Assembly: GCF_046119375.1 (NCBI RefSeq)
Contig: NW_027362773.1
Span: 27,962,001-28,026,000 of the forward strand
DNA: 64,000 nt
Direction of reading: 5' to 3'
Origin: Phyllobates terribilis
Taxonomy: Eukaryota
Shown: piece after piece, positions 1 through 64,000 of the stretch
Layout: every line of letters begins with the position of its first letter
Numbering within the stretch: the stretch's first letter is position 1
Made by a program: the position numbers and the translations under genes
Notes under the pieces: model-generated
Database searches by the model: none
The model's input: only the letters and a program-made list of their open reading frames with translations
What the model was told of the DNA's origin: nothing

Positions 1-621
1 ATATTTTTTCAGAGGTAGATGCAGAAAAAAATATATTCAGTTTGCAACCTGATGGAGGTCTGTATAGATGGATTAATAGAACAAGTCCCACACACAGCTA
101 GAAGCCCAATATTTTTTCAGAGGTAGATGCAGAAAAAAATATATTCAGTTTGCAACCTGATGGAGGTCAGTATAGATGGACTAATACAACAAGTCCCACA
201 CACAGCTAGAAGCCCAATATTTTTTCAGAGGTAGATGCAGAAAAAAATATATTCAGTTTGCAACCTGATGGAGGTCTGTATAGATGGATTAATAGAACAA
301 GTCCCACACACAGCTAGAAGCCCAATATTTTTTCAGAGGTAGATGCAGAAAAAAATATATTCAGTTTGCAACCTGATGGAGGTCTGTATAGATGGATTAA
401 TAGAACAAGTCCCACACACAGCTAGAAGCCCAATATTTTTTCAGAGGTAGATGCAGAAAAAAATATATTCAGTTTGCAACCTGATGGAGGTCAGTATAGA
501 TGGACTAATACAACAAGTCCCACACACTGCTAGAAGCCCAATATTTTTTCAGAGCTAGATGCAGAAAAAAATTATATTCAATTTGCAACCTGATGGAGGT
601 CAGTATAGATGGACTAATAGA
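1..621. repeat. 108-bp tandem repeat (about 5.7 copies, runs off the left edge)
   Basis: Unit ATATTTTTTCAGAG... restarts at 1, 109, 217, 325, 433 and 541; units differ at only a few diagnostic bases. Confidence 0.95.
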
Positions 622-849
622 ATGATGCTATGCCCAAAAGATTTTACTTCACTAGGTGCAGTAAAAAAATTGGTATTCTATACACAGGTGGTATATCTTG
701 CAACACAGATAGGCTACTCCACTGACTAACACACTCTGCAATAGGCCAAAAAGGATTAGCTTTGCTAGATTCAGCCAAATGCTGTGAAAAAAACTTGCAC
801 AGCACTGGCACAGACCTGCCTGGCAAAAACTGATAGGAACTGATGTAAC

Positions 850-2046
850 TGTAGCACCCTGAGGATTCGGCTGCTACAGGGGTATTGCACCTCATGCCAG
901 AGGTGTGATATTCCACTCCCGGGTAAGGATGGAGTGTGGAACTGAGCTCAGTAGGCTGCATGCACTACATACATCCCATTTCCGGGGGACAGACCAATGG
1001 TACTCCCACTAGAGAAATGTGCAGGTACGACAGCGTCTGTCCCTGGCTGGAGTGGGAGGGGGGTGGAACATCCCAGTAGTGTAGGGGCAGATAGGGGGAG
1101 CAGTCTGGGTAATGCTAGGAGCTCATTGGGTGCTGGTCACCTGAGCTCACACATAGAGGGAGTATATAAGGTGGGAACCATCTTAGAACAGGGTCTTTTG
1201 TAGAGGTTTGGTCAGACAAGCAGAGCAGCTCAGCCAGCTCCAAGGCCAAGAGAGTGAGAGAGAGGAGAAAAGAAGGACCCAGAGGGAGAGAAGAGGGAAC
1301 TCCAAGAACCCAAAATTAGACCAGAGGGTGAAGAGTTGGCACAAGGGTACCGGATCCCAAGCTGGTGGAGGGCACTAATCCTTAGCCAGAGACCGGAGGT
1401 CGTGGGCAGGATCTGCCACGACCACCCACTAAATCCACCCGGAAGGCAAACCAAGAATAGGGTCAGGGAACCCAGAGACAAGGGTTTTACCAACAAGAGG
1501 CCCGAGGGAGCCGGACTTAGGTGGATCCCTGGTGGGGAAGGCCAGAGAGAAGGACAAGTCAGAAAGGGAGCTCAGGAACACGCTCCAGAATCACCTGGGG
1601 GTTGGCCGAGTCCAGGACCTGGTGGACGCAGCACGGCTCGGGTGGTCACTCAAGGCCGGAGTGACCAACACAAAAGCAGTAAGTAAAAACCCTGAACTGC
1701 ACAGCCCGACTCTGAGTTTCATTACCATCCTCACTGCACCTCCACAACCACCATCCTCTGCAACTGACCCCCTGAGGCTATACCCCTCCCGTTGGGGGTT
1801 ATACTACCTGAGCTGCACACACACCACCAGCCTCAGCGGACCCTGCTGCAGCGGCGGCCGTAGTGACCGCAAATCAACGGGTGGCGTAGTCGACACTAAA
1901 GAACATCCAGTAACATCTGTAGGACTGCCACACACTGAGCTTGACACCCTGGGCACGGACCGGGTCACCGCCACTCGGAGACTACAACCCCCATCTGATC
2001 CGGCTCCGGGTATCCCCCAAACAACACTGGCCCAGGGGGCGCGTCA
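850..2046. mobile_element. Solo LTR (Gypsy-like)
   Basis: TG...CA termini (TGTAGCACCC...GCGCGTCA) with 4-bp TSD TAAC at 846-849 and 2047-2050. The first ~80 bp align with the reverse complement of the end of the 8737-10021 element. Confidence 0.75.
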
Positions 2047-3043
2047 TAACCTAGTCCTGAAAAGGACTCCAATTACAATTAGTCTTTACTCCCACAATCT
2101 ATCTATTTAAGAGCACAGACCTGCCTGATAAAAGTCGTAGGAAATGCTATAACCTAGTCCTTAAAAGGACTGCAATCACAACTATTCCCTACTCCCAAGC
2201 TATCTGTAGATTTGTGCGAAAATTGGCTTGAAATTAACAAGGTATAGCGCACACAGCAACAGCGGTGCCGTCTAACACGCAGCTGCAGCAGTGAGAAAAT
2301 GGTGGCGACGGGGAAAATGGCTTGGTCTTATAGGGCAAGGACATGTGACATACACTGCCAATGACACATGCCCTTGCTTGTGTGAAAAAAAGCACTTCGC
2401 TCCGTGTGTGCGCTGCTGATAGGCTGACAGATTGCACCTCCCCACTGTAAATGCGGGAAAGAGAAAAAAAAATGGAGATCTTCATTGTTCCTGCAGAGAT
2501 CCATCCCCTGCCCCTCCCCCCACCCCGCTGTACACTCAAACTGCGTATTAACATTAATTTTCATCATTACTGAGAAAAAATCCAGTTATGATTTTGGTGC
2601 ACGAACAGTTATCGAACATAACCTCGAACAGCCAAATTTTTCTCAAATTGTTCGTGTTCGCTGAACGGCTCGAACACCGCCCAAAACAGCTCGAATTTGA
2701 GATTGGCGAACAGTTCGAGTAGAACAACGCTCATCTCTACAAACAACGGATCCATTTGAAAAGGATGAAAAATGGATGGCTATTTAACAGATCCATTTTC
2801 CATAGACTTTGATGTTAAACAAACAGATCCAGCTGCAATCAGATATTTAATTTGACAAAAGTTGGATCAGCACAATTTTTTGTCCTGTAGACTAAAGGGC
2901 CTTTCCAGGTCTTAACAATTGATTCCTTATCCTTCGTACAGGCTGTGAATGTTTGATCAGCAGGTTTCGGCCCTGATCACTCTCATCGATCAGAACAATA
3001 TAAGGGGGGTGGTACTATAGTGAAGCAGTGCAGCTCAGCCCCA

Positions 3044-5522
3044 TCTATAATATAACCGGGGATGTGTTTCTCTGTCTGAAGCCTCGATAGACTGCGCATG
3101 CATGACGGGCAGTCTGGCTCCAGACAGAATCACGCATCCAGCCGTTACAGGTAAGAGGAGATGTATGGCGCCGGAGATTGCGGTATGCGTAGGCACTGAA
3201 CGCATACCGCGATCTTTGGTGCCATACTTACATACTTACCTGACCGGGAGGAGCATTGCCGGGGCGCCTCTCTTCGCCGGAGACCGTTGTCTTCAGCAAA
3301 ATGGCACCTGACAGCGCGGTGCTCCGGCGCCGCACTCCTCCCCCGGCCTCCGGCAGAACAGGACGCAGCAGCGCTGGAGCACAGAGAATAAAGGTGAGTA
3401 TAACTGTTTATTTTTTTAGTATGTGTGTACAGTGTGAAAGGGATGAGGGGGCGACACATACCAGGATTGTGGGGTGAGGGGACCACACCTATACCAGGAT
3501 TGTGGGGTGAGGGGACCATGCATATACCAGGATTGGGGGGTGAGGGGTACCCCACATACCAGGATTGGGGGGTGAGGTGACCATGCATATACCAGGATTG
3601 TGGGGTGAGGGGTACATTGTATACCAGGATTGGGGGGTGAGGGGTACCACACATACCAGGATTGGTGGGTGAGGGGACCATGCATACAAGGATTGGGAGG
3701 TGAGGGGTACCACACATACCAGGATTGGGGGGTGAGGGGACCACGCATACCAGGATTGGGGGGTTAGGGGTACCACACAAACCAGGATTGGGGGGTGAGG
3801 GGACCATGCATACCAGGATTGGGGGGTGAGGGGTACCACGCATACCAGGATTGGTGGGTGAGGGGACCATGCATACAAGGATTGGGGGGTGAGGGGACCA
3901 TGCATACCAGGATTGGGGGGTGAGGGGTACCACGCATACCAGGATTGGGGGGTTAGGGGTACCACCCATACCAGGATTGGGGGGTGAGGGGACCATGCAT
4001 ACCAGGATTGGGGGGTGAGGGGTAACACGCATACAAGGATTGGGGGGTGAGGGGACCATGCATACCAGGATTGGGGGGTGAGGGGACCATGCATACCAGA
4101 ATGAGGGGTACCACACATACCATTATTGGGGGATTAGGGGCCCATGCATACCAGGATTGGGGGGTGAGGGGACCATGCATAACAGGATTGGGGGGTGAGG
4201 GGTGCCATGCATACCAGAATAGGGATGAGGGGTACCATACATACCAGGATAGGAATGTGGGGTATCATGCAAACCAGGATGAGGGATGGGGTGCCATGCA
4301 TACCAGGATGAGGGGTATCATGCATAACAGAATAGGGATGAGGGGTACCATGCATACCAGGATAAGGATGAGGGGTGCCATGCATACTAGGATGAGGGAT
4401 TGGGTGCCATGCATACTAAGATGAGGGATTGGGTGCCATGCATACCAGGTTTCTGGGATGAAGAGGCCATACATACCAGAATTGGGATGAGGGGTGCTAT
4501 ACATACTAGGATAGGGATGAGGGGTACCATGTATGCCAGGATAGGGATGAGGGGTACCATGTATACCAGGATAGGGATGAGGAGTGCCATACATACCAGG
4601 ATGGGGGTGAGGGAGCCATGCATATCAGGATTGGGGATGAGGGGACCATGCATATCAGGATTGGGGATGAGGGGTGCCATGCATACCAGGATTGGGGATG
4701 AGGGGTGCCATGCATACCAGGATTGGGGATGAGGGGTGCCATGCATACCAGGATTGAGGATGAGGGGTGCCATGCATACCGGGATTGGGGATGAGGGGTG
4801 CTATGCATACCGGGATTGGGGATGGGGGGTGCCATGCATACCGGGATTGGGGATGAGGGGTGCCATGCATTTCGGGATTGGGGATGAGGGGTGCCATGCA
4901 TACCGGGATTGGGGATGAGGGGTGCCATGCATACCGGGATTGGGGATGAGGGGTGCCATGCATACCGGGATTGGGGATGAGGGGTGCCAAGCATACCAGG
5001 ATTCAGATGAGAGACCATGCATACCAGGATAGGGATGAGGAGTGCCATGCATACCAGGATAGGGATGAGGGGTGCCATGCATACCAGGATTGGGGATGAG
5101 GGGTGCCATGCATACCAGGATAGGGATGAGGGGTGCCATGCATACCAGGATTGGGGACGAGGGGTGCCATGCATACCAGGATTGGGGATGAGGGGTGCCA
5201 TGCATACCAGAATTGGGGGTGAGGGGTGCCATGCATACCAGGATTGGGGATGAGGGGTGCCATGCATACCAGAATTGGGGGTGAGGGGTGCCATGCATAC
5301 CAGGATTGGGGGTGAGAGGTACCATGCATGCCAGGATTGGGGGTGAGGAGTGCCATGCATACCAGGATTGGGGGTGAGGGGTGCCATGCATACCAGGATA
5401 GGATGGTGGGGACAGGACGGGAGCAGCACAAATACCAGGAGGGGGCAGCACATACCAGCATGGGAGACCATATACCAATAAAAATGCTCGCCATCCGGGC
5501 ATAGAACGGGTTCAATAGCTAG
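3044..5522 (+). mobile_element. Non-autonomous Helitron carrying a minisatellite
   Basis: Starts A|TC (TCTATAATATAA) and ends CTAG|T, with a degenerate GC-rich hairpin (CCGGGCATAGAACGGG) about 12 nt before the end; no TSD. Confidence 0.65.
3455..5400. repeat. G-rich 31-32-bp minisatellite
   Basis: About 60 units of GGTGAGGGG(T)ACCATGCATACCAGGATTGGG, drifting to GGATGAGGGGTGCCATGCATACC(A/G)GGATT in the 3' half. Confidence 0.95.
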
Positions 5523-5741
5523 TGTATATATATGTCTACATGTGAGTTATCTGTGTAAACAATTAAATGGACGTGGTACGAAAATCCTTTAAAAAAATCT
5601 ATTTATAAAATGTCATCACTTACGATTGTCTAATACACCATGTACCAGGTATTTTTATATGATATGGATTGAGCTTGAGCCTCATTTTTGATTTCCACCT
5701 AAGTTTGGGTAAATTCTGATTTTGTCTTCATTTTCTGTTAG

Positions 5742-5975
5742 GTTTTTATGTAACTTTGGTGGTCTCTCGTTGGTGGGCCCAGTATGAGAGTGTACCCTGG
5801 TTAGACCGTCTCATGTGCTTGGTGTCCAGTAATATTCATGGCACAGATGAACGAGGACGGATGATGCGTCGGACTCTTATGCGCTATGCCAGCCTTTCTG
5901 GGGTTCTTATTCTACGCTCAATTAGTACGGCTGTTTACAAGAGATTCCCCACTCTGCAGCACGTTGTTAATGCTG
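5742..5975 (+). CDS. best1: Bestrophin-1 exon (human exon 4 equivalent, 234 bp)
   Basis: AG/GT boundaries; encodes (G)[24 protein letters not shown]...[15 protein letters not shown] including the RFP motif; length equals human exon 4. Confidence 0.97.
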
Positions 5976-6594
5976 GTAAGTATGAAAATGGAAAGATGTC
6001 CATGAGAAGCACAGAAAACTGCAGGTTAACTGTCTCATACACAGTTTTATGGTTTATTTCACTTTGCACGAAACCTCTAACAGAGACATTCATGGAAATA
6101 ACAGTTCACCAAACTTCAACCAAAAGGCCATCCAACTACACAAAACTTTTATTTCAGGATTTAGGCCAGAAAAAGGAGCACAGCACTTACAAGCTCCTTG
6201 CTATAGAGCTTCTAAGCGCTGCTCTGAAGTTGGCCACATCGCTGGATCCGCACTTCTCTGATGATGGTGCACAGATCTGGCCAGCAGTGCAACCGTGACA
6301 CCGGTCCAAACTGTCAATCAGTTAGGAGGGCACCATAACCCGTCAAACAGAAACCGGGCAGGCAGAGGCGTATTGAAAAAAGGGTCATTGACTTATCGGG
6401 TAACTACCTACAATAGGTGACGCAAGATTTTTTTACCCTTGGAAAGTGATTTGTATACATATTGTTTGCACAAATCCATAAAACTCCAGACTTTAGTACT
6501 GCACTCATTTACTGCCAGGTATAGCTACACCTTGGTTGCATTGAGTCACTAGATTAAATATAGGTCTTAAAATGTTCCTTTTCGACCACCACAG

Positions 6595-6749
6595 GCTTCA
6601 TGACACCAACTGAATATATGAAATTTGATGCAGTTTCTTCTCCCCACAACAAATTCTGGATTCCATGTGTTTGGTTTGCAAACTTAGCAGTAACAGCCCG
6701 GACAGAAGGGCGGATACGTGACAGCGTTATATTAACACTCATCCTCAAG
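6595..6749 (+). CDS. best1: Bestrophin-1 exon (exon 5 equivalent, 155 bp)
   Basis: AG/GTAAGA boundaries; (G)FMTPTEY...HNKFWIPCVWFANL...GRIRDSVILTLILK; V at aperture position 205. Confidence 0.97.
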
Positions 6750-6875
6750 GTAAGAGGTGAATTATGCACACCAGTACAGAAATATTTTTATTTTTTTGTT
6801 TTTAGCTTTAAGGCAAATATGAGGCCTCTTTAATGAAAATTAATTTTATCCAATTCTAAAGTGTTGGTTGTACTA

Positions 6876-7380
6876 CTGTACCGTGCAAACGTTTTAGGCA
6901 GGTGTAAAAAAAAAAGCTAAAAAGAATGCTTTCAAACATAGGTGTTAATAGTTTATTTTTATCAACTATACAAAATGAATGAACAAAAGAGAAATATAAA
7001 TCAAGTCAATATTTTTTGTGACCGCCCTTTACCTTCAAAACAGCATCAGTTGGTACTTGCCACTTGCACACAGTTTTTGAAGGCCCTCTGAAGAGAGGTT
7101 GTTCCAAACATCTTGGAGAACTAACCACAGATCTTCTGTGAATGTCACTTGTGCAAATCCTTCTGTCTCTTCATTTAATCCCAGACATACTCGATGATTT
7201 TGCGAACAGGGCTCTCTGAGGCCATATCATCACTTTCAGGGCTTCTTGATCTTCTTTATGGTTAAAATAATAATTAATGACATTGGCTGTATGTTTGGGA
7301 TCTTTCTACTGCTGCAGAATAAATGTGGAGCCATTTAGACGCTTCTCTAATAGTATAACATGATGGATAAGTATCTGACT
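6876..7380 (-). mobile_element. Tc1-like 3' fragment
   Basis: TA followed by terminus CTGTACCGTGCAAACGTTTTAGGCAGG and degraded C-terminal transposase sequence on the - strand; truncated at a MITE. Confidence 0.6.
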
Positions 7381-7382
7381 GT

Positions 7383-7845
7383 AAAGGGGTTTTCCCACGA
7401 ACAGTAAATTTTAACATTTTAATCAACAGGACTTTGAATTATAATAAGTTCCACAATTGGATGTGTTTAAATAAAATGTTCCTGTGCTGAGATAATCTTA
7501 TAAATGTGCCCTGCTGTGTACTGTGTAATGGCTGTGTCTGACCGTGCAGGAACATGGTCTGATTATACCACATCTCCTGGGCAGGGGAGGAAGCAAAAGA
7601 GTATACAGACATTACAGCAGGGGAACACAGCTGATTCTTTCTTTGAGGTAAAACATTGCTTAAAATCAGGCAGTGAAATGTTTTACCTCCCAAAAAGAAT
7701 CAGCTGTAATGTCTGTATACTCTTTTGCATCCTCCCCTGCCCAGGAGATGTGGTATGATCAGACCATGTTCCTGTACGGTCAGACACAGCCATTACACAG
7801 TACACAGCAGGGGCACATTTATAAGATTATCTCAGCACAGGAACA
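7383..7845. mobile_element. Palindromic T2/Kolobok-type MITE
   Basis: AAAGGGG start; ~145-bp arms at 7476-7620 and 7703-7845 are reverse complements. Confidence 0.7.
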
Positions 7846-8243
7846 TTAATCTGCTGGTTAATAGCGTTCTGAACCTGTCTGGTGCCAGCAATTAGACTCC
7901 CTGCAGCTGGGAGAAAATGAACTTTATTCCTCCTGGTAACGTTTAGGTTTCAGTCACGGGGGTGGTGCTGGCGCAGGTTGAGTCACTTCTCTGTGTATAG
8001 TGAGCGGTGGCTGTAACTGCGCTCCTGGTACTGACTGAGAGCGGCTCAGCAGAGCGGTGACTGAACCCACCCGTGCCGCCCCGTGACCGAAACCTAAACA
8101 ATACCGGGAAGAATAATATTCATTTCCTCCCAGCAGTGGGGGTCTAAGTGCAGGCGCCGGGCAGGTTTACAACGCTATTAACCTGCAGATTAACCCCAGA
8201 TCTGCGGGTCAATAGCATTTTTCACATGACAGGTTCCTTTTAA
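7846..8243. mobile_element. Palindromic T2-type MITE (partial)
   Basis: Arms TAATCTGC...GGTTTCAGTCACGG and CCGTGACCGAAACC...GCAGATTA; ends ACAGGTTCCTTTTAA. Confidence 0.65.
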
Positions 8244-8499
8244 ATGGACACACCACACCCAGATCCTGTAGGAATCAATTAGGATTACGTAGGAAAAGGA
8301 AGACTACTGCTGGGATAATGGTACTGTCCGACAGATTACAGACACTTGTATTAATTCATTTATACAGCGCCAACATATTCCGCAGAATACAGAGATTTTC
8401 ATCACTCACATTAATTCTCACAATTGAAATTTGATCAGTATGTTTATGACTATTATAACAGCAGGTTGTGTTCATGCTCTGATATTACACATATATTAT

Positions 8500-10050
8500 G
8501 GGCAGCACAGTGGCTCAGTGATTAGCACTGCAGCTTTGCAGCATTAGGGTCCTGGGTTCAAATCCCACCAAGGACAACATCTGCAAGGAGTTTGTATGTT
8601 CTCATCGTGTTTGCGTGGGTTTCCTCCAGGTTCTCTGGTTTCCTCCCACACTCCAAAGACTGATAGGGAATGTAGATTGTGAGCCCCAATGGGGACAGCG
8701 ATGATAATGTATGTAAAGCGCTGCGGAATATGTTGGTGTGACGCCTCCTTCGCTACTCGCTAGCCCACCCTGAGAGATGGGGGTACTCAGAACCGGGCCT
8801 CCAGGAGGAAGGTGGATGCAGTCGTGGCCTAGGCCTGGCCTGTGCCCAGGGTTGTCACAGTCAAAATTAAGGGCTAGGAGGGACGGTGGTAATCGAGTGG
8901 ATTAAATGACTACGCCACCTACGGTTCCCGGTGACGGATACCGGCGCTGTTTCAGTCCACTGAGGCCGGTGTTACGGACAGCTAAGATGGGACGGCTCCC
9001 CGCAGGCGGAGCAGGCCTCAGGGCAGGATGAGTAGGGATTATGGTGGGTGCAGTGCCGCACAGTAAATAGCAGGCTTAAGTGGGGTGTGAAGTCATCCAG
9101 GGTTTTTACTCACATTCAGATGAACTTTAGCCGCAAAGTTTCCCTCTGCTCCTCGCGGCGTGCTGCGGCCACCAGGAAGGGGGTCCAGCACTTTCCAGAT
9201 AGATCAGGAGCACCTGTCGAGACCCCTCTGGTGTGTGTTCCTCTCCTAGGTATGTTCTCCCACTAAGTCTTCACTTGACTGTTTGTGTGGTTAGAACTAG
9301 GTGCAAGGCCGGGTCCCTCTGGATAAAGCGCAGGTAGAGAGTTACAGGTGCTGTATGCCGCTCCGTCCGTATCCCCCCTGGGATCCACTAAGCCTCCGGC
9401 CTTCTCTGACTGAGACTTGAAGTGACAGAGTCAGATATTGGGGGCCGGTAGCCCTTTTGCAGCAGGAATCCCTCTGACTAGGCCAGAATAGTGGGGACAG
9501 GTGGCGTAAGCCGCTCCGTCTGCATCCCCCTTGGGATCCTTTTGCCTGCGGAGCTTGTCTCCTCAGCTCCAGGCCTTCTTAGGTAGGGACCTTGACCGGG
9601 TAGAGACAGACGTTAACTCTAGCCCGCTCCTCGCCTCAAGGCCAGAGGACGAGGACCGTGTATCTTCAATCAGCTGCAGGTTCACACAGAAAGCCACGTT
9701 CAGTGATGAAGATCACAATCAAAGACCATAAGCCCAAGATGGCCGTTTATTAAATATGAATTTTGTGGTGTAACCTCTAAGTGCGTCCTCCACCCTCTCC
9801 CACTACATGGTTCCCCCTATCTTTGGTTCCCCCAGTCTCCTCTTATCCCGGCTGGGGCAGCACCCTGGTGCATATAAGCCCCCCCTCAGGTGGGAGAGGT
9901 GTAGTGTTGAATGGATGGCTGAGTCCTGTGAGGTGCTCCACCCTTACCTCGGAGAGGAGATACCACACCTCGGTCTGAGGTGCAGTACCCCTGTGGTGAC
10001 TGAACCCTCAGGGGCGCCACATTGGCACTATATAAAAATAAAGATTATTA
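8500..10050 (+). mobile_element. tRNA-derived V-SINE, 3' tail split by a solo LTR (SINE parts 8500-8736 and 10022-10050)
   Basis: A box TGGCTCAGTGA, B box GGTTCAAATCC, V-domain GAGTTTGTATGTTCTC...GGTTTCCTCCCACA; tail AAAGCGCTGCGGAATATGTTGG|CACTATATAAAAATAAAG resumes after the LTR. Confidence 0.85.
8737..10021. mobile_element. Solo LTR (Gypsy-like), opposite orientation to 850-2046
   Basis: TGTGACGCC...GGCGCCACA termini; 4-bp TSD TTGG at 8733-8736 and 10022-10025. Confidence 0.85.
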
Positions 10051-10142
10051 TTTATATTAGTCACAATGTAATTAATGTTACACTTGGATGAGTGACACCT
10101 GTTATTCTTCGTTCTTACATTGCCACCTGTTCCCTGTCTTAG

Positions 10143-10220
10143 GAGCTGAATTCTCTGCGCACCCAATGTGGACGGTTGTTTGGATATGACTGGATCAGCA
10201 TCCCTCTGGTCTACACTCAG
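10143..10220 (+). CDS. best1: Bestrophin-1 exon (exon 6 equivalent, 78 bp)
   Basis: AG/GT boundaries; [26 protein letters not shown]. Confidence 0.97.
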
Positions 10221-10717
10221 GTTTTTACTTTACCTCTACACTTTTACCTTTCTGTTACATCAGTCTTTAAACGGATTGTCCGGTGATATCCCGTTATCAG
10301 CTATGCTATGGATAAGTGATAACTTATAGATCGGTGCAAGTCCGACCACTGGGACCCGATCAGCACCGATCAGCAGAATGGAGAACTTTTATATCGGTTC
10401 AAAATGCAGCGGCAGATTAGATGCCCGACCTTTGCTTCACACATTCCCTATGGGGCTACTGGAATAAGACGAGCACAGTGCTCAGCAGGCCTATAGGGAA
10501 TGAATGGAGCAGCGGTCGAGCATAGGTATAAGTTACCCGTTCAGCCTATCAGTGCGGGGTCCAGCGGTCAAACCCCCTCCAATAAATATGTTATTATCAC
10601 CCTTCCTTTAGATCTTTTCACTGGAGAACCCTTTTAGTTTTGCAAATTTCATTTATTTCTCCAGTTGTAATATTGAACTGGAAGTAACAACCATGTTTTT
10701 CTAATCATTATAACTCA

Positions 10718-11129
10718 TTATGTCAGGTTTTTTGCCACCCCATCTGAGAGCAGCATAATGTAGAGGCAGAGATCATGATTCCGCTGATGTATCACTTACT
10801 AAGCTGCTTGCTGTAGTTTTGATAAAATTCCTGTTTTCTCTGCTGCAGATCTAGCAGTTCTCTGAATGCTGAGCTGTGTATAACCCCGCCCACACCACTG
10901 ATTGGCAGCTTTCTGTGTACACTGTGCATAGGCAGAAAGCAGCCAATCAGTGGTGGGCGCTAAGCTGGACTACATGGCAGCAGTCCAACTAGTCCTCTAG
11001 TGGTGACCTCCTGTTTATCAAAACTACAGCAAGTAGCCCAGTAAGTGACACATCACTGGAATCAGGATCTCTGTGTCTACTTTATGTTGCTCTCATATTA
11101 GGCAGGAAAAATCTGGTAACAGATTCCCT
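10718..11129. mobile_element. T2/Kolobok-type MITE (same family as 19702-20052)
   Basis: Ends AGATTCCCTTAA; shares the GATCTAGCAGT...TATAACCCCGCCC core with 19702-20052; left boundary approximate. Confidence 0.7.
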
Positions 11130-11180
11130 TAAATTTATCTAAATACTCATTTGATGCTTTTTTTTCTATTTTCTCCTTAG

Positions 11181-11333
11181 GTGGTCACAGTGGCTGTATA
11201 CAGTTTTTTTCTGGCTTGCCTCATTGGCCGCCAGTTCCTGGACCCCCAGAGGGGATACCCTGGACATGACCTAGATCTCTACGTCCCAGTCTTTACCCTT
11301 TTACAATTCTTTTTCTATGCTGGCTGGTTAAAA
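11181..11333 (+). CDS. best1: Bestrophin-1 exon (exon 7 equivalent, 153 bp)
   Basis: AG/GTATGT boundaries; [22 protein letters not shown]...[20 protein letters not shown]. Confidence 0.97.
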
Positions 11334-11442
11334 GTATGTTTTTTTTGTACTCTGTACTAGTTCTACAAATAGAAAATGGCCCTAACAAATCTCCTTTTCT
11401 TAATGTGTTACACGACTATAATCACCTTTGTATATCCTCCAG

Positions 11443-11523
11443 GTGGCCGAGCAGTTAATTAACCCCTTTGGACAAGACGATGACGACTTTGAGACCAATT
11501 GGTTAATTGACAGAAATTTCCAG
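11443..11523 (+). CDS. best1: Bestrophin-1 exon (exon 8 equivalent, 81 bp; Ca2+-clasp acidic cluster)
   Basis: AG/GTAAC boundaries; [27 protein letters not shown]. Confidence 0.97.
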
Positions 11524-11793
11524 GTAACAAAAGTTAAGATGAGTCTATTGTAAAAGCCATTGGATAGAAAACATAAATGAGTAATCTGACCACTGACACT
11601 TGTGATATTTACATACAATGCATAGGATGCCCCCAAATTTTGATAGTTTACATTCTCATTAGGAGAACAGTGGTGACACAATCCCTATTTTTCCAAGCAA
11701 AATGGCGATGACTGCTGAAAAAGGAAGAGAAACTGGAAAGACCAAGTCGGCAGTCTAATTACAGAAGCATGGCAATGGTTGGAACATGTCCTT

Positions 11794-12300
11794 AAAGAGA
11801 ATCTGTCTTTCAATCAACCCTCCTTAGTTGTCTATATGGGCATGCAGATTATAGAAAGCTGAATAAAATGATACCTTGATATCTGCGATCCGATGTCTTA
11901 TTCCAGAGAAATCCATGTTTTTCTCAATATGTAACTGAGCTGTTAAGATCTATGGGCTGGACATAGATCTCCCCAGGAATCTGCATCCAGAGACTATTTT
12001 AATTGAAAGAGGCGTTAACAATGTGAGACATGTAATGGCTGACAGTCTGCTCTCCTGATCTACATGTCTCACACTGGTAACACTCCCTTTCATTTATAAT
12101 AAGCTCTGGAGGCAGATTCTCAGGGAGATCTATGTCCGGCCCATAGATCTTAACAGCTCATTTACATATAAGAAAAATGTGGATTTCTCTTGAATAAGTC
12201 ATCGGATCACAGATATCAATTTATCATTTTATTTACCTTTCTATGACTTACATGCCCATATATACAGCCAAGGAGGGTTGATCCTACAGATTTCCTTACA
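11794..12300. mobile_element. Palindromic T2-type MITE
   Basis: TTAAAGAGAATCTGT start and ACAGATTTCCTTA end, with long internal inverted arms; boundaries approximate. Confidence 0.7.
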
Positions 12301-12371
12301 TTGTTATACAAAATAGTATTCATTAAGTAGATCAGGTGAACGTGTTGTAGAAAAGCAAAGAAATAAGTATA

Positions 12372-13555
12372 CAGGTGCATCTCACTAAATTAGAATATCA
12401 TCAAAAAGTTAATTTATTTCAGTTCTTTAATACAAAAAGTGAAACTCATATATTATATAGAGTCATTACAAACAGAGTGATCTATTTCAAGTGTTTATTT
12501 CTGTTAGTGTTGATGATTATGGCTTACAGCCAATGAAAACACAAAAGTCATTATCTCAGTAAATTAAAATAATTAATAAAAAACACCAGCAAAGGCTTCC
12601 CAAGCGTTTAAAAAAGTCCCTTAGTCTGTTTCAGTAGGCTCCACAATCATGGGGAAGACTGCTGACTTGACAGATGTCCAGAAGGCAGTCATTGACACAC
12701 TCAATGAGGTCCCAGAGTTCCAATTTTCATTTGGAAATCAAGGTCCCAGAGTCTGGAGGAAGAGTGGAGAGGCCACAATCCAAGCTGCTTGAGGTCTAGT
12801 GTGAAGTTTCCACAATCAGTGATGGTTTGGGGAGCCATGTCATCTGCTGGTGTAGGTCCACTATGTTTTATCAAGACCAAAGTCAGCGCAGCCGTCTACC
12901 AAGAAATTTTAGAGCACTTCATGCTTCAATCTGCCAACAAGCTTTTTGGAGATGGAAATGTCATTCTCCAGCAGGACTTGGCACCTGTCCACACTGCCAA
13001 AAGTAAAAAATACCTGGTTTACACACAACAGTATCACTGTGCTTGATTGGCCAGCAAACTTGCCTGACCTTAACCCCATAGAGAATCTATTATAGAGAGT
13101 CTATGGGGTATTGTCAAGAGGAAGATGAGAGACACCAGACCCAACAATGCAGACGAGCTGAAGGCTCCTATCAAAGCAACCTGGGCTTCCATAACACCTC
13201 AGCAGTGCCACAGGCTGATCGCCTCCATGCCAAGCCGCATTGATGCAGTAATTGATGCAAAAGGATCCCCGACCAAGTATTGAGTGCATTTACTGAACAT
13301 ACATTTCAGTAGGCCAACATTTCGGATTTAAAAAAAAATTTTCAAGCTGTTGTTATAAAGTATTCTAATTTACTGAGATGATGACTTTGTGTTTTCATTG
13401 TCTGTAAGCCATAATCATCAACATTAACAGAAATAAACACTTGAAATATATCACTCTTTTTGTAATGACTCTATAAAATATAAGAGTTTCACTTTTTGTA
13501 TTGAAGAACTGAAATTAACTTTTTGATGATATTCTAATTTTGTGAGATGCACCTG
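12372..13555 (+). mobile_element. Tc1 family A, internally deleted copy in the best1 intron after exon 8
   Basis: TA|CAGGTGCATCTC...GAGATGCACCTG|TA with ~200-bp inverted repeats; C-terminal transposase fragments (VMVWGAMS...QQDLAPVH); about 410 bp missing relative to the 57034 copy. Confidence 0.92.
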
Positions 13556-13684
13556 TATGTCTATGGATGGGTATATAAAAGTGTACTATATACCCTGTAG
13601 CCTATAAGATTTCAAAGTAGCATCCTAAATTACTAATTCAGTCACATAACAATATTTTGATACTGCAACGCTCTCCTCCATCAG

Positions 13685-13836
13685 GTGTCTCTGCTAGCAG
13701 TGGATGAAATGCACCAAAATGCTCCTCCACTGGAAAAAGATGTATATTGGAATGATTCAGACGCTCAGCCCCCGTACACTGCGTCTACAGTGGAGACTCG
13801 GAGGCCATCATTCATGGGTTCTGCTTTTGATATAAG
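13685..13836 (+). CDS. best1: Bestrophin-1 exon (exon 9 equivalent, 152 bp)
   Basis: AG/GTAAAG boundaries; [10 protein letters not shown]...[12 protein letters not shown]...[12 protein letters not shown](S), including the RPSFxGS autoinhibitory segment. Confidence 0.97.
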
Positions 13837-14560
13837 GTAAAGATATAGTGCCACAAGAATTAAAAACCTAAATTTAGTTAAACTTTACACACTGTAAGAT
13901 TGTAAAAGATGTTGGTGATACTGAGATTCTAACATATACCCATCATGTAATGTTTTCAGATAAGGTCCCATAAGCTGCCACCAACTACTTAGCTACTCAC
14001 AAAAAATATACACAAAATACACATTATTATTATACACCTAAAATGCCTCGCCCATGTCAGCAATACCATTCTCAGCCATGTTCACATACATTTTTTACAC
14101 TCTAGTTACCATAAACACAAGCTTCCCTGCTGGGTCACTATGGATAAGCAGAAGTATCTGCAACTACGTCTAGGTGGACTATCGATTTACTCCCTAGTTC
14201 TTGTTAGTTCATAACAAGTGTTCTCCTGAGTGAACAAAATAAGCTTATTATATGTAGGTTACTACTTATTCAATAACCTCTGTTTCTGGACCCCAAACTA
14301 AACTGTTAAGCTGCCCCCCACCTACTGCGTAATAAATGGGCTGTTAGGCCCCCTATGGCATCTGTGCAACTGCTAATGCTTCACTCCCTATAGCTTCACA
14401 CTTACTTCTGAACATGACAACTTTATAGTGCACGGTTATAAAGTTAGACCAATCCATTTGGAACATACTGCTTTCACTTCCTATGAAGCACCATACTTTT
14501 AGGAAATGTTCAATCACATAAGAGCAACCATTTGGAGGCTAGAAGTAGAGACATAGCTAT

Positions 14561-14871
14561 TAGTGATGAGTGAGTATGTTCTGTTAACCCTTTCAGCGAG
14601 CATGCTCGGGTGTTTTCCGAGTATCTTCAGAGTGCTCGGGTGTTATGTTTTAGTCGCACTGTGTGCATGATTTGTGACTGCTTGACAGCTTTAATACATG
14701 TGAGGAATGCCTGTTTCTTAGGCATTCCTCACATGTATTAAAGCTGTCAAACAGTCACAAATCATGAGCACTGAGTGCCGAAAACATAACACCCGAGCAC
14801 GCTGAAGATACTCGGCGAGCACACAAGCATTCTCGCCGAAAGAGTTAACAGAACATACTCGCTCACCACTA
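14561..14871. mobile_element. hAT MITE
   Basis: Near-perfect 28-bp terminal inverted repeats (TIRs) TAGTGATGAG...GTTAAC; perfect 8-bp TSD ATAGCTAT at 14553-14560 and 14872-14879. Confidence 0.9.
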
Positions 14872-15072
14872 ATAGCTATAGTAGGTGCAGGAGTTGCCTA
14901 TGATGGCCCAAAAGGTCTCTTTGACTCATATAATATTATTAAAGACCTTATGGCCCATAAGCTTCAGGTTACACCACTGGCTGGCAGTATGTGGGGAACC
15001 AGCATTCATGTGATCCCAAAATATTTCAACATACAGTATTGTATATCTATCTATTTTATTGCAAAACAGATA

Positions 15073-16657
15073 CAGTGGGAATGGAAACTATTCAGACCCC
15101 TTTAAATTTTTCACTCTTTGTTTCATTGCAGCCATTTGGTACATTCTTAAAAGTTCATTTTTTTCTCATTAAAGTACACTCTGCACCCCATCTTGACTGA
15201 AAAAACACAGAAATGTAGAAATTTTTGCAAATTTATTAAAAAGAAAAAATGAAATATCACATGGTCATAAGTATTCAGACCCTTTGCTCAGTATTGAGCA
15301 GAAGCCCCCTTTTGAGCTAGTACAGCCATGAGTCTTCTTGGGAATGATGCAACAAGTTTTTCACACCTGGATTTGGGGATCCTCTGTCATTCTTCCTTGC
15401 AGATCCTCTCCAGTTGTGTCAGGTTGGATGGTGAACGTTAGTGGACAGCCATTTTCAGGTCTCTCCAGAGATGCTCAATTGGGTTTAGGTCAGGGCTCTG
15501 GCTGGGCCAGTCAAGAATGGTCACAGAGTTGTTCTGAAGCCACTCCTTTGTTATTTTAGCTGTGTGCTTAGGGTCATTGTCTTGTTGGAAGGTGAATCTT
15601 TGGACAAGTCTGAGGTCCAGAGCACTCTGGAAGAGGTTTTCATCCAGGATATCTCTGTACTTGGGCACATTCATGTTTCCTTCAATTGTAACCAGTCGTC
15701 CTGTCCCTGCGGCTGAAAAACACCCCCATAGCATGATGCTGCCACCACCATGTTTCACTGTTGGGATTGTATTGGGCAGGTGATGAGCAGTGCCTGGTTT
15801 TCTCCACACATACCTCTTAGAATTATCGCCAAAAAGTTCTATCTTCATCTCATCAGACCAGAGAATATTATTTCTCATAATCTGGGAGTCCTTCATGTGT
15901 TTTTGAGCAAACTCTACGCGGGCTTTCATATTTCTTGCACTGAGGAGAGGCTTCCGTCGGGCCACTCTGCCATACAGGCCGACTGGTGGAGGGCTGCAGT
16001 GATAGTTGACTTTGTGGAACTTTCTCCCATCTCCCTACTGCATCTCTGGAGCTCAGCCACAGTGATCTTGGGGTTCTTTTTTACCTCTCTCACCAAGGCT
16101 CTTCTCCCACGATTGCTCAGTTTGGCTGGACAGCCAGGTCTAGGAAGACTTCTGGTGGTCCCAAACTTCTTCCATTTAAGGATTATGGAGGCCACTGTGC
16201 TCTTAGGAACCTTGAGTAATGCAGAAATGCTTTTATAACCTTGGCCATATCTGTGCCTTGCCACAATTCTGTCTCTGAGCTCCTTGGGCAGTTCCTTTGA
16301 GCTCATGATTCTCATTTGGTCTGACATGCACTGTGAGTTGTGAGGTTATTAAACACAGCTGGACTCCAATGAAGGAGTAGAACCATCTCAAGGATCATAA
16401 GGAAATGGACAGCATGTGACTTAAATATGAGTGTCTGAGTAAAGGGTCTGAATACTTATGACCATGTGATATTTTAGTTTTTCTTTTTAAATAAATTTGC
16501 AAAAACTTCTACATTTCTGTTTTTTTCTTCAGTCAAGATGGGATGCAGAGTGTTCTTTAATGAGAAAAAAAATGAACTTTTTAGAATTTACCAAATGGCT
16601 GCAATGAAACAAAGAGTGAAAAATTTAAAGGGGTCTGAATACTTTCCGTACCCACGG
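15073..16657 (-). mobile_element. Tc1 family C (DD34E), frameshifted transposase
   Basis: TA-flanked ~200-bp TIRs; ORFs 15926-16327 (DNA-binding domain) and 15438-15965 (WSDE...QQDND-34aa-E). Confidence 0.92.
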
Positions 16658-18440
16658 TATAATTACTTAACTCATTTCTTCCTTGGTCAATGATCCAAGA
16701 AGCTTAGTCACTAATATGTCAATGCAGATGAGAGAAACTCTAGAGGAACTATGGAATTTGAGTACCACACCTAGGATAAATTCAGATTCTATTATGCATA
16801 TTATAACAATTAATTCTTTGGATGCTTTTATGGTGTATAAATAAAATAGAGATAAAAAAACAAAGAAAAAGACTGTAGAACTAAAATAGTACACTAATTA
16901 TTGAGTAGGGATTAGTTATATATTAAAATAATTATATTTTCGTCATTTAAACATCTCTTAATTACTCATCCGAAAAAGTGCATTCTTTGTATAATTAGGA
17001 AAGAGAACATTTGCTAATTCTTTGTTCAATGAAAATTCGATCATATACATATAAAAGGAATAAAAATGTTCACCTATGTAACAATGCTGCCATGTGTATG
17101 TTAATATAAATAACAATATATCAAAGCAAATGAGGGTTAGACCACTGAGCTAATAGAAATAGCTGTACAAGTGTCTAGAGTAGACCACACTGATCAAATG
17201 ATGGGCTGGGCATCATAACAATGTTGATATGGCTATATATTGGACTAGGGACTAGTCCAGTCTTCCTTGGCAGACAAAACTGGGCAGTCTTCACTTCTGT
17301 GGCTGGCATCCTGGGCGCGTCTTGCATTTACAAGTCACTAGTGGTCATGTAACGTTATGACGTGGACTGCCTTGGTCTAGCTGCCCCCGAGGAGCGGACT
17401 GGACAATGGACAAGGGCAGCCCAAATCTTTTTGCACAATTCAAAAGGCAGGTGCAGACGACCGTATGTTCTCCATTCAAGAAAATCTGGCCGATTACACT
17501 AATCACACTCTGATGAACCTCTGATAAAAGTATGATCATAATGTGATTCAATTTTCTCGGATATGGAGAATTAAAAAAAAAAGTTTCTCCATCTTCTCCA
17601 TTCAGTCTGTCCATGAAAATCGGACCCCACTCAGATATCATCCGAGTGTGGTCCGAAGTTTTTCACAGACCTATAGACAGGAGTGCACGATCTGATTATT
17701 GGAGGCAAATTGTGCATGCTGTCATCTTTTTCTTTGGACCTTGGACCACTCGGTTAGAAGGAAAAATTGGACATGTGCATGGCCTCATTGATCTGAATGT
17801 GATCCGATGTTTTGATGGATCACATTCAGTCAAAACTATGGGCATCTGCACCAGGCCTAGTACCCACCCATGAAATTTTAACGTTTTCCTAATTTCTTAA
17901 GAATTGTAACGATCAGTATCGTGACTCTCCTAAACAATCTGGTTCCTATTCTAACAATTTAACAGCAGCCAAAAGATGACACTTTATCACCGATCTTCAT
18001 ACACACTAGTCAGTGTAAACATACTTTTAGTCAGCGACTACTAGTTGTTATTTCCTCCATTATACAAACCAATGTTCTAGCATTTAATAGATATTTTATA
18101 TTTGCTACCCCAACTTTTTCTTCTACCATGCAACCATCAACATGCAAGGAATCTTCTAAAAAAGACTTCCCCTTTATCTAGCGTAATATACACCATGCTG
18201 ATCACCCATTTGTCAGGTCAGCTCCATCATATACTGTATGCTGGTTTGGTGTACATCTTTGTAAGGACTTTCCCTCTAGAAGAACATTTTTTAATGACAT
18301 TTTGGGTGGTCATCTCAAAGGGATTTCAAAAAAAACAGAACCACTGTGGCATTACAGAAATAAAACCACATAATTATCAAGTTATATTAGGATTTTTAGT
18401 ATTTTACAGGACAAATTATTGTTCCATTTTTGCCTTCCAG

Positions 18441-19344
18441 TTTGCAAAAGGAGGATTTGGAGTTTCCACCTCTTGAGCAGATAAATGAGAATGAAGAGGC
18501 CAATCACTCTACCCCGTTGATTGGACCACTTGGGCGCCTACTGGGAGTTCATTCTCCAAGTCCACCTCGATCTAACTCACGACAGAGCTTGTTAATGAGA
18601 AGACAGAGCGGCATACCTCCAGGACTCCCACATTTTACACACCGAGACATAGGAAACAGGAGTGGAGAGGCCCTACGTGATCTAAATGTATTCATGTCTA
18701 CCCCTTTCTATGAGAGACCAGGATTTTATAGCGCTCCTCAAACACCACTTAATGGAGGTCCAACATACTGTCCACGATTTCCTGCTCATGGAACTCCGAA
18801 TCTTTGTCACACACAAAGAAGCAAGAAGATGGGAACATCTAATGAAATTGCAGATGAGACAACCAGTGTATCTCCTGGGTCTAAAGAGTGCTTTGTGTGG
18901 CCACTGGGAAGTATGGAGGAACAAGAGGAGGCCATTCTAGATAGTGTGGAGAGTACCCCCTCACTGAAAACGACCGACCAACCACTGCAGAGTCCTATAC
19001 AGATACCTAGAAGATTACTCCGAGCCCACCGCTTATCTGCATTACTGCAAGAAAACCAGTCTCTGGCTTCACCCGATGCTCTTCATACCCCAGGACACAA
19101 GTCGTCACATCCAATTTTTTCATTCTCGCCTATGAACTCCCCAAATTTACAAAGGGCAACTTCCAAAATCTCTCATGGGCAGCCAGATGTAAACTGTGAA
19201 GGTGGAACTAAAGAACAGAATGGATCTCAGTTTCCTTCTCCAAAAGACTCTGGCATAAGTCTAACTGAGGGAGACTTTACTCAACTTATGGAAGTAATCA
19301 TGGAGGCTGGGGAGCCGTGCCAGCAAGAAGACAAGAGTGGTTAA
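18441..19344 (+). CDS. best1: Bestrophin-1 terminal coding exon (904 bp to TAA)
   Basis: Acceptor TTGCCTTCCAG; phase fits exon 9; (S)LQKEDLEFPPLEQINENEEANHSTPL...GRLLGV resembles the chicken BEST1 C-terminus as recalled; synteny with fth1 supports best1. About 667 aa total if the upstream exons contribute the usual 247 nt. Confidence 0.92.
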
Positions 19345-19352
19345 TAAATAAA
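19343..19352 (+). terminator. best1: Two overlapping AATAAA polyadenylation signals at the best1 stop codon
   Basis: AATAAA at 19343-19348 and 19347-19352; whether they are used is untested. Confidence 0.4.
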
Positions 19353-19701
19353 TGAATATTGACCGAATAAGAAGGAAAAGTAGGAGATGCATAAACTGTA
19401 GATTCAGAGGCTTTGATTCAATTAGGCAGAAGAGGACGTTCTCCTTCCAGTCATAAGCCACAAGTAATCTTATTTTCCAGCAATGACTTCCTATGAAAGT
19501 CTTTAACCCTTTTATACTCAGAAGGTGCAAATAACATCATTGTAGAAAATATGAGACTTTTTGTAGAACAAAATCATTTTTGTTATACTAAAGAAATAAC
19601 TATAGCTTCACTGTGTTCCAAAATGAATGCTGTAAATGAAATCAGAAAAAAAAAAATAGAACTGGGATACATCACTATCTGTGCCACAGACTGTCATTTA
19701 A

Positions 19702-20052
19702 AGGGAATCTGTCAGCAGTTTTTGAAATGTGATCTGTAAGCAGCATTATGTACAGGGACAGAGACCCTGATTCCAGTGATGTGTCACTTGCGGATCTGCA
19801 TACTGTCATTTTGACACAATTATTATTTTCTCTGCTTCAGATCTAGCAGTGCTCTGAATGCTGAGCTCTGTATAACCCCGCCCCCACCACTGATTAGCAG
19901 CTGAGTAGTGATAATCTCCTGCGATAAAACACTGATTGTATTGAAGCAGCAACACACAACCTAGTAAGTGACACATCACTGGAATCAGGGTCTCAGTCCC
20001 TTCATCCTGCTGTTCTCAGATTACATAACAAAAATCTGGTGATAGATTCCCT
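19702..20052. mobile_element. T2/Kolobok-type MITE
   Basis: TTAA|AGGGAATCT...AGATTCCCT|TTAA. Confidence 0.85.
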
Positions 20053-21114
20053 TTAAAGGGTTAATTGCCACCTCAGTCTTTCATAACCGAGGCGGTAATA
20101 ACTCTGCTCAGGCTCCGAGGCTATGGAAACATCCAAAGTGATTTATGGAAACGGCATAGCTCACCCGCCCTCGGCTGTTTCTGTAGTCCCACTTTTAGTG
20201 GTTGGAGCCTAATGGAGTTATTCCCATTACAGCCATAAAAGGAACAACCCTTAAGAGAAACCTTAACAAATAATAAAATATCCTATTTTTTTTTAAAACC
20301 GTTGACAATTAAACTATTTGCGTATTATTCATTATGACTATGAACAACTTCGGAGTCGTACAAAGACCCCCAAAAGAAGGGTCCTACACTACCTTAGTAT
20401 ACCTCAGTTTCCATAGAAATTCAACAGAAAAATAAAGTTGTACTATCCTTCTTATCATTGTTTTTAGGATAGAAGAAGCATGATTTGGACATTCATGTTC
20501 GACATATTGGTTCTATTCATATCTTCCATGGATTCAACACTGACCCATTACAGCCTATGGAGCTGCACACTTTTTTTTGTTTTTTGGACTTGGACTGAAA
20601 AAAAAAATGGATACATGACTGTTCTTGATCTGGAAAGGTAGGGATATCCAGAAGTTTTATTCAATTTTACACTTGAAATTTTTTATCCAAAGACATCTAG
20701 ATATCCATACCTTTCCCTATTGCTACTATTGACGAGTGTTTTTTCGTCCTAGCCAGTAATTTGCTACATACGTCAACGTGGGGGGAGCTGGGTCACACTT
20801 TTTTATTCTCTGTTCTTGATCTGACTTGTGAATCAAAACTCGACCATTCAAGTGCAGGGGTCTAGCTAAAAAACAGATAGTTCTTGGATACTATCGAGAA
20901 AAACAGATGCCACACTGATGACGTAAAGCCCAAAAATGGATGAAAATTGGATCGAGCACACTGACAAAAAAATGCTCCTTTTTACACTGCATCAGACAGT
21001 TTTAAAAAGTTTATTGAAAGTGATCCCGACTAATCAAGACTGGCATTTTGGACCAGTTTGTGCCAATCTTGATGAACAGTGCACTCGAATAAGATGCACA
21101 AATTAAAATTTAAA

Positions 21115-21445
21115 GGGGTATTCCCATCTCCAAGATCCCATTGCAAAATATAGTAGGTGTAATAATAATATTAGCAAATACCTCCAATTAGAAATGTACT
21201 ATAGTTTTTCTAATTCGCTGTGTCTCTTTCCTCATGTGCAGGCATTGCAGGACTTAGGTATCCGTGGTTACGACCACTAGCAATTAGATAACTAACTTTC
21301 ACTATATCAGTGGTCGTAACCATGGATACCTAAAGTCCCGGACATGAGGAAAGAGACATGCCAAATCAGAAAAACTATACTACATTTCTAATTGGAGGTA
21401 TTTACTAATATTATTATTACTATACCTACTACATTGCATTGGGAA
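21115..21445. mobile_element. Palindromic T2-type MITE
   Basis: TTAAAGGGGTATTCCC start; inverted arms around the centre GGTTACGACCACT...AGTGGTCGTAACC. Confidence 0.7.
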
Positions 21446-22551
21446 GTTCTACTTTGATCCGCATTTCGGATCAGACTTGCCCATTATAAGACAATGGGTG
21501 TGCAAGAAACAGATCACATACATGTCATGAGTTTTACACTGATCCATTACAGTTATAAAGAAAAGAAACTGTATTTGACCTTTATTATTTATTAAATAGT
21601 TAAAAAAAAAATACATATGGATGTACAAATCGGCATACGGATACTATATACAGATGACAGTATGGATAAAAAAATCATATGTTTTTTTTCTGGATCAAAA
21701 ACAGATGATTTTTCATATACTCGTCCTAACCTTGTCTACCGCTCCCAATATACGAACCTCAATCAAGGGGACGGTAATAGATTCTTCTGTGGGGGCGTTT
21801 GCTTTTTCCCCCTCTATAATGCTGCCCAATCATAAGAAAGCAGTGTTACACAGGGAGAAAAAAAAGCAAAGTCCACAGAGACGGTCAAAACAATTTGTTT
21901 TCAGCTGGAGCAGTGAAGAGCATTGTGCGTGTAGTGTTTGTCACATACAGCGGTGAGGACCTACTACAGGTATCAAGGAATAAGGAGATTGACGATATAC
22001 CCCGATACCTATAGTAGGCCCAGAGCGATTTATGAACAATGAATGCAGTTTGTACTGTGAAATCTGCTGGCAAATCCCATTTAAAACTAGACCAGACAGA
22101 ATAAAAATCATATGTTACCAGCTCTGGACAAGTGTAAACAGATCTATGGACAGTTACACTTTTTAGGGGTCACTCCCAGATACTGCAGATCAGCTCCTAT
22201 TCAATTATCATAAATCAATATTATAAGCGAAGGGGAGAAACTGCCTCCTCCCCATTTATCAGTATCTTTTTTTTCCTGCACTGATCATTCACTCTTAAAA
22301 TCTGCTCAAATCTGTCTACACATTGGTCTACAGTGAAGAATCAAATTGCATCAGCAGCCCACAGAAGTCAATGGGGACATTGGGGAGGGAGAGAGCTGGG
22401 GGGGGGAGCAGAGAGAAACAAACTGCAGCTTCTTAGTGGCTGGAGACAGCCTAGGGAGAGAAACAAAAGAAATATGATGGGCAGAAATAGGGTTAACACA
22501 CATACACTTATGCGCACATTATCCACCATGTGCAGTTACAGCATATGTCAC

Positions 22552-22849
22552 ATTTATTTATTTATTTTATTCACTTATATAGCACCATTAATTCCACAGC
22601 GCTTTACAGACATTATCATTGCTGTCCCCATTGGGGCTCACAATCTACATTCCCTATCTGTATGTCTATGGAGTGTGGGAGGAAACCGGAGAACCCAGAG
22701 GAAACCCACGCAAACACGGGGAGAACATACAAACTCCTTGCAGATGTTGTCCTTGGTGGGTTTTGAAGCCAGGATCCCAGTGCTGCAAGGCTGCAGTGCT
22801 AACCACTGAGCCACCATACAGTGCTAACCACTGAGCCACTCTGCTGCCC
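22552..22849 (-). mobile_element. V-SINE
   Basis: Reverse complement of the 8500 SINE, including tail, V domain and tRNA head; carries a duplicated A-box segment. Confidence 0.88.
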
Positions 22850-23337
22850 TATGTATGTGGATTTGTTGCAGATTTTACAATATTCACTGCAAAAATTGAA
22901 ATCCACTGAAAATCTGCAGCACAAACCAAAGTGCTGCATTTTTTAAATCTGCATTTCAGCTCAATTTTGGTTACAGATTTTCTGCAGTAGGTGTGATTTA
23001 GTAGAATTGCAGTTACTGTACTGCTACAGGCTGCAGCATACCAGTCCTGTCTGAGCCTACCCCAAGGCTCTCGCTAACCAGAAAAATGTTATATAGGCAA
23101 TTCAGCATGGAGGAAGCTTACAGTTACAGAATCAGAATTGCAAAGATCTCACAGGTAAGAGAAGAGAACAAACTGGTTTATTACATAAAGAATCCAAAAT
23201 GAACAATTTAAATGGACAAATCCGAGTAAATCAGAAGGTCAAAAATTAGAACAAACTGATGGACAGCACAATCAATCCATCAATCCATGTTGTATAGTAA
23301 AAAAGGGGAATTTATTTGTTCAATGAAAGATATAGAT

Positions 23338-23378
<41 letters not shown>

Positions 23379-23380
23379 TA

Positions 23381-24931
23381 CAGTGGGGAAAATAAGTATT
23401 TGATACACTGCAGATTTTGCATGTTTTCCCACCTACAAAGAATGGAAGGTCTGTAATTTTTATCGTGGGTGCACTTCAACTGCGAGGGTCAGAATCTAAA
23501 AATAAAAACCAGAAAATCACATTGTATGATTTTTACATAATTAAATTGCATTTTATTGCATGAAATAAGTATTTGATCACCTACCAACCAGCAAGAATTC
23601 TGTCTCTCACAGATCTGTTAGTTTTTCTTTAAGAAGCCCTCCTACCCTGCACTCATTACCTGTATTAATTGCAGCTGTTTGAACTCGTTACCTGTATAAA
23701 AGACACCTGTCCACACGCTCAATCACACTCCAACCTCTCCACCATGGCCAAGACCAAATAGTTGTCTAAGGACACCAGGGATAAAATTGTAGACCTGCAT
23801 AAGGCTTTGATGGGCTACAGCACAATAGGCAAGCAGCTTGGTGAGAAGGCAACAACTGTTGACGCAATTATTACAAAATGGAAGAGACATAAGATGACTG
23901 TCAATCTTCCTCAGTCCGGGACTCCATGCTAGATCTCGTCACGTGGGGTAAGGATGATTCTGAGAAAGGTCAGGAATCAGCCCAGAACTACTAGGGAGGA
24001 ACTGGTCAATGACCTGAAGAGAGCTGGGACCAAAGTCTCAAACATTACCGTTAGTAACAGTACGCAGTCACGGATTAAAATCCTGCAGGGCATGCAAGGC
24101 CCCCCTTCTCACGCCTGCACATGTCCAGGCCAGTTTGAAGTTCGCAATGACCATCTGGATGATCCAGAGGAGTCATGGGAGAAGGTCATGTGGTCAGATG
24201 AGACCAAAATAGAACTCTTTGGTATCAACTCCACTCACCGCGTTTGGAGGAAGGATGAGTACAACCCAAAGAACACTGTCCAAACCGTGAAGCATGGTGG
24301 GGGAAACATGATACTTGGGGTGCTTTTCTGCAAAGGGGACAGGACAACTATATCGAAGGGAGGATGGATGGGGTTATGTATCGCAAGATTTTGCCCAACA
24401 TCTTTCACTCAGTAAGATCATTGAAGAGGAGTAGTGGTTGGGTTTTCCAGCATGACAATGACCCGAAACACACAGCCTGGGCAACTAAGGAGTGTCTCCG
24501 TAAGAAGAATTTCAAGGTCCTGCAGTGGCCTAGCCAGTCTCCAGACCTGAACCTAATAGAAAATCTTTGGAGGGAGCTGAAACTCAATGTTGCCCAGCGA
24601 CAGCCCCAAAACCTGAAAGATCTGGAGATCTGTATGGAGGAGTGGGCCAAAACCCCTGCTGCAGTGTGTGCAAACTTGGAAACGTCAGTAATTGCAAACA
24701 AAGGTTTCTCTACCAAATATTAAGTTCTGTTTTTCTATTGTATCAAATTATTTTCATTTTATAGCATGAAATGTATTTAAAAAAATAAAAAAATCATACA
24801 ATGTGTTTTTTTTTTTTTCACACTGTCTCACAGGTGAAGTGTACCTACGATAAAAATTAGACTTCCATTCTTCGTAGGTGGGAAAACTTGCAAAATTGGC
24901 AGTGTAACAAATACTTTTTTTCCCCCCACTG
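23381..24931 (+). mobile_element. Tc1 family D (DD34E), decayed transposase
   Basis: TA|CAGTGGGGAAAA...CCCCACTG termini; ATG at 23744 ([19 protein letters not shown]); QHDND-34aa-E; multiple stops and frameshifts. Confidence 0.92.
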
Positions 24932-24943
24932 TGTGTGCGAGCG

Positions 24944-24979
<36 letters not shown>

Positions 24980-26633
24980 CACACACATACCTACATACAT
25001 ACACACACACGATATATGCATCGAAAAGTTTCAAATGTTAAATCTAAGTCATGTGGATATAGATGCAGATTTGCCGCTGTTGCTTTTCCTGTGTTAAGTA
25101 GGAAAAGTCGTCAAAAAACACATACATAATACACATCTTATCTGCTGCAAAACCTCATCATACACCACCTCAGCTGCTGCAGGACCTCATAACATCCTAT
25201 AACCCACTCTTACTACAAAGTGATGTCAGTGAATGAGTGTTTGCTCATATACCCCCCTGTCCATTAGTGCTATGTGCATAGTTCTGATCCCTTCATTTCT
25301 ACCAGTCACTTTCGTGAAGAGCACTGAACAGACTTTACTATCCACCAATGTTACAATTTTGATCTTCTAATCTCCAGTTAACGGCTCCACAATTTTGTGC
25401 TGTGTAATCTAAGGTAAGGGCTTATTTTTTACTTCACACTTTAGCAGGAACTTTGGACTCTGGTCATGTGACTCTGATGACATCACCATTCTTTCAGCAC
25501 TTCTATGTTGCTGCCTGCTTATGATTGGTCAGCATCATGAAAGGAGGCTAAAGTACACACCCCTAAGTGAAGACTAACCCACTTAGACTTAAAGTATTGT
25601 CACCTATTAAGTTAACTAATATCTCCATGTGTCCAGCACATGAAACATTTGATGAAAGGTTCTGTAACTAGACTAATAGTGTGAGAATGTTGTAGCATTG
25701 CCCAGGAAGATCATTGGGACTTGGTGTTTTATCAGATGGGTGGAACGAATAGCCTTCCTTACTTTTTTATGTCCTGTTCAAGTCAAGCTTTGATTTAGGT
25801 GTGTTGTGTAGAGGAAGAATGTCTAGAAATGAGCATTGCTATAGTGTCTGGGGCAGAGAACACTAGAGATAGTTGTAGTAATCCAGGAGGATCTCCACCC
25901 TAATGCAGGGTTTGTTTGTAAGGTCTTCAAGGTGTAATTAGTGTGGGAATCTGAGGATGGCCTAGTGATTTGTGCTAAGAGCTCACTACTACAAGAATCA
26001 TTTATTTTGAATGGCCAAGCGATGCCACTGGGCCTTTCCTTGGACCAAACAGTTAAGCAATTGTCATCTCTACAGTATTCATTTTCAAGATTGGGATTGT
26101 CCCTGTATTTTGATTAAGTTTGCATATAGGGCTTAGTTTTTTTTTTATGATTTGGTCTTGCACCACCACAGGTGTTGCCCAGAAGAGGGAAGTGTTGGGG
26201 GATTGGAGTCCTCTGTTGGATATTGTCATTTGTGTGATCTGTTCATTGGGATTTTAGCAAAGAGTAGAAATTAAGACATTTCATAAGTTGGGAGCTTCCA
26301 AATGACGTTTGAGGAGTATTTTAGGAGACAGCCATAGGATTTTGGGAGGAGAGAGGGGGGAAAAAACAAAAAACAACAAAACTGGGCACCATCTTCTGAA
26401 AACAGTTAAACTAGTGTTTGTGTGTTAAGAGTTAACACTTGGCAAAATGCTCATGCTGCTGGTGTTCATTCACGTGAATCCATAGATTTCTTCGGGAGAA
26501 CCCGTTCTTCCGGTTGCAGAAGTATAATCTAATGTAAAGTGACAATAGCTGGTTTATCACAGTGCTTGCCTCGCCTTCTACAATAACCAAGGATTTTACT
26601 GCCTCTAAGGCAAACATGTATTGCATCCAGTGA

Positions 26634-27444
26634 GGCTGAGTTCACACGATGCGTATTTAATGCGTTTCCACGGCGTTTTTGCAGCTGCGGAAATGCATTA
26701 AAAACGCATGGTAGAAGGGCAGCAATGTTCCCCAATTGGAATCCGCATGTGCTGTGCCCATGATGCGGATTTTTCCGCAGCATGTCAAATAATTTTGCGT
26801 AAACACGGCGTTTTCGCCACCATTGACTTGCATTAGAACGCGCCAATTCCGCAAGACTGCATTTGTACTTGCGTTATTGGCACGTTCTAATGTGCGGATG
26901 GTACCCGGGTGTGGAGGAGAGGAGAGTCTCATCCGCTCCCAGGTACCATTAAAAAAGTTGTAAAACAAGAATAAAATAAAAAATATATACTTACCTTCTG
27001 TCGGCCCGCGCAGCGCTCCTGCTTGGTTCCCGGCACTTTGCAGTGAGTTGTAGGACCTGTGCTGACGTCAGAGTCATGTGACGGGTCACGTGACGCTGAC
27101 GTCGGCAGGTCTTTCAATTCAAAGTTGCCGGGAGAACGGAGTGAGCAGGACAGCGCGGGCCATCGGAGGCAAGTATATACACTCTCTCAGGTCACACTAT
27201 ATAAATCCATGCAGTTTGCATGGATTTATATAGTGTGACCTAGTTGTCAAGCACTTTCCAGGTGATGCAAAAAAAAAAAAAAAAAAAAAAACCGCCTGGA
27301 AAGTGCTCGTCAATCTGCATGCGGAAACTCATGTGAATCCGCATGTATTCTGCAGGAAAACCGCATGCACAGTCTGCATGCGTTTTTTCTGCCAGGGAGA
27401 TGCAGAAATGTTCTGCTTCATTTCTGCATCGTGTGCACATACCC
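26634..27444. mobile_element. PIF/Harbinger-type MITE
   Basis: GGCTGAGTTCACACG / CGTGTGCACATACCC termini with TGA/TTA flanks; TGCGG/CCGCA subterminal repeats; central palindrome. Confidence 0.65.
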
Positions 27445-27677
27445 TTAATGTAGGAAGCTGTGAGATGCTTAGAACATATCCCACACTAAGTTTATAGGCT
27501 TTTCAGATTTAGGAGTCTGGTCTCCAAGAAAAAACCTCAAAGACCAAGAGTAATCCCTCAGCACCTGGAGCCAGGTTCACCTACAAGAGCCTGGGCTGAA
27601 GGTTGGCCAGCAGGTCCCATGCTGGGGTTGGCTGCAGAGCCTATGGTGGATGAGATGTAGTCGGAATGAACAGTTGA

Positions 27678-29576
27678 CCCTAGAAAGCATACCTGGAGCC
27701 TCGCAGGCCTGCTACGTAACATGTTTTCTATTTTCTGCAAGATTACTTTAGTTAGAATTTTGAAACTCTAGGTATTCCTCAGGTATATAGTTGTTAGTAA
27801 TTTCCAGTTCATACATTTTTATGTTATAGGCCTTTCGGTAAAACAACTCTTTTTTGGGACTACCCCATATTCACATACCTGGGGCCTTTTAGGCCTGTAC
27901 TTGGTTTACATGTGATCTTCAGTCTTTTTGTCTGTACTGTTACTTAGAAGGAAAACATATCGCTTCCGGAAGAAAAAAAAACATGGAAAAATATAAAAGG
28001 AACTATATGGTTATATTGCCCTTACTCTTCTGGTAGGGTGTACAAAATCATACAAAGTTCCAATCAGAATTATTTCTGAACCCTTTTTCAGATCCACACT
28101 ATAAAGCTACAATGTCAGTCAATAGATTTGAGAATATTTGGAGAAGCCTTCATTTTGATAAGAGAACTTGTCCTGTGAGGTTGGAAACAGATAAATTATC
28201 CCCTATTAGCTACATCTGGAATCTTTTCATCAAAAACTGTACAAAGCTTTACCATTCTAATTACAATGACAGCGGATGAGCAACTTCTTGCCTTTAGGGG
28301 ACATTGCAAATTCATTCAGTATATGCCCAGTAAACCTGCCAAGTATGGCATAAAGATTTTCTGGATGTGCGATTCTACAAGCTATTATGGCATGAATGGT
28401 CTGATTTACTGTGGCAAAGAAGCTGATGCTCCAGTCCAGAAAGACCTGTGTTCTGACATCGTAAAAAAAATTGCAGTACCAATTTTCAATTCTGGAAAAA
28501 AAATATAACAATGGACAACTACTTTACCAATCTGGAACTGGGCAAATTTTTGCTTCAGAAAAACTCACTTGTTGGTACTATGAGGCCAAACCACCGCAAA
28601 AGTCCTCCAATCATGAAGCACAATCCCAAGCGACCACTTTGAGAAGGTCTTTGGTTTCTGCAATCAAGCAACAATGGTATCTTATAAAGCAAAGAAAGAA
28701 AAATCTGTGATATTACTGAGTACAATGCATCATGATGGAAGTATTGACACCGATGACTGGAAACAAGCCTGAAATCATACTGCATTATAATAAAACAAAA
28801 GGAGGTGTGGACAAGATGGATGAAATGATTGGAGAGTATTCGTGCAAGAGGCAGACAAAATGTTGGCCTGTAGTTTTTTTTTTTTTTTTTTTTTATATCC
28901 TTGATGTGTCAGCCCTCAATAGCTATATTGTTTATAGTGAAACTCATCCAGTATTCCATGCCAACAGGAAGGACAAGAGATGTCTATTCTTGACGGAACT
29001 TTGCTATGAACTTTTGATGTGTACCATGGAGCGAAGCAACACGAAAAGCTTGCCAAGGCAAATTACAGAAGCTATGATCCGATGTGGTATAAATTTTCAG
29101 GAACATCCAGAGCCAAGTAGGGGGGAAAAAAAAAAAAAAAAAAAAAAAAAAAAAGCGGTTATATTTGTCCAGCAAAGAAGGCAAGGAAATCTGAGCGTTT
29201 CTGTACTACTTGTGGACAAAGTGTCTGCAAGGAACATTCTTCTGAAAAAATGTGAAAATTTTTGGGGTAATCAGTAAAGTTGTAAAGGAAAGTTTTTGAA
29301 AAGAAATATTACTGCACCATGTTTACTACAACTTTTATATAAAAAAAACTTTGACAAAAAAAAAATTAAATATCTATATATAGAATGCATATATTGGGCA
29401 TTTTAAGATGGTGTAATTACTTTTGTTTTATGCACATTATAATGTTTTAAAATATTCACATCTCAAATAAACTTTGAGAAGTATTTCCATTTGAGTTACT
29501 CCATGTTATTTGCACACAGGCCTAAAAGGCCCCAGGTATGTGAAAGTGTAGATTTCTATGGTTGCGCGTTCTAGGG
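27678..29576 (+). mobile_element. piggyBac transposon, decayed
   Basis: TTGA|CCCTAGAA...TTCTAGGG|TTAA; perfect 29-bp subterminal inverted repeats at 27870-27898 and 29516-29544; frameshifted transposase with TADEQLLAFRG, TMDNYFT and YNKTKGGVDKMD motifs and a C-terminal Cys-rich domain (ICPAKK...CTTCGQSVCKEH). Confidence 0.9.
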
Positions 29577-29995
29577 TTAAGGAGCTTCGAGGGCAAGAAT
29601 CTTTAATTGAGGCAGCTGAGTAACTACAGGGGTCCAGACACCCATCTGTGACATCATAGGAACTTCCAAAAGTAGAGCAGCAGCCTCATCTAGACTGTAA
29701 GCCCTCCAATGTCATTGCATCACAATATCCGCACAGATTTTTTTATATTTAGAGATCTGGGTCTTGATTCTATAGAGATAACAAGATGTGCCTACATTAA
29801 AGTCAGCTAAATGAGGCCCTAGCCTATGATCCACATTATGCAAGTTCTGGCGTGTAGAGATAACACTGTCCTATTGAATCAGTCACCCCTGTGGACTAGG
29901 GTAGGCAGTGAAGTCATCTGTACCAACGCTGGAAAGATAAAACGCCTGGAACATACAGAAGTGATGAGACTTGTGAAGCCACATATAGTAGAGGA

Positions 29996-30001
29996 TTTAT
30001 T
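29996..30001 (-). terminator. fth1: fth1 polyadenylation signal AATAAA
   Basis: TTTATT on the + strand, about 82 nt downstream of the stop codon. Confidence 0.75.
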
Positions 30002-30082
30002 GAGTCAAAATATAGCAAGAAACAAAATTGCACAAACAAACATTAAAAAGGAAAGTGTACATCAAGCAGGACAAATGGGAAT

Positions 30083-30418
<336 letters not shown>

Positions 30419-30530
30419 TTACAGACAATCGCAATCTATAGGTCTGTCACCCAAGTGATGTGCTGAAGTGACATTAATAGGATTATCAGTAGGGTGGAGA
30501 GTTCAGCAAGTTGTCACAGCAGTCACTTAC

Positions 30531-30656
30531 ATGTGGATCGTTCCGATCAGTAGACAGTTTGTGCAGATCCAAGAGGGACTGGTTCACGTTCTTCTCCAGC
30601 TGCAAGGCACATTCTAGGGCTTCCAGCCCGCTGCCCCACTCATCCCGGTCTGGCTT
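30531..30656 (-). CDS. fth1: Ferritin heavy chain exon 3 (126 bp)
   Basis: AG/GTAAGT boundaries; [42 protein letters not shown]. Confidence 0.98.
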
Positions 30657-31350
30657 CTGCAATTAATCAATACGATCAGACTGATAAACACATTCATGTA
30701 TCTTATGAATCTGCAGAGTGCTTGGGGTTATGAAATCATCAAGTGGTGTCAAAAACCCTGATCCCACAATAGTATACTGTGGCCATTGGATGAGCCCTGC
30801 AGTCACCTCTTACCTGCCATCATCTTTGGCAGGAGATCGTTCACAGGACTGCCATCTGAAAGCTTCAGAATGTCTATGAGGCCACTGGACCAGGGCCCTG
30901 TGAGTATACGACTCCTCTAGTGGCCATTTATTTTCATAAAGCATGCTGTGGTGTACCATCAGCCTGTCCAACAAAGGCGACAGGACATGTTGGTGGACGA
31001 TACACGGTACGTCAGCTGTCAAAGAAAAATTCAGGACTACCACCATGACTGATGTACTTGCAGGATAGGAACTGGGGCAATATACAGATCTTTTAACTAA
31101 CAGCTGCTACAACAATTGTAAAGGTAGCAGTTAGAATTTATTTTTATCACTAGTTATTAAAGTGACAGTGCATCTGTTATACTGAAAGGAAAACCCAACT
31201 CTATGGACAGGTTAATGCACTTCAGGGGAGTTGAGCTGCCACATACAAACTGAAAATGTCCGGTGGATAAAAGCAGCCCCATGAGCACGGCCTAGGGTGA
31301 CTACAGGTACCTTAGGACAACCACCTTACTGAGAACAGAAATAGGTCTAA

Positions 31351-31595
31351 GGCTATGTGCCCACGATGCAGAAGTGAAGCAGCATTTCTGCAGGGTCTTG
31401 GCAGTCAAAAACATTCATGGATTTTACTTGCGTTTTTTCAAGTCCAATGGGACCTCAAATCCGCATGCAGAAACACAAATAATGGACATGCTGTGGATTT
31501 TTGCAGATTTTCATTGGGGGATCATGGGGCACAGATTACCAAGCGTTTTTTAAAGCGTTTCTGCTGCATCAAAAACGCATAGTGGGCACACAGCC
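31351..31595. mobile_element. Harbinger-type MITE in fth1 intron 2
   Basis: TAA|GGCTATGTGCCCAC...GTGGGCACACAGCC|TAA. Confidence 0.85.
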
Positions 31596-33054
31596 TAACA
31601 CTGCTTCCATTCACAGGATCTGTAGCTCATCATTAACAGATGAACACAAGTGTACCCGAGAAGATGCATGCATCACCCGTCCTTTCACAGAGCTACTGTT
31701 ATCTAAAGCCCAGATTGGTAGAAAGAACTAACCAGCACACTTGGGAAATGAGGGCGATATATATCCTTACCATTTCCAAAAGCAAGAGTGGGATCAAGCA
31801 TGAGTGGAAGGACCACTGAGATAGTTAAAAGTGTGTGAAGCTTTTAAGCTTTTTTTTTTTTAATAAAGAAATCTTAGTTTATTCAGCCTCCTTGAAATAC
31901 ATGAATAAATGGACAATGGATGTTACCATGTCTTGTTACAAAGAGGATGACTTAATTAAAAGTTTTAGCTGCAATTCTACCATGTAATAGTGCATAGCGA
32001 TCTCCTGAAGAATATAATATTTAACAGATGTGAATTGACAGGTCCTCAGTGATATATGGAGGCCACAGCACAGCTACAGAAGCATTACACACTTCTTCCA
32101 TATTGGTCTTGGAACATTCACAAATAATCACATTAAGTGATGAAAGCCCTTCCCTACTCATTTCCCACTTCATGGAAGTCACTGAAGTCTCACCCACCAT
32201 CTACTTCAACCACTGATGTTAACCCCTTCCTGACAGCAACCATTTTTTTGCCAATCCACATTGCCATTTTTTCAACAGCCATAAGTTTATACTTCTGTCC
32301 ACAGCCATTCGATGGTTTTCATGCAATGTATTGCAAACTACTCATTTGGAAAGTTTTTGTAATTGTTTTAGGTTTTGTTTTATCAGCATTTGTGGTAAAA
32401 AGAAAAAAAAACTGGCAGTGTGATGCCCCAGATCATTACAACTACAGTGCTAAATAAATCCATATTTGTCAAGAAAAAAAAAAATTTGTCATGCAAAACT
32501 TGTCGTTAGCATTGCTATTTTCCAAGAATGGTAAAATTTTCTTTGAGTTGGAGCTGTGTGATCAATTGCATTTTTTTTCCAGTGATGCTACATAGGCTCA
32601 GGTTTTTTATTCCTGCCTATCAGGTTCAACCTCTCCACCAATAGCTTAATTATGGCATTTGTTTAGCACTATAGGAAATTTGCTACATCAGGTGTGGATT
32701 GTGTATTTTTTTGGAGTACCCTTAGGTAGGATCAGGATTTTTACTATATACTGCACTACTATAACAGCAGCCACAGGCTGGTCTTCATAAGAGCACTGTA
32801 ATAACAGGTACAGGTGACCTCAGCAATCCATCCACAGCAGTTAGAGGCCGAGTTACAGTTATCCACCACTAGGAAAAATGCAGCCCGAGACGGGACCTAA
32901 GCGTGATCCTACCATTACAACCAATGTCGTTAGGGGGCTAAAGGTCAGCATTTCTCTTTGGCAGGCAGTTTAGTTTATACAAGGCCATTTTTAGTAGATT
33001 CCTTTATTGTACAAGTCAGAACCAGAGTTTGATCCTGTCAATAATTAAACACTA

Positions 33055-33231
<177 letters not shown>

Positions 33232-34117
33232 CTATAAAGAAGAGAAAATAAAAGTTAACCGATCCAGAGCTAGAACATTAGACCCCAGTATTTCAATGCT
33301 TTATAATCTGCCACTAAAAAGTATGTGGATTTAGACCTACTTTATGTACAGGCTATACAAAACACCAGTTATTGCACTTTTAGAACTACTGGATGCTCTT
33401 GTTACCAGGATGTTTCAGGCCCATGCAAGGTCTCAGCCCAACAATAGTCTTATAACTCACAAGTGTTGTATACTGTGATCAGTATTATGAAGTGTGACAA
33501 TCCCATACACAATTCCAGTTTGTGTACTGCCTCCTCAAAGCACTATATACAGGGGTGCAGGCACTGGTAGACAGTCAATGATGCCTTCTAGCCAGCAGAG
33601 GGCAGTGCAAATAAACACTTCTAACCCATATATCGCACATGGTGTAAAGTTCCTCCCATCACGTACAGAAAACGTTCCTGGAGGTCATCATGTCTTTGTA
33701 TTGTAGGTAACACGAGGCGACAATGTATATGCCTGGAGTTTAACCTTCCCATTGCTGCAGCACATCAAGTGCAGAGACATGGCAGAGTGCAGCATTGAAG
33801 GAACTAGGGCAAAAGCATCTGGCATATCACCCAAGACGTGCTTATATAAGGCTGCGTCCGCCCACTCAGCATTTCTTGTACTAGAACAGATGCATCATAG
33901 GAGCAAGTCTAATCTGAGCCATCAGAGGGGTGCACCAACTCTTGAGCAACGAGAACGCCCAGCATATCCTTAAAGACCGGGTACAAGAGGACAGTTTTGT
34001 CCTTTCAGCTGCTCCCATGAGTTAGTTTTTAAACTGGCAAACCTTCCATAGATACAAGTTTTGTTCATTTTCATCATCTCTACCACATCTACATAGTTAC
34101 TTAGCCACAGCCACTTA

Positions 34118-34820
34118 GGCTATGTGCCCACGTTGCGGACCTGAAGCATATTTTTTACGCTTCTCCCTGGCGGGAAAATCGCATGCGGATATTACATGCG
34201 GTTTTCCCGCCAGGTAGAAGCGTTTGTGAGGCGTCTTTGCATGCATTTCCGCATGCGGGTTATCAAGCACTTCTCCAAGCATCACTTGGAAAAGTGCTTG
34301 ACAACTTGTTCAGAATGGTAAAAAATAAAAAAAATAAAGTTTATACTCACCTTCTGATGCATTCTCTGCCCCGTCCGGAGTCTTGAACGGCTCACGCTGT
34401 TGTGTGCAGGACCTGCGGTGACGTCATTGAGTCATGTGGTGGGTCACATGACTCAATGACGTGGCAGGTCCTTCAGACAACAGCGCGACGGAGGGAAAAC
34501 ATCATAAGATAAGTATAAACTTTATTTTATTCTTTTTTTTACAGGTTCTTTGGTACCCAGGTCTGGATGAGAGTCTCCTCTCCTCCAGACTTGGGTACCA
34601 TCCGCACATTGATTCCGCTGCGCTTCCGCAAAATTAATGAACATGCTGCGGATTTTTGACTGCAGCATATACGCTGCGGAAAAATCCGCAGCATGGGCAT
34701 TGACTTTGCGGAATGCCATTGGGGACCATGGGGTGCGGATCTACATGCGTTTTTCAAGCGTTTACGCTGCGGAAATTCCGCAGCATATACGCTTGAAAAA
34801 CGCTACGTGGGCACACAGCC
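34118..34820. mobile_element. Harbinger-type MITE in fth1 intron 1
   Basis: TTA|GGCTATGTGCCCACG...CGTGGGCACACAGCC|CTA; central palindrome TCATTGAGTCATGTG...CACATGACTCAATGA. Confidence 0.8.
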
Positions 34821-35956
34821 CTAGTCAAGGCCATAAAAGCTAGAGTTAAATAAGGGCCAGATATCTGGAGCCATATGACAGATTTATATACCAGGGAAAA
34901 AGCCACACTAATGGTGTACAGGGGAGAAGGCTACTTTAGTTCTGGTGACAGCTCATCTATAACTGGGTTCATAGCTTCAATAATCCTTAAATTAAATATT
35001 TGCTTTTAACAAACCAGACCTAGGCAAAGTCACTGGACACAGGCTTACTGCTATGGTGCAGATCTGCATTAATAGGCCCCATCTGCTGGGCCACACCCTT
35101 TACCTCTACTATAGCCAACATCTGCTGGGTCTGATATCAAACTGGTCCTGGCAGATAAGAAACTGGAACCAGGCCTAGGGTGTAGTTATGGGAAGGAGAC
35201 AACAAAGTCCTTATGCCAAGCACAAGTCTGAGTAACAGGCCTGCAGGGTGAAGGTGCCACCTATAGGGTGGTAGGAGTAGGCATCTAACTGCTTCATACA
35301 CAATCACCCTATAAGAGTAATGCACAACCCCTGTCTGCATGCAGTCATGGGGCACCCAGGCCCCTTAAATACACCTCACCCACATCAGTCCTAGAGACCA
35401 GGCTGTCAGCCATCTAATCTGCATAGTGAGGGGATGGGAGGGGTTCTGCAAGATTTACAGCTCCCATAGAAGTGAATGGCATGAGCTACACTTGAGCTAG
35501 ATGGAGGGGGTGGGGAAGAAACATCAGATTTATATGGCAGATCCAATAAGCAGAATGTGAATGCCCCCTTAGCTCAGAAACCCCCACGTGGGCTGATAAA
35601 CAAGCCCTCCCCTGCTGGGCGCCCCCTACCGGCTGGGCATGGGGATGCTCCGCTATAAGGGCCAGCAGCACAGGAGCCGGAGCGGGCAGTAGATGGTGCC
35701 CAGGACAGACACTGGAGTCGTGCACAGGAGTCCGCAGCCGCCAGCATTGATGGGTCTCCTGACATGGCAAGATGGAGGCTGCCACATGCTGCAGCCAGGG
35801 ATCAGCAGCGCCCCCGGTACAGCCCAGGAATTAGAGGGGAACACCAGGTGCAAGGAGCAGCGCGGCTAGGGGCTGCAGAGTGCGGCCAGACCCCGCACGG
35901 AGAGACGACATGAGCCAACAGCACCTTGGGAGTTGTAGTCCCAATGCACGCCGCTA

Positions 35957-36139
<183 letters not shown>

Positions 36140-36145
36140 TTATTG

Positions 36146-36177
36146 GGTTCCGTCCAATCACTGTTGAAGCGGGAACC
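36146..36177 (-). promoter_or_regulatory. fth1: Iron-responsive element (IRE) in the fth1 5' UTR
   Basis: GGUUCC-C-G-C-UUCAA-CAGUGA-UUGGA-C-GGAACC: CAGUGN loop, 5-bp upper stem, bulged C and ferritin-type lower stem. Confidence 0.97.
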
Positions 36178-36207
36178 GTAATAATATTCTCTACACTGCG
36201 CTGTATC

Positions 36208-36297
36208 TGACGTTGCACCGTCCCGCTGTGTTATATATACGCGGAGTGACGTCACCCAATCCCAAGCGCTGCCAAGGAAACTGCCCCGCCCCTTATC
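36208..36297 (-). promoter_or_regulatory. fth1: fth1 core and proximal promoter
   Basis: TATATATAA at 36231-36239; Inr-like TCAGAT with predicted +1 near 36208; CRE TGACGTCA at 36247-36254; inverted CCAAT at 36256-36260; GC box at 36284-36292; GATA motif at 36292-36297. Confidence 0.8.
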
Positions 36298-37134
36298 AGT
36301 GACCTGCAGCCGGTTGCCATCTTTGTTTAGGGCAGAGTCTAATGTCTATGGGGATAGTAATAGAGAAAAAAAATTCTGAGATTGTAATTCTGAGGTAGGT
36401 TAAAGGTGTGTAAGGAATCTGTGCTTAACGTTTATTTCTGACTTTTTGGGTAACTGGAAAAGCTGAAAATCTCAGTTGCCCGAACTAAAGATGGCCACTA
36501 GGTCACGTGGTCACGACATAAAAACAAACATGTTTGTGTAATGTGGGGCAGATGTTACTGCGAAGTGGCGTCATGCGATAACTAGGCGGCTTATAGTGAG
36601 ATTCCTGTGCTATAGAGGTTATTAGCAGGTGCCATAATTAGTGATGCTGGAGAGTAAACAGGTTCTGGCCTTTAATTAAAGGAAATGTCCACTCTCTGCA
36701 CATATAAACAGCCTGGTGTTAGGCTGCGTGCCAGTGTGCTGAGCTTACATGTGAACAGCGCCATAGTGAGGGCTCGGTGGTCGCACACCCTCCATAGCCT
36801 ACAATGGGGTCACTGTCACTCTGATATTGATGATTTAGTTGTAGATTAGATTGGTGCCCAAGGGATAAGAGAATTAAAGGGACGTGGTGCTGACCCTTTT
36901 ACTCAGCTGGGCTCATGTAGCAGCTGTGCCTGGTCCAGCAGCTTTTTATATCTGTATGGACTGTCCAAAATTATCACACACGGTTCAGGCAAATTAGAGA
37001 TCCCGCACCTAAATGGTTCATGTCATCCCCTCCCAGACATGGGTGTTTCTGGTTGAGCCCTGGGGTGTTACCAGGAGGGCAGGGGCCAGTCTATGGATGG
37101 TACTGACCTGTAACACCCATTACAGTCACTATTA

Positions 37135-37300
37135 GACCACGTTCAGTATTTGATCAGTATTTTACATCAGTATTTGTAAGCCACAATGAGAGGAAAGGTG
37201 TAATAGAAACATCACTTCTGCATTTATCACCCTCTCCTGGTTTTGGCATACAAATACTGATATAAAATACTGACCAAATACTGAACGTGTGAATGTGGTC
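37135..37300. mobile_element. Small palindromic MITE
   Basis: GACCAC...GTTCAGTATTTG and CAAATACTGAAC...GTGGTC arms with TTA/TAA flanks. Confidence 0.65.
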
Positions 37301-37851
37301 TAAGAATAAGACATAAATGCCCAGGAATCCCCCTTTCAGTAGTTGGGATGAGCAGCAGTACCCGGCATCACGGCCCTTCTTTGTGTGGAGGTCACATAGT
37401 GTTATGTCCTGAAGAATCCCGATAACCTTTGGATTACAGTTGTATTGTAAACCATAGTCAAGAATATTTTGAGCAGTTGAAGTTCATGTGTACTGACAGA
37501 TACCCTCCAAATGTCAGGGCAGAGTACAGTCTGTTGGTGTACATTTGATAATGAAAGTATATGTGCCCACTAGATGTATATGCTGGGAGGATATGAGCAT
37601 AATGTAATGTGAACATAAGGCTGTGTTCACATGGAACGGTCATGATGTGGCTTTCTAATTGTTTCCCTGCACAGACAGCTGTTTCACCTGTAAAGCCACA
37701 CAGCCACTATGATTGGCCACACGATACTGCAGGTGAAACTTGCTTCCTTGTAAAACTAAAAATCCATTTATCCAGACTGACCGGCGGCACAACCTGAGCG
37801 CTGATCAGCAGCCATTTTAATGGCTGTTTATGCAGGCCGACCAATGTAAAT

Positions 37852-38081
37852 GTATTTATTTTACTTATAAAGCACCATCATATTCCATAGAACCTTACAG
37901 ACATTATCATCACTGTTCCCATTGGAGCTCACTATCTAGATTCCCTATCAGTCCTTAGAGTGTGGGAGGAAACCGGAGAACCCGGCGGAAACCCACACAA
38001 ACACTGGGAGAACATACAAACTCTTTGCAGATGTTGTTCTTGGTGCCCACCAAGGCTGCAGTGCTAACCACCGTGCTGCCC
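37852..38081 (-). mobile_element. V-SINE with internal deletion in the tRNA head
   Basis: Tail and V domain match the other copies; the B-box region is missing. Confidence 0.8.
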
Positions 38082-38515
38082 TAATGTGCTGTAAATGATG
38101 TGCACTGAGCCATCTATACTAGATCTCTCAGTACGCATAGTTGCCTTTGTCCTCGGCAGCACTAATCCTGTTTATACAGCATGATGCACAGCCGAGAACG
38201 ATGATCTTACACCCAATGGACGAGCGTTTTTCTCCTTCACCGGGATCGGCAGCCTGTTTACACGACAAGATAAGAGTGAAATGAGCGTTTTTAACAATGC
38301 ACATTCACGGTTATCCTGCAGTGTAAATGCCCCTTTAATTAACTGATTGTGCCAGAAAACCGTGGAAAGACCACAACGGCACAGAGCTTTTGCGGTCAAG
38401 TGCCGCAGTATGGCTTCTGCATTTGAACACAGAACTATATCAGCTTTCTTCAATTTAGACAAATCAATTGGTTGAATAGACAAAAATGTGGGGACACAGC
38501 CCAACCTCTGTCTTA

Positions 38516-38879
38516 GGCTGTGTGCCCACTATGCATTTTTCAAGCGTTTTTGATGCGAAAATTCTGCAGTGTAAACGCTTGCAAAACGCTTGGTAATCCG
38601 TGCCCCATGATCCCCAATGAAAATCTGCATGTTCTGTGCCCATGCTGCGGAATTTTCTGCAGTGGATTTTCCTTGCAGAAAAATCCGCAGCATGTCCATT
38701 ATTTGTGCGTTTCCGCATGCGGATTTGAGGTCCCAATGCATTTGAAAAACGCAAGTCAAATCCGCATGTAAAAACGCTGCAAAAACGCGTGTAAAATCCG
38801 CAAGCTTTTTTACTGCCAAGAACATGCAGAAACGCTGCAGAAATTTTCTGATTCAATTCTGCATCATGGGCACATAGCC
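38516..38879. mobile_element. Harbinger-type MITE
   Basis: TTA|GGCTGTGTGCCCA...TGGGCACATAGCC|TTA; same family as the 31351 copy. Confidence 0.85.
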
Positions 38880-38948
38880 TTATAGCTACAGCATTGCCTG
38901 CATCTATCGTCAGACAGCACAATGCATTGCACAACAGATGCGGGATAC

Positions 38949-38959
38949 TGCTGACTCAC
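38949..38959. promoter_or_regulatory. Candidate ARE/MARE (NF-E2/Nrf2/Bach1 site)
   Basis: TGCTGACTCAC matches TGCTGA(G/C)TCA(T/C) exactly; about 2.75 kb upstream of the fth1 start site. Confidence 0.55.
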
Positions 38960-40607
38960 GGCAGTGGGTTGTGTAAGTCATGTTCATGTGAACAGCGGTG
39001 TGAGATCAGCTGTAGAAAAAGGTGTGTGTATTTAGAGGGCATAAAGCAGAAGCAGGTCACTGATTCACATGTGATTCACATGCATGGTGTTTCTGAGCAG
39101 GTCCATTATTAGTGATACCGTATAAAATAACTTCCACATCAGGTGTCGTGTCAGACAATGGACTTTTACTATCAAGTATTGTAAGGTAAAAATATCCCAG
39201 AGCCAGGCTTCTCTAATGTCTAATCAATCTGGCTTGTTGGGACTTCAGGACGCAGCCCCATTCTTCAGATCTGATGTCTGTCACTTTACCTGGGATCACA
39301 GGAAGGGAGAATAGTGGATGATCCGCGCTGCTGGTAAAGAAAATGGTAAATCCAGGTCCACACAAGTAGGGTTGCGGTTTTTATTATGTCAACGCGTATC
39401 GAAGTTTACACACTTCTTCATCAGGACAAAAAAAAAATCTTTACCTAGGGATAACTTTGGAATGTCTTTACTTGTTAAAGTGATTGTTTTTTCTGACTCC
39501 AAAAACATACTGATAGGAGATTTAGATTGTGAGCCCCAATGGGGACAGTGATGTCTGTGAAGCGCTGTGGAATATGATGGCGCTATATAAGTGTATAAAA
39601 TAAATAAAATTACACATTGGGGCATTTATATCAATTCTGCCTAAATCTTCCCCAGTGCAAATTTAGACTAGACAGTCTTAAAATGTACCAGATTTGTTAA
39701 AGTGGTTCACGCTGTTTGATAAATCTGTCCTATTTTCTGACTGTCTTAGCCTAGAGGTGCGCTACTTCACTCAACCATGGGCCTTAGAATTGAAGAAGCA
39801 ACTTGTGAATTTTGTGGCCTATTTAGCATTAATTCAGTTTACTGAGCTCTGCCTTAAAAGGGAATCTGCCAGCAGGATTTTACCCCAAAACTATTTATAT
39901 GTTCATGCAGCTCTTTCAAATATAAGTCCAGCAAAACCTTTACATGGTCAGTCCTTTCCTTCATTACTGAGAAATTAGCGTTTGAATTGATATGCAAATG
40001 AGGCTGAAGATCTATGGTAGATCTGAAACCTCTTTCACTCCATCTCTATTCTGGGTAGGGGCGATATTTCAGATTTCTCAGTAATGGAGGAACAGACTGG
40101 TCATGTGAAGGTATTGCTGGACTTGTCTTTGAAAGAGCTACATGCATATATACATAGTTTGGGGTGAAATCCTAAAAAACACATTCCTGTTAAAGCGACC
40201 CTTCACCCTGGCACTAAAAAGTGCCTATACAATTCTCTCATTTATATTGTTCCTACCTGCGGTCCTCCGTTTGCCTCCTGCTACTTCGTCCACTCAGATC
40301 GTCATTCCATTCCTCCTGCTTCCCAGATGGTCGTGGCATTGGCATGGAGAGTGCAATGGTAAATCTAAACCATGCCTTCACTATCCATAGGACTGCACTC
40401 CACCTGCTACTGCGGCGACCATACTGGATGTAGGAGGAACTAACTCAATTTGGAGGAGACAACAGGAGGCAAACGAGGGCTCCCGATACAGCAATTATGT
40501 ATGAAAAACGTGTAGTCACTTTTCAGTACCAATGTGGATGGTAACAGTGACATAACTAGAGTCTGATGGGCCCCAGTGCAAGATTTGTACCCGGGCCCCC
40601 CATCCTG

Positions 40608-40641
<34 letters not shown>

Positions 40642-40644
<3 letters not shown>

Positions 40645-42271
40645 TACAGACCAAAAGTTTGGACACACCTTCTCATTTAAAGATTTTTCTGTATTTTCAT
40701 GACTCTGAAAATTGTACATTCACACTGAAGGCATCAAAACTATGAATTAACACATGTGGAATTATATACTTAACAAAAAAGTGTGAAACACCTGAAAATA
40801 TGTCTTATATTCTAGGTTCTTCAAAGTAGCCACCTTTTGCTTTGATGACTGCTTTGCACGCTCTTGGCATTCTCTTGATGAGCTTCAGGAGGTAGTCACT
40901 GGAAATGGTCTTCCAACAATCTTGAAGGAGTTCCCAGAGATGCTTAGCACTTGTTGGCCCTTTTGCCTTCACCCTGCGGTCCAGCTCACCCCAAACCATC
41001 TCGATTGGGTTCAGGTCTGGTGACTGTGGAGGCCAGGTCATCTGGCGTAGCACCCCATCACTCTCCTTCTTGGTCAAATAGCCCTTACACAGCCTGGAGG
41101 TGTGTTTGGGGTCATTGTCCTGTTGAAAAATAAAAGATGGTCCAACTAAACGCAAACCGGATGGAATAGCATGCCGCTGCAAGATGCTGTGGTAGTCATG
41201 CTGGTTCAGTATGCCTTCAATTTTGAATAAATCCCCAACAGTGTCACCAGCAAAGCACCCCCATACCATCACACCTCCTCCTCCATGCTTCACGGTGGGA
41301 ACCAGGCATGTAGAGTCCATCCGTTCACCTTTTCTGCGTCGCACAAAGACACAGTGGTTGGAACCAAAGATCTCAAATTTGGACTCATCAGACCAAAGCA
41401 CAGATTTCCACTGGTCTAATGTCCATTCCTTGTGTTCTTTAGCTCAAACAAGTCTCTTCTGCTTGTTGCCTGTCCTTAGCAGTGGTTTCCTATCAGCTAT
41501 TTTACCATGAAGGCCTGCTGCACAAAGTCTCCTCTTAACAGTTGTTGTAGAGATGTGTCTGCTGCTAGAACTCTGTGTGGCATTGACATGGTCTCTAATC
41601 TGAGCTGCTGTTAACCTGCGATTTCTGAGGCTGGTGACTCGGATAAACTTATCCTCAGAAGCAGAGGTGACTCTTGGTCTTCCTTTCCTGGGGCGGTCCT
41701 CATGTGAGCCAGTTTCTTTGTAGCGCTTGATGGATTTTGCAACTGCACTTGGGGACACTTTCAAAGTTTTCCCAATTTTTCGCACTGACTGACCTTCATT
41801 TCTTAACGTACTGATGGCCACTCGTTTTTCTTTACTTAGAATTTGTATTATGGCAAGAAAAAAGCAGCTAACAGTCTATTCAGTAGGACTATCAGCTGTG
41901 TATCCACCAGACTTCTGCACAACACAACTGATGGTCCCAACCCCATTTATAAGGCAAGAAATCCCACTTATCAAACCTGACAGGGCACACCTGTGAAGTG
42001 AAAACCATTTCCGGTGACTACCTCTTGAAGCTCATCAAGAGGATGCCAAGAGTGTGCAAAGCAGTCATCAAAGCAAAAGGTGGCTACTTTGAAGAACTTA
42101 GAATATAAGACATATTTTCAGTTGTTTCACACTTTTTTGTTAATTATATAATTCCACATGTGTTAATTCATAGTTTTGATGCCTTCAGTGTGAATGTACA
42201 ATTTTCCTAGTCATGAAAATACAGAAAAATCTTTAAATGAGAAGGTGTGTCCAAACTTTTGGTCTGTACTG
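40642..42271 (-). mobile_element. Tc1-like family B (DD38E, Intruder-type), copy 1
   Basis: CAGTACAGACCAAAAGTTTGG TIRs (~200 bp); second D to E spacing is 38 residues; one TGG>TGA stop; start codon inverted. Confidence 0.92.
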
Positions 42272-42285
42272 TGTGTGTGTATGTA

Positions 42286-42349
<64 letters not shown>

Positions 42350-42358
42350 GTGTGTGTA
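42272..42358. repeat. (TG)/(TA) microsatellite between two Tc1 copies
   Basis: Directly visible in the sequence. Confidence 0.95.
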
Positions 42359-43878
42359 CAGTACAGACCAAAAGTTTGGACACACCTTCTCATTTAAAGA
42401 TTTTTCTGTATTTTCATGACTTTGAAAATTGTACATTCACACTGAAGGCATCAAAACTATGAATTAACACATGTGGAATTATATACTTAACAAAAAAGTA
42501 TGAAACAACTGAAAATATGTCTTATATTCTAGGTTCTTCAAAGTAGCCACCTTTTGCTTTGATGACTGCTTTGCACACTCTTGGCATTCTCTTGATGAGC
42601 TTCAAGAGGTAGTCACCGGAAATGGTTTTCACTTCACAGGTGTGCCCTGTCAGGTTTAATAAGTGGTATTTCTTGCCTTATAAATGGGGTTGGGACCATC
42701 AGTTGTATTGTGCAGAAGTCTGGTGGATACACAGCTGATAGTCCTACTGAATAGACTATTAGAATTTGTATTATGGCAAGAAAAAAGCAGCTAAGTAAAG
42801 AAAAACGAGTGGCCATCATTACTTTAAGAAATGAAGGTCAGTCAGTCCGAAAAATTGGGCAAACTTTGAAAGTGTCTCCAAGTGCAGTTGCAAAAACCAT
42901 CAAGCGCTACAAAGAAACTGGTTCACATGAGGACCGCCCCAGGAAAGGAAGACCAAGAGTCACCTCTGCTTCTGAGGATAAGTTTATCCGAGTCACCAGC
43001 CTCAGAAATCGCAGGTTAACAGCAGCTCAGATTAGAGACCAGGTCAATGCCACACAGAGTTCTAGCAGCAGACACATCTCTACAACAACTGTTAAGAGGA
43101 GGCTTTGTGCAGCAGGCCTTCATGGTAAAATAGCTGCTAGGAAACCACTGCTAAGGACAGGAAACAAGCAGAAGAGACTTGTTTGGGCTAAAGAACACAA
43201 GGAATGGACATTAGACCAGTGGAAATCTGTGCTTTGGTGAAGCATGGAGGAGGAGGTGTGATGGTGTGGCGGTGCTTTGCTGGTGACACTGTTGGGGAAT
43301 TATTCAAAATTGAAGGCATACTGAACCAGCATGGCTACCACAGCATCTTGCAGCGGCATGCTATTCCATCCGGTTTGCGCTTAGTTGGACCATCATTTAT
43401 TTTTCAAGAGGACAATGATCCTAAACACACCTCCAGGCTGTGTAAGTGCTATTTGACCAAGAAGGAGAGTGATGGGGTGCTACGTCAGATGACCTGGCCT
43501 CCACAGTCACCAGATCTGAACCCAATCGAGATGGTTTGGGGTGAGCTGGACCACAGAGTGAAGGCAAAAGGGCCAACAAGTGCTAAGCATCTCTGGGAAC
43601 TCCTTCAAGATTGTTGGAAGACCATTTCCGGTGACTACCTCTTGAAGCTCATCAAGAGAATGCCAAGAGTGTGCAAGCCGTCATCAAAGCAAAAGGTGGC
43701 TACTTTGAAGAACCTAGAATATAAGACATATTTTCAGTTGTTTCACACTTTTTTGTTAATTATATAATTCCACATGTGTTAATTCAGAGTTTTGATGCCT
43801 TCAGTGTGAATGTACAATTTTCATAGTCATGAAAATACAGAAAAATCTTTAAATGAGAATGTGTGTCCAAACTTTTGG
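42359..43878 (+). mobile_element. Tc1-like family B (DD38E), copy 2
   Basis: ORF 42773-43240 (MARKKQLSKEKR...); 100-bp deletion at 43238/43239 removes the first catalytic D; the last 9 bp of the right TIR are missing. Confidence 0.92.
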
Positions 43879-43938
43879 TATAATGGTATAATGTATATAC
43901 ACAGTTGAAACCAGAAGTTTGCATAAACTACATAAAAA

Positions 43939-46900
43939 TAATAACATTATACTCATGAAGGAGTCTAAATGAATTATACAGTCCTAAACTCAACAGCAAT
44001 ATGAATATTAACTTACAGCCCATATAAAAAACGCCCAAACAACCAGCGTATTAATAGACCAAAATTATTTTTATTATTTACATGTAACAAAAAATAGAAA
44101 TTAAAAACAACGAAGTACCGCAATGAAGGGGAAAGACATTCCACATAAAAATCCAATAATTTTTCTATGATTACATTTCAGAGCATGATTGTACAGAAAA
44201 TACCAATAAAGAGCGATGAAGTATAAAAGAAGTATAAATAAAGTGACAAGTGCACTGTGCAAAATAATCACATATGTCCAACCTCAATAGATGTTAAAGC
44301 TACACACCCAGGATAGGGGTAGACCCATATTCCCTAATAAATTTCAATTATAATTAAAATAGCAAGTGCATATGTGCAATACGAAGGGAAGGGGACTGCT
44401 TTATAAAAAGAGATTGAATACCTAAGATGTGTATAGGAAAACCTCACCTAAGCGACTATGGAGAAAATATCCATGGATTTTACATGCATTAAATCAAACA
44501 AGTACTGTGCAGCATATAGGGTTAAGCAATCATATACTCACAAATCAATATGAGGGGATGTGGAATGGTTGTCCCGTGCCCCGACGCGCGTTTCACCCTT
44601 TCTTCATCAATGGCTTCCCTTCCTATTGTATACAGTATATGCACTTACTATTTTAATTGAAATTTATTAGGGAATATGGGTCTACCCCTATCTTGGGTGT
44701 GTAGCTTTAACATCTATTGAGGTTGGATGTATGTGATTATTTTGCAGAATGCACTTGTCACTTTATTTATACTTCATCGCTCCAAACTGAATTACCGTAT
44801 ATTCCGGCGTATAAGACGACTTTTGAAGACTGAAAAATCTTCTGTCTAGTCTGGGGTCGTCTTATACGCCGGTAATGCTTTTGAACTTTCAGAAATTGAC
44901 ATGCGGGGATACTCTGGGGGTGTTAATAAGCTGCCGTGGCCGTATCCCTGCCATGTCGGAGTTAATATAAGGTGGAGGGAGTTAAAATACGGCGGCGGTA
45001 GGTCCAGACAGTCAGCGCTTCTGTGCTGAAACTGACACATCGCTGCGTATTCCCAGCTCCGGACACAGCGCAGGGCTTCTGTGCCGACAGCTTTCACTTG
45101 TCACAGAAGCGCTGCGCTGTGTCCGGAGCTGGGAAGTTCGCATCGCTTCTGTGACAATATATGAAAAGCCGGCAATTCAGCAGCGGCATAAGCCGGCACC
45201 CGACAATTTAGAATAGAAAGAATAGAGAATCACACATAGATTAGATAGATAGAAACATGTCAGTCCCATATATATGAAGTACAGTGACAGTATTGCTTAC
45301 TGTACTTGTCATTTAGTGTAAAGGATTTATTAAAACAAATAATAGTGTTTTCATGCACCGTCTCTTTAAAAAAGCCGGCCGGCAATTCAGCATCTGTACC
45401 CGACAATTTATAACAGACAGAATAGAGCATCACACATAGATTAGATAGATAGAAACATGTCAGTCACATATATATGAAGTACAGTGACAGTGCTGGTTAC
45501 TGTACTTGTCATCTAGTGTTAAAATAACGGATTTATTTAAAAAAAAATTGGCGTGGGGTTCCCCTTAATTTTAGTCTCTAGCGGAGGTTAAGCAGACAGC
45601 TGGGGCAGATGTTTGAAGCCTGGGAAGGGGGTAATACCCACGGAGCTTCCCAGGCTACTAATATCAGCCCCCAGCTGAATACATAGCCTTTACTAGCTAT
45701 TAAAATGGGGGACCCCCCCAAAAAAATGACGTGGGGTCCCCCCTAATTTAATAGCTAGCAAAGGCTAGGCAGACAGCTGGGGGCTGATATTAATAGCCCA
45801 GGAAGGGTGCCATGAATATTGGCCCCCTCCCAGGCTAGAAACACCAGCCGTCAGCCGCCCCAGAAATGGCGCATTCATAGGATGCGCCAATTCTGGCACT
45901 TAGCCTCGCTCTTCCACGCTGCCCTGGTGCGGTGGCAGGGGGTAATAGGGTTGGGGTTGATGTCAGCTTATAATGCCAGCTGACATCAAGCCCAGGTTAG
46001 TAATGGAGAGGCGTCTATAAGACACCCCCATTACTAACCCCATAGTCAAAGTTACAAAAAAACACAAACACCCAGAATAAAGTCCTTTAATTGAAATAAA
46101 CACACAATTCTTTATTGTTCTAAATTAAACCATACTTACCATCACGCCCATTCCAGCTGAAGCCAACGATCTCCTGCAATAAAAGTAAAATAATAAAGCA
46201 ACCTCATCCTTACCTTTCCATGGTTCCCAGGACAGCTCCAGCTCTGCTACATCGAGATGACAGGCTGGACCGCAGCAGAACGCTGCCATCCAGCCTGTCA
46301 TCCCGCAGACACTGAGAAGTGCAGGCTTGCTTGCGCTCCTCAGTGTCTCGCTGTGACGGCATCCAGATGAGCCGACAATGAACTCAGCTCACCTCCTGGA
46401 CGTCCGTCACTGACAGCGTGGGAAACTTCTACTGCGCATGCGGGGAGCAGGAGAATTTTCCCACGCTGTCAGTGACGTGCATGAGGTGAGCCGAGTTCAT
46501 TGGACATGATCTCGGCTCATCTGGATGCCGTCACAGTCAGACACTGAGGAGCACAAGCATGCCTGCGCTTCTCAGTGTCTGCCGCATGGCAAGCTGAACG
46601 GCAGCGTTCTGCTGCGGTGCAGCCTGTCATGTGAATGTAGCAGAGCTGGACCGGTCCTGGGAACCATGGAGAGGTAAGGATGAGGTTGCTTTATTATTTT
46701 ACTTTTATTGCAGGAGATCGTTGGCTTCAGCTGGAATGGGCGTGATGGTAAGTATGGTTTAATTTAGAACAATAAAGGATTGTGTCTTTATTTCAATTAA
46801 AGGACTTTATTCTGGGTGTTTGTGTTTTTTTTAATTACTTTACTAGAAATTCATGGCGGTCATGTCTAATATTGGCGTGACCCCATGAATTTCGGGCTTA

Positions 46901-48065
46901 GGGCCAGCTGATAATGCCAAGCTGGCCTTAACCCCTTTATTACCCAGTGAGCCACCGCACCAGGGCCCTGGATGAGTTGGGTACAGCGCCAGAAGATGGC
47001 GCTTCTATGAACGCGCCATTTTCCGGGGTGGCTGCGGACTGCAATTTGCAGCGGGGGGGGGCCAGAAAGCTTGGGCCTCCCTGCGCTGCAGATTCCAGCC
47101 CCCAGCTGCCTAGTTGTACCTGGCTGGACACAAAAATAGGGCGAAGCCCCACGTCTTTTTTTTTTTAATTATTTCATGAAATAATTTAAAAAAAAAGGGC
47201 TTCCCTATATTGTTGTGTCCGGCCAGGTACAAATAGGCAGCTGGTGGTTGGGGGCAGCCCGTTCCTGCCTGCTGTACCTGGCTGGACACAAAAATATGGC
47301 GAAGTCCACGTCAACATTTTTGGGAAAAATTAATTACAAAATTAATAATAATTTAGGGACTGCATCTTTATTAACCCCTCAATTGTCATTTAGTGTTAAA
47401 ATAAAGGATTTTTTAAAAAGAAAATTGGCGTGGGATCCACCATCATTATAGTCTCTAGCGGAGGTTAAGCAGACGGCTGGGGCAGATGTTTGAAGTCTGG
47501 GAAGGGGGTAATACCCACGGAGCTTCCCAGGCTACTAATATCAGCCCCCAGATGAATACCTAGCCTTTACTAGCTATTAGAATGGGGGACCCCCCCAAAA
47601 AATGACGTGGGGTCCCCCCTATTTTAATATGTTTATGAGTGACAGTTTTCCTGCTATATACCTGCATGTCATAAGAATTTAAATTAAAAAAGGACCATGT
47701 TAAATTCAAATCTGTTTTTTTTTAATTTTTACCGGTGTTTGGTATGCGTTGGAAAAGGGGTAGTCTTATACGGTGAATATATCCTAAACTCTATATTTTA
47801 ACAGGAAAGTAGGGGGGTCGTCTTATACACCAGGTCGTCTTATACGCCGGAATATACGGTATATGCACTTTATTGATATTTTCTGTACAATAATTTAATC
47901 ATAGATAATTATTGGATTTTTATGTGGAATGTCTCTCCCCTTCATTGCGGTACTTCGTTGTTTTTAATTTCGATTTTTTGTTACATGTAAATAATAAATA
48001 TAATTTTGGTCTATTAATACTCCGGTTGTTTGGGCGTTTTTTATATGGGCCCGTAGTTGATATTT
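43939..48065. mobile_element. Palindromic Penelope-like retroelement insertion with a degenerate hammerhead motif, itself interrupted
   Basis: 16-bp TSD ATAAACTA(C/T)ATAAAAA at 43923-43938 and 48066-48081; ~390-bp inverted arms (44010-44400 vs 44620-44790 plus 47868-48063); hammerhead-like core on the - strand at 44578-44614. Confidence 0.65.
44795..47859. mobile_element. Non-autonomous Tc1/mariner-superfamily element (Tc2/pogo-like termini), 3065 bp
   Basis: TA|CCGTATATTCCGGCGTATAAGACGAC 26-bp perfect TIRs|TA; no transposase ORF; internal palindrome and direct repeats. Confidence 0.85.
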
Positions 48066-49708
48066 ATAAACTATATAAAAAGACACATGCATGTTTTTCT
48101 CAATATCTGACAAGAAATCAGAATAAACCTTTCCCGTTTTAGGTCAATTAGGATTACCATAATCTTTAATATTTGCCAAATGCCATAATAATGAGAGAGA
48201 ATGTTTTAAGGCATTTTTATTACTTACTACAAAGTCAGAAGTTTACATACATTTCATTAGTATTTGGTACCATTGCCCTTAAACTGAATGACTTGGGTCA
48301 GACGTTTGGGATATCCTTCCACAAGCTTCTCACAATAGTTGGTCGGAATTTGGGCCCATTCCTCCTGACAAAACTGGTGTAACTGATCCAGGTTTGTAGG
48401 TCGCCTTGCTCACAACTGCCTTTTTAGCTTTGCCCATACATTTTCAATAGGATTGATATCAGGGCTTTGTGATGGCCACTCCAAAGCATTGACTTTGTTA
48501 TCCTTAAGCCACGTTGTTAGCATTTTGGCAGTATGCTTCTGGTCATTGTCCATTTGGAAGACGCATTTCCGCCCAAGCTTTAACTTCCTGGCTGATGTCT
48601 TGAGATGTTGCTTCAGTATTGCCACATAATCTTCTTTTCTCATGATGACATCTATTTTGTGAAGTGCACCAGACCCTCCTGCAGCAAAACAACCCCACAG
48701 CATGATGCTGCCACCCCTGTGTTTCACAGTTGGGATGGTGTTTTTAGGCTTCCAAGCTTCTGCCTTTTTCCTCCAAACATAACAATGGTCATTATGCCAA
48801 AAAAGTTAAATTTTAGTTTCATCAGACCACAGGACATGTCTACAAAAATTAAGGTCTATGTTCCTGTGTGCATTTGCAAGCATTAATCTGGCTTTTTTTT
48901 ATCATTCTTTTGGAGTATTGGCTTCTTCCTGGCAGAGTGGCCTTTCAGCCCATGTTGATACAGTACTCATTTGACTGTGGTTATTGACACAATCTTACCA
49001 GCTTCCGCCATCATCTTCACAAGGTCTTTTGCTTTTGTCCTTGGGTTGATATGCACATGTCGGACCAAAGCTCGTTCATCTCTGGGACACAGAATCCGTC
49101 TCCTTCCTGAGCGGTATGATGGCTGGACATTCTCATCTTGTTTGTACTTGCGTATAATTGTTTGTACAGATGAGCGAGGCACCTTCAGGTATCTTGAAAT
49201 TGTACCCAAGGATGAGCCAGACTTGTGCAAGTCCATAATTCTCTTCCTGATATCTTGGCTGATTCCTTTAGACTTTCCCGTGATGCTACACATGAAAGAA
49301 GCAGTGTGTTTCAGGTGTGCATTAAAATACACACATGCGTGTGTCTCTAATTAACTTAGATGTTGCCAAAAAAACTATCAGAAACTTCCAAACACATGAC
49401 ATCATCATATGGGCAGTTCAGAATTGTTTAAAGGCATAGTAATGTATGTAAGCTTTTGACTTTGCAGTAAGTAATAAAAATGCCTTAAATCATTCTCTCT
49501 CTCCATTATTCTGGCATTTGGCAAATATAAAAAATTATGGTAATCCTAATTGACCTAAAACGGGAAAGGTTTATTCTGATTTCATGTCAGACATTGAGAA
49601 AAACATTCATATGTGTCTTTTTATATAGTGTAGGTAAACTTCTGGTTTCATCTGTATATATATATATTTCCTCTATCCTGGTATTTATGTCCCTCATCCT
49701 GGTATATA

Positions 49709-51315
49709 CAGTGACATGTAAAAGTTTGGGCACCTCTGGTTAAATTTACTGTAATTGTGAACAGTTAAGCAAGTTGAAGACAACATTTTCTCAAAAAGGC
49801 CTAAAGTTAAAGATGACGCATTTCCTTTGTATTTTAGGCAAAAAATAATATATTGTCATATTTTACATTTTAAAAATTACAAAAAGTAAAATGGGCCGAT
49901 GCAAAATTTGGGCACCCTTGGAGATTTGTGTGCTCAGATAACTTTGACCAAGGTTTCAGATCTTAAATAGCCTGTTAGGGTTATGGCTTGTTCACTATCA
50001 TCGTTAGGAAAGGCCAGGTGATGTAAATTTCCCAGCTTTATATAATCCCAGTCTCCTATAACCTTGTGCCAAAAATCAGCAACCATGGGTTCTTCTAAGC
50101 AGCTGCTTAGCACCCTGAAAATGAAAATGGTGGAGGCCCACAAAGCAGAAGAAGGCTATAAGAAGCTAGCAAATTGTTTTCAAGTTGCCATTTCCTCAGT
50201 TTGAACTGTTATTAAGAAATGGCAGGTAACATGAACAGTGCAGGTCAAGATAAGATCTGGAAGACCAAGCAAAATTTCAGTGAGAGCTGCTCATAGGCTT
50301 GCTAGAGAGGCAAATCAGAACCTCCGCTTGACTGCAAAAGACCTTCAAAAACATTTAGCAGATTCTGGAGTTGTGGTACATTGTTCTACTGTTCAGAGAC
50401 ACCTGCACAAATATGGCTTTTATGGAAGAGTCATCAGAAGAAAACCTCTCCTGCATCCTCACCATAAAATTCGGAAGTATGCAAAAGGACATCTAAACAA
50501 GCCTGATGCATTTTGGAAACAAGTCCTGTGGACCAATGAGGCTAAAATAGAACACTTTAGCTACAATGATCAATGGTATGTGTGGAGAAAAAAGGGCACA
50601 GAATGTCAGGAAAAGAACATCTCGCCAACCCTTAAGCATGGGGGTGGATCAATCATGCTTTGGGGTTGTGTTGCAGCCAATGGCACGTGGAACATTTCAT
50701 GGGTAGAAGGAAGAATGGATTCAATTAAATTTCATCAAATTGTTGATGCAAACATAACACCATCTGTAAAAAAGCTGAAGGTGAAAAGAGGATGGCTTCT
50801 ACAAATGGATAATGATCCTAAACACACGTGAAAATCCACAATAGACGACATCAAAAGGCGCAAGCTGAAGGTTTTACAATGGCCCTCACAGTCCCCTGAT
50901 CTGAACATCATTGAAAATCTCTAGCTAGACCTCAAAATAGCAGTGCATGCATGACAACCCAGGAATCTCACAGAACTGGAAGAATTTTCCAAGGAAGAAT
51001 GGATGAAAATTCTTCAAACAAAAAGTGAAAGACTCTTGTCTGGCTACAAAAAGCGTTTATCAGCTGTGATACTTGCAAAAGAGGGTGCCACTAGGTACTA
51101 ATCATGCAGGGTGCCCAAACTATTGCATTGGCCCATTTTACTTTTTGTAATTTTTAAAATGTAAAAGATGACAATATTTTTTTTTCCCAAAATACAAAGG
51201 AAATGTGTCATTTTTAACTTTAGGGCTTTTAGAGATAATTTCATCTTCAACTTGCTTAACTGTTCACAATAACAGTAATTTTGACCAGGGGTGCTCAAAC
51301 TTTTACATGCCACTG
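49709..51315 (+). mobile_element. Tc1 family F (DD34E), decayed transposase
   Basis: TA|CAGTGACATGTAAAAGTTTG...CTTTTACATGCCACTG|TA; ATG at 50085; QMDND-34aa-E; several stops. Confidence 0.92.
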
Positions 51316-51477
51316 TAAGCCCCTTATCCTGGCCCCATCCTGATATGTATATCCCCCATCCTGGTATATGTTCCCCATTCTCCTGCTGTTCTTTAATTTA
51401 TAGAAAAAAATAAACCATAATGCTCACCAGGGGCACTCCTCAAGCCCCATAGCAGAAGTATAATGCACTCTCCATAG

Positions 51478-53445
51478 TCCTCCATATAATACAGTGCACA
51501 GCCCATAGACCTCCATACAGTATAATGCACAGCCCATAGATCTCCATACAATATAATGCACAGCCCATAGTCATCCATGTAGTGTAATGCACAGCCCGTA
51601 GTCATCCATGTAGTATAATGCACAGCCCATAGTCATCCAAGTAGTATAATGCACAGCCCATAGTCCTCCATATAGTATAATGCATAGTCCATAGTCATCC
51701 ATGTAGTATAATGCATAGTCCATAGTCATCCATATAGTATAATGCACAGCCCATAGTCATCCATGTAGTATAATGCACAGCCCATAGTCATCCATGTAGT
51801 ATAATGCACATCCCATAGCCATCCATGTAGTATAATGTACAGCCCATAGTCATCCATGTAGTATAATGCACAACACATAGTCATCCATGTAGTATAATGC
51901 ACATCCCATAGCCATCCTTGTAGTATAATACACAGCCCATAGTCATCCATGTAGTATAATGCACATCCCATAGTCATCCATTTAGTATAATGCACATCCC
52001 ATAGCCTTCCATGTAGTGTAATGCACAGCCCATAGTCATCCATGTAGTGTAATGCATAGTCCTCAGTCATCCAAGTAGTATAATGCACAGCCCATAGTCC
52101 TCCATATAGTATAATGCACAGCCCATAGTCCTCCATATAGTATAATGCACAGACCATAGTCATCCATGTAGTATAATGCATAGTCCATAGTCATCCATGT
52201 AGTATAATGCACAGTCCATAGTCCTCCATATAGTATGATGAACAGCCCATATTCATCCATGTAGTATAATGCATAGTCCATAGTCATCCATGTAGTATAA
52301 TGCACAGCCCATAGTCATCCATGTAGTATAATGCACAGCCCATAGTTATCCATGTAGTATAATGCACATCCCATAGTCATCCATGTAGTATAATGCACAG
52401 CCCATAGTTATCCATGTAGTATAATGCACATCCCATAGCTATCCATGTAATGTAATGCAAAGCCCATAGTCATCCAATTAGTATAATGCACAGCCCATAG
52501 TCATCCAGTTAGTATAATGCACAGCCCATAGTTCTCTATATAGTATAATGCACAGCCCATAGTCATCCATGTAGTATAATGCATAGTCAATAGTCATCCA
52601 TGTAGTATAATACACAGCCCATAGTCATCCATGTAGTATAATGCACAGCCCATAGTTATCCATGTAGTATAATGCACAGCCCATAGTCATCCATGTAGTA
52701 TAATGCATAGTCAATAGTCATCCATGTAGTATAATACACAGCCCATAGTCATCCAGTTAGTATAATGCACAGCCCATAGTCCTCTATATAGTATAATGCA
52801 CAGCCCATAGTCATCCATGTAGTATAATGCATAGTCAATAGTCATCCATGTAGTATAATGCACAGCCCATAGTCATCCATGTAGTATAATGCATAGTCAA
52901 TAGTCATCCATGTAGTATAATACACAGCCCATAGTCATCCATGTAGTATAATGCACAGCCCATAGCCATCCATGTAATATAATGCACAGCCCATAGTCAT
53001 CCATGTAGTATAATGCATAGTCAATAGTCATCCATGTAGTATAATACACAGCCCATAGTCATCCAGTTAGTATAATGCACAGCCCATAGTCCTCTATATA
53101 GTATAATGCACAGCCCATAGTCATCCATGTAGTATAATGCATAGTCAATAGTCATCCATGTAGTATAATGCACAGCCCATAGTCATCCATGTAGTATAAT
53201 GCATAGTCAATAGTCATCCATGTAGTATAATACACAGCCCATAGTCATCCATGTAGTATAATGCACAGCCCATAGCCATCCATGTAATATAATGCACAGC
53301 CCATAGTCATCCATGTAGTATAATGCATAGTCAATAGTCATCCATGTAGTATAATACACAGCCCATAGTCATCCATGTAGTATAATGCACAGCCCATAGT
53401 CATCCATGTAGTATAATGCACAGCCCATAGCCATCCATGTAGTAG
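51478..53445. repeat. 31-bp minisatellite with higher-order structure
   Basis: About 63 units of CCCATAGTCATCCATGTAGTATAATGCACAG; variant units recur at 310-bp spacing. Confidence 0.95.
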
Positions 53446-55768
53446 TATGGTCACCATGTACTCATTGATTTAAAAAAAAAAAAATACATACTCACCTTCC
53501 CCTCGTTTCCCACCGCGCGGTATCCTCTTTTGAAGCTGGCAGCTGACTTCAGCGTGCGAGCGTATAGTGTCACTGCCATGCGCCCCTGGTCACATGCATG
53601 CCGACGTCAGCTGCTGGCTTCTGATTGGTCGGCAGCATGTATTGTCGCGCACGGACTCGATGGGTCTGTGTGCCGCAATACACTTCAGCTGAATGTGCGT
53701 TCGAGGACGCACATCCAGCTGAAGTATATGCTGACGTTGGCTGGCTCCTCACCCGCCGGGCCCGGTTGCAGCGGCGACCACTACGACCGCAGTAGTTACG
53801 CCCCTGTGCCAAAACACAAGGAACACACCTGCCCGCCCCAAGTTGGAAACTGTTCATGCATTTTGCATTTTGACCTCATAGGTATTAGGATTTTCTGTAG
53901 TGTTGGGCCATGAAATTGAAAACTTATATTCTTAAAAAAAAACATTTTGTTTTCATTATTTATTTTTTTCCCTAAGAAATAATAAGAGAAAAAGCACACT
54001 GCCAGTTGTTGCACAATTACTCCCACCTCAATGATTTTTGTGTCTTTGGGCTGTGAATGAAAAATTACATTTGTTCTAGTAATATGTAGATTTAGCCAAA
54101 TTTTTTCATTTCCAAAATGGGTAATAAGAAAAAATTGTATCCCACAAGTTCAGCAATGCCCCATATGTGGCTATGCACTACTGTATGGGTGAACAGCAGG
54201 GCTCAGAAGGGAAGGAGCGCCAGTTGGCCATTGAAGTGCAATTTTGGCTGGATCAATTTTTGCCCCTGGGATACCATTATAATGGAAATCCCTATAAGTG
54301 ACCCCATTTTGGAACCTACACACCTCCAAGAATTAATTCAGGGGTGTAATCAGTATTTTTATTCCACAGCTTTTTCACATATTTTTTTTTTTATCACTGG
54401 GCTCTGAAAAAGCCGAGCCAAACAGAGCCAAATCCAAGAGTGTGCTGACTGCCCACTGTTAGGATTCAGCATTATACAGTGCTGCCAAAAGTTAACACTG
54501 ACCCTGAAAAGCCCTCCAGTATTGGGGATTGGGGAGTATTGTAGGTCATTTACATTTTGAATAATTATTTGAAGTTTAAACAAGAAAAATGATCTTGATC
54601 TCGGAGGAAGACGAAACAAGTACTGATCTAAATAAAGCCTCTGACTGACTGGATGGACTTGTTTCTTGTTTTTTTAGCTACAGTACTATTAGCATAAGTT
54701 CATGATCAGCTTTACAGTCAACTATCATAAATTTCCTGAATGTCGCCCTGTATAAATACCAGGCAGAACTATTGCCTAATTGGATTCCAGGGCTTTGTTG
54801 AAAGAGATAAGTCTGAAGTGAACAAGCGCTATAAGATCATAGCGGAGGATTACATGGTACTCATTGCTCAGCAATGGTTAGCGCTAAACTATATGGACGG
54901 GATTCTGGGTCAACACGTCATCAAGAATATATAGTTATAACATGACTAGCCAAGCAATTTAGAAGCCGTTATTATTAGTAAGCAGACGTAATTATCTCCT
55001 TGAGAACAACAAGTAGAGTTACCTGGTATCTGCATAGTTATTATGTGCCTCTCTCAAGACATCAGCTTTCCATATGTCTTGTAGGGGCTCATTCAGAAGT
55101 CAGTTTTTCGCATACTAATTACTCCTATATGGATAGTTACTGCGTTCACATGTATTTTTGTGGAGGCAACAAAACTTGGAGACTTGTCTGATTTTAATCC
55201 AAGTCATGTATCAAACTTGCCCATGCAAATCTATAGCACTCAGACGCCACATGTGTACTCTCCATTTTTCCCTGACTGATAGAAGAAGCTGGAGTAACCT
55301 CCATCGGTTTTTTTTTTTGCATATAAGAAAAATTGATAAAACTCTAAGAAAACCAGACAACACTGATCCAAAACTCTGATCCAAAACTCTGATGATAATA
55401 ATTTTTTTTTTTTTTGCGTACATGAAAAATCTCTCAGTTCTGAGTTGGGCCTTAGACTGCTGAACACACCTGTGTATTATATGGTCACCCATTCATTAGA
55501 GGGGGCTGAATGTAATACTACATTTCTCCAATAGTTTATCGTGCAGTTGATCGTCAGCGTGGCTTCAATCTGAGTAGCGTCCAAATGGGACAAACCTTTA
55601 ATGGAAGCCTACAGTTTTGAGTTTTATGAGTGCAAATTTCCTCTTCAGAGATGAAGAGGACTAGAACTGTAGCGCCGCCTATTCGAAGTAGCAATCCTAA
55701 AAGTCAATATCGACCCTTTAACGAGCCTTGAAATATGACTTAGGATAAAAGTCAAATCAGAATCTTAA

Positions 55769-55813
55769 TTTGTAGACACAGTGTTTCAGGGTATTGCTCC
55801 TCGTCAGTGCAAA
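55769..55813 (-). ncRNA. Minimal type I hammerhead ribozyme motif (left arm)
   Basis: UUUGCA-CUGACGA-GGAG(CAAUA)CCCU-GAAAC-ACUGU-GUC^-UACAAA; intact catalytic core; one mismatch in stem I and G.U closing stem II. Confidence 0.75.
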
Positions 55814-55904
55814 GTATGAGATCTGATTTGGCTAGGTGAGAGACATAAGACTGGGATCAAAGGGGAGTCTTAAGCCTCTCACCTAGCCAAATCAGATCTC
55901 ATAC

Positions 55905-55949
55905 TTTGCACTGACGGGGAGCAATACCCCGAAACACGGTGTCTGAAAA
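55905..55949 (+). ncRNA. Minimal type I hammerhead ribozyme motif (right arm)
   Basis: UUUGCA-CUGACGG-GGAG(CAAUA)CCCC-GAAAC-ACGGU-GUC^-UGAAAA; A9>G change in the core. Confidence 0.65.
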
Positions 55950-57112
55950 TTGAGATTCTGATTTGGCTTTTATCCTAAGTCATAAGGCAAGGCTCGTTAA
56001 AGGATCGATATTAACTTTTAGGATTGCTACATCCAATAGGTGGCGCTAGAGTTCTAGTCCTTTTCCTCTCTGAAGAGGCAATTTGCATATTTAATTTCCC
56101 AGAGGAGCATGCATGGCATATAAGTCTCCTCACTCTGACATGCCAGGCCTGGCTTGTCACTCTCCACAAGGAGAAACGTTACCCCTTAGATCCGAGTTTT
56201 ATAAGAAAATTGTATTTTGTCCTTTTTTTAATTTCTAATTATAAATGGCATAACACAGCTAAATTATATGCTAGAGGAATATGCACTGTGCCAAAGAACC
56301 ACTGGACAGGACCTCTCATTACATTGGCATCCACAGCTTTTTCATCGACATTAGTGGCTTAACAATTATGCCATTTTGTAGCGTACCTGTCACTTCTCCC
56401 TCTGTTTTGGGGTCTTCTTCATGATATCATCATGGACTGCATAGTTTAATAATAATAATTTTTATTTTTATAGAGCCAACATATTCCGCAGCACTTTACA
56501 TTTTAGAGGGGATTGTACAGACCACAAAGACATTACAGAATAACACATAACTCAGATACCAAAAGGAGTGAGAGCCCGGCTCGCAAGCTACAATCTATGA
56601 GGACGTCTTTGTCAGGAGCTCAGTGCTCACTCCTGATTATATTAATCTGTTGTTTTACTGGTTGTATTCAGGTCCTGAAATATTCTCTGTTCATTGTCTT
56701 CCGCTTTAGTTTGTTCCTTTGGTCTGATCATCCTCTGGCTGTCGTCCCTGGCTCACATTCTTGTCTACATTTCTAGATTTCCTCATTTATAACCTTATTT
56801 ATGTTTTACAAAAATACTTATATGAACCCACCCTAGTATAACGTGAGTCGACCTTCATGCCTGGGTTATTCTGCCGTTATTATATCCATGCACCCACCTT
56901 GATCGAAGACCACTCCTTTACACTTTACAGCCCAATTTAAGCTTCATCTATCTGATTATGCCAGAGAATATTCATTCCAATAAAGATCCATTTTACTTTT
57001 TAGGTCGGCTAACATTTGATCGCGTGCCAAATACAGGTGCATCTCACAAAATTAGAATATCATCAAAAATTTAATTTATTTCAGTTCTTCAATACAGAAA
57101 GTGAAACTCATA

Positions 57113-58751
57113 CAGTACAGACCAAAAGTTTGGACACACCTTCTCATTTAAAGATTTTTCTGTATTTTCATGACTATGAAAGTTGTACATTCACACTGAA
57201 GGCATCAAAACTATGAATTAACACATGTGGAATTATATACTTAACAAAAAAGTGTGAAACAACTGAAAATATGTCTTATATTCTAGGCTCTTCAGAGTAG
57301 CCACCTTTTGCTTTGATGATTGCTTTGCACACTCTTGGCATTCTCTTGATGAGCTTCAAGTGGTAGTCACCGGAAATGGTTTTCACTTCACAGGTGTGCC
57401 CTGTCAGGTTTAATAAGTGGGATTTCTTGCCTTATAAATGGGGTTGGGACCATCAGTTGTGTTGTGCAGAAGTCTGGTGGATACACAGCTGACAGTCCTA
57501 CTGAATAGACTGTTAGAATTTGTGTTATGGCAAGAAAAAAGCAGCTAAGTAAAGAAAAATGAGTGGCCATCATTACTTTAAGAAATGAAGGTCAGTCAGT
57601 CCGAAAAATTGGGAAAACTTTGAAAGTGTCCCCAAGTGCAGTTGGAAAAACCATCAAGCGCTACAAAGAAACTGGCTCACATGAGGACCGCCCCAGGAAA
57701 GGAAGATCAAGAGTCACCTCTGCTTCTGAGGATAAGTTTATCCAAGTCACCAGCCTCAGAAATCGCAGGTTAACAGCAGCTCAGATTAGAGACCAGGTCA
57801 AAGCTACACAGAGTTCTAGCAGCAGACACATCTCTACAACAACTGTTAAGAGAAGACTTTGTGCAGCAGGCCTTCAAGGTAAAATAGCTGCTAGGAAACC
57901 ACTGCCAAGGACAGGCAACAAGCAGAAGAGACTTATTTGGGCTAAAGAACACAAGGAATGGACATTAGACCAGTGGAAATCTGTGCTTTGGTCTGATGAG
58001 TCCAAATTTGAGATCTTTGGTTCCAACCACCGTGTATTTGTGCGACGCAGAAAAGGTGAACGGATGGACTCTACATGCCCGGTTCCCACCGTGAAGCATG
58101 GAGGAGGAGGTGTGATGGTGTGGGGGTGCTTTGCTGGTTACACTGTTGTGGATTTATTCAAAATTGACGGCATACTGAACCAGCATGACTACCACAGCAT
58201 CTTGCAGCGGCATGCTATTCCATCCGGTTTGCGTTTAGTTGGACCATCATTTATTTTTCAACAGGACAATGACCCCAAACACACCTCCAGGTTGTGTAAG
58301 GGCTATTTGACCAAGAGGGAGAGTGATGGGGTGCTATGCCAGATGACCTGGCCTCAACAGTCACCAGACCTGAACCCAATCGAGATGGTTTGGGGTGAGC
58401 TGGACCGCAGAGTGAAGGCAAAAGGGCCAACAAGTGCTAAGCATCTCTGAGAACTCCTTCAAGGTTGTTGGAAGACCTTTTCCGGTGACTACCTCTTGAA
58501 GCTCATCAAGAGCATCAAGAGAATGCCAAGAGTGTGCAAAGCAGTCATCAAAGCAAAAGGTGACTACTTTGAAGAACCTAGAATATAAGACATATTTTCA
58601 GTTGTTTCACACTTTTTTGTTAAGTATATAATTCCACATGTGTTAATTCATAGTTTTGATGCCTTCAGTGTGAATGTACAATTTTCATAGTCAGGAAAAT
58701 ACAGAAAAATCTTTAAATGAGAAGGTGTGTCCAAACTTTTGGTCTGTACTG
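57113..58751 (+). mobile_element. Tc1-like family B (DD38E), copy 3, nested in the family A TIR
   Basis: Complete TIRs and TA TSD; ATG at 57527; stops at codon 12 (CGA>TGA) and at 58448-58450; no frameshift. Confidence 0.93.
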
Positions 58752-60699
58752 TATATTATATAGAGTCATTACAAACAGAGTGATCTATTTCAAGTGTTTA
58801 TTTCTCTTAATGTTGATGATTATGGCTTACAGCTAATGAAAACACAAAAGTCATTATCTCAGTAAATTAGAATAATTAACAAAAAACACCTGCAAAGGCT
58901 TCCTAAGCATTTAAAAAGGTCCCTTAGTCTGTTTCAGTAGGCTCCACAATTATGGGGAAGACTGCTGACTTGACAGATGTCCAGAAGGCAGTCATTGACA
59001 CACTCCACAAGGAGGGTAAGCCGCAAAAGGTCATTGCTAAAGAAGCTGGCTGTTCATAGAGTGCTGTATCCAAGCATATTAATGGAAAGTTGAGTGGAAG
59101 GAAAACGTGTGGTAGAAAAAGGTGCACAAGCCCCTGGGATAACCGCAGCCTTGAAAGGATTGTTAAGAAAAGGCCATTCAAAAATTTGGGGGAAATTCAC
59201 AAGGAGTGGACAGCTGCTGGAGTCATTGCTTCAAGAACCACCACACACAGACGTATCCAGGACATGGGTTACAAGTGTCGCATTCCTTGTGTCAAGCCAC
59301 TCATGACCAATAGACAACGCCAGAAGCGTCTTACCTGGGCCAAGGAGAAAAAGACCTGGACTGTTGCTCAGTGGTCCAAGGTGTTGGTTTCAGATGAAAG
59401 TAAATTTTGCATTTCATTTGGAAATCAAGGTCCCAGAGTCTGGAGAAGAGTGGAGAGGCCACAATCCAAGCTGCTTGAGGTCTAGTGTGAAGTTTCCACA
59501 ATCAGTGATGGTTTGAGGAGCCATGTCATCTGCTGGTGTAGGTCCACTGTGTTTAATCAAAACCAAAGTCAGCGCAGCCATCTACCAGGACATTTTAGAG
59601 CACTTCATGCTTCCCTCTGCCGACAAGCTTTTTGGCGATGGAAATTTCATTTTCCAGCAGGACTTGGCGCCTGTCCACACTGCCAAAAGTACCAATACCT
59701 GGTTTACAAACAACAGTATCACTGTGCTTGACTGGCCAGCAAACTCGCCTGACCTTAACTCCATAGAGAGTCTATGGGATATTGTCAAGAGGAAGATGAG
59801 ACACCAGACCCAACAATGCAGATAGGGGTGGATTAAGAGTAGCCAGGACCCCGGGCAGTTTAGAAGGCATGGGGCCCCCCTCCGCTGACAGAAAAAGCGG
59901 TGAGCGTATCGCGGCGCGCACATTTTTCCCTTATGTACAGAACTATATATAACATAGCGTTATACATAATAGGGCAGGGGTGGAAAATTAGTTTTCCAGA
60001 GGGGCCACATGAGAAACCATGACTGTTGTGGAGGCCGAACAATAGGCTGAAATTAATTCTGCCCAACATTTACATATTAATTATAATTATTTTTAATATT
60101 ATTTGTGTCACTTATTATTGAGCAGAATTAATATGCTGACATAACCTATAAACAGTACGAGCCCCCACATAGCCCCCTCAATCAACAACCATAGCAATCA
60201 ATCTATGGGGCCTTCATACATGTATACCATAAAAAAAAAAAAAAACAACCCTAAATAAATTCTCTTTACGTGCTCAGATAACGTGTTATCCCTGCACGCT
60301 CCTGTGTTATCAGAGTATCTTGTAGTGCTCGGATAATATATTCGAGTCCCTGCGAATTCATGTTATGTTTTCGTCTGTTAGACACCACAACACTTAACAA
60401 ACAGGTAATCCCCGCATGTGTTGTATCTGTCTAACAGCAGATACAACACTATATATATAGACCCTTTTTGACCTGAACAGTTGAGTACTTAGCTTAATGG
60501 CGTCTTCTTCAGACGCTTTTTCTCCTCCTTTGGTCATTCAGGGATTCGTCAGGGAATTCCTTCAATCAGGACAAGAAAAGGAGACCATAAGCCGAATTGT
60601 AATGAGGATAACAGCTCACAGGTCCAGGCAATATGCCCCCACAAAGTCTCTACATACAATATTAGCCCCCACACAGCCCCCTACATACAATACGAGCCC

Positions 60700-61325
60700 C
60701 TAAATAGCTACCTAAATATGGTAAGAGCTCTCACACAGATACAGTATTAGCTCCCACATAACTCCCTTTATACAGTATAAATCCACACATAGCCCCCTAC
60801 ATACAATATAACACCACACAGTCCCCCAATATACAGTATGAGCCTCCACATAGCCTCCCACATACAGTATGAGTCCACACACAGCACCCAATATACAGTA
60901 TGAGCCCCTACATAGCTACAGTAAGAACCCTCATACAGCCCCATAGATACAGTATGAGTGCCCACATAACTCCCTTTATACAGCATGGATCCACACAAAG
61001 TCCCCAATATACAGTATGAGCCCCCAACATAGCCCCCTACATACAGTATGAGTCCCCTACATATCTACGGTAAGAACCCTCACATAGCCCCATAGATACA
61101 GTATGAGCGCCCATATAACTCCCTTTATACACTATGGATCCACAAAGTCCCCTACATACAATGACACCACACAGTCCCCCAGTATACCGTATGAGCCTTC
61201 AACATATCTCCCTACATACTGTATGAGCCCCCTACATACAACATGAGCCCCTACACAGCCACATACATACAGTATGAGTCCTCACATAGCTCCCAATATA
61301 TAGTATGAGCCCCCACATAGCCCCT
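60700..61325. repeat. Degenerate ~30-bp minisatellite
   Basis: Recurrent CACATAGCCCCC...ATACAGTATGAG units. Confidence 0.8.
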
Positions 61326-61404
61326 TGGAGCCCCCAAACCCACAGGATAACATTAATCTGTAGCCCCCAAGATAATATACTATGCAGCCACTAGCAGCAC
61401 CCTT

Positions 61405-62085
61405 GCTCACATATCCTGCGGCCCCCCCATAGTCACATGCCCTGCGGCCTCCCCTTGGTCACATACCCTGCGCCCCCCCCCTTGGTCACATACCCTGCGG
61501 CTCCACCATAGTCACATACCATGCGGCCCCCTCATAGTCACATACCCTGCGGTCCCACCTTCGTCACATACCCTGTGACCCCCCCTTGGTCACATACCCT
61601 GCAGCCCTCCCTTGATCACATACCCTGCAGCCTCCCCTTGGTCACATACCTTGCAGCCCCCCCTTGGTCACATACCCTGCAGCCCCCATAGTCACATACC
61701 CTGCGGCCCCCCATAGTCACAATCCCTGTGGCCCCCCCATGGTCACATACCCTGCGGCCCGCACCACAGTCACATACCCTGCGGCCCCCCCTTGGTCACA
61801 TACACTGCAGCCTCTTCTTGGTCACATACCCTGCAGCCCCCCCTTTGTCACATACCCTGCAGCCCCCCCACATGATCACGTACCTTGTGGCCCTCCATGG
61901 TCACATACCCTGCAGCCCCCCCTTGGTCACAAACCCTGCAGCCCCCCCATGGTCACATACCCTGTGGCCCCCCATGGACACATACCTTGCCCCCCCACAT
62001 GGTCTCATGCCCTCTGGCCCCCATGGTCACATGCCCTGTGGCCCCCCATGGTCACATACCCTGTGGCCCCCCATGGTGACATGCC
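61405..62085. repeat. C-rich ~26-bp minisatellite
   Basis: Recurrent GGTCACATACCCTGC(A/G)GCCCCCC units. Confidence 0.9.
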
Positions 62086-62488
62086 CAAGTCACTCTCACA
62101 GAACAGGATGCAGCTATTAGCTTCTTACCACCACCAGGAGCTGCCAGCAGAAGGGAAGAGGAACCAAGGCAGCAGAAGACGAGCAGGGAGGTGGAGCCAA
62201 CACTGAGCTGGAGCTGCAGTGCAGGAGCCGACAGCAGGGAATCCCAGGGGCTCTGCGAGTGAGTACAGAAGACGTGGGCACGCAGAGCGCACTTCGTGTT
62301 CTCGTCTGCTACACTGTCATGCGGGCAGTGCGCGCACATAACATTATAATGAGGGCAATCTGGCCATGGGCCCCCCCGGAGCCCCGAGCCCCGGGCGGTA
62401 GCCCAGATTGCCCTCATTATAATCCGCCTATGAATGCAGACGAGCTGAAGCTGCTATCAAAGCAACCTGGGCTTCCATAACACCTCAG

Positions 62489-63586
62489 TGTAGCGTCGGC
62501 GTCCCTGCCTCCTGCTAGGCAGGGACGCCGTTCCCCTCACCTCTCCGCTCCGTGCCCGGCGTCTTCCTCCCGCTCTGCTGGCAGCGCGCGCTGCTTCCCG
62601 GCCTCTGTGCTTAGGGCACGCGCCCGCGCTCCCCCTCTCTTAAAGGGGCCGCGCGTGCCGTCCTAAGGAGTCCCCGGCCAATGGCCGGAGGACCTCACCA
62701 TATATAAGGCACCTCCTCCAAAATGGAGGTGCCCGAGCAATGTTGTTGCAAAGCCTTTCAACTCTGCTTCAGCCCTCAGGTCCCGTTACCAGTTACCTGC
62801 CAGATTCCTGCTTGTTACCTGCCTGATACCTGCATGATATCTGCTTACCTGCTTGCTATCCTGTGGTCTGACAGTCTGCCTACCAGCACCTGCCAGTCTG
62901 TCTATGGATCAGTTCGCCTGCGGACCAGGAAGTACCTGCCAGATACCTGCCTGATACCTGCCTGCCTGTCCAGAGACTCTTACTCGCTCACCTGGGAGCG
63001 CTCACCTGCTACCTGCCTGCTAGCCTACCTGGAGGCTTAGCCGTCACTTGCTGTGACCACCTGCCTGTCCAGAGACTCTTACTCGCTCACCTGGGAGCGC
63101 TCACCTGCTACCTGCCTGCTAGCCTACCTGGAGGCTCTGCCGTCACTTGCCGTGACCACCTGCCTGTCCAGAGGCTCTTGCCCGCTCACCTGGGAGCGCT
63201 CAGCTGCTACCTGCCTGCTAGCCTACCTGGAGGCTCTGCCGTCACTTACCGTGACCACCTACCTGTCCAGAGACTCTTGCCCGCTCACCTGGGAGCGCTC
63301 CCTGCTACCTGCCTGCTAGCCTATCTAGAGACTCTTTCCCTGCTGTCACTTGCCGTGACCACCTGCCCGTCTAGAGACTCTTTCCCTGCTGTCACTTGCC
63401 GTGACCACCTGCCCGTCTAGAGACTCTTACCCTGCTGTCACTTGCCGTGACCATCCGCCTGTCAAGAGACTGTCCCCGTCACTTGCTGTGACTACCTGCC
63501 CGCCTTCCCTGGGAGCCACCCGCTTCCTTACAAGGACTGCCCCTTTGTATAGTTGCTCAGAGGCTCCACCTCCCAGACCCGTTACA
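62489..63586. mobile_element. Solo LTR with internal tandem repeats
   Basis: TGTAGCG...CGTTACA termini; 5-bp TSD CTCAG at 62484-62488 and 63587-63591; TATA-like TATATAAG at 62701; 99-bp units at 62961, 63060, 63159 and 63258 and 46-bp units at 63325, 63371 and 63417. Confidence 0.85.
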
Positions 63587-64000
63587 CTCAGCAGTGCCAC
63601 ATGCTGATCGCCTCCATACCACGCCTCATTGATGCAGTAATTGATGCAAAAGGAGCCCCGACCAAGTATTGAGTGCATTTACTGAACATACATTTCAGTA
63701 GGTCAACATTTCAGATTTTAAAAACATTTTTCAAGCTGTTGTTATAAAGTATTCTAATTTACTGAGATAATGACTTTTGTGTTTTCATTGGCTGTAAGCC
63801 ATAAACATCAACATTAACAGAAATAAACACTTGAAATAGATCACTCTGTTTGTAATGACTCTATATAATATATAGGAGTTTCACGTTTTGTATTGAAGAA
63901 CTGAAATAAATTAATTTTTTGAGGATATTCTAATTTTGTGAGAAGCACCTGTATACAACAAGCTAACACTGTGGCTTTCACTGTTGTAACATTCTGTAGA

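What the first reader, a model, noticed from the sequence alone, without database searches (positions are those of the whole stretch)
55631..56193. Palindromic 563-bp insertion with a hammerhead ribozyme on each arm (retrozyme or Penelope-like)
Seen: 222-bp inverted arms with a 13-nt loop, a unique 106-bp tail and a 12-bp TSD with one mismatch. Each arm carries a minimal type I hammerhead in opposite orientation, ending in GAAAC, a short near-palindromic stem III and a GUC cleavage triplet. The two copies have different lesions (A9G and a stem I mismatch on the right; a G.U closure and a different stem I mismatch on the left), so their consensus restores the full core and a perfect UUUGCA/UGCAAA stem I. 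Known: minimal hammerheads with palindromic stem III occur in Penelope-like pseudo-LTRs and metazoan retrozymes and can cleave as dimers. Inference: this is a non-coding, ORF-less self-cleaving retroelement family inserted by target-primed reverse transcription, possibly producing small circular or double-stranded RNAs; transcription from either strand would give one sense ribozyme.
Basis: partly seen in the sequence, partly recalled or inferred. Interest (0 to 1): 0.8.

Follow-up and report, generated by a model that had tools for sequence, protein, structure and literature searches.

The report
Ribozyme retroelement pasted in head-to-head
This is a decayed copy of a small self-cleaving-RNA jumping element, and the fixed, paired ends of its many sister copies indicate that such elements are pasted into the genome by Penelope-type retrotransposon enzymes that start copying at two set points on the RNA.

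Summary
The 563-bp element is one insertion of a dispersed family with a 329-nt monomer that carries a canonical (not minimal) type I hammerhead, i.e. an animal non-LTR retrozyme. The palindrome is not a master element; it forms anew at each insertion. In 130 loci sampled with short internal queries, 168 of 194 ribozyme-sense 3' ends fall at two sites about 100 nt apart (A, B). Of 48 head-to-head copies with both ends at these sites, 47 are A+B, 1 is B+B and none A+A. Inner junctions are scattered; target-site duplications are mostly 11-15 bp. This is the Penelope-like (PLE) 'inverted repeat plus one-sided tail' signature. Neptune-type PLEs in the same genome show it too (83-85-nt tails, 13-14-bp duplications in the two cleanest of 7 cases). 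Best mechanism: a PLE RT-endonuclease nicks both strands, and each end primes at one of the two internal RNA sites. This copy is probably dead: both ribozymes are mutated and predicted to be locked in a 222-bp hairpin. Not shown: the partner PLE, cleavage activity, circular RNA.

The parts
55619..55630 (+). left target-site duplication (12 bp)
   Evidence: the left flank 55440-55630 is single-copy in G000
55631..55865 (-). A arm, 235 nt: ribozyme-sense copy on the minus strand; 3' end at site A (M222); its 5' part includes the 13-nt 'loop' (last 13 nt of the 329-nt unit)
55750..55833 (-). left hammerhead with extended helix I; intact core, stem I mismatch, G.U closure and A.C mismatch in stem II; predicted cut 55775/55774
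55866..56193 (+). B arm, 328 nt (M1-M328): one nearly complete monomer; 3' end at site B
55885..55968 (+). right hammerhead: extension 55885-55901/55951-55968, internal loop 55902-55904, helix I 55905-55910/55944-55949, core 55911-55917 (A9G), helix II 55918-55921/55927-55930, GAAAC 55931-55935, GUC 55941-55943; predicted cut 55943/55944
56059..56078 (+). small predicted hairpin about 10 nt before site A (possible recognition element; inferred; fold not beyond shuffles, z -0.7)
   Evidence: conserved
56081..56096 (+). site A (family-wide 3'-end hot spot, M218-231), overlapping an octamer ATTTGCAT at 56081-56088
   Evidence: octamer compared with U1
56088..56193 (+). one-sided 'tail': monomer sequence between sites A and B
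56161..56174 (+). small predicted hairpin with ACAA loop, 10-19 nt before site B (possible recognition element; inferred)
56185..56193 (+). site B (second 3'-end hot spot, mostly M320-330)
56194..56205 (+). right target-site duplication (12 bp, 1 mismatch to the left copy)

Best explanation
The element is a decayed insertion of a non-autonomous, hammerhead-bearing retroelement (animal non-LTR retrozyme, 329-nt unit), integrated in trans by a Penelope-like RT/GIY-YIG protein. Steps: (1, inferred from known retrozymes) tandem copies are transcribed, self-cleave, probably as dimers, and circularise. (2, inferred) A PLE protein binds a circle or uncleaved multimer and makes two staggered nicks about 11-15 bp apart. 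(3, pattern shown, enzyme inferred) One DNA end primes reverse transcription at internal site A and the other at site B, about 100 nt downstream. (4, shown as a pattern) Both cDNAs run to random lengths, often through the cleavage site and beyond one unit, and are joined head-to-head; the A-B interval is left as a one-sided tail. This copy has a 235-nt A arm and a 328-nt B arm. It is now probably inert as a ribozyme; if transcribed it would give a long dsRNA hairpin.
For: 126 matches from 40 places scored of 9,631 first-look candidates, including head-to-tail runs of the unit. In 130 loci found with short internal queries, 168 of 194 3' ends lie in two windows covering 18% of the circle; 47 A+B, 1 B+B, 0 A+A (p about 2e-13 against free pairing). 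A TSD was found in 30 of 44 A+B copies of sets 2-5 against 7 of 150 flank-swapped controls; lengths 8-21 bp, 33 of 42 between 11 and 15. Arm 5' ends are spread round the circle; 67 of 122 arms read through the cleavage site and 35 of 122 exceed 340 nt. Arms of one copy are closer to each other (0.118) than to arms of other copies (0.154) in 25 loci. 15 of 38 simple inverted copies have arm lengths that cDNA fold-back alone cannot give. Same-genome PLEs show inverted arms, a one-sided tail and a TSD. An anole PLE protein nicks and extends both strands and starts at two internal RNA sites that bound the tail (PMC11167929). Hammerhead helices are 91.4% paired over 73 copies, with 8 pairs changed on both sides.
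Against: No PLE sharing sequence with the monomer was found in 30 GIY-YIG loci or 20 larger PLE regions, apart from one retrozyme inserted in a PLE remnant, so the partner is unidentified. The tail (about 103 nt) is longer than the published 30-40 bp. In vitro the anole enzyme showed no strand difference in start site, so strict A+B pairing is not predicted by that work. Most single-armed copies show no detectable TSD (16 of 50 in sets 2-5, one of them an artefact). PolyA reads of a related organism show no pile of ends at the cleavage site, though such libraries are a poor test. Only 12 of 73 genomic hammerheads have an intact core and all three helices. No PLE tail was clear in 2 of 7 PLE regions, and one was ambiguous.
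Confidence: 0.8

Rival explanations
1. Solo pseudo-LTR debris: the unit is the pLTR of an autonomous PLE family not sampled here, and these copies are 5'-truncated insertions of its own RNA, not a free retrozyme moved in trans.
For: Same end architecture as PLEs. The 2026 preprint finds 24 of 57 Xenopus retrozyme families homologous to Repbase elements, nearly all PLE termini.
Against: Long arms wrap round into another unit and never run into coding sequence (arms up to about 900 nt). PLE proteins hit only 4 of 169 retrozyme loci, in unrelated PLE families next to or around independent insertions. The PLE hammerheads here are the minimal U3.A8 type; this one is canonical.
Confidence: 0.1
2. 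Same family and enzyme, but the inversion arises by one priming event, fold-back self-priming and endonuclease resolution (models in PMC3846280 and the Craig et al. preprint).
For: Small overlaps at many junctions. Arms of a copy share variants. The window copy alone is within 13 nt of fitting fold-back.
Against: Fold-back needs one arm nested in the other; 15 of 38 layout-neutral copies (18 of 52 in all) break this by more than 20 nt. There is no fixed palindrome at the junctions.
Confidence: 0.07
3. A MITE or foldback DNA transposon, or a master palindromic element amplified as a unit.
For: Long inverted arms; many near-full-length matches to the 563-bp layout.
Against: Junctions differ in every copy, TSD length varies, ends are asymmetric, and tandem and single-armed copies exist. 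Arm variants follow the copy, not the side.
Confidence: 0.01
4. LINE-driven SINE with ordinary twin-priming 5' inversion.
For: TSDs of 11-15 bp, AT-rich targets (69% against 59% in flanks) and short microhomologies also fit LINE TPRT.
Against: No poly(A) or repeat tail. Arms duplicate rather than complement each other. Both outer ends are fixed, and B-arm 5' ends do not pile up next to site A. The LINE model is from my own knowledge.
Confidence: 0.02

Closest known systems
Animal non-LTR retrozymes (axolotl Rtz331/Rtz353, newt satellite 2; PMC7229834; bioRxiv 10.64898/2026.07.22.740005)
   Same: Unit of about 330 nt, no ORF, canonical type I hammerhead with weak near-palindromic helix III, head-to-tail runs, GC under 50%, TSD longer than 4 bp.
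   Different: Mostly dispersed copies of 0.3-4 units, 47 of 130 head-to-head with two fixed ends and a tail. The text I read describes tandem repeats and solo copies and does not mention inverted insertions or tails. Sequence homology to the salamander units was not tested.
EN+ Penelope-like elements: inverted pLTR plus tail (PMC3846280; 10.1101/2021.04.23.441226; PMC11167929)
   Same: Head-to-head inverted arms, one-sided tail, TSD of about 8-15 bp, two internal ends downstream of a hammerhead, AT-rich targets.
   Different: No ORF; canonical instead of minimal hammerhead; tail about 103 nt instead of 30-40 bp; arms wrap round a circularly repeating unit.
Neptune-type PLEs of the same genome
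   Same: Order hammerhead, short end, tail, long end; tails 83 and 85 nt and TSDs 13 and 14 bp in the two cleanest of 7 cases.
   Different: No detectable sequence similarity to the monomer; minimal hammerhead with a U3.A8-type core.
Non-autonomous Chlamys PLEs such as MRC1 (10.1101/2021.04.23.441226, passage)
   Same: [quoted passage not shown]
   Different: They resemble their partners at the 3' end, and the paper finds no hammerhead in that clade.

Membership tests
Non-LTR retrozyme | Canonical type I hammerhead (helix I 6 bp, helix II 4 bp, helix III 1-2 bp with palindromic loop; PMC4209133) | tested here: met
   Family majority has the full core and these helices; 91.4% of cells paired in 73 copies.
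Non-LTR retrozyme | Short unit (150-450 bp) in head-to-tail repeats, no ORF, low GC | tested here: met
   329-nt unit; direct runs of up to about 2.8 units in one arm; no ORF of 120 aa or more overlaps the element.
Non-LTR retrozyme | TSD longer than 4 bp when present | tested here: met
   8-21 bp in 42 A+B copies.
Non-LTR retrozyme | Expressed as linear and circular monomer RNA | tested here: inconclusive
   Related sequence is in 4 of 4 polyA runs laid, but 73-81% of laid reads run on into unlike sequence and no ends pile up; polyA libraries cannot show circles.
Non-LTR retrozyme | Self-cleavage, better as dimer | not testable with these tools
   Needs an in vitro assay; the two helix III strands form a predicted -7.4 kcal/mol duplex.
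Newt satellite 2 lineage | Sequence homology and snRNA-type internal promoter | tested here: inconclusive
   A 10-nt octamer match to this genome's U1 promoter is conserved, but the best match to the U1 proximal element is not above chance (82 of 200 shuffles). No salamander sequence was available and Coats 1994 is not held.
EN+ PLE (autonomous) | RT plus GIY-YIG ORF | tested here: not met
   No ORF in the element; five PLE proteins give no tblastn hit in the window.
PLE-type insertion (works like) | Inverted 5'-truncated copy, one-sided tail bounded by two fixed sites, variable TSD | tested here: met
   47 of 48 fixed-end inverted copies are A+B; same layout in same-genome PLEs.
PLE pLTR derivative | Sequence similarity to the pLTR of an autonomous PLE | tested here: inconclusive
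   None in 50 PLE-bearing stretches, a small sample of 4,370 GIY-YIG candidates.
PLE minimal hammerhead | Helix II 7-8 bp, helix I 4-5 bp, extra nucleotide before helix II (PMC4209133) | tested here: not met
   Helix II is 4 bp, helix I is 6 bp with a 17-bp extension, no extra nucleotide.
MITE / foldback DNA transposon | Symmetric terminal inverted repeats and fixed short TSD | tested here: not met
   Asymmetric ends, variable 8-21-bp TSD, copy-specific junctions.
Rfam hammerhead families | Covariance-model match | tested here: not met
   No hammerhead family listed at E<=10 in window 53000-59000 or at E<=1 in six loci; only generic hairpin (miRNA) hits below gathering score.

The most novel reading that the evidence does not exclude
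A PLE RT-endonuclease dimer engages a circular ribozyme RNA asymmetrically: one subunit always primes at site A and the other at site B, on opposite target strands, and both copy round the circle. The RNA is recognised by structure (two small hairpins 10-19 nt before the sites) with no sequence homology to the partner's own pLTR. This would be genomic evidence that animal retrozyme circles are PLE substrates and would explain the general PLE inverted-repeat-plus-tail structure.
Probability: 0.4. Interest if true: 0.72.

Novelty: new variant of a known kind. Interest (0 to 1): 0.55.

Why it matters
Which machinery moves animal retrozymes is open: PMC7229834 names PLEs as candidates, and the 2026 preprint argues from co-occurrence and phylogeny. 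How PLEs make their inverted ends and tail is also unsettled. This family gives insertion-level evidence on both questions: two fixed priming sites, near-obligatory A+B pairing, templates without a fixed 5' end, and a same-genome PLE control. It supplies a 329-nt RNA with mapped predicted start sites for a direct biochemical test. The locus itself is a dead copy; the value lies in the family pattern.

Tried and rejected
Rfam found no hammerhead; the miRNA hits are generic hairpin matches. Autonomous partner: not found in 30 GIY-YIG loci and 20 larger regions; PLE remnants near 4 of 169 retrozyme loci belong to different families and look coincidental. My first hammerhead pattern missed the PLE ribozymes because they have a U3.A8-type core. 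snRNA-type promoter: octamer present, proximal element not above chance, and no excess of 5' ends at the putative start (10 of 122 against 9.3 expected). No excess of 5' ends at the cleavage site (6 of 122 against 7.8). An apparent pile-up of arm lengths at one unit in set 2 vanished in sets 4-5. The idea that both arms stop at the same template position was not supported (8 of 38, p 0.48). A negative correlation of arm lengths (rho -0.40, p 0.013) may be sampling bias. Sequencing-run search: no RNA holder listed. The first-look candidate count is not a copy number. Three look-ups of earlier scan findings returned nothing. A U2 promoter comparison could not be obtained; only U1 was compared.

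Full report
1. Observation. The anatomy is as reported: 222-nt arms with 21 mismatches, 13 nt between them, a 106-nt tail and a 12-bp duplication with one mismatch. The fold is far beyond chance (z -35.6). A motif scan of the whole window found exactly two hammerhead-like hits, one per arm. Rfam listed no hammerhead family, so the identification rests on sequence and on the family alignment.

2. The family. The host genome has 10.6 Gb; that it is an amphibian is my inference from its size and the unit length, not a test. The element gave 126 matches from 40 places scored out of 9,631 first-look candidates. The real unit is window 55866-56193 plus one base (329 nt; M1 = 55866), which also occurs head-to-tail. 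The 'loop' is the reverse complement of the unit's end and the 'tail' is its last third. The element is therefore a 235-nt minus-strand arm ending at M222 joined head-to-head to a 328-nt plus-strand arm ending at M328.

3. The ribozyme. Across 147 segments from 52 loci the majority sequence has an intact CUGANGA/GAAA/GUC core, and the least conserved positions are N7 and the centre of helix III. In 73 aligned copies, helix I (6 bp), helix II (4 bp), helix III and a 17-bp helix I extension are 91.4% paired, with 8 pairs changed on both sides. The covariation score is 0.084 against 0.072 (1 of 500 shuffles); the shuffles ignore relatedness, so this is moderate support. A G-C to C-G swap in helix II is seen in 4 rows and, at matching frequencies, in reads of a related organism (e.g. 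73/271 and 72/266; not phased). By the definition in PMC4209133 this is a canonical, not a minimal, hammerhead. Only 33 of 73 copies keep the core and 12 of 73 keep the core plus all helices. The window's two ribozymes are both damaged and share an A.C mismatch in helix II. In a transcript of the whole element helices I and II have probability about 0 on either strand, against 0.86-1.0 and 0.65-0.68 in the majority monomer.

4. The insertion rule. Set 1 (23 distinct loci, whole-element query) is biased towards this layout and is left out of the main count. Five further sets came from short internal queries of three subfamilies. After removing the query loci and repeats of places already held, 130 loci remained: 29, 29, 27, 29 and 16 (of 40 places). 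Two of them are one duplicated insertion. I classed ribozyme-sense 3' ends as A (M215-240) or B (M305-328 and M1-8). The B window was widened from M3 to M8 after because alignments overrun into the next unit. Result: 168 of 194 ends are A or B; 47 loci are A+B, 1 is B+B (L134, checked), 0 are A+A, 38 single-arm A, 21 single-arm B and 23 other. Against free pairing p is about 2e-13. One more A+B copy with a perfect 12-bp duplication turned up independently in a GIY-YIG search. TSDs were found in 30 of 44 A+B copies of sets 2-5 and 3 of 3 in set 6, against 7 of 150 swapped-flank controls, but in only 16 of 50 single-armed copies of sets 2-5. Lengths are 8-21 bp. Overlap between target and RNA averages 2.0 nt at A and 1.3 nt at B against 0.7 and 0.4 expected, an estimate inflated by the TSD finder; the window copy has none.

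5. Template. The 5' ends of 122 arms from simple one- or two-segment copies of sets 2-5 and L103 are spread round the unit, with no excess at the cleavage site. 67 read through it and 35 exceed 340 nt. This fits a circle or an uncleaved multimer and cannot tell them apart. Arms within a copy are closer than arms between copies and share 2.4 times more non-consensus bases (25 loci), so each palindrome was made from one template source; later gene conversion is not excluded. Fold-back copying of a single cDNA needs one arm nested in the other, which 15 of 38 layout-neutral copies violate by more than 20 nt.

6. Same-genome control. G000 holds many GIY-YIG PLEs (150 scored of 4,370 candidates). 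One ORF has RT motifs, a cysteine/histidine-rich linker and GIY-YIG, which I read as Neptune-type following the Craig et al. preprint. Of 7 inverted PLE regions examined, two show a one-sided tail of 83 and 85 nt with perfect 13- and 14-bp duplications, two show 148 and 276 nt with 15- and 14-bp duplications, one is ambiguous inside a tandem array, and two show none. The best of 42 swapped controls scored 9. Several carry a minimal hammerhead about 130-150 nt before the short end. None shares sequence with the monomer, so the partner is unidentified.

7. RNA. Four polyA runs of a related organism gave 858-2,858 reads each, mostly under 95% identical, so they do not come from this locus. 73-81% run on into unlike sequence, no pile of ends was found, and in two runs the dominant direction suggests antisense pieces of host transcripts. 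Mixed loose ends at 56089-56091 repeat site A in that organism. Those at 56190 lie near the end of the stretch laid and are weak evidence. This neither shows nor excludes circles.

8. Comparison with print. PMC7229834 (passages, sections 13 and 17) defines animal retrozymes and proposes PLEs as movers. The preprint 10.64898/2026.07.22.740005 (parts 1-3 of 5 and a word search; supplements unseen) adds co-occurrence and phylogeny; 'tail' does not occur in it and 'inverted' only in a reference. PMC3846280 and 10.1101/2021.04.23.441226 (passages) describe the PLE inverted repeat and 30-40-bp tail. PMC11167929 (parts 1-2 of 4) shows both-strand nicking and extension and two internal starts bounding the tail. 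PMC4209133 (parts 1-2 of 4) defines canonical and minimal hammerheads and notes opposite-strand pairs of minimal ones. PMC2220036 (passages) cites the snRNA-type promoter of newt satellite 2. PMC11722881 and PMC9977147 (passages) added nothing on this point. Searches and 90 of this open-access library showed no report of this end rule in retrozymes; subscription papers and Repbase were not searchable.

9. Verdict. The feature is real. The family files as a non-LTR retrozyme on every sequence test; expression and cleavage are untested. It is not an autonomous PLE but inserts like one. The palindrome is a recurring by-product of two-site priming, and this copy is probably inert. New variant of a known kind; interest 0.55.

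Noticed in passing
window 5723-11529 (+): Exons of a bestrophin gene (Pfam PF01062; further exons upstream of the window). The element lies about 44 kb past the last matched exon; whether it is intronic was not determined.
   Followed up: partly
window about 15441-16034, 23933-24720, 40808-41875, 42755-43764, 48413-48805, 50235-50828, 57563-58447, 59060-59482: Many Tc1/mariner-type transposase remnants (HTH and DDE_3 hits), and a piggyBac-like DDE_Tnp_1_7 piece at 28720-29274.
   Followed up: no
window 1-622, 3457-5399, 51457-53444, 61400-62086, 62961-63386: Minisatellite arrays with periods 108, 31, 31, 26 and 99.
   Followed up: no
L091/L092, L093, L094, L096/L097, L100: Neptune-type PLEs here carry a minimal hammerhead with a U3.A8-type core and a palindromic helix III; their tails share a motif resembling a splice donor; several PLE regions lie beside long minisatellite arrays.
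   Followed up: partly
reads laid on window 56086 -> 56188 (runs X22, X24, X19): A tail-to-tail joint between site A and site B on opposite strands (23, 16 and 1 reads): possibly one copy inserted at the end of another, or a single odd locus.
   Followed up: no
L138 and L134:1494-1593: Arms that consist of the A-B interval only: L138 is a 114-bp insertion with a 15-bp duplication, as if the B-primed cDNA stopped at site A.
   Followed up: partly
L217-L220: Retrozyme copies multiplied as passengers inside larger duplicated, satellite-flanked units (identical junctions).
   Followed up: partly
window 56081-56088 and 56161-56174; L225: A conserved octamer identical over 10 nt to that of this genome's U1 promoter coincides with site A; older subfamilies have a short U1-proximal-element-like variant near site B. 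Not significant in the test run.
   Followed up: partly
G000:C1:534628252-534671568: A tandem array of at least 40 U1 snRNA genes with a period of about 1,079 bp.
   Followed up: no
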